This document shows, one piece after another, positions 1 through 64,000 of a stretch of 64,000 bases of DNA. Each line of letters opens with the position of its first letter. Position 1 is the stretch's first letter. A model generated the notes under the pieces. It did no database searches and had not been told where the DNA came from. It worked only from the letters and a program-made list of their open reading frames with translations. The DNA lies in assembly GCA_017480545.1 (NCBI GenBank), contig JAFVAI010000012.1:5452-69451 (forward strand). The letters are read 5' to 3'. This stretch comes from Schwartzia sp. (in: firmicutes). GTDB taxonomy: Bacteria; Bacillota; Negativicutes; Selenomonadales; Selenomonadaceae. The translations under genes were made by a program, and so were the position numbers.

Positions 1-693
1 TTGGTGCAGCGCGTGGAGAACCGCAACGTGTTCATCGACCTCGGCAAGACGGAGGCGATTCTCGCGCCGTCGGAGCAGATCGAGGGCGAGACTTTCGCGC
101 ACGGGGATCGTGTGAAGGCGTATATCTTGGAGGTCCGCCGCACGTCGAAGGGACCGCAGATCGCCGTTTCCCGCACCCATCCGGGTTTGCTGAAGCGGCT
201 GTTCGAGATGGAGGTGCCGGAAATCCATGACGGCATTGTGGAAATCAAGTCGGTGGCCCGCGAGCCGGGCATGCGCTCGAAGATTGCCGTGTTCTCGAAG
301 GACGCGGACGTGGATCCCGTCGGCTCCTGCGTCGGTCATAAGGGTCTCCGTGTACAGGCGGTGGTGACGGAGCTGAAAAACGAGAAAATCGATATTGTGA
401 AGTGGAACGAGGATCCGGTGCATTATATCGCGAATGCGCTAAGCCCCGCGAAGGTGGTGTCCGTCGCGGTGAACGGGACGGAAAAGGCCTCGCGGGTCGT
501 GGTGCCGGACAACCAGCTTTCCCTGGCCATCGGCAAGGAAGGACAGAACGCCCGCCTCGCGGCCAAGCTGACGGGCTGGAAGATAGATATCAAGAGCGAG
601 TCCCAGGCGGCGGAAGAAGAGCCGGACGAGAACATGGCCGCCGTGGAGGTTACGGGCGAAGAGTCGTTCTCGGCGGAAGGTGTTGAGGCGTAA
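1..693 (+). CDS. nusA: Transcription termination/antitermination factor NusA, C-terminal part (5-prime end lies outside the window)
   Basis: S1/KH-region sequence ([34 protein letters not shown]). Stop TAA at 691-693. Followed by the canonical ylxR-ylxQ-infB-rbfA order. Confidence 0.95.
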
Positions 694-968
694 TGGCGAC
701 GCAGAAAAAAAAGCCGGAGCGGCTTTGCCTCGGCTGCCAGACGGTGCGCCCGAAGAAGGAACTGGTGCGGATTGTCCGCAGCCCGGAGGGCGTCTTTTCG
801 GTGGATCTCACCGGGAAAAAACCGGGGCGGGGCGCATATGTGTGCCGAAAGCCGGAGTGCTTCGATGCGGCGGTGAAGCGCCGCCAGTTTGCAAAGTCGT
901 TTCAGGGGCCTGTGGACGCGGAGGTACTGAAGGCTCTGCGGGAAGAGCTTTTTCCCGAGGGGGCATGA
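693..968 (+). CDS. ylxR: YlxR/RnpM (DUF448) family RNA-binding protein
   Basis: 91 aa with RLCLGCQ...KKELVRIV and GRGAYVC motifs. ATG overlaps the nusA stop by 1 nt. Conserved position between nusA and infB. Confidence 0.9.
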
Positions 969-1276
969 ACATGGATTTACAGAAGATTGAGGGCCTTTTG
1001 GGCATGGCGCAGCGCGCGGGCAAGATTGTTTCGGGAGAGCTCGCGGCGCGGAAGGCCATCGCGTCGGGCCAAGCGGCGGCCGCGATTGTAGCGGGGGACG
1101 CCTCGGAGCGCACAAAGGAGACGCTCCGTCAAGAAGCCGGGGCAAAGCAGATTCCCGTGTATGATCTCTTTACGAAGGAGATGCTGGGAAGGTGCTTGGG
1201 CAAAGAATACAGAGCCGTGGCGGCTCTTTTGGATAAAGGATTCGCGAAGACGCTCGCGGAGAAGGTACGGGGCTGA
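965..1276 (+). CDS. ylxQ: L7Ae/YlxQ family ribosomal-protein-like RNA-binding protein
   Basis: [14 protein letters not shown]...[12 protein letters not shown] pattern. ATG at 965 overlaps the ylxR stop. Conserved nusA-infB operon position. Confidence 0.8.
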
Positions 1277-1309
1277 CGATTGGAGCCGGGCAATTTCGGA
1301 GGTGGTTCG

Positions 1310-4057
1310 ATGTCGAAATACAGAGTATACGAGTTGGCGAAGGAATTTCATACGGAGAGCAAGAATGTTTTGAAGCTTTTGACGCAGAACGGATATGAGA
1401 TCAAGAATACGCTGAGCAGCGTCGGCGAGGAAGAGCGGGCGGTTATCCAACGGCTGCTGGGCGACAAGGGGCAGAACGGGGAAAAGGGCGCGAAGCCGCA
1501 AGCAAAGCCAGCGGCCCAGACGACGCCGAACAGCCACACGCCTCCGGCCCAACGGCCGGGCGCGAAGCCGTCTGCGCAGACGAAACCGCTGGTGATGGGC
1601 ACGGTTCGCCGCATCGCCCGCGGCGCGGATATCCGCGCCGCGAAGGAGGCGGCGGAGCGCGCGGAGTTGGAGGCAAAGGAAGCCGCGGCACGCGCGGCGA
1701 AGGAAGCGGCGGAGGCCGCGACGCGTCCGAAGCCCGTCGAAGAGCCGAAGCGGCCCGAACGCGTAGAGGAACCCGCGTCGAAGCCGACGGAGCCGATCGA
1801 GAGCCGTCCGCAGCCGCAACCTCAGCCGCAGCAGGAGCGGCCTGCTCGAAAACCGCAAATCGCACAGCAGCCGCCGCAGGCGGCACAGAAACCCGCACAG
1901 CCGCAGGCCGAGCAACGTCGTCCGGCGCAACAGGGCGGAGAGAATCGTCCGACAGGAGGCAGAAACGGACATATGCAAGGAGCCGGTGCGGGGCGCCCGC
2001 AGCAAAACGCGGGCAACAGCCAAAACCAGAATCAGGGCCGCAAAAACGGCTCCGGCGACGGCAATCGTCGCGGCGGAGCGGGCGATGGCGGCAACCGCCG
2101 CAATCGCGACAACGGCGGCAAGCGCGGCGGCAAGAACCAGCGCGATGACCGCAGGAACAGCAACGGCGGGAATTTCAACAACGGCGGTTTCAATCGCAAC
2201 GAGAACCGTCCGGGGCGCAAGAACCGCAAGAACAAGAACCAACAGCCGCAGCAACAGAAGGCGGAGATCGCGCGTCCGACGCATATCAAGATTGGCGAGA
2301 CGATCGTGGTTCGCGACTTGGCCAGCAAGATGAGCTGCACGGCGGCGGACATCATCAAGAAGCTTTTCCTGATGGGCTCGATTGCGACCATCAATCAGGA
2401 AATCGATTACGACACGGCGGAGCTGGTGGCCAGCGAATTCGGCGTGACCGTGGAAGCGCTGCCGCCGGAAATCGATTTGACGGAAATCCCGGTGGTCGAG
2501 GACGATCCGAAGACGCTCGTCACCCGTCCGCCGGTGGTCACGGTCATGGGCCACGTCGACCACGGCAAGACATCGCTCCTTGATGTCATCCGCAAGAGCT
2601 CGGTGGCCCGTGGCGAGGCCGGCGGCATCACGCAACATATCGGCGCGTATCAGGTCAACTGCCAAGGCAAGAAAATCGTGTTCCTTGACACGCCGGGCCA
2701 TGAGGCATTCACGGCGATGCGCGCACGCGGCGCGCAGGTCACGGACATCGCGATCCTCGTGGTCGCGGCGGACGACGGCGTCATGCCGCAAACCATCGAG
2801 GCCATCAACCACGCGAAGTCGGCGAAAGTACCGATCATCGTCGCGATCAACAAGATCGACAAGCCGGGCGCGAACCCGGACCATGTCAAGCAACAGCTCG
2901 CCGAGCACGAACTGATTTCCGAGGAATGGGGCGGCGATGTCATCATGGTGCCCGTGTCCGCGAAGAAGGAAATCGGCATCAACGACCTCCTGGAGACGAT
3001 CCTGCTCGTCGCCGAGGTGCAGGAACTGAAAGCGAACCCGAACCGCGAAGCGCGCGGCGTCATCATCGAGGCCCAGCTGGACAAAGGCCGCGGCCCGGTG
3101 GCGACCGTGTTGGTGCAAAATGGTACGCTCCGCATCGGCGACTCCATTGTCGCGGGCACGACTTACGGCAAAGTCCGCGCGATGATCAACGACCGGGGCG
3201 AGAACGTGAAAAAAGCGCCGCCGTCGATGCCGGTGGAGGTACTCGGCCTTTCGGACGTGCCGGAGGCCGGCGACGAGTTGGCGGCTCTCGACGAAAAACT
3301 TGCGCGCGCCATCGCGGAAAAGCGCATTGAAAAGCAGCGCACGGAACTGATTCATTCGAAGAAAGTTTCACTGGACGATTTGTTCCACCAAATCCAGGAG
3401 GGCCATATCAAGGACCTCAATATCGTCATCAAAGCGGACGTGCAGGGCTCCGTCGAAGCGCTCACGGGCTCCCTCCTCGCGCTGAACAAGAACGAGGAAG
3501 TGCGCGTCAGCATCGTCCATTCCGGTGTCGGCGCGGTCAGCGAATCCGACGTCATGTTGGCGGCGGCGTCCAACGCGCTGATCATCGCCTTCAATGTGCG
3601 CCCGGATGCCAACGCGCGCAAAGCGGCGGACGCGGAAAAGATCGATATCCGCACCTATCAGGTCATCTACGACGCGCTGAACGATGTCAAGGCGGCGATG
3701 TCCGGTATGCTCGCGCCGAAGTACAAAGAAGTGGTCAGCGGCAAGGTCGAGATCCGTCAGGTCATGAAATTCTCGAAAGTCCTCGTCGCCGGCTGCTATG
3801 TGCTGGAAGGCAAGATCAGGAACGACTCGAAGGTTCGCATCATCCGCGACCATATCGTCGTCTTTGACGGCGAAGTCGATTCCCTGCGCCGTTTCAAGGA
3901 CGACGTCAAGGAAGTGGCATCCGGCTACGAGTGCGGCCTGACGCTGAAGGATTATCGCGACTTCAAGGAAGGCGATATCCTCGAAGTCTACGAGATGGAA
4001 GAAATCGAAACCTCCATCGCCGAGGTCAACGCCGCGGCGGAGGAAAAGGAAAACTAG
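1310..4057 (+). CDS. infB: Translation initiation factor IF-2
   Basis: N-terminal [13 protein letters not shown], low-complexity linker, G-domain motifs [12 protein letters not shown] / DTPGHEAF / NKID. GGAGG lies 7 nt upstream of the ATG at 1310 (the track ORF starts earlier, at 1280). Confidence 0.97.
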
Positions 4058-4140
4058 GCTATTGCAACACTGCCTGCGGAGGCTTCGCCGTTTTCTGCGG
4101 CGCGTCTCGCAGGCAGTTTGTTTTGGGAAGGAAGAAAAAC

Positions 4141-4521
4141 ATGGGACAGTTGCGTATGGAGCGCGTCCAGGAATTGATGAAGCAGGAAATCAGCAAGATT
4201 ATTCTGGAAGATGTCAAGGATCCGCGGGTCGGCTTTGTGACCGTCACGCGGGTCAGCGTCACCAGCGATTTGCGCTCGGCGCGCGTATTTGTGAGCCTGA
4301 TGGGGAGCGAGGAGCAAATGGCGGATTCCCTGCGCGGGTTGAACCGCTCGTTGGGCTTTATCCGCCGTGAGGTCGGGCAACGTGTCCGGCTCCGCTACAC
4401 GCCGGAGCTATCGTTGGAAATCGACGACTCGATGGCTTACAGCGCGCATATCCAAGAGCTTCTCCTGCGGGTACAGGCGGAAGCGGGGGACAAATCGACG
4501 AAAGGCGGGGAAAACGAATGA
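4141..4521 (+). CDS. rbfA: Ribosome-binding factor A
   Basis: RMERVQELMKQEISKII...DPRVGFVTVTRVSVTSDLRSARVFVS is typical of RbfA. Immediately downstream of infB. Confidence 0.93.
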   Translation: MGQLRMERVQELMKQEISKIILEDVKDPRVGFVTVTRVSVTSDLRSARVFVSLMGSEEQMADSLRGLNRSLGFIRREVGQRVRLRYTPELSLEIDDSMAYSAHIQELLLRVQAEAGDKSTKGGENE

Positions 4522-5459
4522 AGATTACGATAGAGGACGTCGCCGAAAAGCTCATGGCGGCGAACAAACTCCTGATCACGGCACATGTAAACCCGGACGG
4601 CGACGCCATCGGATCGACGCTGGCGCTGGCGGCGCTCCTTCACGGAAAAGGCAAGACAACCGTCGTGATGCTCGACGACAAGCTGCCGAAAAATCTTTCT
4701 TTCCTGCCGGGTTACGACGCCATCGTCCGCCCGGAGGAAGGGGAAAAAGCCGATGCCGAAATGCTCGTGATTCTCGATACGAGCCTTGACCGCATCGGCG
4801 AAGTCGCAAAAGCGGCGGAAGGACTGCCCGTACTGAACATCGACCACCACATCTCAAACGACGGGAAAGCGGATTTCCTTTACAATGACGACCGCGCGGC
4901 GACGGCGGAAATCATTTTTGAACTGGTCGAGCGTCTGGGCGGCGGCTTTACGCCGGAAATCGCGATGCCGCTTTATACGGGCCTCGCGACCGACACGGGC
5001 TTTTTCAAATTTTCCAACACGCGCCCAGAAACGATGCGCGCCGCCGCGCGCCTCCTCGAAGCGGGTGTGCGTCCCGAGCGGGTGTCCGAGGCGCTGGAGG
5101 AAAAGCCGGAAAGCGTCGTACGCGGACAAGCGGCGGCGCTTCAGACGATGGAGCTTTCCTACGACGGGCGCGTGGCCGGGCTGTACCTCGACAAAGCGTT
5201 GGCCACCTCCCTCGATACGACCGAAGGCTTCATCGACTTCGTGCGCGTGATTGAGGGCGTCGAGATTGCGGTGTTGCTGAAAGAGATGGACGAAAACTTC
5301 TGCCGCGCCAGCGTTCGCTCGAAGGGGCTGGATGTCAGCAAGCTCGCGATGAAGTTCGGCGGCGGCGGCCACCTCCGCGCGGCGGGCTTTCCGGTCAAAA
5401 AGCCGCTGGCGGAGGCAAAGAAAGACGTCCTGGAAGCGCTGGGGGAAATCCTGGGCTGA
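4518..5459 (+). CDS. nrnA: DHH/DHHA1 family phosphoesterase (NrnA-type oligoribonuclease / pAp phosphatase)
   Basis: DHH motifs (HVNPDGDAIGS, NIDHH) and DHHA1 GGGH. ATG overlaps the rbfA stop. Confidence 0.85.
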   Translation: MKITIEDVAEKLMAANKLLITAHVNPDGDAIGSTLALAALLHGKGKTTVVMLDDKLPKNLSFLPGYDAIVRPEEGEKADAEMLVILDTSLDRIGEVAKAAEGLPVLNIDHHISNDGKADFLYNDDRAATAEIIFELVERLGGGFTPEIAMPLYTGLATDTGFFKFSNTRPETMRAAARLLEAGVRPERVSEALEEKPESVVRGQAAALQTMELSYDGRVAGLYLDKALATSLDTTEGFIDFVRVIEGVEIAVLLKEMDENFCRASVRSKGLDVSKLAMKFGGGGHLRAAGFPVKKPLAEAKKDVLEALGEILG

Positions 5460-5491
5460 AAGGGTTCATTCCGTATAAAGGTGATGGTTCG

Positions 5492-6367
5492 GTGCGGGAC
5501 GGATTTATCAATTTTCTCAAGCCGCCGGGGATGTCCTCCCATGACGCGGTGGGCTGTGCGCGGCGTGTGCTCGGGCTGAAAAAAGCGGGCCACGCGGGGA
5601 CGCTGGACCCCGGTGCGGCGGGAGTGCTCCCGATTGCCGTCGGGCGCGCGACCCGGCTTTTGGAGTACATCGGCGGCACACGGAAAGCCTACCGCGCAGA
5701 GCTTCGCTTCGGCAAGGAAACGGACAGCGGCGACGACCTCGGCGGAATCGTCGCGGAAAGCGATGCCCCCTTTCCGGACGTGGAAACGCTGGTGCGGGCC
5801 GTTCGTTCGCTGACCGGGGAGATTTCCCAGATACCGCCGATTTACTCTGCCGTGAAAATCGGAGGGCGGCGCGCCTGCGACCTCGCGCGGCAAAACGCCG
5901 CGGTGGAGCTCCCGCCGCGGCGCGTGACGATTTATCGTCTCGAAGTCTTGGCTCGGAACGAAGAGGAAAGAACGCTGCTGCTCGACGTGGAATGCTCGAA
6001 GGGTACCTATATCCGCTCCCTCTGCCGCGACCTCGGCCGCGCGGCGGGCATCCCGGCGGCGATGTCATTTCTTGTGCGGACGCGCGTCGGCGACTTTCAG
6101 TTGGATCGTGCGCACACGCCGGAAGAACTGGCGGTGCTGGGCGAGGCGGCGGTGGAGCCGCCGGAAACCTGCCTCGGCTGCCTGCCCCGTTGCGAGCTGC
6201 CGGAGGCACGGCGGACGGCGTTCCTGAACGGCCTCTCCACGCGCCTTCCGGGAGCGGCGGGCGCGGCGGGGCCGCTGGCGATCTTTGCCGGCGGCGCTTT
6301 TCTCGGCATCGGGCGGTATGACGCGGCATCGTCGTCGCTCGTGCCGGACAAGGTCTATGAAAACTAG
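5492..6367 (+). CDS. truB: tRNA pseudouridine(55) synthase
   Basis: KPPGMSSHD and HAGTLDPGAAGVLP catalytic Asp motif. GTG start. Operon context. Confidence 0.93.
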   Translation: MRDGFINFLKPPGMSSHDAVGCARRVLGLKKAGHAGTLDPGAAGVLPIAVGRATRLLEYIGGTRKAYRAELRFGKETDSGDDLGGIVAESDAPFPDVETLVRAVRSLTGEISQIPPIYSAVKIGGRRACDLARQNAAVELPPRRVTIYRLEVLARNEEERTLLLDVECSKGTYIRSLCRDLGRAAGIPAAMSFLVRTRVGDFQLDRAHTPEELAVLGEAAVEPPETCLGCLPRCELPEARRTAFLNGLSTRLPGAAGAAGPLAIFAGGAFLGIGRYDAASSSLVPDKVYEN

Positions 6368-6394
6368 GGAACAGGGAAAGGGGAGAGACGGCGC

Positions 6395-7354
6395 GTGAAA
6401 ATCGTGGAGCGGCTTTCGGACGTGCGAACGGAAAAAAACGCGCGGGGCTGCGTCGTCGCCGTCGGCACCTTCGACGGTGTGCATATCGGCCATCAGGCCC
6501 TGATTTCCCGTGCCGTGTCGCTGGCGCGGGAAGCGGGCGCGTCGGCCGTTGTCTTGACATTTCAAAACCACCCGCTGTCCGTGCTCGCGCCGGAGCGGGT
6601 TCCCTCCGCGCTGTCCTCTCCGGGGGAGCGGCGGCAGGTCTTCGAGAGCCTCGGCATCGACCTCGTGGTGGAGGAACGTTTCACGAAGGAACTGGCCTCG
6701 ATTTCAGCGGAGGATTTCCTCGCGTGTCTCGTCGAAGCCCTCGCGCCGCGCGCGGTCGTTGTCGGCGAAAATTTTTCCTTTGGCGCGGGCGGGCGCGGCA
6801 CGCCGGATTTCCTTCTTGCTTGGGACGAGGCGGCGGGCGTTCGGGTCGAGAAAGTGCCGCTGCTGTTGCGCGCGGGAAAAACAGTGTCGAGCACACGGAT
6901 CCGCGCGTTGCTCTCGGCGGGCGACGTGCGCTTCGCCGGCGAACTCTTGGGCCGCCCCTTTTCGCTCTCGGGTCTCGTAGTCCACGGCGACGAGCGCGGC
7001 CGGACTCTCGGATTCCCCACGGCGAATATCCTTCCTTCGCCGGGCGAGGCCTGTCCGGCGAAGGGCGCTTACGCGGTCCGCGCAACCTTGGGCGACGGAG
7101 CCGAGCATTGCGGTGTCGCCAACGTCGGCGACAACCCGACCTTCGGCGGCGTCGAGCCGCGCGTCGAAACCCACATCCTCGATTTTTCCGGCGACCTTTA
7201 CGGCGCGCCGATGACCGTGCGCTTCGTCGAACGGCTTCGGGCGGAGCAAAAATTCCCGTCGCCGGAAGCCCTCGTCGAGCAAATCCGGCGGGACGAGCAA
7301 AGCGCGCGGGAGATATTTTCGAGCATAAAAATTGAGAGTGATGCTTGCCGCTAA
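6395..7354 (+). CDS. ribF: Bifunctional riboflavin kinase / FMN adenylyltransferase
   Basis: GTFDGVHIGHQ nucleotidyltransferase motif and C-terminal kinase region (GFPTANI, ETHILDF). Follows truB. Confidence 0.93.
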   Translation: MKIVERLSDVRTEKNARGCVVAVGTFDGVHIGHQALISRAVSLAREAGASAVVLTFQNHPLSVLAPERVPSALSSPGERRQVFESLGIDLVVEERFTKELASISAEDFLACLVEALAPRAVVVGENFSFGAGGRGTPDFLLAWDEAAGVRVEKVPLLLRAGKTVSSTRIRALLSAGDVRFAGELLGRPFSLSGLVVHGDERGRTLGFPTANILPSPGEACPAKGAYAVRATLGDGAEHCGVANVGDNPTFGGVEPRVETHILDFSGDLYGAPMTVRFVERLRAEQKFPSPEALVEQIRRDEQSAREIFSSIKIESDACR

Positions 7355-7451
7355 CACGCAAGCACACAGAACGCATGAAAACCTTTCGGAAACGATTCAA
7401 TGTTCCGGAAGGTTTTTTCTTTCCTATGCTTTCGCTTCGGCGAGGCTTTGG

Positions 7452-7489
7452 AAAATTTTGAGGTAAGAAATTCTTACTTCAAAAAATTT
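7452..7489 (+). repeat. Copy 1 of a 38-bp AT-rich near-perfect palindrome (AAAATTTTGAGGTAAGAA-ATTCTTACTTCAAAAAATTT)
   Basis: Read directly. Near-identical copies occur at 25014-25051 and, inverted, at 50842-50879. Could terminate ribF. Confidence 0.8.
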
Positions 7490-7535
7490 CGTTCTCTTTC
7501 CTTCCGCGCCATCATTATGAAGGCGTTGCGTAACT

Positions 7536-7578
7536 TGTAACAAATGTTACAGACTTCTCCCGTTTCCTTCCGTATAAT
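7536..7578 (+). promoter_or_regulatory. hcp promoter: Crp/Fnr-type palindrome TGTAAC-AAAT-GTTACA (7536-7551) plus -10 TATAAT (7573-7578)
   Basis: Perfect 6-N4-6 inverted repeat. Its centre lies about 41.5 bp upstream of a TSS inferred 7 nt after the -10, which is class-II activator geometry. An HcpR-like Crp/Fnr regulator is encoded downstream of hcp. Confidence 0.6.
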
Positions 7579-7615
7579 GGAAGCGCAAGGAAAAACATGA
7601 CGGGGGGATTTTTTC

Positions 7616-9250
7616 ATGGAGAACAAGATGTTTTGCTTTCAGTGCCAAGAGACGGCGGGCGGCAAAGGCTGCACGATGATGGGCGTCTGCGGGAAAAAGC
7701 CCGAGGTCGCCGCGATGCAGGATCTTTTGGTGTATGCCACGAAGGGGCTTTCCACGGTGACGACGCGATTGCGCGCCGAGGGAAAGGACGTCGCCGCCGA
7801 GGTCAATCATCTCGTGACGCTGAATCTTTTTACGACCATCACCAACGCGAATTTTGACGAGGATGTCATCGCGGCGCGCGTGGGGGAAACGCTTGCGGCG
7901 CGCGACAATCTCGCGGCGAAGCTCGCGGACAAGTCCGGCTTGCCCGACGCGGCGACTTGGACGGCGGCGCGGGACGGTTTCGGGGCAAAAGCGCGGACGG
8001 TGGGTGTGCTCCGCACGGAAAACGAAGATATTCGCAGTTTGCGTGAATTGATTGCTTACGGCTTGAAAGGGCTTGCCGCATACATGAAGCACGCGAACGC
8101 TCTGGGCAAGGAAAACGCGAAAATCGACGCGTTCGCGCAGGAGACGCTGGCGAAACTTTTGGACGATTCGCTGGACGCGAAGGCGCTGACCGCGTTGACG
8201 TTGGAGACGGGCAAATGGGGCGTCGAGGCGATGGCGCTCTTGGACGCGGCGAATACGGAGGCCTACGGCAATCCGGAGATCACGAAAGTCGAGCTTGGCG
8301 TACGGAACCAGCCGGGCATCCTGATTTCGGGGCACGACCTCAAAGACCTCGAAATGCTTCTGGAGCAGACGAAGGGCACGGGCGTGGACGTCTACACCCA
8401 CGGCGAAATGCTGCCCGCGCATTATTATCCGGCGTTCAAGAAATATCCGCATTTCGCGGGCAATTACGGAAACGCGTGGTGGAAACAGAAGGAAGAGTTC
8501 GAGGCCTTCGGCGGGCCGATCTTGATGACGACGAATTGCGTCGTACCGCCGAAGGATTCGTATAAGGCGCGGCTCTTTACCACGGGCGCGACGGGCGTAC
8601 CCGGTTGCCCGCACATCGAGGCGAAAGCCGACGGCACGAAGGACTTTTCCGCTCTGATCGAGTGCGCGAAAAAATGCGCGCCGCCGAAGGAACTGGAAAC
8701 GGGAGAAATCGTCGGCGGCTTCGCCCACGCGCAGGTCTTCGCGCTGGCGGACAAGGTCATCGAGGCGGTGAAGTCCGGCGCGATCAAGAAATTTGTGGTG
8801 ATGGCGGGCTGCGACGGACGCATGAAGTCCCGCGAATATTACGCGGAGTTTGCGAAAGCGTTGCCGAAGGATACGGTAATCTTGACGGCGGGCTGCGCGA
8901 AGTACAAATATATCAAGCTCCCCCTTGGCGAAATCGGCGGCATCCCGCGCGTCCTCGACGCGGGGCAATGCAACGATTCCTATTCGCTGGCGCTGATCGC
9001 GCTGAAGCTGAAGGAAGCGTTCGGCCTCGCGGACGTAAACGAACTGCCGATTGTCTACAATATCGCGTGGTACGAGCAAAAGGCGGTCATCGTGCTCTTG
9101 GCGCTGCTGCACCTCGGCGTGAAGCATATCCACCTCGGCCCGACGCTCCCCGCGTTCCTCTCGCCGAACGTGGCGAAGGTACTGGTGGAAAACTTCGGCA
9201 TCGGCAGCGTCACAACCGTGGAGGACGACATCAAAACGATGATTGGATAA
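7616..9250 (+). CDS. hcp: Hydroxylamine reductase / hybrid-cluster protein
   Basis: N-terminal Cys cluster [23 protein letters not shown] and full-length Hcp-like sequence (544 aa). G-rich RBS upstream. Confidence 0.96.
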
Positions 9251-9290
9251 TTTCCTAAAAGAGTAGAGAGTGAAGCGATTGCATGATATA

Positions 9291-9470
9291 ATGTGTCCGC
9301 TTGGCGAGCGCGACGCGCGAGCCTAGCGGCACATATCCACTGTGTGGATAATGTGTCCGCTTGGCGAGCGCGACGCGCGAGCTTAGCGGCACATATCCAC
9401 TGTGTGGGTAATGTGTCCGCTTGGCGAGCGCGACGCGCGAGCTTAGCGGCACATATCCACCGTGTGGATC
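9291..9470. repeat. Three head-to-tail 60-bp repeats, each with internal palindromes
   Basis: Units at 9291-9350, 9351-9410 and 9411-9470 differ by 1-2 substitutions. Each has TATCCAC-TGT-GTGGATA and ATGTG(T)CCGC...GCGGCACAT inverted repeats. The array is enclosed by AGAGTGAAGC (about 9268) / GCTTCACTCT (about 9481) followed by a T-run. Confidence 0.9.
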
Positions 9471-9507
9471 ATGTGCGTAGCTTCACTCTTTTTTTGGAGG
9501 TGCGGAC

Positions 9508-10203
9508 GTGGCGGCGCGACGGAACGACGAATTGGCGGCGGTGCTTCGCCAATGTTCACTGACGGACGGCATGGATGAGACGGTTTTGCGTGATTTTCTC
9601 GCCTCCGGCGGCGTACGTCGGCTGCGGTTCGTGAAGGGCGCCCCCATCCTGCGCGAGGGCGCGGAGCTTCGCGAACTCTATGTTTTGCTGTCCGGCGGCG
9701 TGCAGATCTTGAAAAACACTTTTTCCGGGCGACGCATTTTGATTTCGGAAATCGACACGCCGGGGGATATGTTCGGCGAGGTGTATCTCGTGTTGCGCCA
9801 ACGCTGCGGCATGACGGTGGAAGCGACGCGGGACACGGAGCTTCTCGCCGTTTCCAGCCGCTTCTTTTCACTGGACGACGGCGCAGCGTCCGAAGCGGGG
9901 CTGCTCGTCCAACGGAACCTGATGCGCGTATTCGCGCGAAAAGCGTATTTCATGCACAGCAAGCTCCAAGTGCTGTCCAGTGGCGGCCTGCGGGAACGGT
10001 TGATTCGTTACCTGTTCCAACGCATGACGCCGGACGGCACGGCAGATCTCCCCGCAACGCGCGAGCAACTCGCGGGCGAGCTTGCGACCGCACGCCCGTC
10101 GCTTTCGCGGGAGCTTTCCCGCCTAGAGCGGGAGGGCATTTTGCGCGCAGAGGGAAAAAAGGCGCGCGTGCTGGATATGGCGCGGTTTGAAGAATATCTA
10201 TAA
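9508..10203 (+). CDS. Crp/Fnr family transcriptional regulator (HcpR-like by context)
   Basis: cNMP-binding-like N-terminal domain and C-terminal HTH (TREQLAGELATARPSLSRELSRLEREGIL). Adjacent to hcp. Confidence 0.85.
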   Translation: MAARRNDELAAVLRQCSLTDGMDETVLRDFLASGGVRRLRFVKGAPILREGAELRELYVLLSGGVQILKNTFSGRRILISEIDTPGDMFGEVYLVLRQRCGMTVEATRDTELLAVSSRFFSLDDGAASEAGLLVQRNLMRVFARKAYFMHSKLQVLSSGGLRERLIRYLFQRMTPDGTADLPATREQLAGELATARPSLSRELSRLEREGILRAEGKKARVLDMARFEEYL

Positions 10204-10217
10204 AAGAAGGAGATTCA

Positions 10218-11207
10218 ATGACAAACGAAGAAAAGGAAGCGTGGCAGAAGGAACAGGCGATGCGCGCGGCGAAGCGGGCGGTGGACATGGACGCTTTGCC
10301 GCCGGGGCACCCGATTGATATTTTGCGGCGAGAAAATGCGGCACTTGCCGCGATTTTGGACACGACGGAAAAATCTCAGGAGAATTATTCGCGGCTGGCG
10401 GGTCTTCGCAAGCATTACGCGAAGACCGAGGCACTTTTGATGCCCGTGCTTTACCGCTACGGTGTCACCGGACCATCGAAAGCGATCTGGGACGCGGACG
10501 ACGAGATCAAGCGGGAGCTTTCCGCGCTGCTCTCTCTTTGCGGCGCGAAGAAGGAATTGCCGAAGGAGCGCTTTTCGGCGTTCCTTTCCCTTGTCCGCGA
10601 CGTGATGAACCGGGAGGAAAAGGTGCTGTTCCCCCTCGCCCTTCGCTATTTCACCGACGAGGAATGGAAGCGCGCGTATTTCGACATAGAAGAACTCGGC
10701 CTCGCGTTTTTCGCGCCGGAGGACGTGCCGAACTGGGAAGAGGGCGAAGCGTTCATCCTCGAGACGGAGGACGCCGACCGCAAAAAACTGCTGGCGGAGG
10801 GCAAAATCGAGCTGCCGACGGGAACGCTGACCGTCGGACAACTGGCCGGGATTTTTTCGCTGTTGCCCGTGGATATTACTTTCATCGACGCCGACGACCG
10901 GCTGCGGTTCTTTTTCAACGAGGGTCGCGTCTTTGCCCGCCCACGCGCGGCGCTGGGGCGCGAGGTCTGGGACTGCCACCCGCCACGGCTCGTTCCGATG
11001 ATCCAAAAGATGCTCGACGAGTTCCGGCGGGAAATCCGCTCGGAAATGACCGTCTGGCAGCGCGTCGCCGGAAAGCCCGTCTGCGTCAAATACATGGCGG
11101 TCCGCGACGCGAACGGCGAATACCTCGGCACGGTGGAAACGGTGCAGGACTGCACGGAAATCGTCCGCCATTTCCAAAAGGAGAACGAAGCGCATGGCAA
11201 CGATTAA
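10218..11207 (+). CDS. DUF438 / hemerythrin-like plus PAS domain protein
   Basis: HPIDILRRENAAL hemerythrin-like N-terminus and a PAS-like C-terminal region (ITFIDADDRLRFF...VWDCHPPR). Resembles families that I recall co-occurring with hcp. Confidence 0.75.
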   Translation: MTNEEKEAWQKEQAMRAAKRAVDMDALPPGHPIDILRRENAALAAILDTTEKSQENYSRLAGLRKHYAKTEALLMPVLYRYGVTGPSKAIWDADDEIKRELSALLSLCGAKKELPKERFSAFLSLVRDVMNREEKVLFPLALRYFTDEEWKRAYFDIEELGLAFFAPEDVPNWEEGEAFILETEDADRKKLLAEGKIELPTGTLTVGQLAGIFSLLPVDITFIDADDRLRFFFNEGRVFARPRAALGREVWDCHPPRLVPMIQKMLDEFRREIRSEMTVWQRVAGKPVCVKYMAVRDANGEYLGTVETVQDCTEIVRHFQKENEAHGND

Positions 11208-11400
11208 GCCAAAACGCCGCGCCGTCGTGGACACCTCGCACTGCGTCGCCTGCGGCGCGTGCATGGAGGTCTGCCCCCGGGGCGCGATCACGGTCTGGAA
11301 AGGCTCGTATTCCGTGGTGGACGGCGCCCTCTGCGTCGGCTGTGGCCTCTGCGCGAAGGAATGTCCCGCGTCGGTGATCCGTCTGGAGGCGCGGCCATGA
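11194..11400 (+). CDS. 2x[4Fe-4S] ferredoxin
   Basis: Two CxxCxxCxxxCP motifs (CVACGACMEVCP, CVGCGLCAKECP). Overlaps the upstream gene end. Confidence 0.88.
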   Translation: MATIKPKRRAVVDTSHCVACGACMEVCPRGAITVWKGSYSVVDGALCVGCGLCAKECPASVIRLEARP

Positions 11401-11972
11401 GCAGGAAATCGCACTGGTACAATTATCTTTGGATTTGGTCGGTGATTTACTTCGCGATGGGATTTTTTCACATCCTGTTCGCTTGGCTCGGACTCATCAG
11501 CTTTTTCCTGCCACTGATTTTCGCCGTCGGCTTCGGCAACAAAGGCTTTTGCAACCGCTACTGCGACCGGGGGCAGCTTCTCCGCGCACTGGGCAACCAA
11601 AAAGGCTTTTCCCGGCGGAAGGACGTGCCGGATTGGATGAAAAGCAAGTCGTTCCGTTACGGTTTCCTCGCATTTTTCATGGCAATGTTCATGAATATGC
11701 TCTATATGACGTACCAAGTTTACACGGGCGCGGCGGAGCTTCGCGAAAGCGTCACGTTCTTCTGGTCGGTTCCCGTGCCGTGGAGCTTCGCCTACGCGGG
11801 CGGCGCGGAGGCGTGGGCCGCGCAGTTCGCCTTCGGCTTCTACGGCATGATGCTGACCTCGGCCATCCTCGGCGTACTGACGATGCTGGCCTTCAAGCCG
11901 CGCTCGTGGTGCGTCTATTGCCCGATGGGTACAATGACGCAGATGATTTGCAAGCTGAAAGCGGGAAGATGA
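11397..11972 (+). CDS. Integral membrane Cys-motif (4Fe-4S-binding-like) protein
   Basis: Multiple hydrophobic helices and Cys motifs (GFCNRYCDRG, WCVYCPMG). ATGA start/stop overlap with the ferredoxin gene. Confidence 0.65.
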   Translation: MSRKSHWYNYLWIWSVIYFAMGFFHILFAWLGLISFFLPLIFAVGFGNKGFCNRYCDRGQLLRALGNQKGFSRRKDVPDWMKSKSFRYGFLAFFMAMFMNMLYMTYQVYTGAAELRESVTFFWSVPVPWSFAYAGGAEAWAAQFAFGFYGMMLTSAILGVLTMLAFKPRSWCVYCPMGTMTQMICKLKAGR

Positions 11973-12160
11973 AGCGAAGCTTTTATGGCTCGCCCGATTG
12001 CCGCCAAGCCCGAATCCCCAAACCCAAAAGCAGGAGCAAAAATATTTCCTCTCCCCCTTAAGTTTTGGACCCGATTTTTCGATATACAAATAAGAGATGT
12101 TGTCGTCTCGTTACCACACGGAAGGGATTTCCGGGATATTGTTAAAGGAGGACGAAGATC

Positions 12161-12964
12161 ATGGCAAACACAATCGGCTCACATTACGCTACGTATCAAA
12201 AGACGATGGGGCAGGTCGGCGGCGCCAAGCGGCCCGCAGGCAAGAAGGCCGCCGAGGACGGGAAAAAGCCTTTCGGGGGCTTCGGCGACGACTTCGGCGT
12301 CCAGCTTTCCGAGGAAGGACTCGCCGCGCTGGCGGCCCAGCGGAAGCAGGAGACGGAGAACGAGGAAAACGGCGAGACGAGCCTCATCAGCGAAGACAAA
12401 CTCTCCGACAAGGCGAAAGATTTTCTCGCGAAGCTCCGCGAGAAGTACGGCGACAAATATGACTTCTTCGCCGTCAGCAGCATCGAAGACCCGCGCGCGA
12501 GAGAACTGACGGGCACGAAAGCTTATTCGGTGCTCCTGACCAACGACGAGATCGAGAAAATGGCCAACGACGAGGAATACGCGGAAGAGGTCATGCAGAA
12601 GGTGGAGTCCGCCGTCGATATGACGAAACGGATTCAGGAAAAGGGCGAGCTGGGCGACGGCGTGCAGTTCAAGCACATTTCCATTTCCTTTGACAGCGAT
12701 GGCAATATGAAGCTGTTCGCCGAGCTGGAGAAGATGTCCGACCAGCAGCGGGAGCGCATGGAAAAACTCAAGGAAAAACGCGCCGAGGAAAAGGAGGAGG
12801 CCGAGCGGGCCAAGGACAAAGACGACGGGGAGGACGGCCCCGGCGCCAAACGCGTCCGTCTCGAAGCGACGTCCGAGGAAGAGCTGCTGGAAAAGATTCT
12901 GGGCATCGACTGGGACAAAATCCCGGCTGCGGGGGAAAAGAAAGCGGAAGAAGACGGGGAATAG
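12161..12964 (+). CDS. Hypothetical acidic/Lys-rich protein
   Basis: 267-aa ORF with an AGGAGG RBS. No domain recognised with confidence. Confidence 0.6.
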   Translation: MANTIGSHYATYQKTMGQVGGAKRPAGKKAAEDGKKPFGGFGDDFGVQLSEEGLAALAAQRKQETENEENGETSLISEDKLSDKAKDFLAKLREKYGDKYDFFAVSSIEDPRARELTGTKAYSVLLTNDEIEKMANDEEYAEEVMQKVESAVDMTKRIQEKGELGDGVQFKHISISFDSDGNMKLFAELEKMSDQQRERMEKLKEKRAEEKEEAERAKDKDDGEDGPGAKRVRLEATSEEELLEKILGIDWDKIPAAGEKKAEEDGE

Positions 12965-12972
12965 CACACAAT

Positions 12973-13014
12973 AAAAAAAGTTGAGGCAAGAACTTCTTGC
13001 CTCAACTTTTTTTA
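12973..13014. terminator. Bidirectional rho-independent terminator
   Basis: AAAAAAAGTTGAGGCAAGAACTTCTTGCCTCAACTTTTTTT between convergent genes. Confidence 0.85.
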
Positions 13015-13032
13015 TTGCGCGGCATTTTTCGT

Positions 13033-14520
13033 TTATCCCGCAGTGACGTAGCTTCTTTGTTCCTTCGGGATTTCCTCCCAGCGGACCTCGTTCGCCGCCA
13101 TGCCGTGGGCGAGCGCCCAAGCCGACGCGATGCCCGCCGCCTCCCCGATGCTCATGCAGGTGGGCTGGATGCGCATGGACGCCTGCAGGATGAAGCTGGC
13201 GCTGATGCAGCGGCCCGCCGTGAGGAGGTTCGGAACCTCGTCAGAGATCAGCGAGCGGTAGGGGATTTCATAAAACGCGCCCTTCGGCAGCTTGTCCGAA
13301 ACCTTTTCCCCGTGGGCGTCGATAAACCACGCGGTGCGGCAAACCGCGTCCGGGAAGCGGCGTTCTTTGTGGTAATCGTCCTCCACCAGATAATATTTCC
13401 CGCGGATCCGCCACGACTCCCGCGCCCCCAGCATCGTCGCCTCGCGGCTGATGTATGCGCGCTCGAAGCCCGGCATGTGCCTGACCATGTAGTCTGCAAT
13501 ATGGCGCATCATCTTCCGGCCAAACGTGACAGCCTTGCTGTACGAAACCGGGTCGGTGGCGCTGAACCGCACGGGAATCTCCGGGCAGTTCATGCGCATC
13601 ACGCCGTCTTTCCCGATGATTGTGTAGGCCTGCATATATTCGGCCTCTTCCTGCGTCAGCTCGCCGCTCTCCACGCCTTTCGCCATGAATTCTTCCAGCA
13701 CATACCGCTGGTTGCGGTGCATGGCTTCGGCGATCTCAAAATACGGCGGCTTCGACTTGCACCAGTCGTCCTTCAGCTCTACGGCATCGTATTGGTACAG
13801 CCGCTCGATGTCGATGCCGCCCATCTCGAAGCGGAAAGAAAGAGGCTGGTTTTTGCCCGTCTTCTCGTAGCCCTTTTCATAAGGAACGCCCGCCGCCCTC
13901 GATAGGAACGCGTCGCCGGTGCCGTCGACAAAAATGTTCGCGCGGATTGCCGCGAGGCCCTCGATGGTCTGCACGACACAGGCCAAAATCGAAGAACCGG
14001 ACTTCAGGACATCCACCAGCACCGCTTGGTAAAGCACGTTCACCCCGGCCTCCTCGCACATCTCGTCGTAAATCAGCGCGAGGATTTCAGGATTGTGCCA
14101 AGTCTGCCCGGTCACGCCGTCGTGGGGCTCGATGCCGTGATCGCGGAGCCGCTTCTTGACCTCCGCCACATAGGGCGTATCGCTGTCCGGCGCCAACGTG
14201 TCCATGAACGGATAGACGCAGCCCAGCACCGCAAGTCCGCCGAGGGCGACGCCGCGCTCCACCAAAACCGTCGCCGCGCCGCCCCGCGCCGCGAGAATCG
14301 CCGCCGCGGTGCCTGCGGGGCCGCCGCCCGCCACGCAGACGTCCGTATCGTAAAGCACGGGAATCTGCCGTCCCGCGTATTCCATCGTGTCCCCGCCCGC
14401 AGGCGCCGAAGCCGAAGCGGGGCGCACCGTTCCGCCGCCGACCAACGCACCCGCCGCCGCAAGACCGGCCATCTTCACGAAATCCCGTCTGGAAACGGGA
14501 AGAGAAAAAGACTTCACCAA
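13033..14520 (-). CDS. FAD-dependent oxidoreductase with Tat signal peptide
   Basis: SRRDFVKMAGLAAAGA twin-arginine signal. GGGPAGTAAA dinucleotide-binding motif. Confidence 0.85.
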   Translation of the reverse strand: MVKSFSLPVSRRDFVKMAGLAAAGALVGGGTVRPASASAPAGGDTMEYAGRQIPVLYDTDVCVAGGGPAGTAAAILAARGGAATVLVERGVALGGLAVLGCVYPFMDTLAPDSDTPYVAEVKKRLRDHGIEPHDGVTGQTWHNPEILALIYDEMCEEAGVNVLYQAVLVDVLKSGSSILACVVQTIEGLAAIRANIFVDGTGDAFLSRAAGVPYEKGYEKTGKNQPLSFRFEMGGIDIERLYQYDAVELKDDWCKSKPPYFEIAEAMHRNQRYVLEEFMAKGVESGELTQEEAEYMQAYTIIGKDGVMRMNCPEIPVRFSATDPVSYSKAVTFGRKMMRHIADYMVRHMPGFERAYISREATMLGARESWRIRGKYYLVEDDYHKERRFPDAVCRTAWFIDAHGEKVSDKLPKGAFYEIPYRSLISDEVPNLLTAGRCISASFILQASMRIQPTCMSIGEAAGIASAWALAHGMAANEVRWEEIPKEQRSYVTAG

Positions 14521-14539
14521 AAAACCTCCTAATAAAAAT

Positions 14540-15055
14540 TTACAGCCGCGACATCAGCTCCGCTTTTTTCTGCTGGAACTCGTCCTCGGTGACTACGCCG
14601 TCGTTCCGGAGTTTTCCGAGGCGCTCCAGCGTCGCCATGACATCCTCCTTTTCCTCGATTTGCGCGTCGATGACCGGAGCGCCCGCCATCTTCGAGGCGT
14701 TCTTTTGGGCCAGCGATTTCAGCTCCTGGCATTCCTCCGTCTCGCAGCTCACGAGGAATTCCTCGCCGGTGTCCAGCTTGCAGGCGCAGCAAAGCTCCAC
14801 GCTGTTGCCGCCGAGCACCAGCCCCGCCAGAAGCCCCACCGGCCCAAGCGCAATCGCCCCCAGCGTACCCCAGCCCGCTTTGCCGAGGATGCTGTACTTG
14901 TTTTCCTCGGTGATATGCTCCACCGCCATCAAATGCTCGTTCAGGCTGACCTTGCGCGACTTGAAAAAGCCCTCGGGAATCTCCAGCGTGTAGTTGCCGA
15001 AGATCGAGGAAGAAATCTCCGCGCCGTTGGGAAGCCCTCCGCCGATTACCTTCAT
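14540..15055 (-). CDS. SHOCT domain-containing protein
   Basis: C-terminal LERLGKLRNDGVVTEDEFQQKKAELMSRL (SHOCT). The ATG at 15055 is preceded by AGGAGG. The track ORF extends upstream without an RBS. Confidence 0.7.
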   Translation of the reverse strand: MKVIGGGLPNGAEISSSIFGNYTLEIPEGFFKSRKVSLNEHLMAVEHITEENKYSILGKAGWGTLGAIALGPVGLLAGLVLGGNSVELCCACKLDTGEEFLVSCETEECQELKSLAQKNASKMAGAPVIDAQIEEKEDVMATLERLGKLRNDGVVTEDEFQQKKAELMSRL

Positions 15056-15184
15056 GATGAACCGCCTCCTAAAATCAAGTTTCATTAGTATGATTAGCCC
15101 CTCGTCGGAAATTTCCTTTCCCGCGAAAAGAAAAAAATGGGAGCGCACGAATTTTTCCGTGCGCTCCCGCTTTCCTTTTTTCGA

Positions 15185-16282
15185 TCAGTGCCGCTGCTTT
15201 GTGAACCAACGGCGGAATTTCCACCGCACGAAGCCCGCCAGGCTTTCGTGATAGACCGCGTGGAACAGGTCTTTGTCCGCGGTGGAGAGCTTTCCGTCCG
15301 TCAACAGATGGAAACGGTCGGCGTCGCTGGTGAGTTTTTGGTTGATGCGTTCCAGTTCCTTGATGCGATTCTTCGCCGTCTCTAGCTGCTTGGCAAAATC
15401 CGGCACCCATTGCTTTTCCGCGACGGTCCGTTTCGCCGCCGCGGTGGCGAGCCAGTCGCACCGCTCGTTCATCATGTTGCCGTTGTGGCCCTTGACCCAG
15501 AACCATTCGATTTCATAGCCGTCGACGAGATTCGCGAGCTCCATCCAAAGGTCGTTGTTCAGGAGCTTGCCGACGGGGCCGCCGGTCTCCCAGATTCGCG
15601 ACGTGACGCCCTGATACAGATATTGGCTGTCGGTGTAAAGCTCCACCGACGCGCCGATCTTCGCGACGCTCTCCAACGTCCGGAGCGCCGCCACTGCGGC
15701 GAGAAGCTCCATGCGCGAGCTGTTCGTCATGTCGACGCCGCCGGACAGCTCCTTGCGGTTGCCGTTGGGCAGGCAGATGACCGCCGCGTATCCGCCCGCG
15801 CCGTCCTCGTGGACAAGGCAACCGCCGTCGGTATAAATCTTGATCGGCGCCCCCGCGCCCGTGCGTCCCTCGGGGACGAGCTGCGAGCGCGAGCCCGGAT
15901 GATGCGCGGTGCGCCCCCGGACACTGTGCGGCACTTTTTGCGGCGCGCGGACCACCGTGCGCCTTGGCTTCCTGCCGCCCTGCATATACGCCTTCGCGTC
16001 CTCCATATTGGAAAACCGTTGGCTTTCGGCGCCGTTGAAGCCGCGGACCTGTTCCTCGCATTCCGCGGCGCTGTGGTAAATGCCGGGCACACGTCCGCGC
16101 CGCACCGCGTAAATGCCCTTTTTCACCGGCGTCTCTCCCTCGAGATACCGGCGCGCCGCCTCCTCGTCCTGAAAACGGCGCCCCTCCGCGCCCGGAAAAC
16201 CGTCGATAGCTTTCTGGTAAGCCTCGACATCACGATAAAGCCCGGGCGCGTGTCCCTTTCTTACTGCGTAAATCCATGCCAT
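15185..16282 (-). CDS. rnhA: Ribonuclease HI with two N-terminal hybrid-binding (HBD) repeats and a C-terminal extension
   Basis: Two copies of the YAVRKGxxPGxYxxxxEcxxxxxGFxGAxxxxF module. RNase H core (IYTDGG...ELLA...YTDSQY...KGH). About 90 extra C-terminal residues. Confidence 0.85.
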   Translation of the reverse strand: MAWIYAVRKGHAPGLYRDVEAYQKAIDGFPGAEGRRFQDEEAARRYLEGETPVKKGIYAVRRGRVPGIYHSAAECEEQVRGFNGAESQRFSNMEDAKAYMQGGRKPRRTVVRAPQKVPHSVRGRTAHHPGSRSQLVPEGRTGAGAPIKIYTDGGCLVHEDGAGGYAAVICLPNGNRKELSGGVDMTNSSRMELLAAVAALRTLESVAKIGASVELYTDSQYLYQGVTSRIWETGGPVGKLLNNDLWMELANLVDGYEIEWFWVKGHNGNMMNERCDWLATAAAKRTVAEKQWVPDFAKQLETAKNRIKELERINQKLTSDADRFHLLTDGKLSTADKDLFHAVYHESLAGFVRWKFRRWFTKQRH

Positions 16283-16455
16283 TAAAAGCTGATGCCACCT
16301 CCTTCCTGTTATCGTGTCCGCAGGCGGCTTTCCGGCGCCCGCAAACATATCCAGCTTGTATTATACCACGATACGACGGAAAAAGATAAACTTTCTGAAA
16401 AAGAATCCCAAAAATCCGCGTTTTCTGCTATAATCCTTGCAAAGGGAGTGAGCGC

Positions 16456-17172
16456 ATGGCCGCCGTGAAAGAAAACAGGATTTCAGCATACTACGCGTGT
16501 TATTTGTTCGACTTTGACTACACCCTGGCCGACTCGTCGAAGGGAATCACCGACTGCTTTCACCGGACCATGGCAGCCTTCGGCCTGCCGCCCGTGGATG
16601 ACCTGGCCATCGAGCGCACCATCGGACTGCCGATGCGGGATGCCGTGCGGCGGATTACCGGCGTGGAGGACGACGGGGAACTCGAGGCATTTCTGGCGCA
16701 CTACCGCGCCCTCGCCGACAAGTACATGACCGCAAACACGCACTTCTACCCGGAAGCGCTCCCGACGTTGGAAGCCTTGCGGGCGCGGGGCGCGAAAATC
16801 GCGATCATCTCGTCGAAGACCTCCCGCCGAATCCGCGAAGCCTTCGTCCGTGACAAGGCGGAGCGGCTCCCGGACTTCATCATCGGCTGCGACGAAGTGA
16901 AAGAGCTGAAGCCGTCGCCGGAGGGCATCCGCCTCGCCCTTTCAAGGTTCGGGCTCACGAAAGCGGACGCGCTCTACACCGGGGACAGCGTGACGGATGC
17001 CGAAGCGGCGAAAAACGCGGGCGTTGCCTTCTTCGGCGTCACCCACGGCGTCACCACCGCCGGGGAACTGGCCGCGTACCCCCACGAAGCCGTCGGGGAC
17101 ACGCTGGAAACGGCGCTGGTGCTCGAACGGCGGGGGAAGAATTGCGGTTTCCATGGTTCCACGCAATCATAG
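16456..17172 (+). CDS. HAD family hydrolase (phosphoglycolate phosphatase-like)
   Basis: FDFDYTLADS motif I, SSKT motif II, GDSVTD motif IV. Confidence 0.85.
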   Translation: MAAVKENRISAYYACYLFDFDYTLADSSKGITDCFHRTMAAFGLPPVDDLAIERTIGLPMRDAVRRITGVEDDGELEAFLAHYRALADKYMTANTHFYPEALPTLEALRARGAKIAIISSKTSRRIREAFVRDKAERLPDFIIGCDEVKELKPSPEGIRLALSRFGLTKADALYTGDSVTDAEAAKNAGVAFFGVTHGVTTAGELAAYPHEAVGDTLETALVLERRGKNCGFHGSTQS

Positions 17173-17315
17173 CGGCGGATTCCGGTCTGCGATAAGCATC
17201 AAACAGCAAACCGCCCCCGCACTTCCGGGCCAGGAAGCGCGGGGGCGGTTTTTGCCGTGCCACCAGTGGACTGGCAGGGCGCCCGGTTCGCACAGGTGTC
17301 CCCTGGGGAAACGCC

Positions 17316-18407
17316 TTACGGATTGGCGCGGGCCACGCCGTCGCCGTAAATCGTCTTGAATTCGTCTTTCATCGAGATGGTGTCCCAGCCGCGCCGGAGG
17401 GCGAACTTTTTCAGGTCCTCCGCTTTTTTCACATTGCCCAGCTCGCGCTCCGTGTCGTCGCACAGCACCAAAAATGATGCGCAGGGGTACGGATTGTCCT
17501 GCAGGGTGTATTCCAGCATCCCGCTGTCGCCCATGGAGTTGCCGAAGGCCAGTACCGGCTTTTTGCCGATCTGGTTCAGAATGGAAAAAATCTTCCTTGT
17601 TTTCGCGTTGTCGATGAGCGGCTTGCCGGAAATCACGATTTTTTCCTTATGGCGGTCATAGAAGTGCTGGTCCGGTTCTTCCCCGCCCATGTTCGTCGAG
17701 GTGTAAACGAAGTCGGACGCGGCGATGCGGTCCGGCGGCACGGGAATCACGCCGGCCACCAGTTCCCGCGTGGTGGCGGCTCCGCAGGCCGAGTCAATAT
17801 AGACGGAAAAACCGTGGTTCGTGAGATAGGACATGATTTCCACCATCGGCAGATAGAAGGCTTCGCCGCGCTTCAGATTGGTGAGGCCGATTTCGTTTGT
17901 CCGCATAAAGGCCCGCACATACGCGCCGTATTCTTCCGGCGTCATGCCTTCGTAAGCTTTTGTCAGGTAGCTGACCAGCCTTTTGTTCTCCTCCGGGGAA
18001 AGGCCCGTTTTGTTCAGGATTTTCGGCTGAATCTTTTTCGCGAAAGCGGCCATCGTTTTGGAAGGCTGATAGGTTTTGTCCTCCAGCACACGGTGGAAAA
18101 ACATCATTTCCTGCAAACAGTACGGCGCTGTCTCGCAGTAGAAGGTGCCGTCCATGTCAAAGGTGGCGACGCGGTTCTCGACGGGGATGAAGCGCGGGCT
18201 TTTCGGATTGACGGCGTCCTCCACGAAGCGGACGAGCTTCCGCTTCGTCGGCGAATCGTCGTTCCAATACCGAAAATCCGAAGCCGATTCCACCCGGATC
18301 GCGGCAATCTCTTCCCGCGTCGCCGCCTCGGACGCGGGCGCCGTGAGCCATGCGCCCGCTCCCATCAAAGCCGCCATCAAAAGAGCACTCATTTTTTTCT
18401 GTTTCAT
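17316..18407 (-). CDS. Secreted HAD-superfamily phosphatase-like protein
   Basis: Signal peptide MKQKKMSALLMAALMGAGAWLTAPASEA. FDMDGTF motif I. GNSMGD motif IV. Confidence 0.7.
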   Translation of the reverse strand: MKQKKMSALLMAALMGAGAWLTAPASEAATREEIAAIRVESASDFRYWNDDSPTKRKLVRFVEDAVNPKSPRFIPVENRVATFDMDGTFYCETAPYCLQEMMFFHRVLEDKTYQPSKTMAAFAKKIQPKILNKTGLSPEENKRLVSYLTKAYEGMTPEEYGAYVRAFMRTNEIGLTNLKRGEAFYLPMVEIMSYLTNHGFSVYIDSACGAATTRELVAGVIPVPPDRIAASDFVYTSTNMGGEEPDQHFYDRHKEKIVISGKPLIDNAKTRKIFSILNQIGKKPVLAFGNSMGDSGMLEYTLQDNPYPCASFLVLCDDTERELGNVKKAEDLKKFALRRGWDTISMKDEFKTIYGDGVARANP

Positions 18408-18446
18408 GTTGCCTGCCTCCTGCGTTTTTTCTCTCTATGCTTATCT

Positions 18447-21212
18447 TCATTGGTCTTGCAGCAGCGCGAGCACGGCATCGTAATCGAATTCCGCGACGGC
18501 GCGTTTCAGTTTTCCCAAGAGTTCTTCCTCCCGCGCCGGGACGCTGTATTTTTCCAGATCGGCGAGGATTTCTTCCAGACGGTCGCAATCCATTTCGTCC
18601 GCCGCCGTCCGCATCTTTCGGTAGGCCTCGGCCAACTGCGTCTCGTCCGCTTCCGGCCTGTCCGGGGCGGCAGGCTTTTCTTCCGCCGGGAAGACGGCGG
18701 AAAGCGGCTCCCGGAAGCTCCGCAGGGTGTCGAGGAACGCCCCGTGATGCGCGCGGATATATTCCATGTCGCCGCTCTTGCCCGCGTTCTCAAGCTTTTG
18801 CGCTTCCTCGCCGAAGGCCGTCGCGCCGACGAGGCGCGCCGAGCTTTTCAGGGCGTGGACTTTGATCGTGTAATTCTCGATATTTCCCGTCGTGTAAAGC
18901 CCGTCGATTTCGTCGGCCCGTTCCTCCAACGTATCATAAAAGACTTTGAGGAGCGGCAGATAGGCTTCGGCGGAGCCGCTGTTTTCGATGCCCGACGGGA
19001 GATCGATCCAGCCCTGGCCGGCGAGCGGCGCGAGGCTTTCGGGAATCTCCCGGCCGCCGTTGCCGCTTTCGCCATTCCCGTCGCCTTCCGGCCCTTCACC
19101 GTCCGCCGCTTTGACCTTTTCTTCCGGCAGATAGGCCAGCAAAAGCGATTCCAGCTTTCCGGAGTCCACAGGCTTTGTCAGGTAGTCGTCGAAGCCCTCC
19201 GACAGATATTCCTCCCGCGCGCCGAAAATGGCGTTCGCGGTCAGGCAGACCGTCGGGGTTTTGGCGTTGAGGCCGTCTTCCCCTGCCCTAAGCTCATGCA
19301 GCGTTTCGATGCCGTCTTTCCCCGGCATCATGTGGTCGAGGAAGATGGCGTCGTATTTCTTTTCCTCGGCGAGCCTGAGTCCCTCGTCTCCGCTGTTCGC
19401 CGTGTCGATCCGCACCTGTGTCGGCTTCAGGAGGCTCTTGAACACCATGAGGTTCATCGGGTTGTCGTCCACCACGAGGAGCAGGGCCTCCGGCGCCGTG
19501 AATTTTTTCCGGTATTTCTTGCGGTTTTGCATCATGGCGGCAAAGGAAGCCGTATAGTCGCCCAGCGGCTCCCATGCGAGAACTTTCTGCCTGAGATCGA
19601 ATCGGAATACGGAGCCGACGCCGTAGGTGCTTTCCACCTGCAACGCGGAACCCATCTTGGCCAGCAAATTCTGGGTGATGGCCATGCCGAGGCCGGTGCC
19701 TTCCACATGACGGTTCCGCTTTTCCTCGATGCGCTCAAACTTGGAGAACAGTTTGCCCATGTCCTCCGGCTTGATGCCGATGCCGGTGTCCCGGACCTCG
19801 ACATGGAGCAGCACACTGTCCGGATCCTCCTCGACGATGCCGAAGCCAACGGCGAAGGTGACGGTTCCCTTTTCCGTGTATTTCACCGCGTTGGCCAAAA
19901 TGTTCGTGATGACTTGCTTGATGCGTACCTCGTCGCCGCAAAGGAGCTTCGGCAGTTCTTTGTCAAAGTCCAGCACGAGGGCGATTCCTTTTTCAGCCGC
20001 CTGCGCCTGCATCATGTTCACCAGATCGTTGAGCACGGAAGAAAGATCATATTCCGCGGGAATAATCTCGATTTTTCCTGCCTCGATCTTGGAGAAGTCC
20101 AGCACGTCGTTGACCAGCCCCAGCAGCATATTGCCCGCCGTTCTCACGTTTTCCGCGTAGGAAAGGATGCTCTTGTCCTCGCATTCCCGGAGGATGCCTT
20201 CATTCATGCCGAGAATGGCGTTGATCGGCGTCCGGATCTCATGGGACATATTGGACAGGAAGTCGCTCTTGGCGCGGGACGCTTCCTCTGCAATTTCCTT
20301 TGCCTTCCGGAGCTCCTCGCTCTCCTCGATTTGCAGACGGACGCGGATCAGGTACAGGGCGCCGATGGCCACGAGCAGCATCAACAGGCCGAAAACCCAG
20401 GCCACCAGCAACGTGATGTTTTCTATGCCCTCGGAGGCTTTTTCCTTCGGCACGAATCCGGCGATCAGGTAATCCGTGCCGGGGATTTCCGCTTCGAACA
20501 GGATCATCGGCCCCTGCGCGGTCTTGAAGGCGCGGGCCGCCGCCACGGAAACTTCCATTTCCCGGTGCATGGCCTGATAGGACTGCTGCATTTCCTCGCT
20601 CTCCAAAAAGGCCACGTCTTCGGAGGTATTGCTCGCGAAGGGAACGATGGCGTCCCCGTCCCGCGTGACGACCATGACCTTGCCGAGGTCGTCGTAGCAA
20701 CTGATGGAAAACCGCCGTCTGATGGTATCCAGCGGATAGAACCGATAGAGGACGTATTTTATATTTCTGGCATGGAATACCGGACAGGTGAACAGCAGCC
20801 CGTTGTTGTGCACAAAGGAAATGGTGCTCTTGCCCCGGAACGCGGGCTGGATGCCGTCATACAGGCTGGGGGAAAGCTCGTCCCCGTACAGCGCGTGGCC
20901 GTCCAGCGCCAAAAGGCCGTGCCGCACACCCGCGTCGTTCGCGATTGACGGCATGTACCGCCCAACCTCCTGTGGGTCGGATTCGATTTTCGCGGCGACG
21001 TAGGTGAGATTTTCCAGTTCCGTCACCAGTTTTTCCGACGCCTGGCTCGCCAACGCCTCCGCCTGCCGCTTCGTCTGGTGCTCCGTGTAATCGGTCAAAA
21101 GCTCCGCGATCCTGCTTTGGAAGAGCAGCCCGACCAGGAGCAGCACCAGAGCGAAGATGGCCATGACGAGGGCGGTGCCTTTTTTTCCTATGGAGGACGC
21201 CCAATCATTCAT
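18447..21212 (-). CDS. Hybrid sensor histidine kinase (extracytoplasmic sensor, HisKA, HATPase_c, REC, Hpt)
   Basis: H-box SHEIRTPINAILG, N/G boxes, receiver LDHMMPGKDG, Hpt HALKSSARLVGA. Two TM segments. Confidence 0.92.
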   Translation of the reverse strand: MNDWASSIGKKGTALVMAIFALVLLLVGLLFQSRIAELLTDYTEHQTKRQAEALASQASEKLVTELENLTYVAAKIESDPQEVGRYMPSIANDAGVRHGLLALDGHALYGDELSPSLYDGIQPAFRGKSTISFVHNNGLLFTCPVFHARNIKYVLYRFYPLDTIRRRFSISCYDDLGKVMVVTRDGDAIVPFASNTSEDVAFLESEEMQQSYQAMHREMEVSVAAARAFKTAQGPMILFEAEIPGTDYLIAGFVPKEKASEGIENITLLVAWVFGLLMLLVAIGALYLIRVRLQIEESEELRKAKEIAEEASRAKSDFLSNMSHEIRTPINAILGMNEGILRECEDKSILSYAENVRTAGNMLLGLVNDVLDFSKIEAGKIEIIPAEYDLSSVLNDLVNMMQAQAAEKGIALVLDFDKELPKLLCGDEVRIKQVITNILANAVKYTEKGTVTFAVGFGIVEEDPDSVLLHVEVRDTGIGIKPEDMGKLFSKFERIEEKRNRHVEGTGLGMAITQNLLAKMGSALQVESTYGVGSVFRFDLRQKVLAWEPLGDYTASFAAMMQNRKKYRKKFTAPEALLLVVDDNPMNLMVFKSLLKPTQVRIDTANSGDEGLRLAEEKKYDAIFLDHMMPGKDGIETLHELRAGEDGLNAKTPTVCLTANAIFGAREEYLSEGFDDYLTKPVDSGKLESLLLAYLPEEKVKAADGEGPEGDGNGESGNGGREIPESLAPLAGQGWIDLPSGIENSGSAEAYLPLLKVFYDTLEERADEIDGLYTTGNIENYTIKVHALKSSARLVGATAFGEEAQKLENAGKSGDMEYIRAHHGAFLDTLRSFREPLSAVFPAEEKPAAPDRPEADETQLAEAYRKMRTAADEMDCDRLEEILADLEKYSVPAREEELLGKLKRAVAEFDYDAVLALLQDQ

Positions 21213-22341
21213 AGATCTCTACTCCTTCGACGAACCAATCCATCCCGAGAAACAGTTCTTCGTCGCTGATCCGCTCGTCGCGGTCGCAGCGAAGCCTGCC
21301 TTCGTTGTCGTAAATGGTGCCGGAAAATACTTCCCAATCCGTCAGCAGGCGCCCGCGCTCCCAAGAGACCGCGGAAACGGTTTGGGGGCTCACCGCCGGG
21401 GACATGGGATGCAGCTTGACGGCGCTTTCCGCCACCCCCAGCCAATAGCTGCGGGAAAAGTTCGTCCGGCCCCGCAAATAATCGCCGAGCACTCTTTCAT
21501 ACAGGACCGGCCAATCGTACAGCGCAGCGGTCAGGAAACGGGGGGAATAGGACTCGCGCACGGAGTCGTAGCCGATGCTGTAAAGCCCGCGCTTGTCCGC
21601 CTCCCGCAGAGCATACGGCTGGCTGCTGTGGCAGGTGATCACATCCGCCCCTTCCCCCGCCAGCAAGGCGACGCTTTCCCGTTCAGCCGCCTCGTTTTCC
21701 CAGTTCCCGGTGAATCGGACGAGGAGCCGCGCCTTCGGATTGGCGGAACGCATCCCCAACGCATAGGCGTTGATGCCCCGGATGGTCTGGGGGTTGGAAA
21801 GGCCGGCCACATAGCCTAGCACACCCGTGCGGCTTTCAAGGCCCGCCACCACCCCGGCCAGATAGCGCACTTGGTAAAGCCGGGCGAAATACGAAGTGCA
21901 GTTCTTTTCCAGCCCTTCGCCCGCGACGCCGAAGAAAGCGACGCGCGGATATTTCCTCGCGATTTCGTCCATATATTGCCCGTAATTGAAGCTGGTCAGG
22001 AAAATGACGTTGCAGCCTTCGCCGACCAGCCCGTCGACGGCGGCAAACGAAGCGTCCCGGGTTTCCGGGACGTTGTCCCGCACGACGAGGGGACAGTCAT
22101 GTTGGCGGCAGGTGCGCAAAAGCCCTTCGTAATGGCTTTCGCTCCAGCCGCCGTCTTCCTTCGGGCCCAGCAGGACGCAGCCGACGACGATCTGCCGCTC
22201 CGTGTCGGGCAGCCGAAAGCTTCGTATGACGACCACCAGCGCGACAATGGTGAGCGCCACCAGCACCAGCGGCAGGTTGCGTCCCATCCATTCCTTCGCG
22301 GCGCGTTTTGGGGCGCGAAGCGAATCCTCACGTTCCTTCAA
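21205..22341 (-). CDS. BMP-family (PnrA/Med-like) binding-protein homologue with N-terminal membrane anchor
   Basis: TM anchor LPLVLVALTIVALVVVI followed by a periplasmic-binding fold resembling BMP/Med proteins. Overlaps both neighbouring genes. Confidence 0.7.
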   Translation of the reverse strand: MKEREDSLRAPKRAAKEWMGRNLPLVLVALTIVALVVVIRSFRLPDTERQIVVGCVLLGPKEDGGWSESHYEGLLRTCRQHDCPLVVRDNVPETRDASFAAVDGLVGEGCNVIFLTSFNYGQYMDEIARKYPRVAFFGVAGEGLEKNCTSYFARLYQVRYLAGVVAGLESRTGVLGYVAGLSNPQTIRGINAYALGMRSANPKARLLVRFTGNWENEAAERESVALLAGEGADVITCHSSQPYALREADKRGLYSIGYDSVRESYSPRFLTAALYDWPVLYERVLGDYLRGRTNFSRSYWLGVAESAVKLHPMSPAVSPQTVSAVSWERGRLLTDWEVFSGTIYDNEGRLRCDRDERISDEELFLGMDWFVEGVEIYE

Positions 22342-23422
22342 TCGTCACACCCTCCACATACCAGTAAAAACCGTTCAGCATCTCGGAATCCGACATGGAT
22401 TCTCCCGCTTCGACGCGGATACGGTTCTCGTTGTCCTTGATTGGCCCGTAAAACACGTCAAATTTCCGGCTCCGCATTTTTTCGTTGGCGGCCTGCACCG
22501 CCGCCATCGTGGGCATATCCACATGGGCGGTGGGCGCCGAGAGGGCGACAAGCCCTTCCTCCATGCCGAGCCAAACGTGATTCCCCCGAAATTTTCCCTG
22601 CAAGCAGTCGAGAATCTGCCTGCGGTAATAGACCTCCCATTTCCAGACGCAGGCGGCCAGATACGTATTGGGGAAAGACGCGGCGTTGTCCCGGTTGCAG
22701 CCGATCGACCACTGCCCGCGCCGGTCCGCTTCCCGGTGCGGGGCGAGGGAGTTCGTGTGCACACTGATGACATCGATCGGGTAGCGATCCAGAAGCGCCG
22801 CGCACGCTTCTCCCGCAGCGTCGTCGTCCGTCCACGACTGCGCGTAGCGCACACGCACGACGGCATCCGGGCGGACGCTGCGCGCGCCCAGCGTGAAAGC
22901 GTTGATCCCCCGGATGACCTCCGGCAGCGGATAGGCAGCCACATAGCCGAGCTGCCCCGTCTTCGTCTGCCTGCCCGCGATGATGCCGGCGAGATACCGC
23001 GCCTGGTACATCCTGCCGAAAACGGACACGAAATTGCCGCCGGAATGGACGCCCGAGGTGTGCAGGAAGTACACGCCGGGATACATGGCCGCCGCCCGTT
23101 CCAAATCCTTGCCGAACTGGAAGGACACCCCCACGATGATTCGGCAGTCCTCGTCTCGGATCAGGCCGATGATATCCGGATAGCAATCGCCGGAGACGTT
23201 CTCCCGGTATACGATGTCCAGATTCAGTTCCTCGCGCAGGGATTCCAGCGCTTCGCAATGCGCCTGGCAATAGGACTGGTCCGAGCGGCTGCCGTTCAGC
23301 AGCACGCCGATTTTTGTGGTGTTCGCGGTCACATTCGTGTCGCGCTCGCTGTTTTTGATCTGGAAAATCCCCGTGATTGCGGCGGCCAGGATCAGGAACG
23401 CGACGATAATGATTTTTTGCAC
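22328..23422 (-). CDS. BMP-family (PnrA/Med-like) binding-protein homologue, paralogue
   Basis: N-terminal anchor IIIVAFLILAAAITGIF. Alignable to the 21205-22341 product (YVAxxxxPxxIRGINAxxLG motif in both). Confidence 0.7.
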   Translation of the reverse strand: MQKIIIVAFLILAAAITGIFQIKNSERDTNVTANTTKIGVLLNGSRSDQSYCQAHCEALESLREELNLDIVYRENVSGDCYPDIIGLIRDEDCRIIVGVSFQFGKDLERAAAMYPGVYFLHTSGVHSGGNFVSVFGRMYQARYLAGIIAGRQTKTGQLGYVAAYPLPEVIRGINAFTLGARSVRPDAVVRVRYAQSWTDDDAAGEACAALLDRYPIDVISVHTNSLAPHREADRRGQWSIGCNRDNAASFPNTYLAACVWKWEVYYRRQILDCLQGKFRGNHVWLGMEEGLVALSAPTAHVDMPTMAAVQAANEKMRSRKFDVFYGPIKDNENRIRVEAGESMSDSEMLNGFYWYVEGVTIEGT

Positions 23423-23437
23423 AGGCTGCGCCCTCCG

Positions 23438-24814
23438 TCATGCTTCCGGCTTTTTGAAGGCCGGCTTTTCGTAAACGGAAAACTGGACGGCGTGCTCGAC
23501 GCGGATGTCGTCGTATTCGTTCGTCGCCTCCCACGCCGCCATGATCCTTCTAAGCACATTGGGGAAATCCGCTTCCGCAAGCTCCGGCAGGAGCAGGAAA
23601 AATTGGTTCGGCTTGCTCATCAAAATGGTGTCGCTTCTGCGCAATGTGTCTTGCAGGCAAAGGCCGAAGGCCGCTTCCGCGTCTTTCAGGCGCTGGCTCC
23701 GCATCTCGCCAGAATTTTTTTCCGACAGGACAAACAGCAGTTTGACATCCCGTCCGCCGTACCGCTTGCCGAAGCGCTGGACAAAGCGGTAAATAAAGGA
23801 AAATTGTTCCATCCCGAGGAGCATGGCGCCGCCGACATCGTTCCGCTCTTCGACAATCTTTGTGATGCGGGCGAGGATTTTCTGGGCGCTCTCTTCGCCG
23901 GCTCCCGCTCTGTCTTCCTCCGGACGGTAAACGGCGCAGCCGTGTTTGCCGTTTTGCTTGACTTTGTACAGCGCGCCGTCCGCCAGCGGGAACAACGACT
24001 CGTAGTCCCGCCCGTAATCCGGCACCATCACCGCCCCGGCGGAAATGCCCAGAGGCACATCGAAGTCCTCCCCCATGAGGCGCGACGCTTCCTTGAGCAA
24101 CTGGTCGTTCAGCCGCCGGATCATGGCCGGAACTCCGGCTTCGTTGTCCATGCCGGGGCAAAAGGCCATGAATTCGTCGCCGCCGATCCTGGCCATCACA
24201 TCTTCCGCTCTCGCGTTGCGCCGGACGATGTCCGCGAAAGCTTGCAGCACATGGTCGCCCATATCATGGCCGTACAGGTCGTTGATGAGCTTGAAATTGT
24301 CAAGGTCGAAAACGAGCAACGCGCCGACCTTGGTTTCACAGAGCTTCGAGATCCGCTCCGTTCCGGCGGCCTTGTTCAAAAAGCCCGTCAGCTTGTCGAT
24401 GGCGACCTCCGCCGTCAGGCTCTCGATCATCTTGGCGTTCGTGACGGTGTTGTAAATGCGCCGAATCAAGATATCCCGGTTGAAGGGCTTGCGGATAAAG
24501 TCGGAGGCGCCCGCCTTGAGGCCGCGCCGCTCCGTTTCGCTGTCGTCCGATCCGGTCAGGAAGATGACGGGCGTCTGTTTTTTTCCGCTGGCCTCTTCCA
24601 GTTCGCGCAGCGCATGATAGGTCGCGAAGCCGTCCATGTCCGGCATCAGGACATCCAAAAGAATCAGGTCCGGCTCGTTCTTCGCCATGAATTTCAGCAA
24701 ATCCCGGCCGGAACGCAGACAGCTCACGCGCATATTCTGGTCGCCCAGCAAGTTTTTTGCGGTTGTCAGGCTCAGCGTCTCGTCGTCCACAACGACAATC
24801 CAGTAATCCATCAT
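23438..24814 (-). CDS. Response regulator with GGDEF diguanylate cyclase domain
   Basis: REC (VVVDDE...LLDVLMPDMDG...K) and RIGGDEF active site. First gene of the HK operon. Confidence 0.9.
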   Translation of the reverse strand: MMDYWIVVVDDETLSLTTAKNLLGDQNMRVSCLRSGRDLLKFMAKNEPDLILLDVLMPDMDGFATYHALRELEEASGKKQTPVIFLTGSDDSETERRGLKAGASDFIRKPFNRDILIRRIYNTVTNAKMIESLTAEVAIDKLTGFLNKAAGTERISKLCETKVGALLVFDLDNFKLINDLYGHDMGDHVLQAFADIVRRNARAEDVMARIGGDEFMAFCPGMDNEAGVPAMIRRLNDQLLKEASRLMGEDFDVPLGISAGAVMVPDYGRDYESLFPLADGALYKVKQNGKHGCAVYRPEEDRAGAGEESAQKILARITKIVEERNDVGGAMLLGMEQFSFIYRFVQRFGKRYGGRDVKLLFVLSEKNSGEMRSQRLKDAEAAFGLCLQDTLRRSDTILMSKPNQFFLLLPELAEADFPNVLRRIMAAWEATNEYDDIRVEHAVQFSVYEKPAFKKPEA

Positions 24815-25013
24815 CTTCTGCTACTCCTGTCAATAGTTGAAGTTAATTCCTATTATAAGCATTTTTCGCCAACAATTCCACTTTTTCGCAAAAAAACCTT
24901 CCCCGAAACGCCGCTTCCGCAAAACCTCCCATGGGCGCCAGGGACGAAGCGGTTCCAAAAATTGCCGGGCACCGAAATTGTCTCCCCGTCATTCCAACGT
25001 TTCGGGCCTTTGC

Positions 25014-25051
25014 AAATTTTTGAGGTAAGAATTTCTTACTTCAAAAATTTT
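25014..25051 (+). repeat. Copy 2 of the 38-bp AT-rich palindrome
   Basis: AAATTTTTGAGGTAAGAATTTCTTACTTCAAAAATTTT. Lies in a divergent intergenic region (GGDEF gene to the left, metH to the right), so a terminator role is unlikely here. Confidence 0.8.
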
Positions 25052-25245
25052 CGCAGGCGAAACGCGGAGCTTCACGGCCCATGGAAACAGCCTGTCCCTT
25101 TCATCCCCATCCCCGGAACCATTCGGGATGCGGGCACGAAAAATCCATGCACGGCGGCGCCGTTTTCATATCGGTGCTTCCCTAATTCCCCCCGCCGTGA
25201 TACAATATTTCATGAGAAGAAATACGCAAAAAGGAGCAAGACAGT

Positions 25246-27618
25246 ATGATAGAGATTTTTGACGGCGCGACAGGGACAATGCTGCAAGCCGCGGGGCTCC
25301 TGCCGGGCGAATGCCCGGAGCTGGTGAATGTGGAGCGGCCGAAGATGATCGAGACGATCCACCGCGCCTATATCGAGGCCGGGTCGACCATCATCACCAC
25401 GAACACCTTCGGCGGCACGTCGCTGAAGCTGGCCCATTACGGCCTCGAGAACCGCGTGGCGGAAATCAACGCGGCGGCGGTGCAGGCCGCGAAACGCGCC
25501 GCCCATGGCCGCGCGAAAATCGCGGGGGACATGGGGCCGACAGGGCGGTTCATCGAGCCGCTGGGGGATCTTGGCTTCGAGACGGCGTACAACGCCTACG
25601 CGGAGCAAGCGAAAGCCCTTGCCGACGCGGGCGCGGACTATATCATCATCGAGACGTCCATCGACTTGCAGGAAATGCGCGCCGCCCTCCTCGCGGCGAA
25701 ATCGGTCACGAAACTTCCCGTCATTTGCCAAATGAGTTACAGCGAGGACGGCCGCACCGTCACGGGCACCGACCCGGAGACGGCGGCGACGGTGCTGGAC
25801 GCCATGGGCGCGGACATCATCGGCGTCAACTGCTCCCTCGGCCCCGAGCAGCTTCTGCCCGTCGTCGAACAGCTCGCGAAGGCCACGGAAAAACCGATCA
25901 TCGTACAGCCGAACGCGGGGCTGCCGCAATTCATCGACGGCAAGACCGTGTTCCCGATGAAGCCGGAAGACTTTTCCGACTGGATGCCGAAGCTCATCGC
26001 GGCGGGCGCGACTTACATCGGCGGCTGCTGCGGCACCACGCCCGACCATATCCGCGCCATTTCCAAATTCGCGCGCACCGCACCGCCACCGAACCGGCCC
26101 AAGGTGCCGCCGGTGCTCCGCCTCGCCAGCCGTTCCCAGACCGTCGTCATCGACAAAAGCCTGCCGACAGTGCTGATCGGCGAGCGCATCAACCCGACGG
26201 GACGCAAGAAATTGGCCGCCGAGATCAAAGACGGTTCGTTGCTTTCCGTGAAAAAGGAAGCCCTCGACCAAGTCAAGGCCGGGGCGAAAATCCTCGACGT
26301 CAATATGGGCGTCGGCGGCATCGACCAGGCCGCCGCCATGCGCCGCGCCGTCATGGAAATCGCGCAGCTCACCGCCGCGCCGCTCGCCATCGACACCAGC
26401 GACGCCGCAGCTCTCGAGGCGGGGCTTCGCGTCTATCCGGGCCGCGCGCTCATCAATTCCGTCAGCGCGGAGCCGGAACGTCTGAAAACCTTTCTGCCGC
26501 TGGCGAAAAAATACGGCGCGGCGATTCTCTGCCTGCCGATCACGAAGGACGGCGTACCGAAAACGGCGAAGGAGCGCGCCGAAGCCGTGCAAACGATTCT
26601 CGACGCGGCAAAGGAAGCGGGGCTGAAGGACGGCGACTTCCTGCTGGACGCGTTGGTGCTGACTGTCGCCGCCGAGACCGACGCCGCGAAGGAAACGCTC
26701 GGCACGCTCCGGCTTTACCGCGAGCGTTTCGGCTATCCAACAACGATGAGGCTCAGCAATATTTCCTTCGGCCTGCCGAACCGCCCGCTGATCAACAGCA
26801 CCTTCTTCGCCATGTGCCTCGCGGCGGGACTCGACGCGCCGATCATGAACCCTTACGACGACGCCATGCAGAACGCGCTGTCCGCCGCCGCCGCGCTCCT
26901 CGGCAAAGACCCGAACGGCCGCGCGTACAGCCAAAACGCCTCGAACCTCGCCGCGCCGAAAACCGCCGCGACCATGAAAGAGGAAGACATGGACGCTCTC
27001 GCCGCCATCAAGGCCGCCGTCATCCGCGGCGAAAAGGAGCGGATGCCGTCCCTGATTGCCCGCGCCGTGGAGGAAAACCTCGACCCGAACGAAATCACCG
27101 AAAAAGCGCTGACCGCCGCCATGAACGACATCGGCGTGGACTTCGGCGCGGGGCGCGTATTCCTGCCGCAGGTGCTGCTCTCCGCCGAGGCCATGCGCGA
27201 AGCGTTCACGAAGCTCAAAGAGCTGCTGCCCGCCGCCGAGACGAAGAAACTCGGCACGGTAGTCATCGCCACCGTCAAGGGCGACGTCCACGACCTCGGC
27301 AAGAACATCGTCGCCGCCCTCCTCTCCAACTCCGGCTTCGAGCTGATCGACCTGGGCAAGGACGTCCCCGCCCGGACCATCGTCGAAGCCGCCAAGCTGA
27401 ACCGCGCCGACATCGTGGGCCTCTGCGCGCTGATGACCACCACCATGACGGAAATCGAAACCGTGGTCGAAGCCCTGAAAGCCGACGGCGTAACCGCGAA
27501 AGTCATGGCGGGCGGCGCCGCCGTCACCCCCGAATACGCGAAAGAAGCCGGCGCCGACCTCTACGCCCCCGACGGCGTGGCTGCGGTACGGCTGGCAAAA
27601 GAAGCGGTCAGGAAATAG
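25246..27618 (+). CDS. metH: Cobalamin-dependent methionine synthase (Hcy-, pterin- and B12-binding modules, no AdoMet reactivation domain)
   Basis: Hcy S-methyltransferase region (GGCCGTTP), pterin-binding region, B12-binding DVHDLGKNIV motif. 790 aa, shorter than E. coli MetH. Confidence 0.92.
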   Translation: MIEIFDGATGTMLQAAGLLPGECPELVNVERPKMIETIHRAYIEAGSTIITTNTFGGTSLKLAHYGLENRVAEINAAAVQAAKRAAHGRAKIAGDMGPTGRFIEPLGDLGFETAYNAYAEQAKALADAGADYIIIETSIDLQEMRAALLAAKSVTKLPVICQMSYSEDGRTVTGTDPETAATVLDAMGADIIGVNCSLGPEQLLPVVEQLAKATEKPIIVQPNAGLPQFIDGKTVFPMKPEDFSDWMPKLIAAGATYIGGCCGTTPDHIRAISKFARTAPPPNRPKVPPVLRLASRSQTVVIDKSLPTVLIGERINPTGRKKLAAEIKDGSLLSVKKEALDQVKAGAKILDVNMGVGGIDQAAAMRRAVMEIAQLTAAPLAIDTSDAAALEAGLRVYPGRALINSVSAEPERLKTFLPLAKKYGAAILCLPITKDGVPKTAKERAEAVQTILDAAKEAGLKDGDFLLDALVLTVAAETDAAKETLGTLRLYRERFGYPTTMRLSNISFGLPNRPLINSTFFAMCLAAGLDAPIMNPYDDAMQNALSAAAALLGKDPNGRAYSQNASNLAAPKTAATMKEEDMDALAAIKAAVIRGEKERMPSLIARAVEENLDPNEITEKALTAAMNDIGVDFGAGRVFLPQVLLSAEAMREAFTKLKELLPAAETKKLGTVVIATVKGDVHDLGKNIVAALLSNSGFELIDLGKDVPARTIVEAAKLNRADIVGLCALMTTTMTEIETVVEALKADGVTAKVMAGGAAVTPEYAKEAGADLYAPDGVAAVRLAKEAVRK

Positions 27619-27684
27619 AAGGATTTTTTATCGTAACGGCGAAGTGATATACAATACGAAAAACCACCCGAGAGAAAGGTGATC

Positions 27685-28749
27685 ATGATGACAACACCGC
27701 TTTTCCTCTGCTATCCGAAATGTGCGACCTGCAAGAAAGCGCAAAAATGGCTGGATGCAAATCATATTTCCGTTGCTGTTCGCGACATCGCGCAGGAAAA
27801 CCCCGCCGAGGACGAGCTTCGCGACTGGCACAAGGCCAGCGGATTGCCGCTGAAGAAATTCTTCAACACCAGCGGCAAGAAATACAAGGAAATGCACCTC
27901 AAGGACACATTGCCGTCCATGAGCGAGGACGAGCAATACCGGCTCCTCGCCACCGACGGCCTTTTGGTCAAGCGTCCGATCCTCGTCGATGAAAACGGCA
28001 TCCTCGTCGGCTTCAAGGAAGCGGACTGGGAAGCGCGTCTTTTGTCCGGTCAGAACGAAGCGGAAGGGGACGCAGACGCAAAACAGGACGAAAACGAACC
28101 GGCACAGGATGACCCACCGACACAGACAGCCGCCGAACCGGTTCAGGACGATACGCCGGAAACGCAAACCGAGGAACAGCCTGTGCCCCCCGAGAAACCG
28201 GAACCGCCGAAAGTCTCCGTCCGCGCCTTCCAGATGAAAGTCACGCTTCGGGGCATGAAGCCGCCCGTCTGGCGCCGCTTCTTCGTGCCGGAAGACATGA
28301 CCTTCCAAACCCTCGCGGACGTCCTGATTACTGTCATGGGCTGGAACGGCAGCCACCTGTCCGCCTTCGAGATGCCGAAAAGCGGCATGAACATCGTGGT
28401 CAATCCTTGGTCCGACGACGAGGAGCAATTCGGGGAACGCAACGGAAAAACCGTCAAGCTCACCGACCTTTTGCCTGCGGAAAAGAAATTCATCTTCGTT
28501 TACGACATGGGCGACAACTGGGAACACGAAGTCGTCATCGAGGATGTCCGCGAAAACTACCCGGCCCTCTACCCTGCGGTCCTCGCCTACGAGGGCAACT
28601 GCCCCCCGGACGACAGCGGCGGCGTCTGGAGCTATATGGATATGCTGGAAGACGACGACGAGGACACGAAGGAATGGCTGGAAGAATTTTCCACCATATA
28701 TAATATGGAAGAAACCAACGCCGAACTGAAGAAAATGAAACCGGAATAA
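27685..28749 (+). CDS. Fusion protein: ArsC/Spx-family thioredoxin-fold domain plus acidic linker plus PRiA4b ORF-3-like domain
   Basis: N-terminal CYPKCATCKKAQKWLD...LVKRPIL (ArsC/YffB-like). C-terminal FQMKVTLRGMKPPVWRRF...GWNGSHL...GDNWEHEV...CPPDDSGG (PRiA4_ORF3-like). Confidence 0.75.
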   Translation: MMTTPLFLCYPKCATCKKAQKWLDANHISVAVRDIAQENPAEDELRDWHKASGLPLKKFFNTSGKKYKEMHLKDTLPSMSEDEQYRLLATDGLLVKRPILVDENGILVGFKEADWEARLLSGQNEAEGDADAKQDENEPAQDDPPTQTAAEPVQDDTPETQTEEQPVPPEKPEPPKVSVRAFQMKVTLRGMKPPVWRRFFVPEDMTFQTLADVLITVMGWNGSHLSAFEMPKSGMNIVVNPWSDDEEQFGERNGKTVKLTDLLPAEKKFIFVYDMGDNWEHEVVIEDVRENYPALYPAVLAYEGNCPPDDSGGVWSYMDMLEDDDEDTKEWLEEFSTIYNMEETNAELKKMKPE

Positions 28750-28850
28750 CATCCATCCGGGCTGCCAAGTTTTTCGGAAGTGTCCATTTTTTGAAATCTG
28801 TTTCATACTTATCTCAGACCAAAATTTTAAATAAAATTTTGACCTGAGAT

Positions 28851-28903
28851 GCGCCTGCTTTGCAGGCTACAGCCGCGCTAAAGCGCGTCTGACGTCTCAT
28901 GCA
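28851..28903 (+). repeat. 53-bp element X (two short hairpins plus tail). An inverted copy lies at 43508-43560.
   Basis: GCGCCTGCTTTGCAGGCTACAGCCGCGCTAAAGCGCGTCTGACGTCTCATGCA. Its reverse complement matches 43508-43560 at about 50 of 53 positions. Confidence 0.85.
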
Positions 28904-28974
28904 ATCGCAGTAAGGATTTAAAAATCCTAACTGCGATTAGTATCATACAACAGAAACAGATTTCTGTCGAAGGC

Positions 28975-29012
28975 AAAACAAAAACCACCCATTCGCGGGT
29001 GGTTTTTGTTTT
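28975..29012. terminator. Bidirectional rho-independent terminator
   Basis: AAAACAAAAACCACCCATTCGCGGGTGGTTTTTGTTTT next to the esterase gene stop. Confidence 0.8.
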
Positions 29013-29020
29013 GTGTGCTG

Positions 29021-30610
29021 TTATGCGTATCCGTGGCTTTCATACACATACCGCAAATCGTTCAAGTTCTGCGTGTTCCAATCTTTGCGGCACACGCAGC
29101 CTTTGGCGTTCAGCTCCATCGTTTGGCGGTTGTCGGCGGAATATTTTTCCCAATGCGGAATCCATTCATTATCCGGGTTCCCCGTTGCCGCAAATGCTGT
29201 CCACGTCGCTTGGACAATTTTCGCGAAATTCTTGTCGGGATTCGGCACAAAGTTATGTCCCACATTAAAAGTATAAGGCAAGTCTGCCATGTGGCATGAA
29301 CGCAAATTTTCCATCGGCGACTGCTGGCTGAAGAAATAGAAATAAACATCGTCAAATTTGGATTGATATTCCGCCGCCAATTCTTGACCAACGCGCCAAT
29401 CCAACTGATTGATGAAATCCATAAAATTTTCATCCGTATCGGGACGATCATCCAGCCACTTTTTATAAATTTTCTCAATAGCGTCTGCCTTGGATTTTTT
29501 TCTGAACGGAGATATTTCTTTGTAATTTTTGCGGAGGATTTCAAAAAATTCTTCGCCGTAATACAAGAAATAACGATATTCGTCGGCAGTCGTACCCGTC
29601 AAGAATTTGATTCCGCGGGCCGCGCCGTCTTTCAATGCCTGCAAAGGATCGAGCGACAAAAACTTGCCGTCGCAGGTCGGCAAATACGCGCTTGTATTTT
29701 CGGCAAAGTAAAGCTCGCTGAATTTTTCGCAGAGCTGTTCCAGTTCGGCGGCAGATTTTTTCATCATGTCTCCCATGGTTTTTGCGCCGCCCAATTCCAT
29801 AAACCGTTCCGCGAGCTGTGCGGTATATTCCGGCTTGTTATGCATACTCACAGAGCCGGACTGGAAAATCGCTTTGTTGAAAATCCCTTGCGCGGCCGGG
29901 ATGATGGACAGGAACATACAGGATATCGCGCCGGCGCTTTCGCCAAAAATGGTAATGTTGTCCGGATTTCCGCCAAATTCGGAAATGTTTTCTTTGATCC
30001 ACCGGAGCGCCGCAATCTGGTCTTTTGTTCCGAGATAGCCGCCGCAGTCCGCAAACGCCGGATCAATCGCCGCGAAGTTCACAAAGCCGAAAATGTTCAA
30101 ACGATAATTGAAATTGACGAAAACAACGTCGTTCGCCGCCGCGAAATTGCTTCCGTTATAAAGCGGATCGCTGCCGCCGCCGCTTTGGCAGCCGCCGCCA
30201 TGAATAAATACCATGACCGGCAAATTCTTTTTTTCGCCGCGTCTCCAAATATTGAGCGTCAAGCAATCTTCGCTTTGCGGATTTTTTGAGGCGCCTTCAT
30301 TGTCATCCACCAGCTGCATGGGCGCGAATCCCATTTTTGCGGCGTCGAAAGTCTTGCCGGTCGGCTCCGGCTGTTGCGGGGCTTGCCAGCGCAATTTTCC
30401 CACGGGCGGCTTTGCGTATGGAATTCCCAGCCAAGTGTTTACGCCGTTTTTGTCCAGAAAGCCTTTGAACGTGCCGTAACGGGTTTTGACGCTTGCATCC
30501 TCTGCGGCAGAAACTTTTTCGCTTGGCAGAATCCCGGCCGCGCTGAAAGCCAAAGCGCTTACAGCGGCGGTTTTGATAAATTCCCTGCGGGTCAAGTCTT
30601 GTTTCATCAT
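29021..30610 (-). CDS. Type-B carboxylesterase/lipase with Tat-type signal
   Basis: TRREFIKTAAVSALAFSAAG signal, FGESAGA nucleophile elbow, HGGG oxyanion motif. The ATG at 30610 follows AAGGAG. Confidence 0.88.
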   Translation of the reverse strand: MMKQDLTRREFIKTAAVSALAFSAAGILPSEKVSAAEDASVKTRYGTFKGFLDKNGVNTWLGIPYAKPPVGKLRWQAPQQPEPTGKTFDAAKMGFAPMQLVDDNEGASKNPQSEDCLTLNIWRRGEKKNLPVMVFIHGGGCQSGGGSDPLYNGSNFAAANDVVFVNFNYRLNIFGFVNFAAIDPAFADCGGYLGTKDQIAALRWIKENISEFGGNPDNITIFGESAGAISCMFLSIIPAAQGIFNKAIFQSGSVSMHNKPEYTAQLAERFMELGGAKTMGDMMKKSAAELEQLCEKFSELYFAENTSAYLPTCDGKFLSLDPLQALKDGAARGIKFLTGTTADEYRYFLYYGEEFFEILRKNYKEISPFRKKSKADAIEKIYKKWLDDRPDTDENFMDFINQLDWRVGQELAAEYQSKFDDVYFYFFSQQSPMENLRSCHMADLPYTFNVGHNFVPNPDKNFAKIVQATWTAFAATGNPDNEWIPHWEKYSADNRQTMELNAKGCVCRKDWNTQNLNDLRYVYESHGYA

Positions 30611-30649
30611 CGTTCTCCTTTTATATTCCAATGTCAGGCAGGCCGAAAA

Positions 30650-32449
30650 TCACTTGCCGGATTGGATCGGCAAAAGCATATAATATTTTGTCAGCAAATA
30701 GCTCCTGTCCCAGTCCACGATTTTCCTCTCGGCCTCTTTTTCCGGATGGATGTCAAACTCGTCGAGAACCATCACGCTCTTGTCCTTCAGGTCATAGAGC
30801 GGCCACTCCTTCGCCTTGCCGTCCGGGGAAAGCTCCGCGCCGAGGGACGGGCTGCCGGTTTTCGCGAACTGCACCCACATCTTTCGCATAGTCTTGGAGA
30901 AGGTTTCGTCAAAAACTCTCCCCGTGTCGCCGGTCATCTCCGGGTGATTGAAAACCGACGCCAGCTCTATCGAATGTCCGCATTTCATGATCGGCAAAGA
31001 AGACTCGGGCGTGAAGTAGTAGGTATAAGATTTGCCGCCGGCCTTGGTCTGGGCCTCCGACAATTTGAATATGGGGTCAATAAACCAGATATGGCTGAAA
31101 AAGCGGCTGTCCTTTTCGTAGCTTTCGCCCTTCGCATCCCTCTCGAAACTCTCCACAAGTTTCTTGTCTTTTTCTGGCAACCCGGCCAGCCATTTCGACT
31201 TGCGGTCGGCGGCCCATGCCTTGAACCCTTCCACGCCGAAGCCGTACACGAAGAAATCAAATTCATCCTTGTTGCAGCCCTGGAGGAACGCTATATCCTT
31301 CGCCGCGCCGTTCTCGTAAGCCGCGTAGGTGTCCAGGGGCAGATGCCTGCTGTCCCTTTCCGGGAACTGGCGCAGGGTGAGCGCGGCTGACGCCTCGAAA
31401 ACCTTTTGGGCGTCCACCTTCTGCAAATCGCGCACGGTCTTGCAGCCGAGGATTTCCATCAGCTCATTCGTGCAGCTGATGGCTTCTTCCGCCGACCTCG
31501 TCTGGTTCGGGGAGCCGCTTTGGGCAATGACCCGCTTGAAATACGCGTGGGAGCCATTCATCAGCGGCAGCAAAGTACAGCTCCCCGCGCCCGCGGATTC
31601 ACCGAAGATCGTCACATTGCCGGGATCGCCGCCGAAGCCCGCGATGTTCTCATGCACCCACTGCAAGGCCATCAGCTGGTCCAACAGCCCCAAGTTCTGC
31701 GCGTCGGGGTAATCCGCACCGTCCGGCAGGTGGGACAAGTGGAGGAAGCCGAAGGGGCCAAGCCGGTACGCGACGGTAACGACGATGACGTCCGGATTCT
31801 CTTTCACGAAATTGTGGCAGTCAAACATGGGATCGACCGTCCCGCCCGCTTCAAACGCGCCGCCGTGAATCCAAACCATGACCGGCTTCTTTTGGGCGGA
31901 AGTCTCGTCCGCTTTCCACACGTTCAGATACAGGCAGTCCTCGTCTTGGTAGAAAAGGGATCCCGTTTCCAACTGCTCGTTCCCGTAGGCGCTTTTCGCG
32001 TTGTAATACGCTTCGTATACGCCGTCGTCGGGCCGGGCGTCCACCGGGGCTTTCCAACGCAGTTCCCCGGATGGCTGCTTGCCGACGAAGGGAATGCCCC
32101 GGTACGCGATGATATTTTCCGTTTTCTTGCCGACAAAAGTGCCGTTGACGCACTTGACCGCCAGCGACTTGTCATATTCGCCGTCGGTGATGCGTTTGTT
32201 CTCGCCGTACTGGGCGCGAAGCATCGCTCTCGCCTCGTTGATTGCCTGCATCAGTTCTTCTTTGCTCATCTCGCTCATGGTTTCACCTCTCCCAAAATCT
32301 TTTGCCTCTTGCTGCGCCTCCGCAGCCTCGACGCAACTCTGCCCGCCCTGCGGCAGAAGACCCGCGGGCGCCCCCCACAGCACGGAAAGCGGCAGCAAAA
32401 ACGCCGCCAGCCTTTTCTTCCATGATCTTGAAAAATGTACACGTTTCAT
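30650..32449 (-). CDS. Type-B carboxylesterase/lipase, secreted paralogue
   Basis: Signal-like N-terminus, IHGGAF, FGESAGA. The ATG at 32449 follows GGGAGG. Confidence 0.88.
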   Translation of the reverse strand: MKRVHFSRSWKKRLAAFLLPLSVLWGAPAGLLPQGGQSCVEAAEAQQEAKDFGRGETMSEMSKEELMQAINEARAMLRAQYGENKRITDGEYDKSLAVKCVNGTFVGKKTENIIAYRGIPFVGKQPSGELRWKAPVDARPDDGVYEAYYNAKSAYGNEQLETGSLFYQDEDCLYLNVWKADETSAQKKPVMVWIHGGAFEAGGTVDPMFDCHNFVKENPDVIVVTVAYRLGPFGFLHLSHLPDGADYPDAQNLGLLDQLMALQWVHENIAGFGGDPGNVTIFGESAGAGSCTLLPLMNGSHAYFKRVIAQSGSPNQTRSAEEAISCTNELMEILGCKTVRDLQKVDAQKVFEASAALTLRQFPERDSRHLPLDTYAAYENGAAKDIAFLQGCNKDEFDFFVYGFGVEGFKAWAADRKSKWLAGLPEKDKKLVESFERDAKGESYEKDSRFFSHIWFIDPIFKLSEAQTKAGGKSYTYYFTPESSLPIMKCGHSIELASVFNHPEMTGDTGRVFDETFSKTMRKMWVQFAKTGSPSLGAELSPDGKAKEWPLYDLKDKSVMVLDEFDIHPEKEAERKIVDWDRSYLLTKYYMLLPIQSGK

Positions 32450-32553
32450 CAAAATGCCTCCCTGTTGGAACAATTCGCCAAGCACACCGCTTTTTCCTGC
32501 AAAACAGGGGCTGCCGCATAAAGAAAATTCTTCGTGCGGCAGCCCCTGTTTTT

Positions 32554-34140
32554 TTACCCTCGATACGAAATCTCACACTCAAACAGCCGGTCCCAAGGAT
32601 AGGTCAGACGAATTTTGTCAAGAGCAAAGGGGAAACCGTCGGGGAGCGCGATATTCTTTTTGGCAAACTCGACGATGAGCCGAGTGCCTTCCGCGATCAT
32701 CGCTTCGTTTTTCTCCTTCAGGTTCATCCCATCGCCGTCCCCCGGCAAAGACGACATATAGCCCCACAGAGCTTGGCGCACGTTGGCCTGATAGCCCCAG
32801 TCATCGAGGCAACGGGTGAGCATCCGCTCTTTCGCGTCGGCTTCTTGCATGTGCCGCCCCAAAAGCGCGTCGCCGATCAGAAAACCGGTGGTATTGGTGG
32901 CGGTGTTCCAACCGCCGTAAGCTTTGAGCCGGAAGAGCAGATTTTCCTTGGAGAGGATCGCCATGAGCGCGTTATCGGCGCCATTGCCGTAAGCAATATC
33001 CGCCACCGCCACGGGGTACTCCTTTTGGAGAAAATCCCTGACCATGTTTACAAAGGGCGCTGTTCCTTGACGAGGTTTCCGTGTGTTTTCGGGACTGTTG
33101 GCATCCACAAGGCGTCCAGTGTAGTCGGTGCTGATGGCGAAAATCATTTCCGCGCGGCTTGGCTCCGATACCGGCATGGCTCCGGCGGCGTGCAGGGAAG
33201 CGTCCATATCGTCGCCGATGGTTTCGCTGGTGTATTTGGGAACGATGTCCCGGCCTTCGCCCACGTTGTAAGCCGTATAAACGAAAGGAATATCGCCCCG
33301 CAAATCATGGATGGCGCGGCAGAGCATGAGCATGCCCAGCTCGTCGGCGCCCGAAAGAACCTGGAAGCGGCTCGTACCGACATCCCCGCCGTACGCGCGG
33401 ATATGACGCATTTCGTAATGGGTTTGGGAGTACTTGGCGCCGTCGTCCCCGCCCAGCAGGAAGAAGGTGAACACCCCGTCCCGCGTTAAATCCGTCAAGT
33501 ATTCATTGGCGCGGTAATTCATGATGTGGCGGTTTTCCCAAGCGTTCATCACTTCCTTGGGAATGGCGGCTTCGGCTTTCTTGAGCTTGCGGCGTTCGCT
33601 GCCTTTGGCCACGCCCATGTCCGTCTTGTCCCGCCAGACGGAGTAGTCATAGATCTGCATGGCGTATTTTTGGTAATCCGCCGGCTCCATGCCGCCGGAA
33701 TGGCTCGGGCTGCTGAGAGTGCGCAGGAGCGTCCCGAAGGCGTACAACCGCAGGCGGGGAAATTTCCGGCGCAGTTCCCGAAACTTCTCGGCTCTGGCCA
33801 GGATCTGGTTTTCGTCCAAGTCATGGTTGCGGGAATTCACCAAGCTGCCATAGAGCATAGCGTCGGTGGAAATCACCGCCGCCTTGGCCGCAGGCGCTTC
33901 ACGCTCCAGCCACCGCCACAGCCCTTCGCTGTCCCCCGTCCTGTCCCGGCCTCCCAAAAGTTCATCCGGGGGCAGAACCATATCGTAGCCGAGCTTCGCC
34001 CCGGCCTCCCAAGTTTCCCGGCAGGTAATGGGCCGATTATCCAAAGGGATAAAGATGATTTTTTCCGCGGCCATAGCGCCCGCCTGCGCAAAGAGCAACA
34101 GAAACACGGCGAAAATGAAGCCGCCGATGATTTTTTGCAA
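32554..34140 (-). CDS. DUF4127 family protein (secreted)
   Basis: IIFIPLDNRPIT N-terminal motif after a signal peptide. The start is uncertain: TTG at 34140 after GGGAGG, while the track ORF begins at 34176. Confidence 0.7.
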   Translation of the reverse strand: MQKIIGGFIFAVFLLLFAQAGAMAAEKIIFIPLDNRPITCRETWEAGAKLGYDMVLPPDELLGGRDRTGDSEGLWRWLEREAPAAKAAVISTDAMLYGSLVNSRNHDLDENQILARAEKFRELRRKFPRLRLYAFGTLLRTLSSPSHSGGMEPADYQKYAMQIYDYSVWRDKTDMGVAKGSERRKLKKAEAAIPKEVMNAWENRHIMNYRANEYLTDLTRDGVFTFFLLGGDDGAKYSQTHYEMRHIRAYGGDVGTSRFQVLSGADELGMLMLCRAIHDLRGDIPFVYTAYNVGEGRDIVPKYTSETIGDDMDASLHAAGAMPVSEPSRAEMIFAISTDYTGRLVDANSPENTRKPRQGTAPFVNMVRDFLQKEYPVAVADIAYGNGADNALMAILSKENLLFRLKAYGGWNTATNTTGFLIGDALLGRHMQEADAKERMLTRCLDDWGYQANVRQALWGYMSSLPGDGDGMNLKEKNEAMIAEGTRLIVEFAKKNIALPDGFPFALDKIRLTYPWDRLFECEISYRG

Positions 34141-34221
34141 TTTTGACACCTCCCGATATTGACAACAGAAATGCAAGGGGAAAAGCGTTTCCGCCTGTGC
34201 CTGCGGCGATGCCGACGAATT

Positions 34222-34878
34222 TCATCCCTGCGCGAGCACCGCCTCCGCGTACAGCCGGACGCCGCTTCCGCCGTTGGGATGGATGAAATCCACCAGATAA
34301 TCCTCCGGCGAGGATCGCGCGAACTGCCGGGCGATATACCCGTTGGCATCAACAAAAACGTCGCCCGTTTCCCCGCACCATGCCCCGAGCGCGTCCGTGT
34401 ACCGCCGGTACGCCGACTCCATGTCGGAAGGGACAACGCCTCCGATGACTCCGGCATCCCCGTCTGTCGCGAGCCACGGGGCGATGAAGACAAAGGCCGC
34501 GTCCGGGCGGCGCCCGCAAATCGCGTCACGGATTTTTTGGAGATTTTGGACATACCCGGTCGCTGTCGTCGCGCAAAACAGCGGATCCCTGAAAAGGATG
34601 TCGTTGGCGCCGACAGCGATGACATAAAGGGCGGCCGCCGCCCGGACAATCGACGGCAGGAAGTATTCCAACAGGATTTTCGTGGTGGCTCCGCCCTGGG
34701 AGATGTTGACGATGTTCCCGCGCATCCCGGGGCGGACGGGCTCGTACCACGGGACGCCGCCGTTCATTGTCCCTTCGGTCAGGGAATCGCCGACGAAGCA
34801 GACGGATTCCGCGTCCCGCAACAGCAGGAAGAGGCGGCTGCCCTCCATTTCCTCCGTCAGAAAATCATTTGTTTCCAT
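34222..34878 (-). CDS. SGNH/GDSL family hydrolase
   Basis: FVGDSLTEG block I, GANDI block III, DFIHPN block V. Confidence 0.85.
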   Translation of the reverse strand: METNDFLTEEMEGSRLFLLLRDAESVCFVGDSLTEGTMNGGVPWYEPVRPGMRGNIVNISQGGATTKILLEYFLPSIVRAAAALYVIAVGANDILFRDPLFCATTATGYVQNLQKIRDAICGRRPDAAFVFIAPWLATDGDAGVIGGVVPSDMESAYRRYTDALGAWCGETGDVFVDANGYIARQFARSSPEDYLVDFIHPNGGSGVRLYAEAVLAQG

Positions 34879-35117
34879 GCTCCGCTCCTATCCTCCCAGG
34901 TCGGGGCAGGCCTCGGATGGCCCATCTTGCACTTTCCCCTGTCGCAGCCTCCTCCCCGTCATCTGCCGTCAGCCGCGCGTAGCGCCACCGATTGCCGAGC
35001 CTAGCCGTATTATATCACGGAATGATGGAATTGAACGAGAAAACATTGACAGAATGTTTTTTATTTGCGTACCTGCGGCTTTCCGGTGGCACGGCCAGCC
35101 TTGTCTGCCGCGAAAGG

Positions 35118-35492
35118 ATGCCCCAAACGGAGAATACCGCGACGCCGGGCCTGCCGATCAATCCGTCCGTAAAGCAGTAGGCGGAGCAAATATTGCCGAA
35201 TCTCGGCATTCCTTTGGCGACCGCGATTGACATTTATCTCCGGCAAATTGCAATCGCCGGAGGCATTCCGTTTTCTATTCGCGTGGCTCCCGTACCGGAT
35301 ACGATAAACGCCGATAGGATGAGCGCAGACGAAATCAACCAGTCGCTTGAAGCCGGGGATCGGGACGCCATATCCGCCACACAAGGGATGCGGAAATCAT
35401 GGCGGCGCAGGGATAAATTCTTTTATAACGCAAGGGGCGCGGCGGTTTTGCCATGCCCCATTCCTTGCTTTTTATGCTTTCCTGCTTTATGA
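35118..35492 (+). pseudogene. RelB/DinJ-family antitoxin remnant interrupted by an in-frame TAG (35178-35180). No partner toxin gene.
   Basis: INPSVKQ-stop-AEQILPNLGIPLATAIDIYLRQIAIAGGIPFSI matches the DinJ/RelB ribbon-helix-helix core. The reading frame then runs through a hairpin and the next cassette promoter, so the native 3-prime end is lost. Confidence 0.5.
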
Positions 35493-35493
35493 T
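35465..35493 (+). promoter_or_regulatory. Promoter of AbrB-PIN cassette 1 (TTGCTT-17-TATGAT) with flanking inverted repeat
   Basis: Hexamers read directly. The same arrangement is conserved at 40352-40380. CTTG...CAAG inverted repeats bracket the -10 (candidate operator). Confidence 0.55.
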
Positions 35494-35526
35494 ATACATA
35501 CAAGAATGAAGAGGGGGGTGTTCTCC

Positions 35527-35862
35527 ATGTTGGCGGAAATCATGGGCAGCGGGCAAATCGCTTTGCCGCCTGCCCTTATGAATCAACTGGAATGGAAAAT
35601 CGGGGACAAATTAAACATGATTGTGGAAAATGGCGAACTGCGCTTGCGCGGCGCCGAAAAGCCCGCGAAAAAAGAGTTTTTTTATATCGACAATGAAAAC
35701 GAGACGAATCCCGCCCTTCTGGCTTTGGAAGAATTAGCGCAAGCCTGCAAGGGTGCAGCCGAAGAGGCAGGTTTCAAAAACGAGGAAGAGGCACACCGAT
35801 ATATAAAAGAAGTGATTCGTCCGCAAGTGTGGGAGAAATACAATGCTGCGCGTAATGCTTGA
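35527..35862 (+). CDS. AbrB/MazE/SpoVT-type antitoxin
   Basis: GQIALPPALMNQLEWKIGDKLNMIVENGELRL swapped-hairpin motif. Overlaps the downstream PIN gene by 20 nt. Confidence 0.75.
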   Translation: MLAEIMGSGQIALPPALMNQLEWKIGDKLNMIVENGELRLRGAEKPAKKEFFYIDNENETNPALLALEELAQACKGAAEEAGFKNEEEAHRYIKEVIRPQVWEKYNAARNA

Positions 35863-36250
35863 CACCAACATATTGGTGTCAATGGCATTTTATCCCGCTC
35901 CAACAGTGAGCCGATTCTTTGGCGTACTCCATGCCGATCATAAAGCCGTGCTTTGTGAATATGTCATAGACGAGTTTCGGCGGATTGCACAACAAAAATT
36001 TCATGTTCACGATTCTGTCATTGAAACATTTCTGCACAAATTCCCCTATGAATTTGTGGCAACTTCTCAACCGGATGGATCTCTTGCCCTTCCGAAAATC
36101 CTCGATGAAAATGACGCACCGATTCTCGCCACAGCCATTCTGGAAGATGTGGACATCCTCGTAACAGGCGACAAGGATTTCTTGGTGCTTGACCTTCCAA
36201 AGCCGAAAATTATGACCATGGCAGAATTTATTGAAGCGTTTGCATCTTAA
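35843..36250 (+). CDS. PIN-domain toxin
   Basis: MLDTNILVS, DENDAPILATAI, LVTGDKDF acidic residues of the PIN fold. Confidence 0.85.
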   Translation: MLRVMLDTNILVSMAFYPAPTVSRFFGVLHADHKAVLCEYVIDEFRRIAQQKFHVHDSVIETFLHKFPYEFVATSQPDGSLALPKILDENDAPILATAILEDVDILVTGDKDFLVLDLPKPKIMTMAEFIEAFAS

Positions 36251-36288
36251 TAATGATTAGCAAAAGAAAGGGGCATGGCGGTTTCTCC

Positions 36289-36317
36289 TTGACTTTCATA
36301 CGATGGTATGATAGCAT
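36289..36317 (+). promoter_or_regulatory. Candidate sigma-70-type promoter TTGACT-17-(TG-n-)TAGCAT
   Basis: Read directly. Lies immediately downstream of the truncated hairpin after PIN gene 1 and upstream of the tandem repeats. Confidence 0.45.
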
Positions 36318-36323
36318 GAGTAT

Positions 36324-36525
36324 AGAGGAAGCAGGCTTATCCTGCTGGTGCGGCTGACACCCAAACCCGAAAAACACACCGAACGTATGAAGCGGTCAGT
36401 TGGCTGGCAACGGAAAAACCAGAAGCAAAGCCGGATATAAAGCCGGATGGTTGGCGGGCAACGGAAAAATCAGCCACTAGAGGCGGCGGACAACACTGCG
36501 GTGCTGTAGCCGCCTCTTAAATTTT
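36324..36525 (+). ncRNA. Candidate small RNA: stem-loops, two tandem repeats, and a terminal GC-rich hairpin (36479-36517) followed by TAAATTTT
   Basis: No ORF is present. The promoter is upstream. The AGAGGCGGC...GCCGCCTCT hairpin with a T-tract sits just before the RBS of the next ORF. Boundaries are inferred. Confidence 0.3.
36387..36478 (+). repeat. Two tandem copies (period about 50-51 nt) of AxxAAGCxGGxxxGTTGGCKGGCAACGGAAAAAYCAG
   Basis: Units start at 36387 and 36437 and are about 80% identical over about 41 nt. Confidence 0.7.
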
Positions 36526-36536
36526 CAGGGGGATAT

Positions 36537-37150
36537 ATGTCCATCACCAAAAAAGAAGCGCTTACAATCTTGTCGCGATGCGCGAAGATTTATGACGAAC
36601 AGCTTCGGAACAAAAACCTGTTGTTCTTGCTTATGGACAAGCAGCAGACAGTACACAGTCTTGAAACCATTTTCCTGTCCAGGAATTTCAAACACCTCAC
36701 CGGATTAGCCAGTCCGTTAGGCGCAAATAGATTCTTTGAGAAAATCCTTGCGCGTCAGCTTGGGCTGAATGAGTTTGACTTCAAAGACGATGGAACAACT
36801 GAATTGAAGCTGAAGATTCTGCCCACCTTGATGAGCAAAAATCTTTCCGCGAACATGGCCGGAAATTTCGCAGGGAAAACCGCAAAACTATATATACCGA
36901 GAAAATTGCCGGAAGATTAAACGGGAGTATGGGATTTGTTTTTGATGAAAATGCAAAGCGGTACGTTCCCAATACGGTACTGCATGAGGATATGAGGGAT
37001 ATGGTTTCCGTATTGTACCGTGTTGTTGCGACTTATCGCAAAAATATTAAGGATATTCAATATTCTGAGGTTGTTTATGCCGCAAAGCAAGTAGACTTCG
37101 ATTCTCTTGTTTTTCCGGCTGAAATTGCATATTTGCAAAGGTTGATATAA
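36537..37150 (+). pseudogene. Hypothetical nuclease-like gene split by a frameshift (127-aa ORF 36537-36920 plus 73-aa ORF 36929-37150)
   Basis: The second frame is open back to about 36860 (…YTEKIAGRLNGSMGFVFDENAKRYVPNTVL), so the two ORFs read as one about 200-aa protein. The FKHLTGL motif resembles phage Barnase/EndoU/RelE-like (PBECR-type) families, from memory only. Confidence 0.45.
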
Positions 37151-37156
37151 TTCCAA

Positions 37157-37196
37157 AGAAAAGGGGCATGGCGGCTTTGCCATGCCCCTTTTCTTT
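37157..37196. terminator. Bidirectional terminator AAAGGGGCATGGCGGCTTTGCCATGCCCCTTTT
   Basis: Perfect GC-rich stem flanked by A- and T-runs between convergent genes. Confidence 0.85.
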
Positions 37197-37207
37197 TGCA
37201 CTCGTTT

Positions 37208-37414
37208 TTAGATTTTGCAAACATACTCCTTACAGCTTGCCGCGGCGGGCTTTTTCACGCCGTATTTCTTGCACACGTTCATCGCCTTGTCGTCGTACTC
37301 CCAAAAGCCGCCGACGGTGTTCTTCGGCCGGATTGCTGCGCCTGCGGGATCGAACCAATGTTGGCAGAACGCGCAGAAGCGCGCGGTTGTTTTGACGTTG
37401 ACGGTTCGCATCAT
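37208..37414 (-). CDS. Small Cys-rich hypothetical protein (68 aa)
   Basis: CAFCQHW...C...C..YVC pattern. Last gene of the AAA+ operon. Starts 20 nt after the upstream gene's stop. Confidence 0.55.
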   Translation of the reverse strand: MMRTVNVKTTARFCAFCQHWFDPAGAAIRPKNTVGGFWEYDDKAMNVCKKYGVKKPAAASCKEYVCKI

Positions 37415-37434
37415 GATGATCTACCTCGTTGCGT

Positions 37435-38604
37435 TCAACTGAAAATGGACGAGAACAGGTTTTTGACGCCGTTCACAATGCTGCGGCCTACGGACTTGAC
37501 GCCTTCCCATGCGCGCTTCAGGACTGGCTTCGCGACTTCCGCGATTTTGTGGACGGCTTTTCCGATGGCTTTTCCGATGGTGGAACCGCCGATTCGTCCG
37601 ACGACGCCGCCGACGAAATTGCCTACCGCCATTCCAACCGGCATCAAAACGGGCATCACAGAGCCGACCATCATGCCGAGCGCTTGGCCTGCCTTTTTCC
37701 CTAACTGCTCGCCAAGATGTCCGCATACATTGGAAGCCTGCACCGTAGCGACACGCCCCATGAGATTCAAGGCTTGACCGCCGCTAATGTCGCCATCCGC
37801 GAACTGCATCACGATTTTTGCCTGTTCCACACCCGCACAGGCAAGGCCGGATACAATCGCAGCAGGGGTGCTTTTCGGCAGGAAGGGAATATATCCTTTC
37901 TCTATGCCGGCTTTGAGCGCTGCGGACGCCGCTTCCTTTACCCCCTGATCCTCGCCGCTTCTGAGAGCGTCCCCGACCTTCTTCAAATTTTGGACGTTTT
38001 CCCCCAAGGGGATGTTTTCCGCCATCTTCCAACCCGTGCGCAGGACTGTACTGGCAAGGCTTGATACCTCGACCTCTTTGCCGAGCTGCAAGGCGAGTTC
38101 ATGGGTGTTTGCCGCGTCCCATTCCTGCTCGCCATTTTCCTCAAAATCGGAAGGCTGCTCCCGTGTGCCTTCAATCGCTTCTTGGTTGGCTTGATGCAGC
38201 TCCGTATTTGCTTCAGCGAGATATGTTCCGTAATCCGATACATTGACGCCGATCGTAGATTCTTGCAGCTTTCCTTCCAGCCATTCCTCTTTCGATTTTC
38301 CCTCGGCGCAAGCCTCATGGATAGAAGCCATGTCCGCGTCCCATGCGGCGACGCTCGTGTGAATCTCTTTTCGTATGGCCTGGATTTCTTCCTCTGACCG
38401 TTCCGGCAGTTCGTCTTTCAGCGGAGCGTCCAGCCAGGCAGATTCATCGTCCTGCTCTGATTCTTCATAGGCTTTCATGAATCGCCCCATAATCGGGGCC
38501 AGCCGCTCGGCTGTTTTTTCATCAAACCCTTTGACGGAATCGGCAGTACCCTCGGAAATATCTTTGTATTCCTCTTCCGGTGCGGTATGTCGGTCGTTTG
38601 TCAT
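37435..38604 (-). CDS. Hypothetical protein with an acidic N-terminal region and a C-terminal glycine-zipper / amphipathic segment
   Basis: GMMVGSVMPVLMPVGMAVGNFVGGVVGRIGGSTIGKAIGKAV near the C-terminus. GAGGTGAG RBS. Confidence 0.65.
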   Translation of the reverse strand: MTNDRHTAPEEEYKDISEGTADSVKGFDEKTAERLAPIMGRFMKAYEESEQDDESAWLDAPLKDELPERSEEEIQAIRKEIHTSVAAWDADMASIHEACAEGKSKEEWLEGKLQESTIGVNVSDYGTYLAEANTELHQANQEAIEGTREQPSDFEENGEQEWDAANTHELALQLGKEVEVSSLASTVLRTGWKMAENIPLGENVQNLKKVGDALRSGEDQGVKEAASAALKAGIEKGYIPFLPKSTPAAIVSGLACAGVEQAKIVMQFADGDISGGQALNLMGRVATVQASNVCGHLGEQLGKKAGQALGMMVGSVMPVLMPVGMAVGNFVGGVVGRIGGSTIGKAIGKAVHKIAEVAKPVLKRAWEGVKSVGRSIVNGVKNLFSSIFS

Positions 38605-38616
38605 TTCGTTCTCACC

Positions 38617-38784
38617 TCACGCTTTCGACGCCTTGATTTTTCCCTGCCCATATTCCACCATGTACCGCTTTTTGCAGTGCGAGCAAGTTCCTCTCGTGCG
38701 GCTGATGCTCGATGTGTCCACATTATACGGGCCGAGCTTCTTTTGCTTGCAATGGGGGCAAGATACATATTTTGACAATGCCAT
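38617..38784 (-). CDS. 55-aa zinc-ribbon protein (absent from the ORF track)
   Basis: Hand translation: MALSKYVSCPHCKQKKLGPYNVDTSSISRTRGTCSHCKKRYMVEYGQGKIKASKA. GGAGGG RBS. Sits 16 nt after the AAA+ stop and 12 nt before the next start. Confidence 0.6.
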   Translation of the reverse strand: MALSKYVSCPHCKQKKLGPYNVDTSSISRTRGTCSHCKKRYMVEYGQGKIKASKA

Positions 38785-38800
38785 AGCCGTTTCCCTCCGA

Positions 38801-40327
38801 TCAGCTTATAGAGGCGTTCTTGAAATGACGCTCCTGATAGACCTTGGCCATCTTCTCGATGGACTCCTTCATGATCTCCGACAGCGACGCCGTGCTGCGG
38901 ATCGCCGAGAGCAAAAGCTCCGTCGTCAATTTGGGCTTGTCTTGTGTGAACGCCGCTTCGATGGCGTCCTTTACCACGCCTTCAATATCCGAGCCGCTGT
39001 ATCCGTTTGTTTCCTTCACCAGCGCCGAGAGGTCGATGCCCGCGAGGTCTTTCTTTCTGCGCTTGCCGATATGAATGGAGAAAATCTTTTCCCTTTCTTG
39101 GGGATTCGGCAATCCGACATAGAAAATCTCGTCAAAACGCCCTTTCCGCAGAAGCTCCGGCGGCAAATGCTCGATGTTGTTCGCCGTAGCCACCACAAAG
39201 GCCAGTCCTTCCTTCTCCTGCATCCATGTCAGGAACGTGCCGAAAAGCCGTGTCGTCACCTCATGGCCGCCGCCTCCGCTGCTGATCCCCGCGAAGGCTT
39301 TTTCCAACTCGTCAATCCAGAGCACGCAAGGAGAAATAGCCTCCGCCAAAGCAATCGCCTGTCGAAGATTCGCTTCCGATTCGCCGACGTATTTTCCCAT
39401 CAGCCGTCCCATGTCGAGCCGGAGCAGAGGCACTTCAAAGAGCGCGGCGGCGGCTTTCGCGTTCAGCGATTTCCCGCAGCCGGGCAGTCCCGCAATCAAT
39501 ACGCCCTTCGGCAAGTCCACGCCGAAGGCTTCGGCCTTGTCGATGTTCTTCAAAACCTTTGCCTTTTGCTTCAGCCATGCTTTGAGATTTTCCAGACCGC
39601 CGATGTCCTCGATGCGCTCTTTCAGCGGCACCATTTCCATGATGCCCGATTTCTGCACAAGCTGTTTCTTTTGCTCGTGGCTCAGCGCGAGGTCGGCGCG
39701 CCCGATTTCCCCGTTGTCCGCCAACGCCAGCGAAAGGATATTGATAATCTCGAATTCCGGCAAGCCTTTGAAGGCAAGGGCCAGTTCCCGCAGAAAATCT
39801 TCATGCAGCGCGTCCAAGCCTTGCTCTTCGCAGAAGCGGACGATAATTTTTCGGATTTCCTCTGCCGAGAGGTAATCAACCGTCAGAATCGTGATGTAAT
39901 GCTCCAACTCCTTCGGGATGCACGTCCTCGGAGCGATAATCACGATATTCGCGTCCGTGAGCTGTCCCGACACGATGCGCTCGGACAGATATTTGAGCTG
40001 TGCCACCACGTCCGGCGCCTCCAAGAACTGCTGCGCGTCCTTCAAGACCAGCACCCGACGCCGAAGATCATAACGCGCCGCAAACTTTTCGCTGCCTGTC
40101 TGGTTCGGGTTGGCGAAATTTCCCAATGCTTCGGGGAGCGTAACGCCGTCCACTTTTTCCTTCGATTGTTTGAAGAGCAATCCGCGCACGTTCCACTCGA
40201 CGACCTCGCGGTTTCCCGCCGCTTCCTCGATGGCGCGGTCGGCCTTGTCCTCCTCAAAGGTTGCGATGTAGAGAATCGGGAAGCCTGCATCCATATAGAG
40301 CGTCATGCGCTCCGATAGTGGTTTCAT
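38801..40327 (-). CDS. Classical-clade AAA+ ATPase with an unassigned N-terminal domain of about 240 aa
   Basis: Walker A GLPGCGKS, Walker B VLWIDELE, ATANN, PPELLRKGRFD. The ATG at 40327 follows AGGAGG (the track ORF extends to 40540 without support). Confidence 0.9.
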   Translation of the reverse strand: MKPLSERMTLYMDAGFPILYIATFEEDKADRAIEEAAGNREVVEWNVRGLLFKQSKEKVDGVTLPEALGNFANPNQTGSEKFAARYDLRRRVLVLKDAQQFLEAPDVVAQLKYLSERIVSGQLTDANIVIIAPRTCIPKELEHYITILTVDYLSAEEIRKIIVRFCEEQGLDALHEDFLRELALAFKGLPEFEIINILSLALADNGEIGRADLALSHEQKKQLVQKSGIMEMVPLKERIEDIGGLENLKAWLKQKAKVLKNIDKAEAFGVDLPKGVLIAGLPGCGKSLNAKAAAALFEVPLLRLDMGRLMGKYVGESEANLRQAIALAEAISPCVLWIDELEKAFAGISSGGGGHEVTTRLFGTFLTWMQEKEGLAFVVATANNIEHLPPELLRKGRFDEIFYVGLPNPQEREKIFSIHIGKRRKKDLAGIDLSALVKETNGYSGSDIEGVVKDAIEAAFTQDKPKLTTELLLSAIRSTASLSEIMKESIEKMAKVYQERHFKNASIS

Positions 40328-40351
40328 AAAGCTATACCTCCTTTTTGATGA

Positions 40352-40380
40352 TTGCTTTTTCGGCGTTCTTGCTTTATGAT
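40352..40380 (+). promoter_or_regulatory. Promoter of AbrB-PIN cassette 2 (TTGCTT-17-TATGAT)
   Basis: Conserved with 35465-35493. Lies in the 85-bp divergent region shared with the AAA+ operon. Confidence 0.55.
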
Positions 40381-40412
40381 ATACATACAAGAACGAAACG
40401 GGGGTGTTCTCC

Positions 40413-40724
40413 ATGTTTGCGGAAGTCATGGACAATGGACAGATTGCTTTGCCGCTCTCCCTTATGAACCAACTGGAATGGAAATCCGGGGATAAACTGG
40501 ATATGGTCTTGGAAAATGGGGAACTGCGCTTGCGTGGCATCGAAAAGCCTAAGGAAAAGGAATTTTTTTACATGAAAGACGAGAACGAAACAGATTCTGT
40601 TCTTCTGGCATTTGAGAACTTGGCGCAAGCATGCAAAGGGGCTGCCGAAGAAGCGGGATTCAAGAATGAAGAAGAACTGCAAGCATATTTAAGTTCATTT
40701 CGCAGGAAGGTACGGGAGGGCTGA
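40413..40724 (+). CDS. AbrB/MazE/SpoVT-type antitoxin, paralogue
   Basis: GQIALPLSLMNQLEWKSGDKLDMVLENGELRL. Start chosen by alignment to the 35527 paralogue. Confidence 0.75.
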   Translation: MFAEVMDNGQIALPLSLMNQLEWKSGDKLDMVLENGELRLRGIEKPKEKEFFYMKDENETDSVLLAFENLAQACKGAAEEAGFKNEEELQAYLSSFRRKVREG

Positions 40725-40726
40725 CA

Positions 40727-41134
40727 TTGCGCGTTCTGCTTGATACCAACATTCTAATCTCGGCGGCTATATTCCCTTCGCCGGTCACCAAAGATTTTTT
40801 GTGGCAGCTTCGTGCCTTGAATGCAAAAATCTTTCTGTGCAACCATATCGTAAAAGAGTTTGTGGACGTGTACCAGGAGAAATTTCCCCATAAACAGGTT
40901 GCCGCGCAACGTTTTCTAAAAGAATTACCCTATCACATGATTCCTGCCTCAGAGCTACAGACCAATGATTCGGTTTCTTCAATCCGCGACGTCAATGACG
41001 CGCCTATCCTCACTGCGGCAATAAAAGGAAACGTGGACATCCTTGTAACGGGAGATAAAGATTTCTTGGTGCTTGACCTTCCGAAGCCGAAAATTATGAC
41101 CATGGCAGAATTTATTGCTACATACGATTCTTGA
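40727..41134 (+). CDS. PIN-domain toxin, paralogue
   Basis: LLDTNILIS, VNDAPILTAAI, LVTGDKDF. TTG start after GGGAGGG. The 3-prime end is nearly identical to the 35843-36250 gene. Confidence 0.85.
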   Translation: MRVLLDTNILISAAIFPSPVTKDFLWQLRALNAKIFLCNHIVKEFVDVYQEKFPHKQVAAQRFLKELPYHMIPASELQTNDSVSSIRDVNDAPILTAAIKGNVDILVTGDKDFLVLDLPKPKIMTMAEFIATYDS

Positions 41135-41148
41135 AGCTGATTTCATCC

Positions 41149-41186
41149 AAAGCGGCGGCACGGCACTTTTGCCGTGCCGCCGTTTT
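41149..41186. terminator. Bidirectional terminator AAAGCGGCGGCACGGCACTTTTGCCGTGCCGCCGTTTT
   Basis: GC-rich stem between convergent genes. Confidence 0.8.
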
Positions 41187-41196
41187 AGAGTACTTT

Positions 41197-42363
41197 TTAT
41201 TTTTTCTTTTTGGAGAAAAGAGCTTTCATATTTTTAAGACAGTTACTTATGCAAATTGCGGTCGTTCTAGTGCCAAGCATATTCGTATATGCTATCGCAT
41301 TTCCTGTTCCTTCACTTGGCCAGTTGAAGCAGTAAGTATTATCCAATAACGCAGACTCATACGCAGTGATAATTGCATCGTCATGTTCAAAATCCCTAAT
41401 GCAAAAACTATCTTTCGTAAAAGCCCAACCAGTCGTCATATTTTCTGAGATACGGAGCTGAAGTAAATCTTCTTCCGCATATTTGTCATCGCAAATCAAG
41501 CTCAATGCCAACGCCTTTTGCTCTTGAGTAAATTTCGTACTGGTTACCTCCCCGCCCCTGGGCCAAGCTATCATCAAAAATGTGTCATTTGCGTCTACTC
41601 CCAGCATTTCCAAATCATCTTTGAAGGTTGACGCGAACATCGCTTTCATCTGCGTTTTTGGCACTACCCACATTGTTCCTGATGAACTTTCCTGTGCATC
41701 CATCGATGCCCCGCAACTATTGCAAAATTTCGCCCCCGCCGCATTATCCGCGCCGCACTTCGGGCAAGGTTTCGTCTCCTCGTTCTTGACCGTTTCTTTC
41801 TTGCCCCACGGCAGTCTCACATTCTCAAACACAATCCCTTTCGCGTCCAAATCTTCCTGCGAGTTCGCCTTGATGCTGATGGTCGGCGTGCCGAGAACGC
41901 CAATATATTTCTTATTCTTCACCCGCGCAGGGATATTGAAGCTGTCGCCGCAGAGATAAATTACCGGCTCGTCCATATCGAGCAAATCCGCCAAATCCTC
42001 CTGCGTCAAGGCCGTCTTGTCGGCGTTGGCGATGATTGCCTCATCGCTCGTTTTCTGCCGCAGGACGGCTTTTTTCTCGTTCAGGCGCTCCAATGCGCCC
42101 ACGTCCAAATCCTCATCGCCCGCGCACTCCACGCCCAATGCCTCACACAGACGCGCTCGCAGGTCGGGCGCGTCCTTGTCGATAGCGTCCAACGCTTCCG
42201 CTTCATCTTCATAATAACGGTCTTCCAGCCACTCCGTCAGCTTGCCCGACAGGAAATAGCCCACAGCTTTTTCGAGGTCGAAGTTCTCGCGCAGCTCATC
42301 CAAGCTGTTCCGTACCTTCGCGCCATCTTTCATTTCCAATGCGAATTTGATTTTTCGTGCCAT
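41197..42363 (-). CDS. Hypothetical protein with a central double zinc ribbon
   Basis: CPKCGADNAAGAKFCNSCG flanked by an N-terminal helical domain and an unassigned C-terminal domain of about 160 aa. Confidence 0.65.
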   Translation of the reverse strand: MARKIKFALEMKDGAKVRNSLDELRENFDLEKAVGYFLSGKLTEWLEDRYYEDEAEALDAIDKDAPDLRARLCEALGVECAGDEDLDVGALERLNEKKAVLRQKTSDEAIIANADKTALTQEDLADLLDMDEPVIYLCGDSFNIPARVKNKKYIGVLGTPTISIKANSQEDLDAKGIVFENVRLPWGKKETVKNEETKPCPKCGADNAAGAKFCNSCGASMDAQESSSGTMWVVPKTQMKAMFASTFKDDLEMLGVDANDTFLMIAWPRGGEVTSTKFTQEQKALALSLICDDKYAEEDLLQLRISENMTTGWAFTKDSFCIRDFEHDDAIITAYESALLDNTYCFNWPSEGTGNAIAYTNMLGTRTTAICISNCLKNMKALFSKKKK

Positions 42364-42391
42364 AGTTGTTTCCTCCTATTCGTTTATACAT

Positions 42392-42721
42392 TTATCCTTC
42401 ATACCCTTTCGGATATTTGACATACAGACCGTACCGCTCCTGCGGGATTTTGGCGTTCATAATGTACGCGCGGGTTTCCGCAAGGCTTCTTTGCAGCCGC
42501 AAAAGCTCCTCTTTGGATTGCCGCACCTTTTGGGCTTTCTTCGGATCGTCCAGCCATTTCAGCGCCGTTTCCACAGGGTCGATGAGCTTGTAGAGGTCTT
42601 CAATCAAGTAAACCTTGTCGTCGGTTGAGGTGATGGCCTCCGCTTCGGCCCGGATGATGTCGATGTCCTTCTGCGATATGGTTTTGCAGGGTTCTTCGTC
42701 CCCGAAAATGCTCCAGCTCAT
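42392..42721 (-). CDS. Hypothetical protein (109 aa)
   Basis: The ATG at 42721 follows AAGGGGGA. The ORF ends 28 nt before the downstream zinc-ribbon gene starts. Confidence 0.55.
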   Translation of the reverse strand: MSWSIFGDEEPCKTISQKDIDIIRAEAEAITSTDDKVYLIEDLYKLIDPVETALKWLDDPKKAQKVRQSKEELLRLQRSLAETRAYIMNAKIPQERYGLYVKYPKGYEG

Positions 42722-42822
42722 CGTGTTTCCCCCTTTCATCATCGAGTATACAAAATGGGTTCGTCAGATTCTGACGAAGTGAAAATAAAATTGAAAAAAC
42801 GCCGAAAATTTTTTCTCAGCGT

Positions 42823-43437
42823 TCATAAAAGCGTAAAAGATCGAATTGCGGACAGCGGGTATTCCTGCGGAATCTCGCTGCCTGTAGCGGCCTGCAAAGC
42901 AATCCGCCCATCGGCAAAGGAAAGACGCAGAGGCAGAGTGTCCCTGCCCGATTCATCGTCTTCCATGAACAATCGAATCTTTTGCTGTCGGTTAATGACA
43001 AGGTTCAAGTCCCAAATCATTTTCAGCAGGGAAGGAGCAGCGGGGAGAGAGCCGCTTTCTTTGCTCATCCGAAAAACGGTCTTTTGCAAATGGCCGCGCT
43101 CGTCTGCCGGAAGATTTGTCAAAAGCCCCTGTAATATCGAAGCGACGTCGCTTTCGCCAAAGGCGTGGCTTTCAAAAAGCAACAGCATCAAGGGCAGGAT
43201 GTTCATGCCGCGCAGCTTTTCATTTTTAATGCCGGACAGATAATAGCTGCGGTCAGTCGCATCGTAAAGAAGTTCATGGGGCGCAAAGGTTTCCGAGAGC
43301 ATAAGCCGCACGGATTCGATATAGCGGTCAAAGGAGCGGCGTCCAACGGAAAACTCGTCCATGAACAGGCGTTTCGTGACTCTCTCGCCGCGAAGCAGAC
43401 GATGGTAAAGAATCAGAACTCGATCCGCCTTGTTCAA
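42823..43437 (-). CDS. HTH plus WYL-like domain transcriptional regulator
   Basis: N-terminal wHTH (RVLILYHRLLRGERVTKRLFMDEFSVGRRSFDRYI). C-terminal segment PLRLSFADGRIALQA...YPLSAIRSF resembles a WYL domain. Confidence 0.6.
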   Translation of the reverse strand: MNKADRVLILYHRLLRGERVTKRLFMDEFSVGRRSFDRYIESVRLMLSETFAPHELLYDATDRSYYLSGIKNEKLRGMNILPLMLLLFESHAFGESDVASILQGLLTNLPADERGHLQKTVFRMSKESGSLPAAPSLLKMIWDLNLVINRQQKIRLFMEDDESGRDTLPLRLSFADGRIALQAATGSEIPQEYPLSAIRSFTLL

Positions 43438-43507
43438 GGTGTGCGCCTCCTTTCATCGTTTTTCCTATACTACTCGCCGTTAAAAAGTGGAGCTTTTTTA
43501 CGGCGAG

Positions 43508-43560
43508 TGCATGAGATTGTCAGACGCGCTTTAGCGCGGCTGTAGCCTGCGAAGCAGGCG
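43508..43560 (-). repeat. Inverted copy of the 53-bp element X
   Basis: TGCATGAGATTGTCAGACGCGCTTTAGCGCGGCTGTAGCCTGCGAAGCAGGCG is the reverse complement of 28851-28903, with 1 indel and 2 substitutions. Confidence 0.85.
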
Positions 43561-43602
43561 TAAATCTTCGCTTGAATGTCTACATTTAAGCGAAGATTAG
43601 TA

Positions 43603-43926
43603 TTAAAAGCGACGATTCACGACCCAGCTATGCGGGCCGCCGTTTGTTTTGCGTGGGCAACGTCCCGGTTCCGGTCGTCCGCGGCTTTGTGAAAGCATCT
43701 TTTTCTGTCCGCAAAAGCGGCACATATACTCAATCATCTTTGAAGGCGCAGACTTCACGCCGCTTGTTGCCGCTTTCCAGCGGCGATTTACAGACCAACT
43801 GTGCGGGCCTCCGCTCTTTCGCGGATTTCGCGGGCAATGCCCCGGCTCCGGTCGTCCGCGGCTTTGGAAGGACATCTGCTTTTTCCCGCAGAAACGGCAC
43901 ATATATTCAATGCTGTCCGAGGCCAT
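43603..43926 (-). CDS. Internally duplicated zinc-ribbon miniprotein (two modules of about 50 aa)
   Basis: Two copies of IEYMCRFCGxKxMxxQSRGRPEPGxCPRxxxxGGPHSWxVNRR. The start is uncertain (ATG at 43926 or GTG at 43935). Confidence 0.55.
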   Translation of the reverse strand: MASDSIEYMCRFCGKKQMSFQSRGRPEPGHCPRNPRKSGGPHSWSVNRRWKAATSGVKSAPSKMIEYMCRFCGQKKMLSQSRGRPEPGRCPRKTNGGPHSWVVNRRF

Positions 43927-43954
43927 AAGAATCACCAGCGTTTCTTTATGAGTA

Positions 43955-44159
43955 TATATAGTTTCTGTTTGATAATTGCTAAATCACCTTGCCCTCCCCT
44001 TGAGGGGAGGGTGGCGCCCGTAGGGCGACGGGTGAGGTGGAAACGAAATGTTTCGCTTTCGTTCATCGTTGCGTTTAACACCTCATCCGTCAGCCGTTGG
44101 CTGACACCTTCCCCTCAAGGGGAAGGCAAGATTAGCGAATTTTAATCATAAACTATATA
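43955..44159. mobile_element. MITE-like element (about 205 bp) with imperfect terminal inverted repeats of about 55 bp
   Basis: TATATAGTTTCTGTTTGATAATTGCTAAATCACCTTGCCCTCCCCTTGAGGGGAGGGTG pairs with CACCTTCCCCTCAAGGGGAAGGCAAGATTAGCGAATTTTAATCATAAACTATATA. Each arm contains its own hairpin. No coding capacity. Confidence 0.5.
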
Positions 44160-44170
44160 GAAGAAAGATA

Positions 44171-44207
44171 GAGGGATACATTGATTGCTTTTTGCAATGT
44201 ATCCCTC
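44171..44207 (-). terminator. Terminator of the AT-rich operon
   Basis: Perfect 13-bp stem GAGGGATACATTG / CAATGTATCCCTC downstream of the 44236 stop, followed by a T-rich run on the minus strand. Confidence 0.7.
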
Positions 44208-44235
44208 CCTTGTGTAGGATTCAAATTAAGGCTTG

Positions 44236-44499
44236 CTATCTACCTGTCAATATCCTTCTTGAACGACTATCCAAAGGTGAACCGTCCATGGGATTAAGGC
44301 CACGTTCAATGAGTACATCTTCCATGATTAAACTTCTGACGCTCCCTAACATTTCCTTGCCGTGTAATCTAACCAGCTTTGCCGAAGACAGTTCTTCATA
44401 TTGTTCTTTAATGTCAAATACATCTTCTCTTGACAATTTTTTCCCATCGTCATCATAGTCTGGAAACATATACGGATCTGAAACCCATCGTCTGCTCAT
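44236..44499 (-). CDS. Hypothetical protein (87 aa), gene 5 of the AT-rich operon
   Basis: AAGGA RBS. Starts 15 nt after the upstream stop. Confidence 0.55.
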   Translation of the reverse strand: MSRRWVSDPYMFPDYDDDGKKLSREDVFDIKEQYEELSSAKLVRLHGKEMLGSVRSLIMEDVLIERGLNPMDGSPLDSRSRRILTGR

Positions 44500-44514
44500 A
44501 ATAACACATCCTTT

Positions 44515-44808
44515 TCATTTATTATTTTTTAGGTTCTCCTTAAAAGAATTAATTTTATCCAACATCATTTTTGAATCAGTCAAATATTCTTTTTTCATCC
44601 CTTCTTTTATCGATTCTTCTCTCTCATCAACCACCTCGTGAAATTTTTTTAAATTATCGCTTATTTCCTGTCGCTTAATCTTTTCTTCAATAAACACCTT
44701 TGACAAATATTCCTGGTCACGTTTTATCTGAGCGTTAAGTTCATCTTGCTCATTCTGTTTTTGCCCGTCAGCTGCAACAGTAGAATCTTTTCTTTTGGCA
44801 TCATTCAT
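44515..44808 (-). CDS. Hypothetical coiled-coil protein (97 aa), gene 4
   Basis: The ATG at 44808 lies 1 nt after the stop of gene 3, with GAGGT upstream. K/E-rich heptad-like sequence. Confidence 0.55.
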   Translation of the reverse strand: MNDAKRKDSTVAADGQKQNEQDELNAQIKRDQEYLSKVFIEEKIKRQEISDNLKKFHEVVDEREESIKEGMKKEYLTDSKMMLDKINSFKENLKNNK

Positions 44809-44809
44809 A

Positions 44810-45184
44810 TCAATACCTCGATGTTTTTCCGGCGTCATTAACTTTCTCTGCTAATTCTACGCCCTTCCCAGAATATAACTTATGTGCTTCCATATACAAC
44901 GATAATACATGCTTGAATAAGTCTTTATCGGATTTTATGCTTTGATCCTTCATCAACTCATTCAAGGTGTTAAGCGCGTTCATTGCAAGTTCGTGGTTAT
45001 CTGATAAGATAACATTCAATGCGTCATAGTTTTTTTCGATAACGGTCAATGCTGCATCTAAACGAGCAGCAATTTCTGCCCGTTTCGTTTTTTCTTGTTC
45101 GCGACACGCCAGATATTGAGCGCCAGCACTGACGGCTTCCTTGACAACCGGTGCCACTGCTGTAACTACCGCTACTGGTACCAT
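44810..45184 (-). CDS. Hypothetical helical protein with a hydrophobic N-terminus (124 aa), gene 3
   Basis: MVPVAVVTAVAPVV N-terminus. TAATG stop/start overlap with gene 2. Confidence 0.55.
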   Translation of the reverse strand: MVPVAVVTAVAPVVKEAVSAGAQYLACREQEKTKRAEIAARLDAALTVIEKNYDALNVILSDNHELAMNALNTLNELMKDQSIKSDKDLFKHVLSLYMEAHKLYSGKGVELAEKVNDAGKTSRY

Positions 45185-52786: not shown

Positions 52787-53860
52787 ATGGTCTGGAAAAT
52801 CTTATGGTTGTCCGTTCTTGCTTTCGCGTTTGCCGATTGTTCCCACACGCGCACCGTCTCGGCGGCTTCCCGCCCCCGCGTCCTCGTGCTCGCCACCGGG
52901 GGAACCATCGCGGGCAGCGCGCCGTCGCCCTCGGACATCACCGGGTACCGGGCAGGCGTGATCGGTGTCGACGCGCTTTTGTCCGCCGTCCCGGGCATCG
53001 AGTCCATGGCCGACGTCAAAGGCGAGCAGCTTTGCAATATCGACAGCAAGGACATGACCGACGAAATTTGGCGACGGCTCGCAGCCCGCGTCCGCGAAAT
53101 TTTCGCCAAGGACGAAGCGGACGGCGTGGTGGTTACCCATGGCACGGACACGATGGAAGAAACGGCGTTTTTCCTCGGCCTGACCGTGAAACCCCAAAAG
53201 CCCGTCGTGCTGACCGGGGCCATGCTTCCGGCGACGGCGAAAAACGCGGACGGGCCGCGCAACCTTCTCGACGCGGTGCGTGTCGCCGCGAGTCCCGAAG
53301 CGGCGGGAAAAGGCGTGCTGGTCGTGATGCACGGCGAAATCCACGCCGCCCGGGAGGTCACGAAAATCCACACGACAAGGCTCGACGCTTTCGCGTCGCC
53401 GAGTTCCGATCCGTTGGGCCGCGTCGAGGCAGACGGTGTCCGCTTTGAACGCGAGCCGCGCCCCTCGGCGTTGTCTCCATTCCCGCCCGAAGCGCCGCTT
53501 CCCCGCGTGGACATCCTGTACGGCCACGCGGGCGACGACGGCGCGTTGGCGGAAGCCGCGCTCCGCACGGGAGCGAAAGGAATCGTCTACGCGGGCATGG
53601 GGAACGGCAGCATCCCCGAGCAGGCGGAAGCGGCACTGGCGCAGGCTGCCGCCTCGGGCACCGTCATCGTCCGCGCGTCCCGCTCAAACGCCGGCGCGGT
53701 GGTTCCCGCCGCTTCCTCCTACATGGCGGAGGGCTTCATCGACGGCGGCGCACTCCAGCCGCAAAAAGCCCGCATATTGCTCCGCCTCGCGTTGGCACGA
53801 ACGGCGAACGCGAAGGAAATACAACAAATCTTCAACGCCGATGCATCGGCTTCCTTATAA
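52787..53860 (+). CDS. L-asparaginase, secreted/lipoprotein (type II-like)
   Basis: ATGGTIAG and HGTDTMEETA motifs. N-terminal signal with Cys (LAFAFADCS). Confidence 0.88.
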   Translation: MVWKILWLSVLAFAFADCSHTRTVSAASRPRVLVLATGGTIAGSAPSPSDITGYRAGVIGVDALLSAVPGIESMADVKGEQLCNIDSKDMTDEIWRRLAARVREIFAKDEADGVVVTHGTDTMEETAFFLGLTVKPQKPVVLTGAMLPATAKNADGPRNLLDAVRVAASPEAAGKGVLVVMHGEIHAAREVTKIHTTRLDAFASPSSDPLGRVEADGVRFEREPRPSALSPFPPEAPLPRVDILYGHAGDDGALAEAALRTGAKGIVYAGMGNGSIPEQAEAALAQAAASGTVIVRASRSNAGAVVPAASSYMAEGFIDGGALQPQKARILLRLALARTANAKEIQQIFNADASASL

Positions 53861-53926
53861 TATTGTATTCCATGCAAAAAAATGATACAATGGCAACATT
53901 GGTACTATGTGCGAAGGGGGAATATT

Positions 53927-54598
53927 GTGCGAAAGTTGCTTTGCGCGGGGCTCATTTCCCTGCTCTGCTTCGGGGCCGCTCCCGCCGCGGAGGCGGCGGC
54001 GTTCCAGATGGGCGATCAGGGAAACGAGGTCGCGGAGATTCAGGAAGCTTTGTCGCGTCTCGGATATGACGTGACGCCGGACGGCGCTTTCGGGCCGGGG
54101 ACAGCGGCGGCGGTGCGCGCCTTTGAGACGGATCGCGGCATGGAGCCGGACGGGCTGGTGGGACCCATGGTTTACGAATCGCTCTTGGGCCGCGCGATTC
54201 CCGAGACAAATCGCGGGGACAACGCCATCCTGCGGCGGATTGCCGGAACGGCGCTGCAATATCTGGGAGTGCCGTATGTGTACGGCGGCTCGTCGCCCAA
54301 CGGCTTCGACTGCTCGGGCTTCGTCTACTATGTGTTCGGGCAGGCGGGCATTTCCCTGCCGCGAGTGGCGGATGATCAGTACGCGGCGGGTGTGCCGGTC
54401 AACTTTGAAAATCTCAGGACCGGCGATCTCGTGTTCTTCGTGGATGACAGCGGCGAGCTGTCCCACGTGGGCATTTATCTCAATGACGGGGAGTTCATCC
54501 ATGCGTCCGTCGATACCGGCATCGACTTCGATTCCCTGTATCGCGGCTGGCGGCGCGACCATTACCTGGGCGCCTGCCGCATCGTTGTGAACGGTTGA
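53927..54598 (+). CDS. NlpC/P60 peptidoglycan endopeptidase with a PG-binding domain
   Basis: PG_binding_1-like region (VAEIQEALSRLGYDVTPDGAFG) and the catalytic FDCSGFV...H motifs. GTG start after AAGGGGG. Confidence 0.88.
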   Translation: MRKLLCAGLISLLCFGAAPAAEAAAFQMGDQGNEVAEIQEALSRLGYDVTPDGAFGPGTAAAVRAFETDRGMEPDGLVGPMVYESLLGRAIPETNRGDNAILRRIAGTALQYLGVPYVYGGSSPNGFDCSGFVYYVFGQAGISLPRVADDQYAAGVPVNFENLRTGDLVFFVDDSGELSHVGIYLNDGEFIHASVDTGIDFDSLYRGWRRDHYLGACRIVVNG

Positions 54599-54785
54599 TG
54601 CGAAATCCGGACAGTCCCGGAAACCAATCCCGGAGACGCGCCTGGCGGGCGGTCGTCTCCGGGATTCATGTTTTTCCGTCCAAATAGAGAAATACTATTG
54701 TAGACTGTGCGACGGAATGGTAAAATGAAGCATTGATGAAAAGCGAAAACGGTTCACGTTTTTTCGCATAAGGAGTTAGTTCTTT

Positions 54786-56210
54786 ATGAAAGCCGTTCGA
54801 AATCTTTTATTTCTTACCGCCGCCGGGCTGGCATTGGTGCTGGTCGCCGACATGACCTTTCTCGGCACGGCGGCCTCGTTTCTTCGTGACGGGCGCATGG
54901 CTTACGGGCTGACGATCAATTCGAAGCCCGTCGGAGGCATGACACGCGAGGAAGCCGCCCGGGAAGTGCAGCGCGCAGCAGAATCCGCCGTGCAAGGGGA
55001 AGCGCTGGTGCTGACCCTGCCAGGGGAAGAGAGCCGCCCGTATTCGTTTTCGGCATCGGAAGTCGGGCTTTCCGCCGATGTGGACGCGATGCTGGATGCC
55101 GCGTACCAAGTGGGCCGGGACGGGTCAACGGTGCAGAATTTCTTCACGATGCTGCAATGCGCGCTCAAGGGCAAAAATATTCCCTTCGTCGCGAAGCTGG
55201 ACGAGGCGAAGCTCGACGAGACCCTGCGCGGCGTGAAAAAAGCCGTGGACCGTGCGCCGAAGGACGCGTGGATGACTTTCACCGCCGCGGGCGTTGAGCG
55301 CCACGCCGAAGCGAGGGGGCGCTCGCTCCATGTGGAAGCGCTCATCGAAACCGTGCGTCCGAAGCTTCTGGAGCTGAAACTCCCCTGTCGTACGACGATC
55401 GAACCGGCAGAGACGGAGCCCTCGATTCATCTGGAGGACCTGAACGCCATCGACGGCATCCTCTCGTCCGCCACCACGTATTACATCGACGGCACGGGCC
55501 GAGGCGACAACATCGAGATTGCGGCGGCGGCGTTGGACGAGTGCATCGTCCGCCCCGGCGAGGAACTCTCCTTCAACGCGACGGTGGGGAGCCGCGTGGC
55601 CAGCGCGGGCTACGCCATCGCGCCGGTCATCGTGAACGGCAAGGTGGAGCAGGACATCGGCGGCGGCGTCTGCCAAGTCAGTTCGACGCTTTACAACGCG
55701 ATTTTGACGGCGGGCTTGGAGCCGACGGCGCGCACTTCCCATTTCTACCCGTCGACGTATGTGGACGCGGGGTTGGACGCGACGGTGGCGGACGGACAGA
55801 TTGATTTCGTATTCCAAAATACGCTGCCCCACCCCGTGCTCTTGCGCTCGGGCGCCTCGGGGGGGACGCTGACGGTCTCGGTCTACGGCCATAGCGCCGA
55901 TGTGCCCGGCGACATCGAGATGGAAACGGTCGTCATCGGGCCGCCGCCGACGGTGGAAGTGTACCGCGTGACCTATCTTGGCGGCAAGATGGTCAGCCGC
56001 GAATATATGTACACGGACGAGTACGACGTGCCTCCGCCGCCGGAGGACGAGCATCCGAAACCGACCGCGGACGGCTCCGAGACCGAGCCTGCCCCCGCTC
56101 CGGCCCCGGCTCCGAGCCCCGCGCCGGAACCGGAGGCGGTTGCCGGACCGGCGGCCCCGCAGCCGTCTCCCGCTCCGTCCGCAATTCCTAAGAAAGCAGG
56201 GATTTTATGA
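54786..56210 (+). CDS. VanW family protein
   Basis: N-terminal TM segment, VanW core (GGGVCQVSSTLYNA), Pro-rich C-terminus. Confidence 0.85.
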   Translation: MKAVRNLLFLTAAGLALVLVADMTFLGTAASFLRDGRMAYGLTINSKPVGGMTREEAAREVQRAAESAVQGEALVLTLPGEESRPYSFSASEVGLSADVDAMLDAAYQVGRDGSTVQNFFTMLQCALKGKNIPFVAKLDEAKLDETLRGVKKAVDRAPKDAWMTFTAAGVERHAEARGRSLHVEALIETVRPKLLELKLPCRTTIEPAETEPSIHLEDLNAIDGILSSATTYYIDGTGRGDNIEIAAAALDECIVRPGEELSFNATVGSRVASAGYAIAPVIVNGKVEQDIGGGVCQVSSTLYNAILTAGLEPTARTSHFYPSTYVDAGLDATVADGQIDFVFQNTLPHPVLLRSGASGGTLTVSVYGHSADVPGDIEMETVVIGPPPTVEVYRVTYLGGKMVSREYMYTDEYDVPPPPEDEHPKPTADGSETEPAPAPAPAPSPAPEPEAVAGPAAPQPSPAPSAIPKKAGIL

Positions 56211-56662
56211 ACATGACACTGTTATCTCCGTACGCCGGAACGCTGCACCCGATTACCGAGGCGCCCGATCCGGTCTTCGCGGAAAAAATGCTGGGCGACG
56301 GTTTTTTCGTGACGCCTTCCACAGGCGAAGTCGTAGCTCCGGTGGACGGGGAAATCACCTACGTCGCGCCGACGAAGCACGGAATCCGTATCACGGCGGC
56401 GGACGGCACGAAGCTGACGCTGCATATCGGCACGGAGTCCGGCGAACTGAAAGGCGAAGGCTTTTCCGTTTTCGTGGAAACGGGCGCGAACGTGCGCAAA
56501 GGGGACAAGCTCCTGACCTTTTCCCCGGAGCTCCTGCGCCAAAATCCGAAAACGACGGATGCCTGCATCGTGCTTCTGGAGGAAATGGAGGACGGAAAGG
56601 AAGTCCGCCTGACAGCCTCCGGCGAAGTCGCCGCGCTCGCCCCCGTTGCGGAAATCGTATAA
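56207..56662 (+). CDS. crr: PTS EIIA-Glc component
   Basis: DPVFAEKMLGDGF...HGIRI...LHIG phospho-His region. ATGA overlap with vanW. Confidence 0.88.
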   Translation: MNMTLLSPYAGTLHPITEAPDPVFAEKMLGDGFFVTPSTGEVVAPVDGEITYVAPTKHGIRITAADGTKLTLHIGTESGELKGEGFSVFVETGANVRKGDKLLTFSPELLRQNPKTTDACIVLLEEMEDGKEVRLTASGEVAALAPVAEIV

Positions 56663-56694
56663 AAAACGCGGGGAGAAAGCTCCCCGCGTTTTTT
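56661..56694. terminator. Rho-independent terminator
   Basis: AAAAAACGCGGGGAGAAAGCTCCCCGCGTTTTTT. Confidence 0.85.
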
Positions 56695-56714
56695 GGACTT
56701 GTCCGGCGTTTCTT

Positions 56715-57497
56715 TCATCCATAGAGTTCCGGCCGCCTGTCGTGGAATTCGTCGATCGTGCGCTTGATTTCGTCCCGCGCGGCCAAGTCGATCTCGGCGG
56801 CCAGTATGGCCTCGCCGTCCCCGGCCTCGGCCAACCGCTCGCCCCACGGATCGATAATCGCGGAACGGCCGCCCAGCGGCATGCCGTTCGCGAACGCGCC
56901 GCTGCCGTTGACGGGCACGAAAAAAATCTGGTTCTCGATGGCGCGGGCGCGGCTCAAAACCCGCCAATGTTCGATACGGGCTGCGGGCCAAGCGGCGGGC
57001 AGGAACACGATTGCCGCGCCTTCCAGCGCGAGGCGACGGCAGAGCTCGGGAAACCGTAGGTCGTAGCAGATCATCACCCCGCAGGTTGCGCCGTCCAGTG
57101 AAAAGACGGCGATGTGGTCGCCTTTCCGGAAAAAACGGTCCTCCTTCGCCGGGGAAAACAGATGGCTCTTGTCGTAAGAAGCCACCGGCGCGCCGCTGCG
57201 GTCGAACACATAGCAGCGGTTCTCGGCGACCCCGGCTTCCCGGACGGCGACAGAGCCGCCGACGAGATTAACGCCATGTTCCCTGGCGAGCGACGAGAGA
57301 AGCGCCCGGGAACGTGCGCCGTCCTCGTCCAGATACGCTTCCAACGGACGCGGGAAAAACCCGATATCCCAAAGCTCTGGCAGCACCACCACATCGGGGG
57401 CATCCCCCATCGCGGCATCCATCATGCGCCGGAGCGTGGCTTCATTTTCCTCCCGCGCGCCGATGGCGACGGGCATCTGCAAAACGGAAATCTTCAT
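56715..57497 (-). CDS. Carbon-nitrogen hydrolase (nitrilase/omega-amidase family)
   Basis: Catalytic E (VVLPELW), K and C (MICYDLRFPE) motifs. Confidence 0.88.
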   Translation of the reverse strand: MKISVLQMPVAIGAREENEATLRRMMDAAMGDAPDVVVLPELWDIGFFPRPLEAYLDEDGARSRALLSSLAREHGVNLVGGSVAVREAGVAENRCYVFDRSGAPVASYDKSHLFSPAKEDRFFRKGDHIAVFSLDGATCGVMICYDLRFPELCRRLALEGAAIVFLPAAWPAARIEHWRVLSRARAIENQIFFVPVNGSGAFANGMPLGGRSAIIDPWGERLAEAGDGEAILAAEIDLAARDEIKRTIDEFHDRRPELYG

Positions 57498-57552
57498 GGC
57501 AATCCACCTCGGTTACAAGCATACCATAAACTTCACTCGAAAGGAAGAACCA

Positions 57553-57762
57553 ATGGAACGTGTGCAGTATGATGTGGGCGATATCGTCCGCATGAAAAAA
57601 CAGCATCCCTGCGGCAGCGATCTCTGGCGGATTACGCGCACGGGCATGGACTTTGGCATGAAATGCGAGGGCTGCGGCCACGCGGTGATGATCCCGCGGG
57701 CGAAATTCGAGCGCATGGCCCGCGCTATCGTGCGAAAAGCGGGGCAAAACGGCAATGGCTGA
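57553..57762 (+). CDS. DUF951 family protein
   Basis: VGDIVRMKKQHPCGS..W...R.G.D...KCEGCGH pattern. Confidence 0.8.
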   Translation: MERVQYDVGDIVRMKKQHPCGSDLWRITRTGMDFGMKCEGCGHAVMIPRAKFERMARAIVRKAGQNGNG

Positions 57763-59035
57763 CACGATGGCTCTGCCGATGCTGCCCGCTGTTTCCCGCC
57801 GCGCCTTTCTCTCCCTGAGCCTTCGCTCGCTGGCCGCTTGGGCCATCGGTACGCTCCTCGCGCCGTTGCGGCGCGCCGCCGCGAAAAGCGCGCCGACGCC
57901 GCGCTTTTTCCGCCGCGTCGTCACGGCGGACAACCGCGCCTCGGCCCTGATCGAATGGCAAACCGACGCGCTTCTCGATTCGCCCCGTTTCCTCTGGAAA
58001 GAAGTCGGCAAAAAAGAGGAAAAAGAAGCGGATGTCGATGTCAAATACATGGCGCTGGACGGCCACAACGTCCTCGTCTATCGCGCGCCCCTGCGCGGCC
58101 TCGCCCCGGGGCGGGACTACCAATGCCGGATGCTGGCTGCCGGGCGGGATGCGGCTTCCTTCTCCTTCCGCACGGATGACGGAAAAAACCTCAAAGCCTT
58201 GATTTTCCCCGATTCCCAATGCGACGGCTCCTATGACACTTGGGAGCGCGTTTCCGGCGACGCGTCGGCCAGGAACGCCGACGCCGCGCTCTGGGTGAAC
58301 CTCGGCGACCTCGTGGACAACGGGGAAAGTTTTTTTCATTGGGAGGGTTGGCAGACCGCGACGGACGTTTCCCTCGGCGCGCGGGCTTTCGCCCCGGTCA
58401 TGGGCAACCACGAATGCTACTCTTTGGATTGGCAGTACGCTCTCCCCGCCGCCTTCCTCGGCCTGTTCGCGACGCCGCCGAACGGCAGCGCGAAATATGA
58501 CCGTTACTACTATTCCTTTGATTACGGCCCCGTGCATTTCACGGTGCTGAACACCCAACGCGAAGAGCTGGACAGCTTTCTCCCCGGCCTGTTCCGCGAG
58601 CAGGCCGCATGGCTCGCCCACGACCTCGCCCGGACAAAACAACCTTGGCGCGTCGCGCTGCTGCACCGGGACTTGATCAACTACGACGCAGCGCCGCCGT
58701 CGCCCGACGCGTTCGTCCGGACGCTGCTCCCGATTCTCGAAAAGAGCGGCGTGGACGCGGTCCTCACCGCCCACGCGCATGCCTATCGGCGACGGCGCAT
58801 GACCGCGTGGCGCCAGGACCAGAACGGCGTCCTCTATATCCTTTCCGGCAACGCGGGCAACTGCTTCTACGACGTGCAACGGCACGCCATCGACGAAATC
58901 GCGCTGCCCAGCGACCTTTTGAACTACTTGACGCTGGAGGCCGACGAAAACCGCCTGACCTTTCGTTGCTTCCTGACCAACGGCATCCAAAAAGATTTCG
59001 TAACGCTCAGAAAAGCGCCGTCACCCGAAGAATAA
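57755..59035 (+). CDS. Metallophosphoesterase (purple acid phosphatase-like) with Tat signal
   Basis: SRRAFLSLSL signal. GDLVDNG, GNHE and AHAH metal-binding motifs. Confidence 0.85.
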   Translation: MADTMALPMLPAVSRRAFLSLSLRSLAAWAIGTLLAPLRRAAAKSAPTPRFFRRVVTADNRASALIEWQTDALLDSPRFLWKEVGKKEEKEADVDVKYMALDGHNVLVYRAPLRGLAPGRDYQCRMLAAGRDAASFSFRTDDGKNLKALIFPDSQCDGSYDTWERVSGDASARNADAALWVNLGDLVDNGESFFHWEGWQTATDVSLGARAFAPVMGNHECYSLDWQYALPAAFLGLFATPPNGSAKYDRYYYSFDYGPVHFTVLNTQREELDSFLPGLFREQAAWLAHDLARTKQPWRVALLHRDLINYDAAPPSPDAFVRTLLPILEKSGVDAVLTAHAHAYRRRRMTAWRQDQNGVLYILSGNAGNCFYDVQRHAIDEIALPSDLLNYLTLEADENRLTFRCFLTNGIQKDFVTLRKAPSPEE

Positions 59036-59091
59036 AAAATTGCCCCGCCGATGCATCAGCGGGGCAATTTTGAAAATGGAGAACGACAACC

Positions 59092-60402
59092 ATGAACAAG
59101 AACCTTTTTTATGCCGTATCCCGCCGCCGCTTCCTCGCCATGATGGGCGGCGGCCTCCTGTCCCTCGCGGCGGGTTGCGCCGCCGCGCCGCCGAAGCCGC
59201 CCGCGCCCATCAAAAAAGCCGCGCGGATCCTCACCGGCGACACCTCCATGGACGCGGGCTTCCTGCGCCAGATCATCACCGCCGACAGCCGCGTGTCCCG
59301 CACCGTCATGTGGCAGTCCGACGACCCGCAGGACAACGCCGAAATCGTCTGGCGCGTCGCGAACGACAAGGACGCGGAAATCTTTTCCGCCCCCGCGAAG
59401 CAGGAGCACTACACCGACGACGGGCAAAACGTCTACCTGCACACCGCACGTCTCGAAAACCTCGCGCCGGGGACGGCCTATGAATACCGCGCCATCGCCG
59501 GAGACGAAGGCACGGACTGGACGCCGCTTTCCACCGAAAACGGCGGTGCCTTCAAAGTGCTGATCTTCCCCGACTCCCAGTCCAGCGACTACACCGACTG
59601 GAAAAATCTCGCGCAGGACGCCTTCCGCCGGAACCCCGATGCCGCCTTTTTCACAAACCTCGGCGATATCGTAGACAACGGAGAGGAGCACAGCCAATGG
59701 GACGCGTGGTTCGACGCCGTCGAGGACTTCGCCGAAAAAATCCCCTTCGCGCCGGTCATGGGCAACCACGAAACCTACGACAAAAAGTGGGAAGTCCGCC
59801 TGCCGTTGGCCTACCTCGCGCTCTTCGCCCCGCCGGAAAACGGCAGCCAAAACTTCCTCCGCTACTATTACTCCTTCGACTTCGGCGACGTGCATTTCAC
59901 CGTCCTGAACACCCAATGGGGCGAAACGAACGACCTGCGCCCCGGCCTGATGGAAGAACAACTCGCGTGGTTGCCAAACGACATCGCCGCCTCCGACAAA
60001 AAATGGAAACTCGTCCTGCTGCACAAAGACGTGCTGCAATACCGGATCGGAAGCCGCCCCGAGCGACAGGAGGGCTTCAGCGAATTCGGCCGGGTCTTCA
60101 TGCCTCTCTTCGACGACCTGGGCGTGGACGCGGTTCTCTCCGCCCACCTCCACACCTACAGGAACCGGGGCCACATCAAAGACTTCCGACGCGACCCCAA
60201 CGGCCCCCTCTACATCCTCACCGGAGTCGCCGGAAACGTCCGCTACCCCGGTCTCTGGATCGACCACGCCTTGGACGAGACCGTCGCCCCCCAACCGGAA
60301 ACCGACAACTACCTGACTCTGGAAGCCGGCAAAGATGCCCTGCGCTTCCAATGCTTCCTGCCGGACGGGGCGATTATCGACGACGCAACGATCCAAAAAT
60401 AG
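59092..60402 (+). CDS. Metallophosphoesterase paralogue, Tat/lipoprotein signal
   Basis: SRRRFLAMMGGGLLSLAAGC. GDIVDNG, GNHE and AHLH motifs. Confidence 0.85.
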   Translation: MNKNLFYAVSRRRFLAMMGGGLLSLAAGCAAAPPKPPAPIKKAARILTGDTSMDAGFLRQIITADSRVSRTVMWQSDDPQDNAEIVWRVANDKDAEIFSAPAKQEHYTDDGQNVYLHTARLENLAPGTAYEYRAIAGDEGTDWTPLSTENGGAFKVLIFPDSQSSDYTDWKNLAQDAFRRNPDAAFFTNLGDIVDNGEEHSQWDAWFDAVEDFAEKIPFAPVMGNHETYDKKWEVRLPLAYLALFAPPENGSQNFLRYYYSFDFGDVHFTVLNTQWGETNDLRPGLMEEQLAWLPNDIAASDKKWKLVLLHKDVLQYRIGSRPERQEGFSEFGRVFMPLFDDLGVDAVLSAHLHTYRNRGHIKDFRRDPNGPLYILTGVAGNVRYPGLWIDHALDETVAPQPETDNYLTLEAGKDALRFQCFLPDGAIIDDATIQK

Positions 60403-60756
60403 TTGCTCTCAAAGGATATCTGTCCGGTACCATATTACGATGCGAGCGAAACCAATCGTCAAAACAAAATCCTCTTTCCTCCCTCCCGGCGCGAACGATG
60501 GCGGCATATCGCAGAAGGAAAACCATCTATTATGGCGATGGAGGTGGCACCCGACAGGCCGGTTTTGCCCATGGCATCGTTGGTCCAGCGGGACAGGACG
60601 GGCTCCGGGGATTTCTCGTTGCATCGGAGGAGGCAACAATACCAAGAAGCGCCAAACGGTGCACAGTCCAGCATTGACGGCTGTTGCACAAAATGTTAGA
60701 ATTTTACACGCAACAAAGAAATATCTACAATACTTCGACAAGGACGGTCCTATTGA

Positions 60757-61872
60757 ATGAAAGAATCCTTACCCTCCATGGAACATGACACAAAACTGCC
60801 GGAACTGACGCTGCGGGGGATGCTGCTAGGCGCGGTGCTGACGGTTATCTTCACCGCCTCCAATGTTTATCTGGGCTTGAAAGCCGGCCTGACGTTTTCC
60901 TCCGCCATTCCGGCCGCTGTGATTTCCATGGCGGTGCTTCGCATGGCGAAGGGCTCCAATATCTTGGAAAACAATATGGTGCAGACGCAGGCGTCCGCGG
61001 CGGGAACCTTGGCCGCCCTCATTTTTATCATACCGGGCCTGCTGATGATCGGGTATTGGCAGGAATTTGAGTTTTGGCAAACCCTTTTGGTATCCGCTTG
61101 CGGCGGGTGCCTCGGGGTGCTGTTCACCATCCCCTTGCGGCGCACTATGGTCGTGCACAGCGATTTGCCCTATCCGGAAGGCAGGGCCGCCGCCGAAATC
61201 CTGAAGATGGGAGACGCTTCCACGGGGAACGCTTCCGGCGGGACAAAAGAGCTCTTGTGCGGAAGCGGCATCGCCGGCATCGTCGCGTTTCTCACCAGCG
61301 GATTGCAAGTCCTGACGGGAGAGCTTTCTCTATGGTTTCCTGTGGGACGGGGCATCACACAGCTTTCGCTCGGATATTCTTCCGCATTGGTGGGCGCGGG
61401 ATATTTGATCGGCATAGCCAGCGGGCTGGCGTTGCTTGTCGGTATTTTTCTGGCATGGGGCATCATGATCCCGTATTTCACGATGACGGGGATTCCCTCG
61501 GACGGGCAGGCCATGCAGCAATTCGCCCAGTCGTGCTACACCGACAAGGTTCGCCTGATTGGCGCCGGCGTCATGGGCGTCGCCGCAATCTGGACGCTCC
61601 TGAAGATGTCCCGCAGTGTCATGGACGGAATCAAGGAGTCAATCCGTTCGGCCCGAAAGACAGAGCAGGAACAGGCACTGCACCGCATGGATACGGATAT
61701 GTCCTTTTCCTCCGTTCGGCTGATTTTTGGCGTCACGGTTTTGGGATTGCTGGGGACCGAGTCGCCTTTGGCTCTGGCGGGCGCGGAATTTCACGATACG
61801 GCGCAAACTTTGGGGCTCCTGGCATTCCTCGCCATCTTGTCGGTTTTCGGGAAAATCGTGCTGAAAAAATAG
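60757..61872 (+). CDS. OPT-family oligopeptide transporter, N-terminal portion only (probably truncated / pseudogene)
   Basis: ELTLRGMLLGAVLTVIFTASNVYLGLKAGLTFSSAIPAAVISMAV is typical of the OPT N-terminus. At 371 aa it is well short of the 600+ aa length I recall for the family. About 0.5 kb of non-coding DNA follows. Confidence 0.6.
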   Translation: MKESLPSMEHDTKLPELTLRGMLLGAVLTVIFTASNVYLGLKAGLTFSSAIPAAVISMAVLRMAKGSNILENNMVQTQASAAGTLAALIFIIPGLLMIGYWQEFEFWQTLLVSACGGCLGVLFTIPLRRTMVVHSDLPYPEGRAAAEILKMGDASTGNASGGTKELLCGSGIAGIVAFLTSGLQVLTGELSLWFPVGRGITQLSLGYSSALVGAGYLIGIASGLALLVGIFLAWGIMIPYFTMTGIPSDGQAMQQFAQSCYTDKVRLIGAGVMGVAAIWTLLKMSRSVMDGIKESIRSARKTEQEQALHRMDTDMSFSSVRLIFGVTVLGLLGTESPLALAGAEFHDTAQTLGLLAFLAILSVFGKIVLKK

Positions 61873-62412
61873 GGCATTCTTTTGGCGCCAACGCACCGCT
61901 GGTACAATGAAAATCCGGGAAATTGTGCTGCACTTTCTTTTGCGAAGGCCACTAAAATTTCGGGAGGGAATCACATTGGCATCCGGCATTTTGCTTCTTG
62001 GCGGGTTTGTGCTTTTTGCCCCCTGATGGTGGCGCGCGTCCTGCCGACTCTTTTGGTTCTTCCCATCATGGCGGCTGAAGGAAATGAAAGTGAAAGACAA
62101 ACCATAACCAAAAACACGCGGATCGAACATTCGATATAGCGTGTTTTTTTGCGATTTTATAAAAAATTCCGGCGTTTCCGAAAGGCGTATCGGAAACGCC
62201 GGAATTTTTGTAAACAAAAACACGCTTCATCAAACGGTCTGCGATGAAGCGTGTTTTTTATGTTACGCCTCCGTCAACTTTTGGTACCTCTTGAGCGGTA
62301 GGCCGTGTCCAATCAGGCTTCGCCCCCGGCTCGGCCATACGAAGCCCATGATAACCCAAAATCTCTACACTCATATAACGATTTAGGGTGCATCGTTATG
62401 TGAGTTGAAGCA

Positions 62413-63357
62413 TCAATCCCTGTTCAGAAATTTTAATACCCGTTCACGAAACAACTTGTAATATGGACGCTCCATCAACATTGCATGAGCGGCTCCGTCC
62501 ACAATTGCCAATTCTGAAGCTTTTTGATTTTGCAGCGATTTATACGCCTCTTCGCACAAATCGGCAGACACATAAGGGTCTTTGGAACCGACGATTATCA
62601 GTACGGGGGCTTTTATGTTCTTTGTCGGAATAAGTCGCACGCTCTTGTCAACAAGCAAGTCTCGTCTTCCGCCGTTAGGGCTCGTATCTCTATCGTAGTG
62701 CCAAGCATTATCGATATAAGTGCTTGCCACCGGCTTTTCCACGATGTCAAAGTTTATGTTTCCATTAGGTTTCCTCTGAAAATCTGAGGCAGCAGTACCC
62801 CATGTATTTTTATGAAAAGGTTCCCTCACATTTTGCTCACCAAGCCCCGCCACTATAGGCGCATAAAGCACAAGGCGATGCACCATCTCCGGATGCTTGG
62901 CGGCAAAACGACCGCTGGTCACAGTTCCCCAACTCCAGCCCAAAATATCCATAGACGAAATATTGTTTCGCTTCAATATGCATCTCACAGCCGATGCAAT
63001 GTCTTCTGCTGCATAATCCGAATTTGGCATAAATCCGTCCTTGACACTGCCGGAATTTCCAAAACCCGCAATATCGAGCAACCATACCTCAAATCCATGT
63101 TTTGCAAAGTATCGTGCCAGACTGTAATCCTTGTAGTCAACATCAAATTCATGGGAAGAAAATGTTACACCGTGCACGAACAAAATTGGACGTTTTATCT
63201 TTCCATCTTGTTCTATGTAACGCTCCAAATGCAGCGGCACTTCATTCCTTTCCAAAGGGATGGTTTCCCTAATGATTTCCGCCGCTTGAACCGGAGACAA
63301 GCATAAAAGGTTCAACAGTAGGCAGACCGAAAGACTGAGCCAAGCCAACTTTTTCAC
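62413..63357 (-). CDS. Secreted alpha/beta hydrolase
   Basis: Signal peptide, HGVTFSS oxyanion region, GWSWG nucleophile elbow. GTG at 63357 after GGAGAG (the track ORF starts at 63399). Lower GC than the flanks. Confidence 0.8.
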   Translation of the reverse strand: MKKLAWLSLSVCLLLNLLCLSPVQAAEIIRETIPLERNEVPLHLERYIEQDGKIKRPILFVHGVTFSSHEFDVDYKDYSLARYFAKHGFEVWLLDIAGFGNSGSVKDGFMPNSDYAAEDIASAVRCILKRNNISSMDILGWSWGTVTSGRFAAKHPEMVHRLVLYAPIVAGLGEQNVREPFHKNTWGTAASDFQRKPNGNINFDIVEKPVASTYIDNAWHYDRDTSPNGGRRDLLVDKSVRLIPTKNIKAPVLIIVGSKDPYVSADLCEEAYKSLQNQKASELAIVDGAAHAMLMERPYYKLFRERVLKFLNRD

Positions 63358-63518
63358 ATAAATCTCTCCTTCCTGCTTAATTTTTTTATATTCTACCATA
63401 ACCCTCCTCGCTCCTGCTTAGGAAAATAAAAAAATGGCGCAGAGCCGAAGCCCTGCGCCGCAAGTCTCATCAAGCCTGTATCTCCGTGCCATCCCGGAAG
63501 GTGACCGTCATCCAATTC

Positions 63519-64000: not shown

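Follow-up and report, generated by a model that had tools for sequence, protein, structure and literature searches.

The locus studied here lies in a 64,000-nt stretch of DNA from Schwartzia sp. that was analysed as a whole (the window). It consists of a promoter, a leader whose forward strand carries no ORF, a terminator-like hairpin and a gene of the PBECR4 family that is split by a frameshift; a perfect hairpin closes the cassette, and a short gene is read towards it from the other side. An earlier reading, made from the letters and their open reading frames (hereafter the sequence-only reading), had seen two repeats in the leader. The leader is more than that: it is a conserved folded RNA of about 190 nt, which starts at position 36347, or at 36330 if its 5' hairpin is counted. 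The coordinates of the features are collected in Table 1.

Table 1. Features of the locus, in positions of the window.
Feature	Position	Strand	Details
Direct repeat D1	36261-36284	+	Copy of the first (5') half of the terminator hairpin at the cassette's 3' end; lies shortly before the -35 box
Sigma-70-type promoter	36289-36317	+	TTGACT, 17-nt spacer, TG extension, TAGCAT
P0, 5' hairpin	36330-36346	+	GCAGG-cttat-CCTGC core; in MFE and centroid folds
U0 element	36347-36369	+	Stem GGTG/CACC (36347-50 / 36358-61), then A-rich run
H1, variable hairpin of repeat unit 1	36378-36396	+	
U1, self-contained H-type pseudoknot, repeat core 1	36399-36422	+	Stem 1 GTTG/CAAC
H2, variable hairpin of repeat unit 2	36430-36447	+	
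U2, repeat core 2	36450-36475	+	Stem GTTG/CAAC
Intrinsic-terminator-like hairpin and T-tract	36479-36525 (hairpin 36479-36517)	+	T-tract TAAATTTT; UGCG tetraloop; from folding
RBS and start codon of the PBECR4 gene	36527-36539 (RBS 36527-36533, ATG 36537)	+	RBS AGGGGGA
PBECR4 gene, 5' part (127-aa ORF)	36537-36920	+	PF18813, profile positions 1-107
TA run with 2-bp gain	36889-36896	+	Shifts the reading frame
PBECR4 gene, 3' part, shifted frame	36895-37150 (73-aa ORF 36929-37150)	+	Profile positions 131-187
Perfect 18-bp hairpin closing the cassette	37155-37196	.	Inverted repeat I2
Convergent 68-aa gene	37208-37414	minus	

The good promoter that the sequence-only reading had placed before the repeats was found, as were the ORF-free leader and the RBS and ATG following it. 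Consensus matches of equal quality are not above chance when taken alone (2 found, 1.9 expected). Five related contigs (L001-L005), which become homologous to the window practically at the -35 box, share every base of the promoter, and distant loci carry TTGACA/TATAAT boxes at an equal relative position. At the other end, the homology of L001 and L002 stops directly after the closing hairpin, which is a bidirectional terminator common to the cassette and the convergent gene. The D1 repeat matches positions 37154-37184 (81% identity over 31 nt), with a z-score against shuffles of 8.3 in the window and 6.9 in the close relative L001, and is absent from distant loci. Since it is confined to the lineage of the window and L001, it is a lineage-specific scar and not a feature of the family. 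Integron-like cassette flanks were considered and rejected, the flanking half-hairpin repeat being found in that lineage only.

The RNA is composed of a 5' hairpin, three small H-type pseudoknots, two variable hairpins and the terminator. One of the pseudoknots (U1) is self-contained: its loop CTGG (36404-07) pairs with its own tail CCAG (36419-22), across an A-rich loop 3 of sequence GGAAAAA. The other two are formed between U0 and U2. The U0 loop GGCTGA (36352-57) pairs with the U2 tail TCAGCC (36470-75), while the U0 tail CCCG (36366-69) pairs with the U2 loop CGGG (36455-58), which makes U0 and U2 a domain-swapped pseudoknot pair. At the position of P0, distant loci show a hairpin of another sequence (judged by eye rather than by formal count). 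The two repeat cores (36399-36422 and 36450-36473) are 24 nt long, 92% identical and 51 nt apart, and the core pattern matches the window twice with zero mismatches, compared to 0.06 matches expected at up to two mismatches. TRF did not report the repeats in the window, because the units differ too much outside the cores (57% identity between the hairpin parts). The two tandem repeats of the sequence-only reading are therefore present as cores; they do not form a free-standing array and are instead two of the three pseudoknots in one folded RNA. The long-range domain-swapped pseudoknots had gone unseen in that reading, and they make the RNA less like a simple array of the ToxI type.

Covariation across homologous loci, which had been proposed as a check of the repeat region, is strong. 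When the pseudoknot model was applied to 24 loci, 96.6% of the cells were paired and 29 of 36 pairs showed compensatory changes, values reached by none of 500 shuffles, with slid controls at 24-44%. For 70 distinct metagenome sequences, the corresponding values were 99.0% and 26 of 34 pairs, with slid controls at 24-50%. Pairing in the U0 helices amounts to 98-100%, and every position of both pseudoknot helices shows compensatory changes; the loop-tail helix of U1 is 99-100% paired, with covariation in 4/4 pairs. Compensatory changes are also seen in every pair of the variable hairpins H1 (4-5 bp, 89-98% paired) and H2 (88-99.6% paired). A cyclic register, in which each loop would pair with the preceding tail, was rejected as the general model, its two helices reaching 85% and 75% pairing where those of the adopted model reach 99% and 100%; locus L037 is the one exception and fits the cyclic register better. 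Stem 1 of the pseudoknots and the A-rich loop are near-invariant and stem 2 varies freely, a pattern suggesting that a protein recognises each unit sequence-specifically.

The units are 51-53 nt long (up to 67 nt in some loci), and there are usually two of them: among the 37 RNA-bearing loci of the protein-seeded set, 33 have two units and four have one. In the pattern-seeded set, just 1 of 194 arrays has at least three units, although the RNA-seeded search used a fixed pattern (GTTGG...CAAC) and its set is thus biased towards canonical two-unit forms. Judging by comparison of the sequences, the units are homogenised within loci in many lineages, the identity of the hairpin parts having a median of 0.70 within a locus and 0.55 between loci, and being at least 0.82 in 8 of the 24 loci.

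The scan for related loci used an 8-sequence alignment, a 26-sequence alignment having no stretch that was conserved enough, and a two-unit pattern was used for viral contigs, where a single-unit DNA pattern gave mainly chance matches. Within an AAA ATPase gene, the covariance model also gave a weak match (16 bits, 39699-39766), which was treated as chance. A search of Rfam release 15 over positions 35500-37800 (E up to 10) gave no match in the leader (36289-36536); the sole matches were to the closing hairpin, all of them below gathering scores. No description of the RNA or of its link to PBECR4 was found in Rfam, PADLOC, NCBIfam, the PDB or the searchable literature.

The GC-rich hairpin and T-tract between the RNA and the gene, already pointed out in the sequence-only reading, were recovered by folding (-22.8 kcal/mol for the hairpin). 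A simple terminator scan had missed this hairpin because its loop is longer than 8 nt. A similar hairpin followed by a T-run is present in 91 of 101 distinct spacers between the RNA and PBECR4 (median dG -22.4 kcal/mol), and makes up most of the median 83 nt that lie between unit 2 and the start codon. A conserved CTGCGGTG in the terminator loop was considered as a binding or kissing site; it is accounted for by a C(UNCG)G tetraloop that caps an extended stem.

The sequence-only reading took the downstream gene for a single protein split into ORFs of 127 and 73 aa, and the PBECR4 profile bears this out. The N-terminal ORF matches PF18813 with 70.2 bits (gathering cutoff 27, E = 3.9e-19); the match of the C-terminal ORF alone falls below threshold, and all intact homologs are annotated as PF18813. 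The 5' part carries His53, a catalytic candidate, in the FKHLTG motif, and the 3' part carries the PNT motif and the C-terminal strands. Both His53 and the Thr of PNT are invariant in alignments of homologs. Frame 2 is open across the junction of the two ORFs. The frameshift is present in the assembly as a 2-bp gain, called against an intact homolog that is 89% identical, with the junction reading AAAACTATATATACC in the window where L001 and L004, both of them intact, have AAAAT--TGTATACC. The insertion breaks the reading frame and removes the C-terminal half of the PBECR4 fold, while the RNA is intact.

It is unlikely, in our estimate, that this frameshift is an assembly or sequencing error and that the copy in the window is whole, a question which touches the decay of the locus only. 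The change is a 2-bp difference in length within a short dinucleotide run, an error-prone context, but dinucleotide slippage is also a common real mutation. Moreover, a PBECR4 gene split by a frameshift or a stop was found at 8 of 163 RNA loci, in independent assemblies, and a further 16 have a partial PBECR4 match only, some of these being truncated copies. Truncated toxins with complete antitoxin repeats have also been reported for known type III loci (PMC3401426).

PBECR4 stands for a phage Barnase/EndoU/ColicinE5-D/RelE family, in line with the guess of the sequence-only reading that the FKHLTG-containing protein belongs to a nuclease family of this kind. The protein is thus predicted to be a metal-independent endoRNase with a BECR fold. 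A search of the sequence profile against all PDB sequences gave no match at E up to 10. The AlphaFold (AF2) model is confident (pLDDT 94), and Foldseek found nothing in the PDB at E <=0.001 (best E = 0.02), RelE/HigB matches with a probability of at most 0.21 being the sole nuclease-like ones. As there is no significant PDB neighbour, the assignment as an RNase draws on the Pfam family and its published prediction. That the protein does not resemble ToxN or AbiQ also held: Pfam gives PBECR4 only, the PDB profile search shows no such protein, and no chain of ToxN, CptN, TenpN or AbiQ is among the best 50 Foldseek matches listed. PADLOC has no model for the protein, NCBIfam gives no family match, and PHROGs gives weak matches only, to families of unknown function.

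RNA and gene are closely linked, and the layout recurs in hundreds of loci from gut bacteria. Starting from the protein, the RNA was found within 450 nt upstream in 37 of 38 PBECR4 loci, the single exception being cut by the end of the contig, so the repeats do recur at homologous loci, whose lack of them would have counted against the sequence-only reading. Starting from the RNA, an intact PBECR4 gene lies directly downstream (median 79 nt) in 108 of 163 evaluable loci; 31 loci show no PBECR4 similarity. No protein neighbour is conserved among 186 loci, the next commonest being integrases and relaxases (11-13 of 186). The linked pairs are located on mobile elements, mostly in Firmicutes, and span Clostridia, Erysipelotrichia, Negativicutes, Tissierellia, Staphylococcaceae and Gastranaerophilales, with unrelated flanking genes. 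Cultured strains that carry the gene include Blautia sp. MSJ-9, Hominifimenecus microfluidus CLA-AA-H215 and Clostridium hominis NSJ-6. The PBECR4 profile comprises 2,119 clusters at 50% identity and is common in human and animal gut; the linkage to the RNA was examined in 38 genome loci, as compared to these roughly 2,100 protein clusters. In the examined loci, an ORF-free gap of about 300 nt or more, often longer, precedes the gene.

The RNA also occurs without its gene. Eight toxin-less copies are found on phage-like contigs, beside or inside tRNA genes and on the same strand, and these copies in tRNA arrays have neither the gene nor the terminator. In the annotated phage and plasmid collections, blastn with the locus gave no match, tblastn with a homolog gave one phage record and zero plasmids, and blastn with the phage-type RNA found none in the annotated collection.

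Our reading of what is directly established (the anatomy of the locus, the structure and conservation of the RNA, its linkage to PBECR4, the terminator, the absence of a conserved protein partner and the RNA copies without a gene) is that the locus, on balance, represents a widespread module of two parts, here in decay, whose construction is that of a type III toxin-antitoxin or abortive-infection system. The layout of promoter, repeat RNA, terminator and toxin gene that had been likened to type III loci agrees with their operational definition: a Rho-independent terminator precedes the toxin gene, and tandem direct repeats lie upstream of this terminator, in the same transcription unit and under a single promoter (Blower et al. 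2012; PMC3401426). All the in-silico tests that the sequence-only reading had proposed turned out favourably, and no computational result that it had named as refuting was obtained. In such a module, one promoter would drive the structured RNA of about 190 nt, laid out as two repeat units of about 52 nt and a capping half-unit, with A-rich third loops in the pseudoknots. A strong, apparently constitutive terminator would stop most transcripts after the RNA, which is proposed to leave the RNA in excess over the read-through PBECR4 mRNA. Either whole or cut into units by PBECR4, the RNA would then bind and neutralise the RNase in trans. A stop in transcription or a degradation of the RNA, for example during phage infection, would free the longer-lived RNase to cut cellular or phage RNA. 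We infer an antitoxin role and a processing of the RNA, and toxicity and a role in phage defence for PBECR4; neutralisation by the RNA is supported indirectly, by the obligate linkage, the lack of a protein partner, the RNA-only copies and the copies with a decayed toxin gene.

The RNA could also be a leader acting in cis, i.e. a riboswitch-like or protein-binding 5' UTR that responds to a ligand or factor by adjusting terminator read-through or PBECR4 translation and has no role as an antitoxin. Its place in the 5' UTR, directly before terminator and gene, would suit this, as would the single closed fold with long-range helices and a near-fixed architecture. Riboswitches built from small H-type pseudoknots with A-rich tails are known; preQ1-I is one of them and likewise has a compact stem, a loop pairing with the 3' tail past an A-rich tract, and a location in the 5' UTR before a terminator. 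The RNA studied here differs from preQ1-I in its three pseudoknots in a swapped arrangement, in its lack of a match to any Rfam riboswitch family at E up to 10, in having no antiterminator and in its gene-less copies. Indeed, when 31 loci were examined for an antiterminator, neither terminator arm paired with the RNA upstream of it any better than shuffled arms did (median z = 0.2), and the best duplex of the 5' arm with the upstream RNA had a median of -8.1 kcal/mol against -21.9 for the terminator, in a simple duplex comparison whose reach does not extend to protein- or ligand-mediated effects. The copies in phage tRNA arrays, which lack both gene and terminator, the 31 of 163 loci with no similarity to PBECR4 and the repeated homogenisation or duplication of units within loci also speak against a leader acting in cis. 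Neither of the two marks of riboswitches and attenuators, a mutually exclusive pairing of terminator and antiterminator and an element present solely in cis, was found, and we consider this explanation quite improbable.

Alternatively, the RNA might be a cofactor or a substrate of PBECR4 within a working ribonucleoprotein, be it as a scaffold, as a specificity or activating subunit, or as a substrate of Cas6-like processing, and would then not switch the enzyme off. The obligate genetic linkage and the absence of a protein partner fit this role equally well, and the near-invariance of stem 1 and the A-rich loop is also in its favour. The excess of RNA that the terminator would bring about and the frequent loss of the enzyme while the RNA is kept fit an antidote better. 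In addition, the RNA-only copies in phages are easier to understand as decoys, since there is little benefit to a phage in providing a host nuclease with its cofactor. Such a cofactor or substrate role is decidedly improbable. That the RNA is an independent small RNA gene which merely travels beside PBECR4 on mobile elements, with no functional link, is hardly credible, since despite having its own promoter and terminator and being able to occur alone, it is placed directly upstream in 37 of 38 PBECR4 loci across many taxa with unrelated flanks, and terminator and start codon leave too little room between them for PBECR4 to have a promoter of its own.

The reading as an RNA-antitoxin module can be extended, albeit tentatively and with more doubt than confidence, to the proposal that PBECR4 and its RNA form an unrecognised and widespread abortive-infection family in gut Firmicutes, in which the RNase would be held by a domain-swapped triple-pseudoknot RNA and phages would counter it with toxin-less copies in their tRNA arrays. 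If so, the phage copies would be a natural RNA decoy co-processed with tRNAs, and the location of the RNA inside tRNA arrays would hint that the RNase attacks tRNA. They would also extend what is considered of phage tRNAs as counter-defence and of RNA mimicry of antitoxins, and the few RNA-antitoxin systems would gain a toxin fold and, in the domain-swapped H-type pseudoknots, an RNA architecture that are both new to them. For PBECR4, a large family to which no biology has been assigned, a near-constant structured RNA partner gives a concrete candidate function. The unusually clean covariation makes the RNA a strong candidate for an Rfam family of its own, and for annotation the RNA accounts for the ORF-free gap before PBECR4 genes.

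With regard to known systems, PBECR domains have been described in polyvalent proteins of phages and conjugative elements, with solo versions in phages and mobile elements, and offensive roles have been proposed for them, in which the injected domains would act against host or CRISPR RNAs (Iyer et al. 2017, PMC5512222). These domains share protein family and predicted activity with the present one. No associated RNA is mentioned in that study, whereas the solo PBECR4 described here is found on chromosomes or mobile elements, paired with a structured RNA (37 of 38 loci) and a terminator and without an immunity protein. RelE/ParE, HigB and the tRNases of the colicin D/E5 type share the predicted fold class, but they have an adjacent protein antitoxin or immunity protein, while here no protein neighbour is conserved. 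Type III toxins reportedly need not be ToxN-like, as in AvcID, whose toxin AvcD is said to be a deoxycytidylate deaminase; AbiF, from another RNA-antitoxin system, is said to belong to the AbiD/F family. The likeness to both is that protein toxins neutralised by a small RNA are not tied to one toxin fold. Neither AvcD nor AbiF is known to use the PBECR4-linked RNA or a BECR RNase.

The closest comparison is with ToxIN, CptIN and TenpIN. PBECR4, with its BECR fold, has no sequence or structure match to ToxN, CptN, TenpN or AbiQ, and the RNA has no similarity to ToxI. It also differs in its fold, a single closed domain with pseudoknot strands exchanged between the 5' half-unit U0 and the last unit, and in carrying an extra variable hairpin in each unit. 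With this closed fold, its long-range U0-U2 helices and its near-fixed number of two units, the RNA resembles a dedicated aptamer or scaffold more than an array of independent units of the ToxI type. The gene-less phage copies have a counterpart in phage PhiTE, which reportedly escapes ToxIN by means of a pseudo-ToxI RNA. Common to all of these systems are a promoter, tandem RNA repeats, a Rho-independent terminator and a toxin gene of about 200 aa, a pseudoknotted repeat RNA and a metal-independent endoRNase (predicted in the case of PBECR4), as well as the location on mobile elements, mostly in Firmicutes, and copies in which the toxin is truncated and the repeats are complete. The repeat size is also shared: the antitoxins of ToxIN, CptIN and TenpIN have repeats of 31-62 nt in about 2 to 5.6 copies, a range into which the PBECR4-linked RNA falls, and its units of 51-53 nt in about two copies are within the narrower range of tenpIN (39-57 nt, 1.9-3.0 copies) (PMC3401426).

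The sequence-only reading had proposed a promoter (TTGACT-17-TG-n-TAGCAT), two tandem repeats and a GC-rich hairpin with a T-tract. The promoter was recovered by a promoter scan, the hairpin by folding, and the repeat cores were found to be 92% identical over 24 nt with a spacing of 51 nt, so this observation is confirmed (see the table); the cores were not reported by TRF, because the rest of each unit has diverged. The gene that follows had been read as one protein split into ORFs of 127 and 73 aa in different frames and not resembling ToxN/AbiQ. Both ORFs indeed match one profile, PBECR4 (PF18813), and the protein is no relative of ToxN/AbiQ. An intact homolog of 203 aa (P0001) is 89% identical to it, and relative to the homologs the gene is broken by a 2-bp gain in the TA run 36889-36896 (AAAACTATATATACC in the window, AAAAT--TGTATACC in homologs).

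Features of the window locus and of contigs in which the RNA lies by tRNA genes without PBECR4
Sequence	Feature	Positions	Strand	Remarks
Window	MazE/AbrB-like gene	35347-35862		Pfam
Window	PIN gene	35843-36250		Pfam; type II TA pair with MazE/AbrB-like gene
Window	ORF-free stretch, 287 nt	between PIN gene and 127-aa ORF		ORF list
Window	Promoter TTGACT-17-TAGCAT with TG	36289-36317		Promoter scan
Window	5' hairpin of leader RNA	36330-36346
Window	H1, variable hairpin	36378-36396		Ahead of unit 1
Window	Repeat core 1	36399-36422		24 nt
Window	H2, variable hairpin	36430-36447		Ahead of unit 2
Window	Repeat core 2	36450-36473		24 nt
Window	GC-rich terminator hairpin, then TAAATTTT	36479-36517		Folding
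Window	127-aa ORF, PBECR4 5' part	36537-36920		Pfam positions 1-107; 70.2 bits (cutoff 27)
Window	73-aa ORF, PBECR4 3' part	36929-37150		Other frame; Pfam positions 131-187
Window	Perfect 18-bp hairpin	37155-37196		Common to cassette and convergent 68-aa gene
L049	RNA/tRNA	9025-9348	-	Adjoins tRNA-Pro(tgg) and other tRNAs
L115	RNA/tRNA	10513-10857	-	Adjoins tRNA-Pro(tgg) and other tRNAs
L129	RNA/tRNA	8170-9763	+	Adjoins tRNA-Pro(tgg) and other tRNAs
L183	RNA/tRNA	9957-10328	-	12 nt from tRNA-Pro(tgg), ahead of tRNA-Gly(tcc)
L278	RNA/tRNA	4978-5349	+	12 nt from tRNA-Pro(tgg), ahead of tRNA-Gly(tcc)
L212	RNA			12 nt from tRNA-Pro(tgg), ahead of tRNA-Gly(tcc)
L142, L219	RNA by tRNA genes			Further cases

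The RNase activity of PBECR4 is a family-level prediction. His53 (in FKHLTG) and the threonine of the PNT motif do not vary across the family alignments, and the AlphaFold model of P0001 is confident (pLDDT 94, pTM 0.89). A Foldseek search of this model against the PDB gave nothing significant (best E 0.02; RelE/HigB matches at a probability of at most 0.21), a PDB sequence profile search with PBECR4 returned 0 matches, and neither PADLOC nor NCBIfam holds a model for the protein. Among 1.84 billion representative proteins searched with a profile, 2,119 clusters matched at E<=0.001 and 559 at E<=1e-30; most are solo proteins some 200 aa long.

Between the -35 box and the ATG, the five contigs carrying P0001 share about 95% identity with the window; farther upstream they are unrelated to it. 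Homology with the lineage of one of them, L001, starts about 25 nt ahead of the -35 box and stops where the 3' hairpin ends, which delimits the cassette. Positions 36261-36291 repeat 37154-37184, meaning that the 5' half of the 3' terminator hairpin is recopied just ahead of the promoter; the copy is also present in L001 (z = 6.9) and was not found in the distant loci, and is thus a lineage-specific scar, which may stem from tandem cassettes or from insertion into a terminator loop. Directly upstream of the cassette, the MazE/AbrB-like and overlapping PIN genes (35347-36250) form a VapBC-like pair, in a patch of about 45% GC (57% for the window); in the lineage of L002, another P0001 contig, an AbrB-like gene abuts the RNA promoter directly, without a PIN gene. 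On the 3' side, the minus strand encodes a 68-aa Cys-rich protein and a 389-aa protein without a Pfam match (37208-38604), and a 579-aa AAA+ ATPase (38801-40540).

Scanning one genome per species gave 38 PBECR4 loci from Clostridia, Negativicutes, Tissierellia, Bacilli, Staphylococcaceae and Gastranaerophilales. At nearly every locus, a gap of 300 nt or more upstream of the gene is free of ORFs, and the same RNA is visible in these gaps when the loci are compared side by side. Its anatomy was derived by parsing with a regular expression and by aligning 24 loci with MAFFT. U0 (GGUG/CACC), U1 and U2 (both GUUG/CAAC) are short stem-1 hairpins, each with a loop that pairs with a 4-6-nt tail 3' of an A-rich run, so that compact pseudoknots of the H type result. 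Of the three, U1 is self-contained (CUGG 36404-36407 with CCAG 36419-36422), while U0 and U2 exchange partners: the loop of U0, GGCUGA (36352-36357), pairs with the U2 tail UCAGCC (36470-36475), and the U0 tail CCCG (36366-36369) with the U2 loop CGGG (36455-36458). Variable hairpins stand ahead of the two units (H1, H2), and the 5' hairpin and the terminator are also parts of the RNA. A cyclic register of the pseudoknots was rejected as worse, its helices being 85% and 75% paired, and is preferred by one locus (L037).

Covariation, which the sequence-only reading had suggested examining, was analysed on two sets. In the 24-locus alignment, 96.6% of cells are paired and 29 of 36 pairs show compensatory changes, values reached by 0 of 500 shuffles; slid controls gave 24-44% pairing. 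The covariance model built from it has one strong match in the window (36347-36476, 125.7 bits); a weak one at 39699-39766 (-), around GTTGGCGGACAACGGGGAAA, was dismissed as chance (16 bits, E = 0.03, inside the AAA ATPase gene). The model gave 105 matches in 100 metagenome loci. Among 70 distinct metagenome sequences, 99.0% of cells are paired, with 26 of 34 compensatory pairs (slid controls 24-50%); the invariance of stem 1 in this set is partly by construction, since the alignment was fitted to nested helices and its loci came from a pattern fixing GTTGG...CAAC. Covariation of stem 1 is nonetheless seen in the protein-seeded loci (GUCG/CGAC, GGUG/CACC) and in Erysipelothrix phage phi1605 (ACGAG/CUCGU, GUCU/AGAC). 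An Rfam 15 scan of the leader with E up to 10 matched no family. In the phi1605 record (MF172979.1, 2720-3610), which is annotated as a phage, the RNA with its covarying stem-1 sequences precedes a gene annotated as hypothetical that encodes a PBECR4 homolog (37% identity); a res gene of type III restriction lies on one side and the gene of a site-specific recombinase on the other.

Homologous loci without the repeats would have spoken against the initial reading; the RNA lies within 450 nt upstream of PBECR4 in 37 of the 38 protein-seeded loci, with two units in 33 and one in 4, and the single RNA-less locus ends at a contig end. Conversely, a search for the DNA pattern of two units brought up 27 viral contigs and at least 120 from metagenomes, which together with the genome-derived loci and the window make 163 evaluable loci. 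PBECR4 is intact directly downstream in 108, split by a frameshift or stop in 8 (the window among them), partially matched in 16 and without a match in 31. Clustering of neighbouring ORFs in 186 loci revealed no second conserved protein, the commonest neighbours being PBECR4 (123), integrases (13), an ABC ATPase (13) and relaxases (11), which points to mobile elements and to no protein antitoxin or immunity gene. Of 101 distinct spacers between the RNA and the start codon, 91 contain a stable hairpin and a T-run (median -22.4 kcal/mol), and most of the other 10 are also terminator-like. Pairing of the terminator arms with the upstream RNA is no better than that of shuffled arms (median z 0.2); the best duplex of the 5' arm reaches about -8 kcal/mol, whereas the terminator itself is at about -22 kcal/mol. 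Nothing thus points to an antiterminator.

The units are often homogenised within a locus. For their hairpin parts the median identity is 0.70 (0.55 between loci), 8 of 24 loci reach 0.82 or more, and in 11 of 24 H1 is most closely related to H2 of its own locus; the window's units have diverged (0.57). In a divergent subfamily (L181, 7020-7155(-), and L288), a 294-aa FKHLTG protein lies behind perfectly identical 54-nt units, and U0 is likewise GTTG/CAAC. L181 has two such units; L288, with three or more, is alone among 194 arrays in exceeding two. In the one-unit RNAs of L029 and L038, upstream of PBECR4, U0 and the unit are about 170 nt apart, separated by a conserved insert of about 150 nt (GCTTGATAGGGTGAGCGTAATGGCCCGTACTA...) that may be another RNA domain.

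In several phage-like contigs lacking PBECR4, the complete RNA adjoins or lies inside arrays of tRNA genes, with which it shares the strand. tRNA-Pro(tgg) is within about 600 nt in 6 of 8 cases, often with tRNA-Gly(tcc) near; neither a terminator nor PBECR4 was found 3' of the RNA in the four inspected (L049, L115, L129, L183). The array of L183, L212 and L278 comprises 10-14 tRNAs and a tmRNA. In RNAs of the L183 type each of the two units is a self-contained pseudoknot, and a flanking helix closes them. Copies without PBECR4 identify the RNA as a module able to function apart from the gene, which argues against a purely cis-regulatory role. These copies may be antitoxin decoys co-processed with the tRNAs, and their location may hint at the RNase targets. 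They recall the pseudo-ToxI RNA by which phage PhiTE is reported to escape ToxIN (PMC3475682), as well as the phage tRNAs reported to counter tRNA-targeting defences (PMC10264068, PMC11555353). In L187, two RNA copies stand back to back and divergent (1544-1689(-) and 2009-2141(+)) without PBECR4 behind either, as also in L190, L196, L211 and L252; a common sequence (TGTCTAACTTTTGGGGG.CACTTCA) 3' of both copies suggests replacement of the genes by an inserted element.

The module shows the published layout of type III loci (PMC3401426), and its repeats (51-53 nt, about two copies) fall within the range of tenpIN (39-57 nt, 1.9-3.0 copies; PMC3401426). Judging from these sequence features, we lean towards a new type III-like toxin-antitoxin family with a predicted RNase as toxin. 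The terminator would cause the RNA to be made in excess over the BECR RNase, the excess would neutralise it, and loss of the RNA would free it; the window copy has an intact RNA and a probably inactivated toxin. That the RNA is instead a cis-acting leader is unlikely, given the copies apart from the gene in phage tRNA arrays. A role of the RNA as cofactor or substrate, not inhibitor, is likewise unlikely, and for an RNA so regularly found ahead of PBECR4 it is hardly credible that the two merely travel together. The searchable literature on PBECR4/PF18813 and the core RNA contains no description of the RNA or of this link, nor do the passages on PBECR and RNA of the 2017 PBECR-defining paper and the 2026 BECR classification preprint mention it.

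Among the main reservations about a type III-like family are the family-level nature of the RNase prediction and the architecture: ToxI RNAs are arrays of independent units, whereas the PBECR4 RNA is a single closed fold with almost always two. The repeats of cptIN are 40-48 nt long, in 1.9-3.4 copies, and type III loci include truncated toxins with full repeat sets (PMC3401426), as in the window. Since PBECR4 has no homology to the toxins of ToxIN, CptIN and TenpIN, the module is not a member of these families, but it appears to work like them, and the report on AvcID already indicates that the type III class admits other toxin folds (PMC10511110).

Follow-up and report, generated by a model that had tools for sequence, protein, structure and literature searches.

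The locus raises the question of whether a run of minus-strand genes around an AAA+ ATPase forms a self-contained four-gene operon, as the original prediction held, and whether it acts in defence. The window is the whole 64,000-nucleotide stretch of Schwartzia sp. contig JAFVAI010000012.1 that was analysed, and the features of the locus are collected in Table 1. All four genes are present at these coordinates, separated by 16, 12 and 20 nt and together served by one terminator, just as had been predicted, and each is preceded by a GGAGG-like ribosome-binding site. The terminator hairpin lies directly after the last gene, Cys68, and its 18-bp stem is composed of a 10-bp G+C-rich core and A-U pairs. 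RNA folding gave a dG of −33.7 kcal/mol (z = −7.1 against shuffles), and 0 of 200 shuffles were as stable. An A-tract and a U-tract flank the hairpin, so it could terminate transcription in both directions.

Table 1. Features of the AAA+/GZ locus, in order of position in the window
Feature	Position	Strand	Basis
Intrinsic terminator common to the four genes	37161..37195	.	RNA fold and sequence
Cys68, 68-aa Cys-rich protein (CAFCxxWxDP...GGFWEYDD...C...C)	37208..37414	-	Homologues in relatives
GZ, 389-aa all-helical glycine-zipper protein, proposed membrane effector	37435..38604	-	AF2, composition, conservation
Zn55, 55-aa CxxC...CxxC zinc-ribbon protein	38617..38784	-	Identity in relatives, pN/pS
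Tandem AAA+ protein, 508 aa	38801..40327	-	Pfam, PDB profile search, AF2/Foldseek
Inserted AbrB/MazE-type antitoxin and PIN toxin cassette with promoter region	40352..41142	+	Pfam, direct repeat, absent from L028
G+C-rich hairpin between KIKF gene and inserted PIN gene	41153..41187	.	Repeat family D3/D4
KIKF-domain protein, 388 aa	41197..42363	-	N-domain identity to relatives
116-aa protein	42392..42742	-	ORF; 109 aa per another gene caller
Putative transcription regulator, 204 aa, short form without C-terminal WCX part	42823..43437	-	blastp/tblastn
w110Zn, 110-aa protein	43603..43935	-	ORF; 97% identical in L028, 5′ end of array

The four genes are not the full unit, and in this respect the description as a four-gene operon did not hold. 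Comparison with the nearest relative, locus L028 (86% identical, with a 97% identical ATPase), shows that a larger conserved locus extends upstream of them and that they make up its 3′ half. L028 carries an intact, co-directional array of a tandem zinc protein, a WYL-type regulator, a 116-aa protein, KIKF-domain proteins, AAA+, Zn55, GZ and Cys68. Crude pN/pS estimates for the window against this locus are 0.04 for AAA+, 0.04 for Zn55, 0.17 for GZ and 0.11 for the 116-aa protein. The value for Zn55 reflects purifying selection and shows that this tiny zinc-ribbon gene is real, as originally proposed; it and the 68-aa gene are also called by an independent metagenome gene caller.

In L028, which lacks the AbrB-PIN cassette, the KIKF gene is followed directly by the AAA+ gene. 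In the window, the cassette has inserted between these two genes, splitting the locus into two transcription units. It is composed of an AbrB/MazE-type antitoxin (40404–40724) and a PIN toxin (40727–41134; Pfam MazE_antitoxin and PIN_3), and forms a direct repeat with a second cassette at 35465–36258, the two being 76–87% identical at the DNA level. A repeat search placed hairpins of the D3/D4 family at the cassette borders, at 35432–35466 and 36261–36291 as well as at the two hairpin positions in Table 1. The predicted bracketing by paralogous AbrB-PIN cassettes is borne out, as is the toxin-antitoxin-rich island, with further RelE-HTH and PIN genes at 46.5–48.8 kb. The divergent spacing of 85 bp is likewise correct if AbrB starts at ATG 40413 (76 nt to GTG 40404), but the cassette is an interruption, neither part of the system nor a partner promoter. 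A search for a promoter of the AAA+ half after the insertion detected none, so the window copy could be poorly expressed. The stretch at ~35–48.8 kb has a G+C content of 0.36–0.55, against ~0.60, with housekeeping genes on both sides. The locus is most likely carried on a horizontally acquired chromosomal island.

The ATPase is counted from an ATG downstream of an AAGGAGG ribosome-binding site. Its open frame reaches upstream to 40540, but homologues are 495–508 aa long, and DNA homology to L028 ends at 40345. Residues 276–470 are composed of AAA plus AAA_lid_3 (Pfam). The motifs recognized earlier, Walker A GLPGCGKS, Walker B WIDELE, sensor-1 ATAN and the arginine fingers RKGRFD, are invariant in 39 homologues, as is the pore loop KYVG. 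The best PDB profile matches of the active domain are to p97/Cdc48 D2 (E 6e-70), and residues ~235–500 form the active module (D2), which belongs to the classical clade, resembles Cdc48/p97 D2 and retains the substrate-threading pore loop intact. The N-terminal domain of ~240 aa, originally left unassigned, is by structural modeling a degenerate AAA+ module (D1, residues ~1–225) with no Walker A: an AF2 model of residues 1–245 (pLDDT 84) retrieved AAA+ folds in Foldseek (RFC, spastin and FtsH; prob 1.0, E 1e-6, TM ~0.5). The full length of the protein matches phrog_8638 (E 8e-120). ATPase homologues are also found alone in phages, so the family is not intrinsically a defence marker. PADLOC matches to IetA models are confined to the generic AAA domain and fail to establish IetA membership; no IetS-like protease is seen among the genes of the locus. 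IetA/IteA identity was rejected: with the NCBIfam IteA model the ATPase reaches 85 bits, where 510 are required.

GZ has no Pfam match. AF2 modeled it confidently as an all-helical bundle (pLDDT 78.5, pTM 0.81), and a Foldseek search with this model against PDB and BFVD returned no significant match and no known pore-former fold. The charge and zipper features described earlier are confirmed. Residues 1–300 are acidic (pI 4.5) and residues 301–389 have a pI of 11.3, while the C-terminus consists of a basic, hydrophobic glycine-zipper region (~296–345) and an amphipathic Lys-rich helix. GxxxG runs span residues 298–310 and 324–344, with five consecutive in-register repeats; hydropathy peaks at residues 314–329, and G306, G310, P318, G332, G336 and G340 are invariant. 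A full transmembrane hairpin is not predicted, and the single hydrophobic stretch is marginal. The T7SS toxins TelE and EsxX owe their membrane-depolarising activity to C-terminal glycine zippers (10.1101/2022.09.07.506920; PMC12744356), and by this precedent we propose a membrane role for GZ. The family comprises 1,131 clusters at 50% identity (333 at E<=1e-30), and most members are a long form with a ~130-aa insert whose conserved E...NSxD...YQxK residues are reminiscent of PD-(D/E)xK. The window protein and all short forms of ~370–395 aa are without the insert, but the glycine zipper and the neighbouring ATPase are retained, which indicates that the constant feature is the zipper and not the nuclease-like domain.

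The ATPase and GZ co-localise in every informative locus. They are at most ~1.6 kb apart in 7 of 7 loci reached from ATPase homologues and, independently, in 10 of 10 informative loci reached from GZ homologues. ATPase identity in linked loci is 45–97% and GZ identity 26–86%. The pair was found in Selenomonas, Phascolarctobacterium, Catonella, Bacillus, Clostridium, Lachnospiraceae and Oligosphaeraceae, spanning Negativicutes, Clostridia, Bacilli and Lentisphaerota. The evolutionary core is the tandem AAA+ protein and the all-helical GZ, with KIKF nearly always as a third component. Co-occurrence thus stood for the pair, but Zn55 and Cys68 are seen in Selenomonadales only, and the broadly conserved members are limited to AAA+, GZ and a KIKF-domain gene.

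A KIKF homologue lies 1–3 kb from AAA+/GZ in all linked loci except that of S. ruminantium, often in two or three paralogous copies. The S. ruminantium locus has no KIKF gene within its available flank, and KIKF may therefore not be obligatory. The 388-aa protein of the window has a conserved N-domain of ~190 aa (MARKIKFALEMKDG...); behind it come a zinc ribbon and a C-terminal domain that varies. Against L024_285, L022_293 and L004_288/443 this N-domain shows 50%, 40% and 47% identity, respectively. Pfam finds only the zinc ribbon in the window protein, and a PDB profile search gave no match. Family members carry PTS-HPr, Sel1/TPR, rubredoxin-like or zinc-ribbon C-termini behind this N-domain. 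A constant N-domain with variable C-termini, in multiple paralogues per locus, is typical of diversifying sensor or specificity subunits, and we propose KIKF as a sensor or adaptor of the system. The detected C-termini (HPr, Sel1, rubredoxin-like) point to no particular phage ligand.

A WYL-type wHTH regulator usually heads the locus. The 204-aa window protein is 30% identical to the 330-aa WYL/WCX protein of L022 (blastp E 2e-24) and also matches L024 (E 1e-18), while the Pfam WYL model falls below threshold on it. By tblastn, homologues lie upstream of the system in L011, L012, L014, L016, L017, L022–L024, L026–L028, L030, L033 and L040. Most linked loci have such a homologue upstream.

Genomic context makes a defence function plausible. 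Mobile elements or known defence genes accompany the relative loci, whose flanks carry Mokosh MkoA/MkoC, retron RT-Toprim, PDC-S01/S02, serine recombinases, MobA relaxase and RadC; these are raw occurrences in 14 sampled loci. One locus has large serine recombinase genes on both sides, and another, on a C. butyricum megaplasmid, adjoins a restriction-modification system. Viral contigs seldom carry the system, with 2–3 loci in 2.9 million. On Klebsiella/Enterobacter plasmids, many of them conjugative, a homologous pair (ATPase D2 52% identical, E 2e-104; GZ E 4e-17) lies within a VWA-CARF-PP2C-kinase operon whose layout matches the extended Type III-A CoCoNuT (PMC11090510). Bell et al. (2024) described a tandem “SpoVK” AAA+ beside a glycine-zipper protein in such operons (PMC11090510), and sequence comparison shows the window pair to be its homologue. 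In the CoCoNuT-type context, no KIKF gene accompanies the pair. CoCoNuTs are a computational prediction (PMC11090510), and the association is therefore weak support for defence. The locus fits no PADLOC or NCBIfam system, so the statement that it is not a named system stands to that extent, but a related pair does belong to CoCoNuTs. The AAA+/GZ-centred cluster is widely conserved, unnamed and unstudied; for its core pair, only an in silico description of a relative exists to date.

We favor, with about as much confidence as doubt, the reading that the locus is a conserved multi-gene conflict system on a horizontally acquired island, most likely directed against phages or mobile elements and of abortive-infection type. 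The WYL regulator would repress the locus until a stress or infection signal arrives, and the variable KIKF C-termini would recognize the trigger. The ATPase hexamer may offer a docking site for the common KIKF N-domain, possibly its pseudo-ATPase D1 ring. The D2 ring would then unfold or remodel GZ, stripping the acidic N-terminal bundle from the basic zipper C-terminus, and the freed C-terminus would insert into the cytoplasmic membrane, oligomerise and depolarise the cell. The opposite polarity, in which the ATPase constantly restrains GZ and infection releases it, is equally compatible with the sequence data.

Other explanations were weighed against this conflict system. To Bell et al., the long-form protein is a nucleic-acid binder of inactivated PD-(D/E)xK type, not a membrane effector, and RNA is the predicted target of CoCoNuTs (PMC11090510). 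The pair could act in RNA- or translation-linked quality control, as they suggested for the CoCoNuT version, with a Cdc48-like ATPase extracting or unfolding stalled or foreign ribonucleoproteins and GZ as its nucleic-acid-binding cofactor. The prevalence of the long form, the CoCoNuT-layout operon and Cdc48/p97 D2 as the closest solved relative fit this proposal. We nevertheless consider it unlikely, given that short forms retain zipper and partner without the insert, that stand-alone loci yielded no domain linked to RNA binding or the ribosome, and that the invariant GxxxG ladder and hydrophobic core are hard to explain in a soluble nucleic-acid binder. Slightly less probable is a protein export or delivery machine, analogous to polymorphic toxin systems, with GZ as membrane conduit, the AAA+ ring as unfolding motor and KIKF proteins as cargo, in which the constant N-domain would serve targeting and the variable C-terminus would be the payload. 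The KIKF architecture is that of polymorphic effectors, an unfoldase beside a putative membrane protein suits a translocon, and known T7SS-secreted toxins include C-terminal glycine-zipper proteins (10.1101/2022.09.07.506920). However, the detectable KIKF C-termini are of binding or small redox type, with no recognizable toxins and no immunity-like gene pattern after the KIKF genes; GZ is for the most part soluble and acidic, and a bundle with a single hydrophobic stretch hardly suits a stable channel; and the CoCoNuT-type pair dispenses with KIKF.

We give the same low probability to a mobile-element addiction or exclusion module, in which the ATPase would act as ATP-dependent antidote to a toxic GZ (or with the two roles exchanged) and so stabilise the island, or in which GZ mimics the membrane-inserting segment of phage tape-measure proteins and blocks DNA entry (superinfection exclusion). 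Residues 289–389 of GZ weakly match PHROG tape-measure profiles (E 3e-8 to 1e-3), and tape-measure proteins recur among its non-significant BFVD fold matches. This similarity does not extend beyond a low-complexity Gly/Ala/Val-rich stretch, and structurally it is not significant. Loci do lie on plasmids, on recombinase-bounded elements or, as here, in an island rich in toxin-antitoxin genes, but known addiction modules are much simpler than a regulated locus of 3–8 genes with diversifying paralogues, and the scarcity in viral contigs also counts against this reading. A housekeeping pair for membrane-protein quality control, with an Msp1/FtsH-like extraction ATPase and a membrane adaptor unrelated to conflict, is very improbable. 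Classical-clade AAA+ proteins whose pore loop is intact do commonly perform proteostasis; against the housekeeping reading stand the patchy distribution, the location on lower-G+C islands, plasmids and recombinase-bounded elements, the WYL regulators and diversifying paralogues, and the embedding of the pair in a predicted restriction-type operon. Pfam and profile searches found no protease domain or partner.

The small zinc proteins w110Zn, Zn55 and Cys68 are lineage-specific add-ons to the locus, Zn55 and Cys68 being restricted to Selenomonadales relatives. Profile searches gave no family assignment for the 389-, 68- and 55-aa proteins. Zn55 has sub-threshold zinc-ribbon Pfam matches and a match to phrog_16376 (E 6e-7); its identity is 98% in L028 and 60–65% in the S. 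ruminantium locus, and it is missing in L004, where AAA+ and GZ are 18 nt apart, as well as in the other Bacillota loci. w110Zn carries a small Cys-rich module (EYMCRFCG...RGRPEPGxCPR...GGPHSWxVNRR) twice in tandem, with only sub-threshold zinc-ribbon matches in Pfam. Single-module homologues lie right after GZ (L004), after Cys68 (L030) or just upstream of AAA+ (L036), and the gene is a recurrent accessory of the locus. The 116-aa protein has no Pfam match and is a lineage-specific accessory gene, 94% identical in L028 and 41% in L030 in the same slot between the regulator and KIKF genes. Cys68 is a loosely associated, lineage-restricted accessory gene. It is 65% identical in L028 and 50% in L020, in both directly after GZ, and 59% in L030 at another position. 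In S. ruminantium, two Cys68 copies flank the module, each paired with a divergent 67-aa gene.

The four minus-strand ORFs that the original prediction had read as an operon are present in the ORF listing (see table), each with a ribosome-binding site and separated by the claimed gaps of 16, 12 and 20 nt. The ATPase frame is open beyond the preferred start, and a 579-aa product was considered and rejected. The ATG at 40327 has AAGGAGG just 5′ of it, all close homologues are 495–508 aa long, and DNA homology to the nearest relative locus, L028, starts at 40345; because of this combined evidence, a 508-aa protein is preferred. A single hairpin (37161–37195) lies 3′ of the last gene, in agreement with the proposed shared terminator. 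Its 18-bp stem consists of a 10-bp G+C-rich core lengthened by A-U pairs, with an A-tract and a U-tract on its flanks (dG −33.7 kcal/mol, z −7.1). Crude pN/pS values against an 86%-identical locus were 0.04 both for the ATPase and for the 55-aa zinc-ribbon gene (Zn55), and 0.17 for the 389-aa glycine-zipper gene (GZ). The low value shows that Zn55 is a real gene despite its absence from the ORF track, and an independent metagenome gene caller also calls it.

The ATPase carries AAA and AAA_lid_3 domains at residues 276–470 (Pfam, E 9e-29 and 1e-9, respectively), with no Pfam match upstream of residue 276. The motifs on which its classical-clade assignment had been based, GLPGCGKS, WIDELE, ATAN and RKGRFD, are invariant in 39 homologues, as are a KYVG pore loop and both arginine fingers. 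Walker A/B, sensor 1, SRH, pore loop 1 and AAA_lid_3 are all found, placing the protein among the classical-clade unfoldases of the Cdc48/FtsH/PAN group. The invariance of Walker A/B, sensor 1, the arginine fingers and KYVG marks it as a predicted substrate-threading unfoldase. The N-terminal ~240 aa, originally described as unassigned, indeed belong to no Pfam family; however, residues 1–245 modeled alone with AF2 (pLDDT 84) matched AAA+ folds in Foldseek (RFC, spastin and FtsH; prob 1.0, E about 1e-6). No P-loop is found in this sequence. The N-domain is thus a degenerate D1 module, with an AAA+ fold but a missing P-loop, and the protein is a tandem AAA+ with D2 alone active.

Structural profile comparison places the ATPase close to Cdc48/p97/VAT and PEX1/PEX6. 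A profile of the 39 homologues retrieved p97/Cdc48 D2 as the best match among solved structures (E 6e-70), and the likeness includes the KYVG pore loop, an SRH with two arginine fingers, AAA_lid_3 and the tandem AAA+ folds. Unlike Cdc48/p97, the window ATPase lacks Walker A altogether in D1, where FPILYIATFEEDKA stands instead, has neither an N-terminal double-psi barrel nor another N-domain that binds cofactors, is 508 rather than ~800 aa long, and has unrelated partners. The full-length protein also matches phrog_8638, a family of unknown function (E 8e-120), and shares 32–36% identity with AAA-ATPases that stand alone in Corndog-like mycobacteriophages and Agrobacterium phage JP1. These solitary relatives occur in lytic and temperate phages (L007, Agrobacterium phage JP1, 3521–5371; L008, Mycobacterium phage Firecracker gp100). 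They have longer N-termini, belong to phrog_8638 and have no GZ or KIKF-domain gene nearby; a counter-defense decoy is one possibility for their role.

GZ has no assignment in Pfam (no family at E≤0.1), NCBIfam or PADLOC. Its AF2 model is all-helical and confident (pLDDT 78.5, pTM 0.81), and Foldseek against PDB and BFVD returned nothing below E 0.019 (TM ≤0.25). Scattered fold matches to ClyA-family pore-formers (AhlB, MakA, XaxA) and tape-measure proteins were non-significant, so they were set aside and not counted as evidence. Residues 1–300 are acidic (pI 4.5) and residues 301–389 basic (pI 11.3), with the sole hydrophobic peak at 314–329. The predicted C-terminal glycine zipper is evident in GxxxG runs at 298–310 and 324–344. 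The repeats are in register from 324 to 344, and the zipper glycines and Pro318 are invariant.

An exhaustive HMMER search with GZ recovered 1,131 clusters at 50% identity (333 at E≤1e-30). Cluster look-ups returned no name other than ‘hypothetical protein’. The family comprises two size classes, about 370–395 aa and about 490–530 aa, the long form carrying a ~130-aa insert with conserved E...NSxD...YQxK residues. The window GZ is a short form without this insert. An alignment profile of the long form found no match among PDB sequences. On a Clostridium butyricum megaplasmid (L040, 7983–9530), a GZ homologue is annotated as two ORFs of 100 and 403 aa, which suggests a frameshift or a pseudogenised effector in that strain.

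With its helical N-terminal region and a GxxxG ladder at the C-terminus, GZ resembles the T7SSb LXG toxins TelE, EsxX and LXG-T2, in which the ladder is needed for membrane depolarization and toxicity (10.1101/2022.09.07.506920; PMC12744356; PMC12955049). By analogy, this likeness supports a putative membrane-effector chemistry for GZ. In contrast to these toxins, GZ has no LXG domain by Pfam, has an AAA+ unfoldase as its partner and appears to be a cytoplasmic protein with no evident signal sequence. No T7SS genes (EssC/WXG-type) or immunity genes were seen near GZ among the scanned neighbors.

Comparison with related loci indicates that the system extends beyond the four genes. A genome scan seeded with a 16-sequence GZ alignment returned 13 loci. 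The ATPase adjoins GZ in all 10 with enough flank (from Selenomonas, Phascolarctobacterium, Catonella, Bacillus, Clostridium, Lachnospiraceae and one Lentisphaerota MAG), at 45–62% identity, D1 included, and GZ lies downstream of an ATPase homologue in every context examined. Co-occurrence thus held for the ATPase/GZ pair in every informative locus, but Zn55 and the 68-aa Cys-rich gene (Cys68) were found in Selenomonadales relatives only; as lineage-restricted genes, both were rejected as core components. Upstream in the window, a 388-aa zinc-ribbon protein has a 190-aa N-terminal domain that is 38–50% identical to neighbors of the pair elsewhere. A tblastn survey placed a gene with this KIKF domain within 1–3 kb in all loci except that of S. 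ruminantium, often as two or three paralogues. The KIKF N-domain is constant while the C-terminus varies (PTS-HPr, Sel1/TPR, rubredoxin-like or zinc-ribbon), and a KIKF alignment profile found no match among PDB sequences.

A 204-aa ORF farther upstream is homologous to the WYL regulators of related loci: it matches their WYL/WCX proteins with E 2e-24, aligning to residues 2–212, and the Pfam WYL model falls below threshold. A wHTH-WYL(-WCX) regulator heads the locus in most relatives, as in CapW-CBASS and BrxR-BREX. CapW-type repressors derepress immune operons upon sensing single-stranded DNA (PMC11662680). The window regulator appears to differ from CapW and BrxR as a short form that lacks WCX, and the genes that it would regulate are related to neither CBASS nor BREX.

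The nearest relative, L028, whose ATPase is 97% identical to that of the window, carries on one strand w110Zn (a Cys-module protein), the 204-aa WYL-type regulator, a 116-aa protein, a 66-aa ORF, two KIKF proteins (KIKF601 and KIKF343), the AAA+ ATPase, Zn55, GZ and Cys68, with no toxin-antitoxin cassette in the array. Homology between the window and L028 breaks exactly at the start of an AbrB-PIN cassette. From this alignment, and because L028 has no such cassette, the AbrB-PIN cassette is an insertion that splits the system in the window; being absent from L028, these cassettes were rejected as members. The four genes therefore do not stand as a whole unit, since the KIKF gene, the WYL-type regulator and other upstream genes are common to related loci. 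For annotation, a boundary drawn from one genome misled: the system, built largely from unannotated protein families, has its upstream half hidden behind a toxin-antitoxin insertion.

Several loci vary in their accessory genes. The small Cys module of w110Zn is wider-spread than Zn55 and Cys68 (L004, L030 and L036); w110Zn itself is an internal tandem duplication of this ~50-aa Cys-rich module, which elsewhere forms a single small protein beside GZ or the ATPase. In L030 (5535–15166), which has an ATPase 71% identical to the window protein and three KIKF paralogues, a 461-aa GTPase gene (MMR_HSR1/DUF697) is added between GZ and Cys68; additional NTPases can thus join the system. In S. ruminantium (L001, 750–1581), the sole locus without KIKF, a 205-aa RelA/SpoT-like small alarmone-synthetase-type gene and a DUF6718 gene lie divergently upstream of the ATPase. 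The two genes might form a toxin-antitoxin pair of toxSAS type, or else serve as an alternative input module.

The core pair has a counterpart in CoCoNuT operons. Our literature search for an AAA+/glycine-zipper/WYL defense system found a single relevant description, that of a “SpoVK” tandem AAA+ and a Gly_zip protein in extended Type III-A CoCoNuT operons, made in silico only (Bell et al. 2024, eLife; PMC11090510, section 10). We made the link by tblastn of plasmids with the long-form GZ, which matched plasmids of Klebsiella and Enterobacter, conjugative in many cases. The Klebsiella quasipneumoniae plasmid NZ_CP082786.1 has an operon of VWA, Gly_zip (the GZ homologue), AAA+, CARF, PP2C, kinase and AAA_11 genes; its layout matches the description and figure in the paper, and by that layout it is a probable CoCoNuT. 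The D2 and tail of the window ATPase are 52% identical to the 715-aa Klebsiella ATPase over 289 aa (E 2e-104), and GZ aligns with its homologue at 28–30% in both its N-terminal (E 2e-11) and its C-terminal part (E 4e-17). By these alignments, the window pair is a homologue of the SpoVK and Gly_zip module.

The two modules have further features in common. Only the C-terminal module of the CoCoNuT SpoVK AAA+ is active (Bell et al. 2024, PMC11090510), and the window protein likewise has a D1 fold without P-loop and a D2 with invariant Walker A/B. Both have a neighboring C-terminal glycine-zipper protein, GZ in the window starting 12 nt after Zn55. The E...D...QxK insert of the long-form GZ relatives would fit the “inactivated PD-(D/E)xK” description of Gly_zip, whereas the window GZ, a short form, has no PD-(D/E)xK-like domain. 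The window ATPase also differs in lacking the C-terminal leucine-rich repeat and biotinyl-carrier-like barrel, as it ends ~40 aa past the lid, while the Klebsiella homologue has Biotin_lipoyl at residues 637–705. The D1 sequences have no detectable similarity, and the gene order of the window pair is reversed.

The contexts also diverge. In the CoCoNuT setting, VWA genes flank the pair on either side, within an McrBC-like CnuB/CnuC operon that includes a TerY-P triad (PMC11090510). In contrast, Pfam scans of the window island and flanking ORFs found no VWA, phosphatase or CARF domain and no GTPase or nuclease of McrB/McrC type, and besides the system’s own ATPase no ORF in the 35–48.8 kb island is long enough for a CnuB/McrB-type protein. 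The sole kinase gene lies outside the island. The window locus is thus stand-alone, without an McrBC-like core, VWA, CARF or TerY-P kinase/phosphatase, and the KIKF proteins, WYL regulator and small zinc proteins of the stand-alone loci are absent from the CoCoNuT-type context. The statement that the combination is not a named system stands in that no PADLOC system fits, but the core pair had already been described in the CoCoNuT setting. As the pair was noted earlier, in silico and in another context, we rate the window system as a probable variant of a predicted kind and not as categorically new.

Defense databases gave little beyond the ATPase. A PADLOC-DB v2.0.0 scan covered the ATPase, Zn55, GZ, Cys68 and the KIKF protein. 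The only matches were generic IetA/TRIP13 AAA+ matches on the ATPase; Zn55, GZ, Cys68 and the KIKF protein returned nothing credible. IetAS is an anti-phage system that combines the IetA AAA+ ATPase with the subtilisin-like protease IetS. The window locus resembles it as a classical-clade AAA+ in a two-gene defense-type module, with IetA the best PADLOC match (E 8e-25 to 6e-9), but that match is limited to the generic AAA+ domain (residues ~250–498), and the N-terminal pseudo-ATPase and GZ partner are foreign to IetAS. NCBIfam NF042959 (IteA_antiphage) scored 85.4 bits against a cut-off of 510, over residues 251–496 only, and no protease domain was found in the tested ORFs of 35–48.8 kb by Pfam, PADLOC or NCBIfam. 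With a score far under the cut-off and no protease gene, membership in IetAS was rejected.

The evidence for a role in defense is contextual. In a sample of 14 relative loci, the flanks carry Mokosh components, a retron RT-Toprim, PDC-S01/S02 candidates, serine recombinases, a MobA relaxase and RadC. One relative locus has large serine recombinase genes on both sides, one adjoins a restriction-modification system on a Clostridium butyricum megaplasmid, and the window copy lies in an island rich in toxin-antitoxin genes. Conflict systems also typically have WYL regulators and paralogues that diversify. We regard it as evenly poised whether the locus is a conserved conflict system with GZ as its membrane effector. 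The WYL-type regulator would gate expression of the locus; the KIKF C-termini would sense the trigger while the common N-domain engages the ATPase; and the ATPase would unfold the acidic part of GZ, freeing the basic zipper to enter the membrane and depolarize it, after the model of the TelE and EsxX glycine zippers. The zippers of these two T7SS toxins depolarize the membrane (10.1101/2022.09.07.506920; PMC12744356). We hold this specific activation route, in which KIKF and the ATPase would free the GZ zipper, to be doubtful, and the logic may be the reverse, with the ATPase restraining GZ. Under a wider proposal, which we consider rather unlikely, the locus would represent an unrecognized immune class, in which modular KIKF sensors or adaptors guide a Cdc48-like unfoldase to GZ, a soluble helical protein that is auto-inhibited until the unfoldase turns it into a glycine-zipper membrane pore; CoCoNuT operons would then have captured a cassette whose free-living form is found in the stand-alone Bacillota loci. 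To our knowledge, unfoldase-gated pore formation is the mechanism of no defense system.

Other functions were weighed against the conflict-system reading. The locus might instead act in RNA metabolism or in connection with translation, the role put forward for the CoCoNuT version, or form an export machine whose cargo would be the KIKF proteins. It might also serve mobile elements as an addiction or exclusion module, or have a housekeeping role in proteostasis. Blastn of the locus against phage genomes gave no match. A phage origin of the locus was rejected, as 2.9 million viral contigs gave only 2–3 matches, at least one of them between serine recombinase genes.

Three sizeable families that have no Pfam, PDB or literature assignment meet at the locus: GZ, with about 1,100 clusters at 50% identity; the domain named KIKF; and the pseudo-ATPase-D1 form of Cdc48-like AAA+. 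Together they make up one conserved genetic unit across several bacterial phyla, plasmids and integrative elements. A role in defense would imply a new mechanism class, with an AAA+ unfoldase controlling a membrane effector via interchangeable sensors, and would open to experiment the as yet unexplained ATPase/Gly_zip extension that CoCoNuT operons have on plasmids of Klebsiella and Enterobacter. If the role is not defense, the locus would still hold a widespread unfoldase–substrate pair.

Features of the four-gene block, its upstream genes and the surrounding island
Feature	Position	Strand	Remarks
AAA+ ATPase ORF	38801-40540	minus	frame open up to 40540
Zn55	38617-38784	minus	
GZ	37435-38604	minus	
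Cys68	37208-37414	minus	
KIKF-domain protein, 388 aa	41197-42363		
WYL-type regulator, 204 aa	42823-43437		
w110Zn	43603-43935		
Kinase gene	48879-50186		
AbrB/MazE-PIN cassettes	35465-36258 and 40352-41142		direct repeats, 4,886 bp apart
G+C-rich hairpin family	35432-35466, 36261-36291, 37161-37195, 41153-41187		core GGGGCATGGCGG...CCGCCATGCCCC
Five-gene run	44236-46379	minus	proteins of 286, 109, 124, 107 and 87 aa; G+C 0.36-0.39 vs ~0.60
PBECR4 ORF	36537-36920	plus	frame differs from that of 73-aa ORF
73-aa ORF	36929-37150	plus	frame differs from that of PBECR4 ORF

The block lies in a stretch of lower G+C, about 35–48.8 kb, with housekeeping genes on either side. The description of this island as toxin-antitoxin-rich proved correct, with more such genes at 46.5–48.8 kb, and so did the bracketing by paralogous cassettes: the two AbrB/MazE-PIN copies have 76–87% DNA identity. 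They have a promoter-like stretch in common, TTGCTT-N17-TATGAT, and enclose a PBECR4 gene together with the four-gene block. In the S. ruminantium locus, the AAA+/Zn/GZ block is likewise enclosed by direct repeats, of a different cassette (67-aa and 68-aa genes). These arrangements hint that the block moves or rearranges by recombination between repeated cassettes. The G+C-rich hairpins stand at the borders of small cassettes (the AbrB-PIN copies, the PBECR4 gene, the AAA+ operon and the KIKF gene); they resemble terminators that act in both directions, and might in addition mark sites of recombination or insertion.

The five-gene run, located beside XRE-type regulators, looks like a second uncharacterized operon of the island, with no family assignment for any protein tested. 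The PBECR4 match (Barnase-EndoU-ColicinE5/D-RelE-like nuclease) covers positions 1–107 of the 188-position profile only. Either the PBECR4 and 73-aa ORFs are one toxin gene broken by a frameshift, or they encode a truncated nuclease and its small partner; their arrangement recurs in the metagenome contigs L037 and L038.

What the first reader, a model, noticed from the sequence alone, without database searches (positions are those of the whole stretch)
41197..43437. HTH-WYL-like regulator leading two unknown genes (109 aa, and 388 aa with a double zinc ribbon)
A 204-aa wHTH plus WYL-like protein heads a co-directional set with a 109-aa protein and a 388-aa protein. The 388-aa protein combines an N-terminal helical domain, a CPKCG...CNSCG zinc ribbon and an unassigned C-terminal domain of about 160 aa. 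WYL-domain regulators (the BrxR/CapW type) are established markers placed upstream of diverse anti-phage systems. Here the cargo has no recognisable effector domain. The 53-bp element X copy lies immediately upstream of the regulator.
Basis: partly seen in the sequence, partly recalled or inferred. Interest (0 to 1): 0.68.

Follow-up and report, generated by a model that had tools for sequence, protein, structure and literature searches.

The report
WYL-regulated AAA+ cassette with swappable-tail proteins
The three genes are real, but they are only the front end of a larger, undescribed gene cassette, widespread in gut and rumen Firmicutes, that pairs a protein-unfolding ATPase and a membrane-inserting protein with a family of proteins sharing one conserved head and many different tails; it is probably a stress- or phage-response system, though nobody has tested it.

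Summary
Three co-directional minus-strand genes (204, 109 and 388 aa) lie exactly at 41197-43437, and the repeat copy lies upstream. One correction: the zinc ribbon is single (4 Cys), not double.

The 204-aa protein is a short, divergent HTH-WYL regulator without a WCX domain. The unit, however, is not three genes. In relatives the cassette reads: small Zn-ribbon protein, WYL regulator, 109-aa protein, one to three or more paralogues of the 388-aa family, a 508-aa AAA+ ATPase, a 55-aa Zn-ribbon protein, and a 389-aa all-helical protein with a glycine-zipper tail. All of these are present in the window (37435-43935). Here an AbrB/PIN toxin-antitoxin pair has inserted between the 388-aa gene and the ATPase.

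Only the first ~185 residues of the 388-aa protein (the NTD) are conserved. This head defines about 1,100 clusters at 50% identity. It is linked to the ATPase and the glycine-zipper gene across Bacillota. Its tails include Sel1, LRR, TPR, RCC1, WD40, HPr, FliN, LigA-like and L7/L12 domains.

No database or paper I could search describes the cassette. My best reading (about 0.45) is a conflict or stress system: variable adaptor, unfoldase and membrane effector under WYL control. An export or targeting machine remains a live rival.

The parts
43603..43935 (-). 110-aa small protein made of two tandem CxxC...C zinc-ribbon repeats (Zn110). In relatives it is the first gene of the cassette.
   Evidence: ORF. 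Weak zinc-ribbon family hits. Internal 86-nt duplication (D7). Found directly upstream of the WYL gene, or next to the ATPase, in L001, L002, L022, L027, L046, L078-L080, L085 and L087.
43438..43602 (-). Intergenic region carrying a ~133-nt insertion. It contains a hairpin, the 'element X' repeat core (43519-43573) and a second 8-bp-arm hairpin. The RBS and TTG start of the regulator follow.
   Evidence: The repeat is 98% complementary to 28852-28893. The insertion is absent in L001 and L002, where the Zn110 stop and the regulator start are about 33 nt apart. The repeat was not found in any of the 75 related loci held at that point.
42823..43437 (-). 204-aa wHTH plus divergent WYL-domain transcription regulator. 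It has no WCX domain.
   Evidence: PADLOC WYL E=1.5e-8. No Pfam hit for the window copy itself. 11 of 16 homologues hit PF13280 WYL, 2 hit HTH_11 and 1 hits WCX. The family profile hits BrxR 7qfz at E=0.0015, plus other WYL structures. The alignment shows the FYLxG...LDxI motif degenerated to IALQA...LSAI in the window copy.
42743..42822 (-). Intergenic control region. It has a terminator-like hairpin just after the regulator's stop codon (42824-42797), the conserved palindrome TTCGTCAGAATCTGACGAA (42778-42760), a TGTATACT extended -10 and an RBS. This is the probable operator and promoter of the downstream operon.
   Evidence: Hairpins. The palindrome core CGTCAGAAT-TGACGAA, the -10 and the RBS are conserved (only the centre base of the palindrome and one -10 base vary) in the window, L001, L002 and L004, although the regulators are only 62-74% identical. 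Operator function is inferred.
42392..42721 (-). 109-aa protein of unknown function, with conserved motifs QKDIDIIRAEAE and YGLYVKYPKGYEG. It is an accessory gene of the Selenomonadaceae version of the cassette.
   Evidence: No family hits. Every relative at 40% identity or more whose contig extends downstream directly precedes an NTD gene. A distant W109-like domain forms the C-terminus of 435-446-aa proteins in phage-like contigs.
41806..42363 (-). Residues 1-186 of the 388-aa protein: the family-defining N-terminal domain (NTD). It has a near-invariant N-terminal peptide MA(K/R)KIKF.LEM.
   Evidence: Alignments. NTD identity is 93-98% in close homologues, against 14-71% for the tail. There are 1,101 clusters at 50% identity with E<1e-30, and the match almost always starts at residue 1. 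No Pfam, NCBIfam, PHROG, PDB or BFVD match.
41704..41775 (-). Residues 197-220 of the 388-aa protein: a single 4-Cys zinc ribbon. It is an optional module.
   Evidence: PF13240 E=2.4e-7. The Cys residues are present in about 27 of 98 homologues.
41197..41670 (-). Residues 232-388 of the 388-aa protein plus the stop codon: the variable C-terminal domain. Here it is a beta-sandwich capped by a long helix (PH-like).
   Evidence: AlphaFold2 model. Only weak Foldseek hits to PH domains (Avo1, Sin1; TM about 0.45; E about 1). In relatives this domain is replaced by Sel1, LRR_5, DUF6273, TPR, RCC1, WD40, HPr, FliN, LigA-like, biotinyl or L7/L12 domains.
40404..41134 (+). AbrB/MazE-like antitoxin (40404-40724) and PIN toxin (40727-41134), with their promoter at 40352-40404. 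This toxin-antitoxin pair is inserted, convergently, between the 388-aa gene and the ATPase.
   Evidence: PIN_3 E=1.3e-15 and MazE_antitoxin E=0.0014. A paralogous copy lies at 35465-36258 (76-87% nt identity). The pair is absent at this position in L001-L004; L005 has an AbrB fragment there.
38801..40327 (-). 508-aa classic-clade AAA+ ATPase. The N-terminal half (1-225) is unassigned. The active C-terminal module carries Walker A GLPGCGKS, pore loop KYVGESE, Walker B LWIDELE and Arg fingers RKGRFD.
   Evidence: PF00004 E=1e-28 plus AAA_lid_3. Best PDB matches are p97/Cdc48 D2 at E about 1e-60. phrog_8638 E=2e-120. 94-97% identical in L001-L005, and adjacent to NTD genes in about 40 loci. The motifs are conserved in at least 90% of 36 homologues.
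38617..38784 (-). 55-aa basic 4-Cys zinc-ribbon protein lying between the ATPase and the 389-aa gene.
   Evidence: ORF. Weak zinc-ribbon hits. Syntenic homologues at 62-98% identity in Selenomonadaceae loci.
37435..38604 (-). 389-aa acidic all-alpha protein. It ends in a glycine-zipper hydrophobic hairpin (about 306-340) followed by a basic amphipathic helix. It is the candidate membrane effector or anchor.
   Evidence: AlphaFold2 model with pLDDT 82 and pTM 0.84, all helical. Hydropathy. The C-terminal motif is conserved in most of the 38 homologues from the loci. It lies next to the ATPase in about 40 loci. No significant fold match. The C-terminus resembles tape-measure glycine-rich segments (phrog_11489 E=3e-8).

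Best explanation
SHOWN. The three genes are the head of a conserved cassette: [Zn110] - WYL regulator - 109 - NTD-X protein(s) - AAA+ ATPase - 55-aa Zn ribbon - 389-aa glycine-zipper helical protein. The core that recurs across Bacillota is NTD-X + AAA+ + glycine-zipper protein. It is often preceded by a WYL regulator of the same family.

NTD-X proteins have a strongly conserved ~185-residue head that always sits at the N-terminus. Their tail is swapped between paralogues and species.

INFERRED (mechanism).
1. The WYL protein binds the conserved palindrome between its own gene and the 109-aa gene. It keeps the operon repressed until a stress or infection ligand is sensed.
2. The NTD-X proteins act as interchangeable adaptors or baits. 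The tail is either a repeat scaffold or a copy of a host protein domain, and it engages an invader-derived or stress-derived cue.
3. The conserved head, with its near-invariant N-terminal peptide, docks the protein on the hexameric AAA+ unfoldase.
4. ATP-driven remodelling then releases or activates the 389-aa protein. Its glycine-zipper hairpin inserts into the membrane and arrests or kills the cell, giving an abortive-infection-type outcome.

The 109-aa, 55-aa and Zn110 proteins are lineage-specific accessories of unknown role.
For: Cassette synteny.

Linkage: about 40 of 75 loci carry NTD, ATPase and 389-like genes side by side, in either gene order, from Selenomonadaceae to Bacillus, Ruminococcus and Lachnospiraceae. 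The minimal four-gene form WYL-NTD(218 aa)-AAA-389-like is seen in L070 and L072-L074.

Regulator: WYL identity. Conserved palindrome and promoter.

ATPase: intact pore loop and catalytic motifs and p97-like similarity.

389-aa protein: conserved glycine-zipper plus amphipathic C-terminus and a helical bundle.

Mosaic evolution: head 93-98% identical against tail 14-71%. Tails are repeat scaffolds or host-protein-like domains, as in sensors of known immune NTPases.

Context: the window locus sits in a lower-GC variable region with two toxin-antitoxin pairs, a PBECR4 nuclease and RelE/HTH genes. Flanks of other loci include XRE regulators, PD-T4-6-like kinases, Macro and RtcB.

Literature: a SpoVK/Cdc48-like ATPase next to a C-terminal glycine-zipper protein was noted inside CoCoNuT defence operons and proposed to be a stand-alone defensive cassette (PMC11090510).
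Against: There are no experimental data at all. No component matches a validated defence family apart from generic AAA similarity to IetA, and the IetS partner is absent.

Flanking genes are largely housekeeping, and defence enrichment is weak.

Many NTD genes are 'orphans' in conserved housekeeping neighbourhoods, for example PlsY-NTD-XpaC/TM2-TelA-PBP and Rex-hydrolase-NTD-RNase R. Several occur per genome. That pattern fits clients of a cellular machine better than a compact immune operon.

No nuclease, protease or NADase effector is present. The 389-aa protein has only one hydrophobic hairpin and no significant similarity to known pore formers.

None of the proposed physical interactions (NTD with ATPase, ATPase with the 389-aa protein) was tested.

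In the window, the toxin-antitoxin insertion may uncouple transcription of the two halves.
Confidence: 0.45

Rival explanations
1. Dedicated export or membrane-targeting pathway. The NTD is a trafficking domain that marks diverse cargo proteins. The AAA+ ATPase unfolds them or hands them over. The glycine-zipper protein forms the membrane conduit or docking site. The logic parallels T7SS LXG or PE/PPE substrates with EccA-type ATPases.
For: The conserved domain is always at the extreme N-terminus and the C-termini are polymorphic. There are tandem paralogues plus several dispersed orphan copies per genome. Frequent tails (BspA-type LRR_5, DUF6273, Sel1, RCC1) are common, from my own knowledge, in surface or secreted proteins of gut Firmicutes. 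The pore-loop-bearing unfoldase is adjacent to a membrane-inserting protein. Small unknown genes sometimes follow NTD genes, as immunity or chaperone genes do.
Against: Other tails are typical cytosolic domains: HPr, LigA-like, L7/L12, FliN, biotinyl and rubredoxin. No recognisable toxin domains were found. The 389-aa protein has a single hydrophobic hairpin and a large acidic soluble body. Control by a WYL regulator is unusual for secretion systems. The cassette occurs in both diderm Selenomonadaceae and monoderm Bacilli with no outer-membrane component.
Confidence: 0.2
2. Housekeeping or stress proteostasis module. NTD-X proteins are substrate adaptors, or are themselves regulated clients, of a membrane-tethered AAA+ remodelling machine. 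The 389-aa protein is its membrane anchor. The module would be linked to envelope-stress systems and would not be an immune system.
For: Orphan NTD genes occupy conserved housekeeping positions next to XpaC/TM2-TelA, PBP, Rex and RNase R. NTD fusions to HPr and FliN suggest regulation of normal cell processes. The ATPase is very highly conserved (94-97%), unlike typical fast-evolving defence genes. Flanks are mostly housekeeping.
Against: Tail swapping at near-identical heads is extreme. Copy number of NTD genes in the cassette varies between close relatives, from 1 to 4. Distribution across Bacillota is patchy, and the window locus lies in a lower-GC island with toxin-antitoxin genes. A WYL regulator is present. 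No partner protease is present.
Confidence: 0.15
3. One reading: a self-contained three-gene, BrxR/CapW-type WYL-led defence operon in which the 109-aa and 388-aa proteins are the complete cargo.
For: WYL regulator at the head. The 204, 109 and 388 genes are syntenic in close relatives.
Against: In every relative whose contig extends far enough, the ATPase, 55-aa and 389-aa genes follow. Across phyla the NTD co-occurs with the ATPase and the 389-like gene, not with the 109-aa gene. In the window these genes are separated from the 388-aa gene only by an inserted toxin-antitoxin pair.
Confidence: 0.04
4. Domesticated or resident phage-derived module, such as a prophage-encoded superinfection-exclusion or lysis-timing device, rather than a chromosomal immune system.
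For: The ATPase matches a phage protein family over its full length (phrog_8638, E=2e-120) and phage AAA-ATPases at 32-36% identity. The tail of the 389-aa protein resembles tape-measure glycine-rich segments. A W109-like domain occurs in phage-like regions next to DUF1353 and a head-tail joining protein. L002 carries excisionase-type HTH_17 and XRE genes upstream.
Against: The NTD has no match in 50,697 phage genomes or 72,556 plasmids, and no structural match in BFVD. The cassettes are not embedded in recognisable prophages. The neighbours of the phage ATPases are uninformative.
Confidence: 0.1

Closest known systems
BrxR / CapW / PafBC-type HTH-WYL-WCX regulators of defence and DNA-damage operons
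   Same: N-terminal wHTH followed by a WYL domain. The gene sits at the head of, and co-directional with, the operon it presumably controls. A conserved palindrome lies in the promoter region. A family profile aligns to the WYL domain of BrxR 7qfz.
   Different: At 204 aa it is much shorter, with no WCX dimerisation domain. The WYL motif is degenerate, so the window copy fails the Pfam threshold. The ligand and DNA binding are untested. The regulated operon is not a known defence system.
SpoVK/Cdc48-like AAA+ ATPase plus C-terminal glycine-zipper protein module noted inside Type III-A CoCoNuT operons (Bell et al., eLife 2024, PMC11090510)
   Same: A classic-clade p97-like ATPase whose only recognisable active module is C-terminal is encoded next to a protein ending in a bacteriocin-like glycine zipper. 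LRR and biotin-carrier-like domains appear in the same system. The authors proposed it to be a stand-alone defensive cassette.
   Different: There the extra domains are fused to the ATPase and the module is flanked by vWA genes. The glycine-zipper protein is reported to have an inactivated PD-(D/E)xK fold, whereas here it is predicted to be all-helical. No NTD-X family or WYL regulator is mentioned. Sequence homology between the two modules could not be tested because no sequences were at hand.
IetAS (Gao_Iet) anti-phage system
   Same: The ATPase shows AAA-domain similarity to IetA (PADLOC E=1e-24; NCBIfam IteA 84.9 bits).
   Different: The score is far below the family cut-off (510 bits). 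Similarity is no better than to PAN, Cdc48 or FtsH. No IetS serine protease is present.
STAND/NLR-like immune NTPases (Avs, bNACHT) and the NTP-dependent conflict systems of Kaur et al. 2020 (PMC7159879)
   Same: The logic matches: an oligomeric NTPase, hypervariable repeat-type sensor domains (TPR, Sel1, LRR, WD40) and a membrane-acting effector.
   Different: The NTPase is a classic AAA+ unfoldase, not a STAND or MoxR protein. The variable domains are on separate polypeptides joined to the system by a dedicated N-terminal domain. No vWA or effector-associated domains were detected.
Polymorphic secretion substrates (T7SS LXG, PE/PPE) with accessory AAA+ ATPase EccA
   Same: A conserved N-terminal domain with a polymorphic C-terminus, tandem and dispersed paralogues, and an associated AAA+ ATPase.
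   Different: There is no FtsK/EssC translocase, no WXG100 partner and no recognisable toxin or immunity pair. Many tails are cytosolic housekeeping-type domains.

Membership tests
HTH-WYL-WCX regulators (BrxR/CapW/PafBC type) | N-terminal winged-helix DNA-binding domain | tested here: inconclusive
   The PADLOC WYL model (full-length regulator profile) aligns from residue 2. HTH_11 is detected in only 2 of 16 homologues and not in the window copy. The conserved N-terminal RVLxLYxxL...G...K motif fits a wHTH. No structure was predicted for this protein.
HTH-WYL-WCX regulators (BrxR/CapW/PafBC type) | WYL domain (SH3-like beta-barrel, ligand sensor) | tested here: met
   PADLOC WYL E=1.5e-8. 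11 of 16 syntenic homologues hit PF13280. The family profile hits the WYL regions of 7qfz, 9pfq, 8tp8, 7p5x, 9cu3 and 7u02. The window copy is itself sub-threshold in Pfam, and its motif is degenerate.
HTH-WYL-WCX regulators (BrxR/CapW/PafBC type) | C-terminal WCX extension domain | tested here: not met
   The protein ends a few residues after the WYL domain. Only the 323-324-aa homologues L030 and L031 carry the extension, and only 1 of 16 hits PF25583.
HTH-WYL-WCX regulators (BrxR/CapW/PafBC type) | Represses an adjacent defence operon through an operator; de-repressed on infection or DNA damage | not testable with these tools
   Only a conserved palindrome and promoter were found between the regulator and the 109-aa gene.
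IetAS (Gao_Iet) | IetA-family ATPase reaching the family threshold | tested here: not met
   NCBIfam IteA_antiphage scores 84.9 bits against a cut-off of 510. The hits to PAN and Cdc48 are stronger.
IetAS (Gao_Iet) | Adjacent IetS subtilisin-like protease | tested here: not met
   No protease domain in any cassette gene.
CoCoNuT-associated SpoVK-like ATPase + glycine-zipper module | p97/Cdc48-like ATPase with tandem ATPase domains, only the C-terminal one active | tested here: inconclusive
   The C-terminal AAA module is active-looking. The N-half (1-225) has a beta-alpha-beta-like sequence pattern but no detectable similarity to the C-half (hhalign probability 0.8%).
CoCoNuT-associated SpoVK-like ATPase + glycine-zipper module | [quoted passage not shown] | tested here: met
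   A conserved GGxxGGxxGYxAGSxxG hairpin followed by an amphipathic helix, in most of the 38 homologues.
CoCoNuT-associated SpoVK-like ATPase + glycine-zipper module | Body of the glycine-zipper protein has an inactivated PD-(D/E)xK fold; module flanked by vWA (TerY-like) genes within a McrBC-type operon | tested here: not met
   The AlphaFold2 model is entirely alpha-helical. No vWA or McrB/C domains were found in the cassette or the window neighbours scanned.
Type II toxin-antitoxin (AbrB/MazE-fold antitoxin + PIN toxin) - the inserted pair only | Small antitoxin gene immediately upstream of, and overlapping or abutting, a PIN-domain toxin gene | tested here: met
   40404-40724 matches MazE_antitoxin at E=0.0014. 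40727-41134 matches PIN_3 at E=1.3e-15. A second copy lies at 35465-36258.
Polymorphic toxin / T7SS-like substrates | C-terminal toxin domain with a cognate immunity gene, and a dedicated translocase (EssC/FtsK) | tested here: not met
   No toxin families among the tails of the 74 loci-derived NTD proteins scanned, and no FtsK-type ATPase in the loci.

The most novel reading that the evidence does not exclude
The cassette is a previously unrecognised class of bacterial immune system built on a Cdc48-like unfoldase. A dedicated N-terminal docking domain plugs interchangeable sensor modules into the ATPase. These modules include 'integrated decoys' copied from host proteins that phages target (HPr, NAD-dependent ligase, L7/L12, FliN, biotinyl carrier). 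The ATPase then unleashes a new type of helical, glycine-zipper membrane effector. This would be a bacterial counterpart of the plant NLR integrated-decoy strategy, run by an AAA+ unfoldase instead of a STAND NTPase.
Probability: 0.25. Interest if true: 0.88.

Novelty: new variant of a known kind. Interest (0 to 1): 0.7.

Why it matters
If the reading is right, this adds a widespread cassette to the list of candidate conflict systems. It spans about 1,100 sequence clusters, mainly in gut and rumen Bacillota, and no Pfam, NCBIfam or PADLOC model covers three of its core proteins.

It would be an unusual design. The sensor modules are separate, freely exchangeable polypeptides that share one docking head. 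The engine is a protein unfoldase rather than a nuclease or a STAND switch.

The host-protein-like tails would give a direct handle on which host proteins phages of anaerobic Firmicutes attack.

Even if it proves to be an export or proteostasis machine, it defines a new N-terminal targeting domain and a new partner pair (AAA+ ATPase plus helical glycine-zipper protein). Both are experimentally tractable in Bacillus relatives.

It also warns annotators that a WYL-led 'orphan' gene set can be the visible half of an operon split by a toxin-antitoxin insertion.

Tried and rejected
- **Family scans.** Pfam, NCBIfam, PHROGs and PADLOC scans of the 204, 109, 388, 55 and 389-aa proteins gave nothing beyond zinc ribbons, the PADLOC WYL hit and generic glycine-rich matches.
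- **PDB by sequence.** The 388-aa protein matched only on its zinc ribbon. The single 204-aa sequence gave nothing meaningful.
- **Fold searches.** The 388-aa model had no match at E<0.001 against PDB or BFVD. The 389-aa model had no significant match against PDB. The ClyA-family pore-former hits (E 0.4-1, TM about 0.1-0.16) are too weak to use.
- **Rfam.** No hits on the whole window. No tRNA genes.
- **Phages and plasmids.** The NTD had no tblastn match in either collection. The neighbourhoods of the phage AAA-ATPase homologues were uninformative.
- **Shared docking domain.** Profile-profile tests between NTD, tail, W389, W204, W109 and the ATPase halves were all negative. The ATPase N-half against its C-half was also negative.
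- **IetAS membership.** Rejected.
- **Identity with the CoCoNuT glycine-zipper protein.** Not supported, because the predicted fold differs.
- **Element X as a conserved regulatory site or mobile-element boundary.** Rejected as intrinsic: it is absent from relatives. Whether the two inverted copies delimit a 14.6-kb mobile unit was not resolved.
- **Literature.** Five full-text searches found no description of the cassette.
- **Defence-island enrichment.** Pfam and PADLOC profiles of 116 flanking genes gave only weak signals.

Full report
**1. Observation**

The minus strand carries three consecutive ORFs exactly at the reported coordinates:
- 42823-43437: 204 aa, TTG start.
- 42392-42742: mechanical ORF of 116 aa. 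The conserved ATG at 42721 with RBS GAAAGGGGG gives 109 aa.
- 41197-42363: 388 aa.

The TTG start and RBS of the first gene are conserved in relatives. All three are real genes. The 388-aa protein has 309 homologues in the large protein collection. The other two have syntenic homologues at 62-96% identity in independent contigs.

An AlphaFold2 model of the 388-aa protein (98-sequence alignment, mean pLDDT 89) shows three parts:
- a helical region plus a small beta unit (residues 1-186);
- a zinc ribbon (197-220);
- a beta-rich domain capped by a long helix (232-388).

The ribbon is a single 4-Cys ribbon, not a double one. It is optional, with the Cys present in about 27 of 98 homologues.

The repeat upstream of the regulator is real. 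Positions 43519-43560 are 98% complementary to 28852-28893, with none expected by chance.

**2. The regulator**

The window copy has no Pfam hit. It does match PADLOC's WYL regulator model at E=1.5e-8 over residues 2-183.

I assembled sixteen syntenic homologues from related loci.
- Eleven reach Pfam WYL, two reach HTH_11 and one reaches WCX.
- Their profile aligns to the WYL region of BrxR (7qfz, E=0.0015) and of several other solved WYL proteins.

The alignment shows the usual FYLxG...LDxI signature, decayed to IALQA...LSAI in the window protein. The protein stops right after this domain, so it has no WCX. It is therefore a short, divergent HTH-WYL protein. I did not predict its structure.

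Between its stop codon and the 109-aa gene lie four features:
- a terminator-like hairpin;
- the palindrome TTCGTCAGAATCTGACGAA;
- an extended -10 (TGTATACT);
- an RBS.

Apart from the terminator-like hairpin, which L001 lacks, these features are conserved with only single-base differences in four loci whose regulators are only 62-74% identical. I infer that this region is the operator and promoter of the downstream genes.

**3. The unit is larger than three genes**

I looked up contigs encoding close homologues of the 388-aa protein. They show a fixed order:
- small duplicated zinc-ribbon protein;
- 204-aa protein;
- 109-aa protein;
- one to three 388-family paralogues, sometimes with small unknown genes between them;
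- 508-aa AAA ATPase;
- 55-aa zinc-ribbon protein;
- 389/390-aa protein.

Every one of these is present in the window:

| Gene | Window coordinates |
|---|---|
| Zn110 | 43603-43935 |
| ATPase | 38801-40327 (the 579-aa mechanical ORF overshoots the conserved start) |
| 55-aa protein | 38617-38784 |
| 389-aa protein | 37435-38604 |

Identities to relatives are 94-97% for the ATPase, 73-87% for the 389-aa protein and 75-98% for the 55-aa protein.

In the window, the 388-aa gene and the ATPase are separated by a convergent AbrB/MazE-PIN toxin-antitoxin pair (40404-41134). A paralogue of this pair lies at 35465-36258. L001-L004 lack the pair at this position.

The ~133-nt stretch containing element X is likewise an insertion. 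In L001 and L002 the Zn110 stop and the regulator start are about 33 nt apart. The repeat occurs in none of the 75 related loci held at that point.

**4. What is conserved more widely**

A scan of one genome per species returned 71 loci. They come from Selenomonadaceae, Anaerovibrio, Megamonas, Ruminococcus, Oscillospiraceae, Lachnospiraceae, Clostridium, Bacillus and Neobacillus, with single hits labelled Alistipes, Synergistales and Desulfovibrio.

Only residues 1-185 of the 388-aa protein (the NTD) are conserved across them.
- In about 40 of the 75 loci held, the NTD gene or genes lie next to homologues of the ATPase (50-97% identity) and the 389-aa protein. The order is either [WYL]-NTD-AAA-389 or AAA-389-NTD(s).
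- Fifteen loci have a regulator of the same WYL family at the head.
- The 109 and 55-aa genes are restricted mainly to the Selenomonadaceae/Anaerovibrio versions.
- Relatives of the 109-aa protein at 40% identity or more directly precede an NTD gene wherever the contig extends downstream.
- The smallest cassettes have four genes, with an NTD-only protein of about 218 aa.

A profile search of 1.84 billion representative proteins found 1,101 clusters at E<1e-30. The match almost always begins at residue 1.

**5. The tails**

Among close homologues the head is 93-98% identical while the tail falls to 14-71%. This is a mosaic pattern of tail replacement.

Pfam scans of the 74 NTD proteins from the loci gave these tails:
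- Sel1 (8 proteins), BspA-type LRR_5 (6), DUF6273 (5), zinc ribbons, PTS-HPr (4);
- TPR, RCC1 and WD40;
- FliN C-terminal domain, biotinyl/lipoyl, rubredoxin, L7/L12 C-terminal domain;
- a LigA-like adenylation + OB + HhH module.

BLAST with reference sequences written from memory confirmed the HPr, FliN, L7/L12 and biotinyl fusions.

The window protein's tail is PH-like at best (Foldseek TM about 0.45, E about 1). Neither the head nor the whole protein has a significant match in PDB or BFVD, or in phage or plasmid genomes.

**6. The partners**

*ATPase.* It is a classic-clade AAA+ protein. Walker A (GLPGCGKS), pore loop 1 (KYVGESE), Walker B (LWIDELE) and the Arg fingers (RKGRFD) are conserved in at least 90% of 36 homologues. 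Its closest solved relatives are the D2 rings of p97/Cdc48 (E about 1e-60). It has every sequence hallmark of a substrate-threading unfoldase.
- Its N-terminal 225 residues are unassigned and show no detectable similarity to the active half.
- Over its full length it matches phrog_8638 (E=2e-120), and phage 'AAA-ATPase' genes at 32-36% identity. The neighbours of those phage genes are uninformative.

*389-aa protein.* It is acidic and predicted all-helical (pLDDT 82, pTM 0.84). It ends in a glycine-zipper hydrophobic hairpin followed by a basic amphipathic helix (IPxVGPxxGGxxGGxxGYxAGSKxG ... AKKV..KAWEGVKSVGRSI). This motif is conserved in most of the 38 homologues. No significant structural neighbour was found.

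*Shared domains.* Profile-profile comparison detects no domain shared between any two components.

**7. Context**

The window locus lies in a 28-50 kb stretch of lower GC (37-58% against about 60% in the flanks). That stretch also holds carboxylesterase, DUF4127 and GDSL genes, two AbrB-PIN pairs, a PBECR4 nuclease and HTH/RelE genes.

I scanned 116 genes flanking 29 complete cassettes.
- The commonest family is XRE-type HTH (10 genes).
- A few genes are defence-like: PD-T4-6-like kinases, Macro, RtcB and PD-(D/E)xK.
- The rest are ordinary metabolic genes.

Enrichment is therefore weak.

Many Selenomonadaceae genomes also carry 'orphan' NTD genes in conserved housekeeping positions:
- PlsY - NTD - XpaC/TM2 - TelA - PBP;
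- Wzy - Rex - hydrolase - NTD - RNase R.

Several orphans can occur per genome. Some of them are the HPr and FliN fusions.

**8. Interpretation**

Shown:
- the cassette architecture;
- the linkage of NTD, ATPase and glycine-zipper protein;
- the WYL-family regulator;
- the mosaic tails.

Inferred: a WYL-controlled system in which NTD-X proteins serve as exchangeable adaptors or baits for an unfoldase. The output is membrane insertion of the glycine-zipper protein.

For a conflict role:
- WYL control and tail diversification;
- repeat-type and host-like tails;
- the island context in the window;
- a published passing note that a SpoVK/Cdc48-like ATPase with an adjacent glycine-zipper protein is integrated in CoCoNuT defence operons and may be a stand-alone defensive cassette (PMC11090510).

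That module differs from this one. Its glycine-zipper protein has a PD-(D/E)xK body, it is flanked by vWA genes, and its extra domains are fused to the ATPase. I could not test homology.

Against a conflict role:
- the orphans in housekeeping positions;
- the weak defence-island signal;
- the lack of any enzymatic effector;
- the absence of experiments.

The main rival is an export or targeting pathway for NTD-tagged proteins. A membrane-tethered proteostasis module and a phage-derived module are further options.

**9. Novelty**

No model in Pfam, NCBIfam, PHROGs or PADLOC (2023) covers the NTD, the 109-aa protein or the body of the 389-aa protein. Five full-text literature searches found no description of the cassette.

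I class it as a new variant of a known kind: NTPase-centred, regulator-led multigene conflict or stress cassettes. There is a minority chance that it is a new class of unfoldase-based immunity using integrated decoys.

Noticed in passing
window 35465-36258 and 40352-41142: Two paralogous AbrB/MazE-PIN toxin-antitoxin cassettes, including their promoters (76-87% nt identity), lie 4.9 kb apart. One is inserted between the 388-aa gene and the ATPase. The other lies downstream of the cassette, next to a PBECR4 nuclease gene (36537-36920).
   Followed up: partly
window 28852-28893 and 43519-43560: The two copies of the ~42-62-nt 'element X' are in inverted orientation 14.6 kb apart. Between them lie the carboxylesterase/DUF4127/GDSL genes and the whole cassette except Zn110. 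Whether they mark a mobile unit or are simply REP-like intergenic repeats is unresolved.
   Followed up: partly
window 43970-44150: A ~165-nt near-perfect long hairpin (52-nt arms with nested palindromes) lies between the low-GC gene cluster and Zn110. The RNA fold is -93.8 kcal/mol (z = -10 against shuffles). There is no Rfam match. It may be a MITE-like element or a strong terminator.
   Followed up: partly
window 44236-46379: A 37% GC cluster of five small minus-strand genes (286, 109, 124, 107 and 87 aa). Most look helical or coiled-coil, two have a hydrophobic segment, and none has a family hit. The cluster is absent from relatives of the cassette. The 87-aa protein resembles the C-terminal 53 residues of a 512-aa NTD protein in L001 (40% identity), so tail modules may also exist as free-standing genes.
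   Followed up: partly
L014, L020, L021, L024 (around 10 kb); L050, L051, L060: In other Selenomonadaceae, single NTD genes with different tails (FliN, HPr, PH-like) occupy the same conserved slot. One slot is between plsY and an XpaC/TM2-TelA pair. Another is between a Rex-hydrolase pair and RNase R. This hints at a link between the NTD family and TelA-type envelope-stress genes.
   Followed up: partly
L090-L097 (e.g. L094 6041-7348): A domain related to the 109-aa protein (HMM E about 1e-15) forms the C-terminus of 435-446-aa proteins. These lie in 27-31% GC contigs next to DUF1353 and a phage head-tail joining protein, which suggests a phage origin for this small protein.
   Followed up: partly
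window 43649-43911: The Zn110 gene is an internal tandem duplication (86-nt units, 79% identical) that encodes two copies of a CxxC...RGRPEPG.CPR...GGPHSW motif. The protein travels with the cassette in many Selenomonadaceae loci but has no assigned family.
   Followed up: partly
window 9289-9475: Three tandem copies of a 60-nt-period repeat (96-97% identical) that contains the palindrome GCGAGCGCGACGCGCGAGC. Not examined.
   Followed up: no
window 7441-7491, 12964-13014, 25003-25053, 50832-50882: Four copies, in both orientations, of a ~50-nt hairpin element (TTTTGAGGTAAGAATTTCTTACCTCAAAA). It is probably a terminator or REP-like repeat family of this genome.
   Followed up: no
window 46422-47572: HTH_3 and RelE-like genes, with a duplicated 94-nt segment (46536-46629 against 47374-47467, 86% identity). 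This points to further toxin-antitoxin or addiction modules at the edge of the lower-GC region.
   Followed up: no
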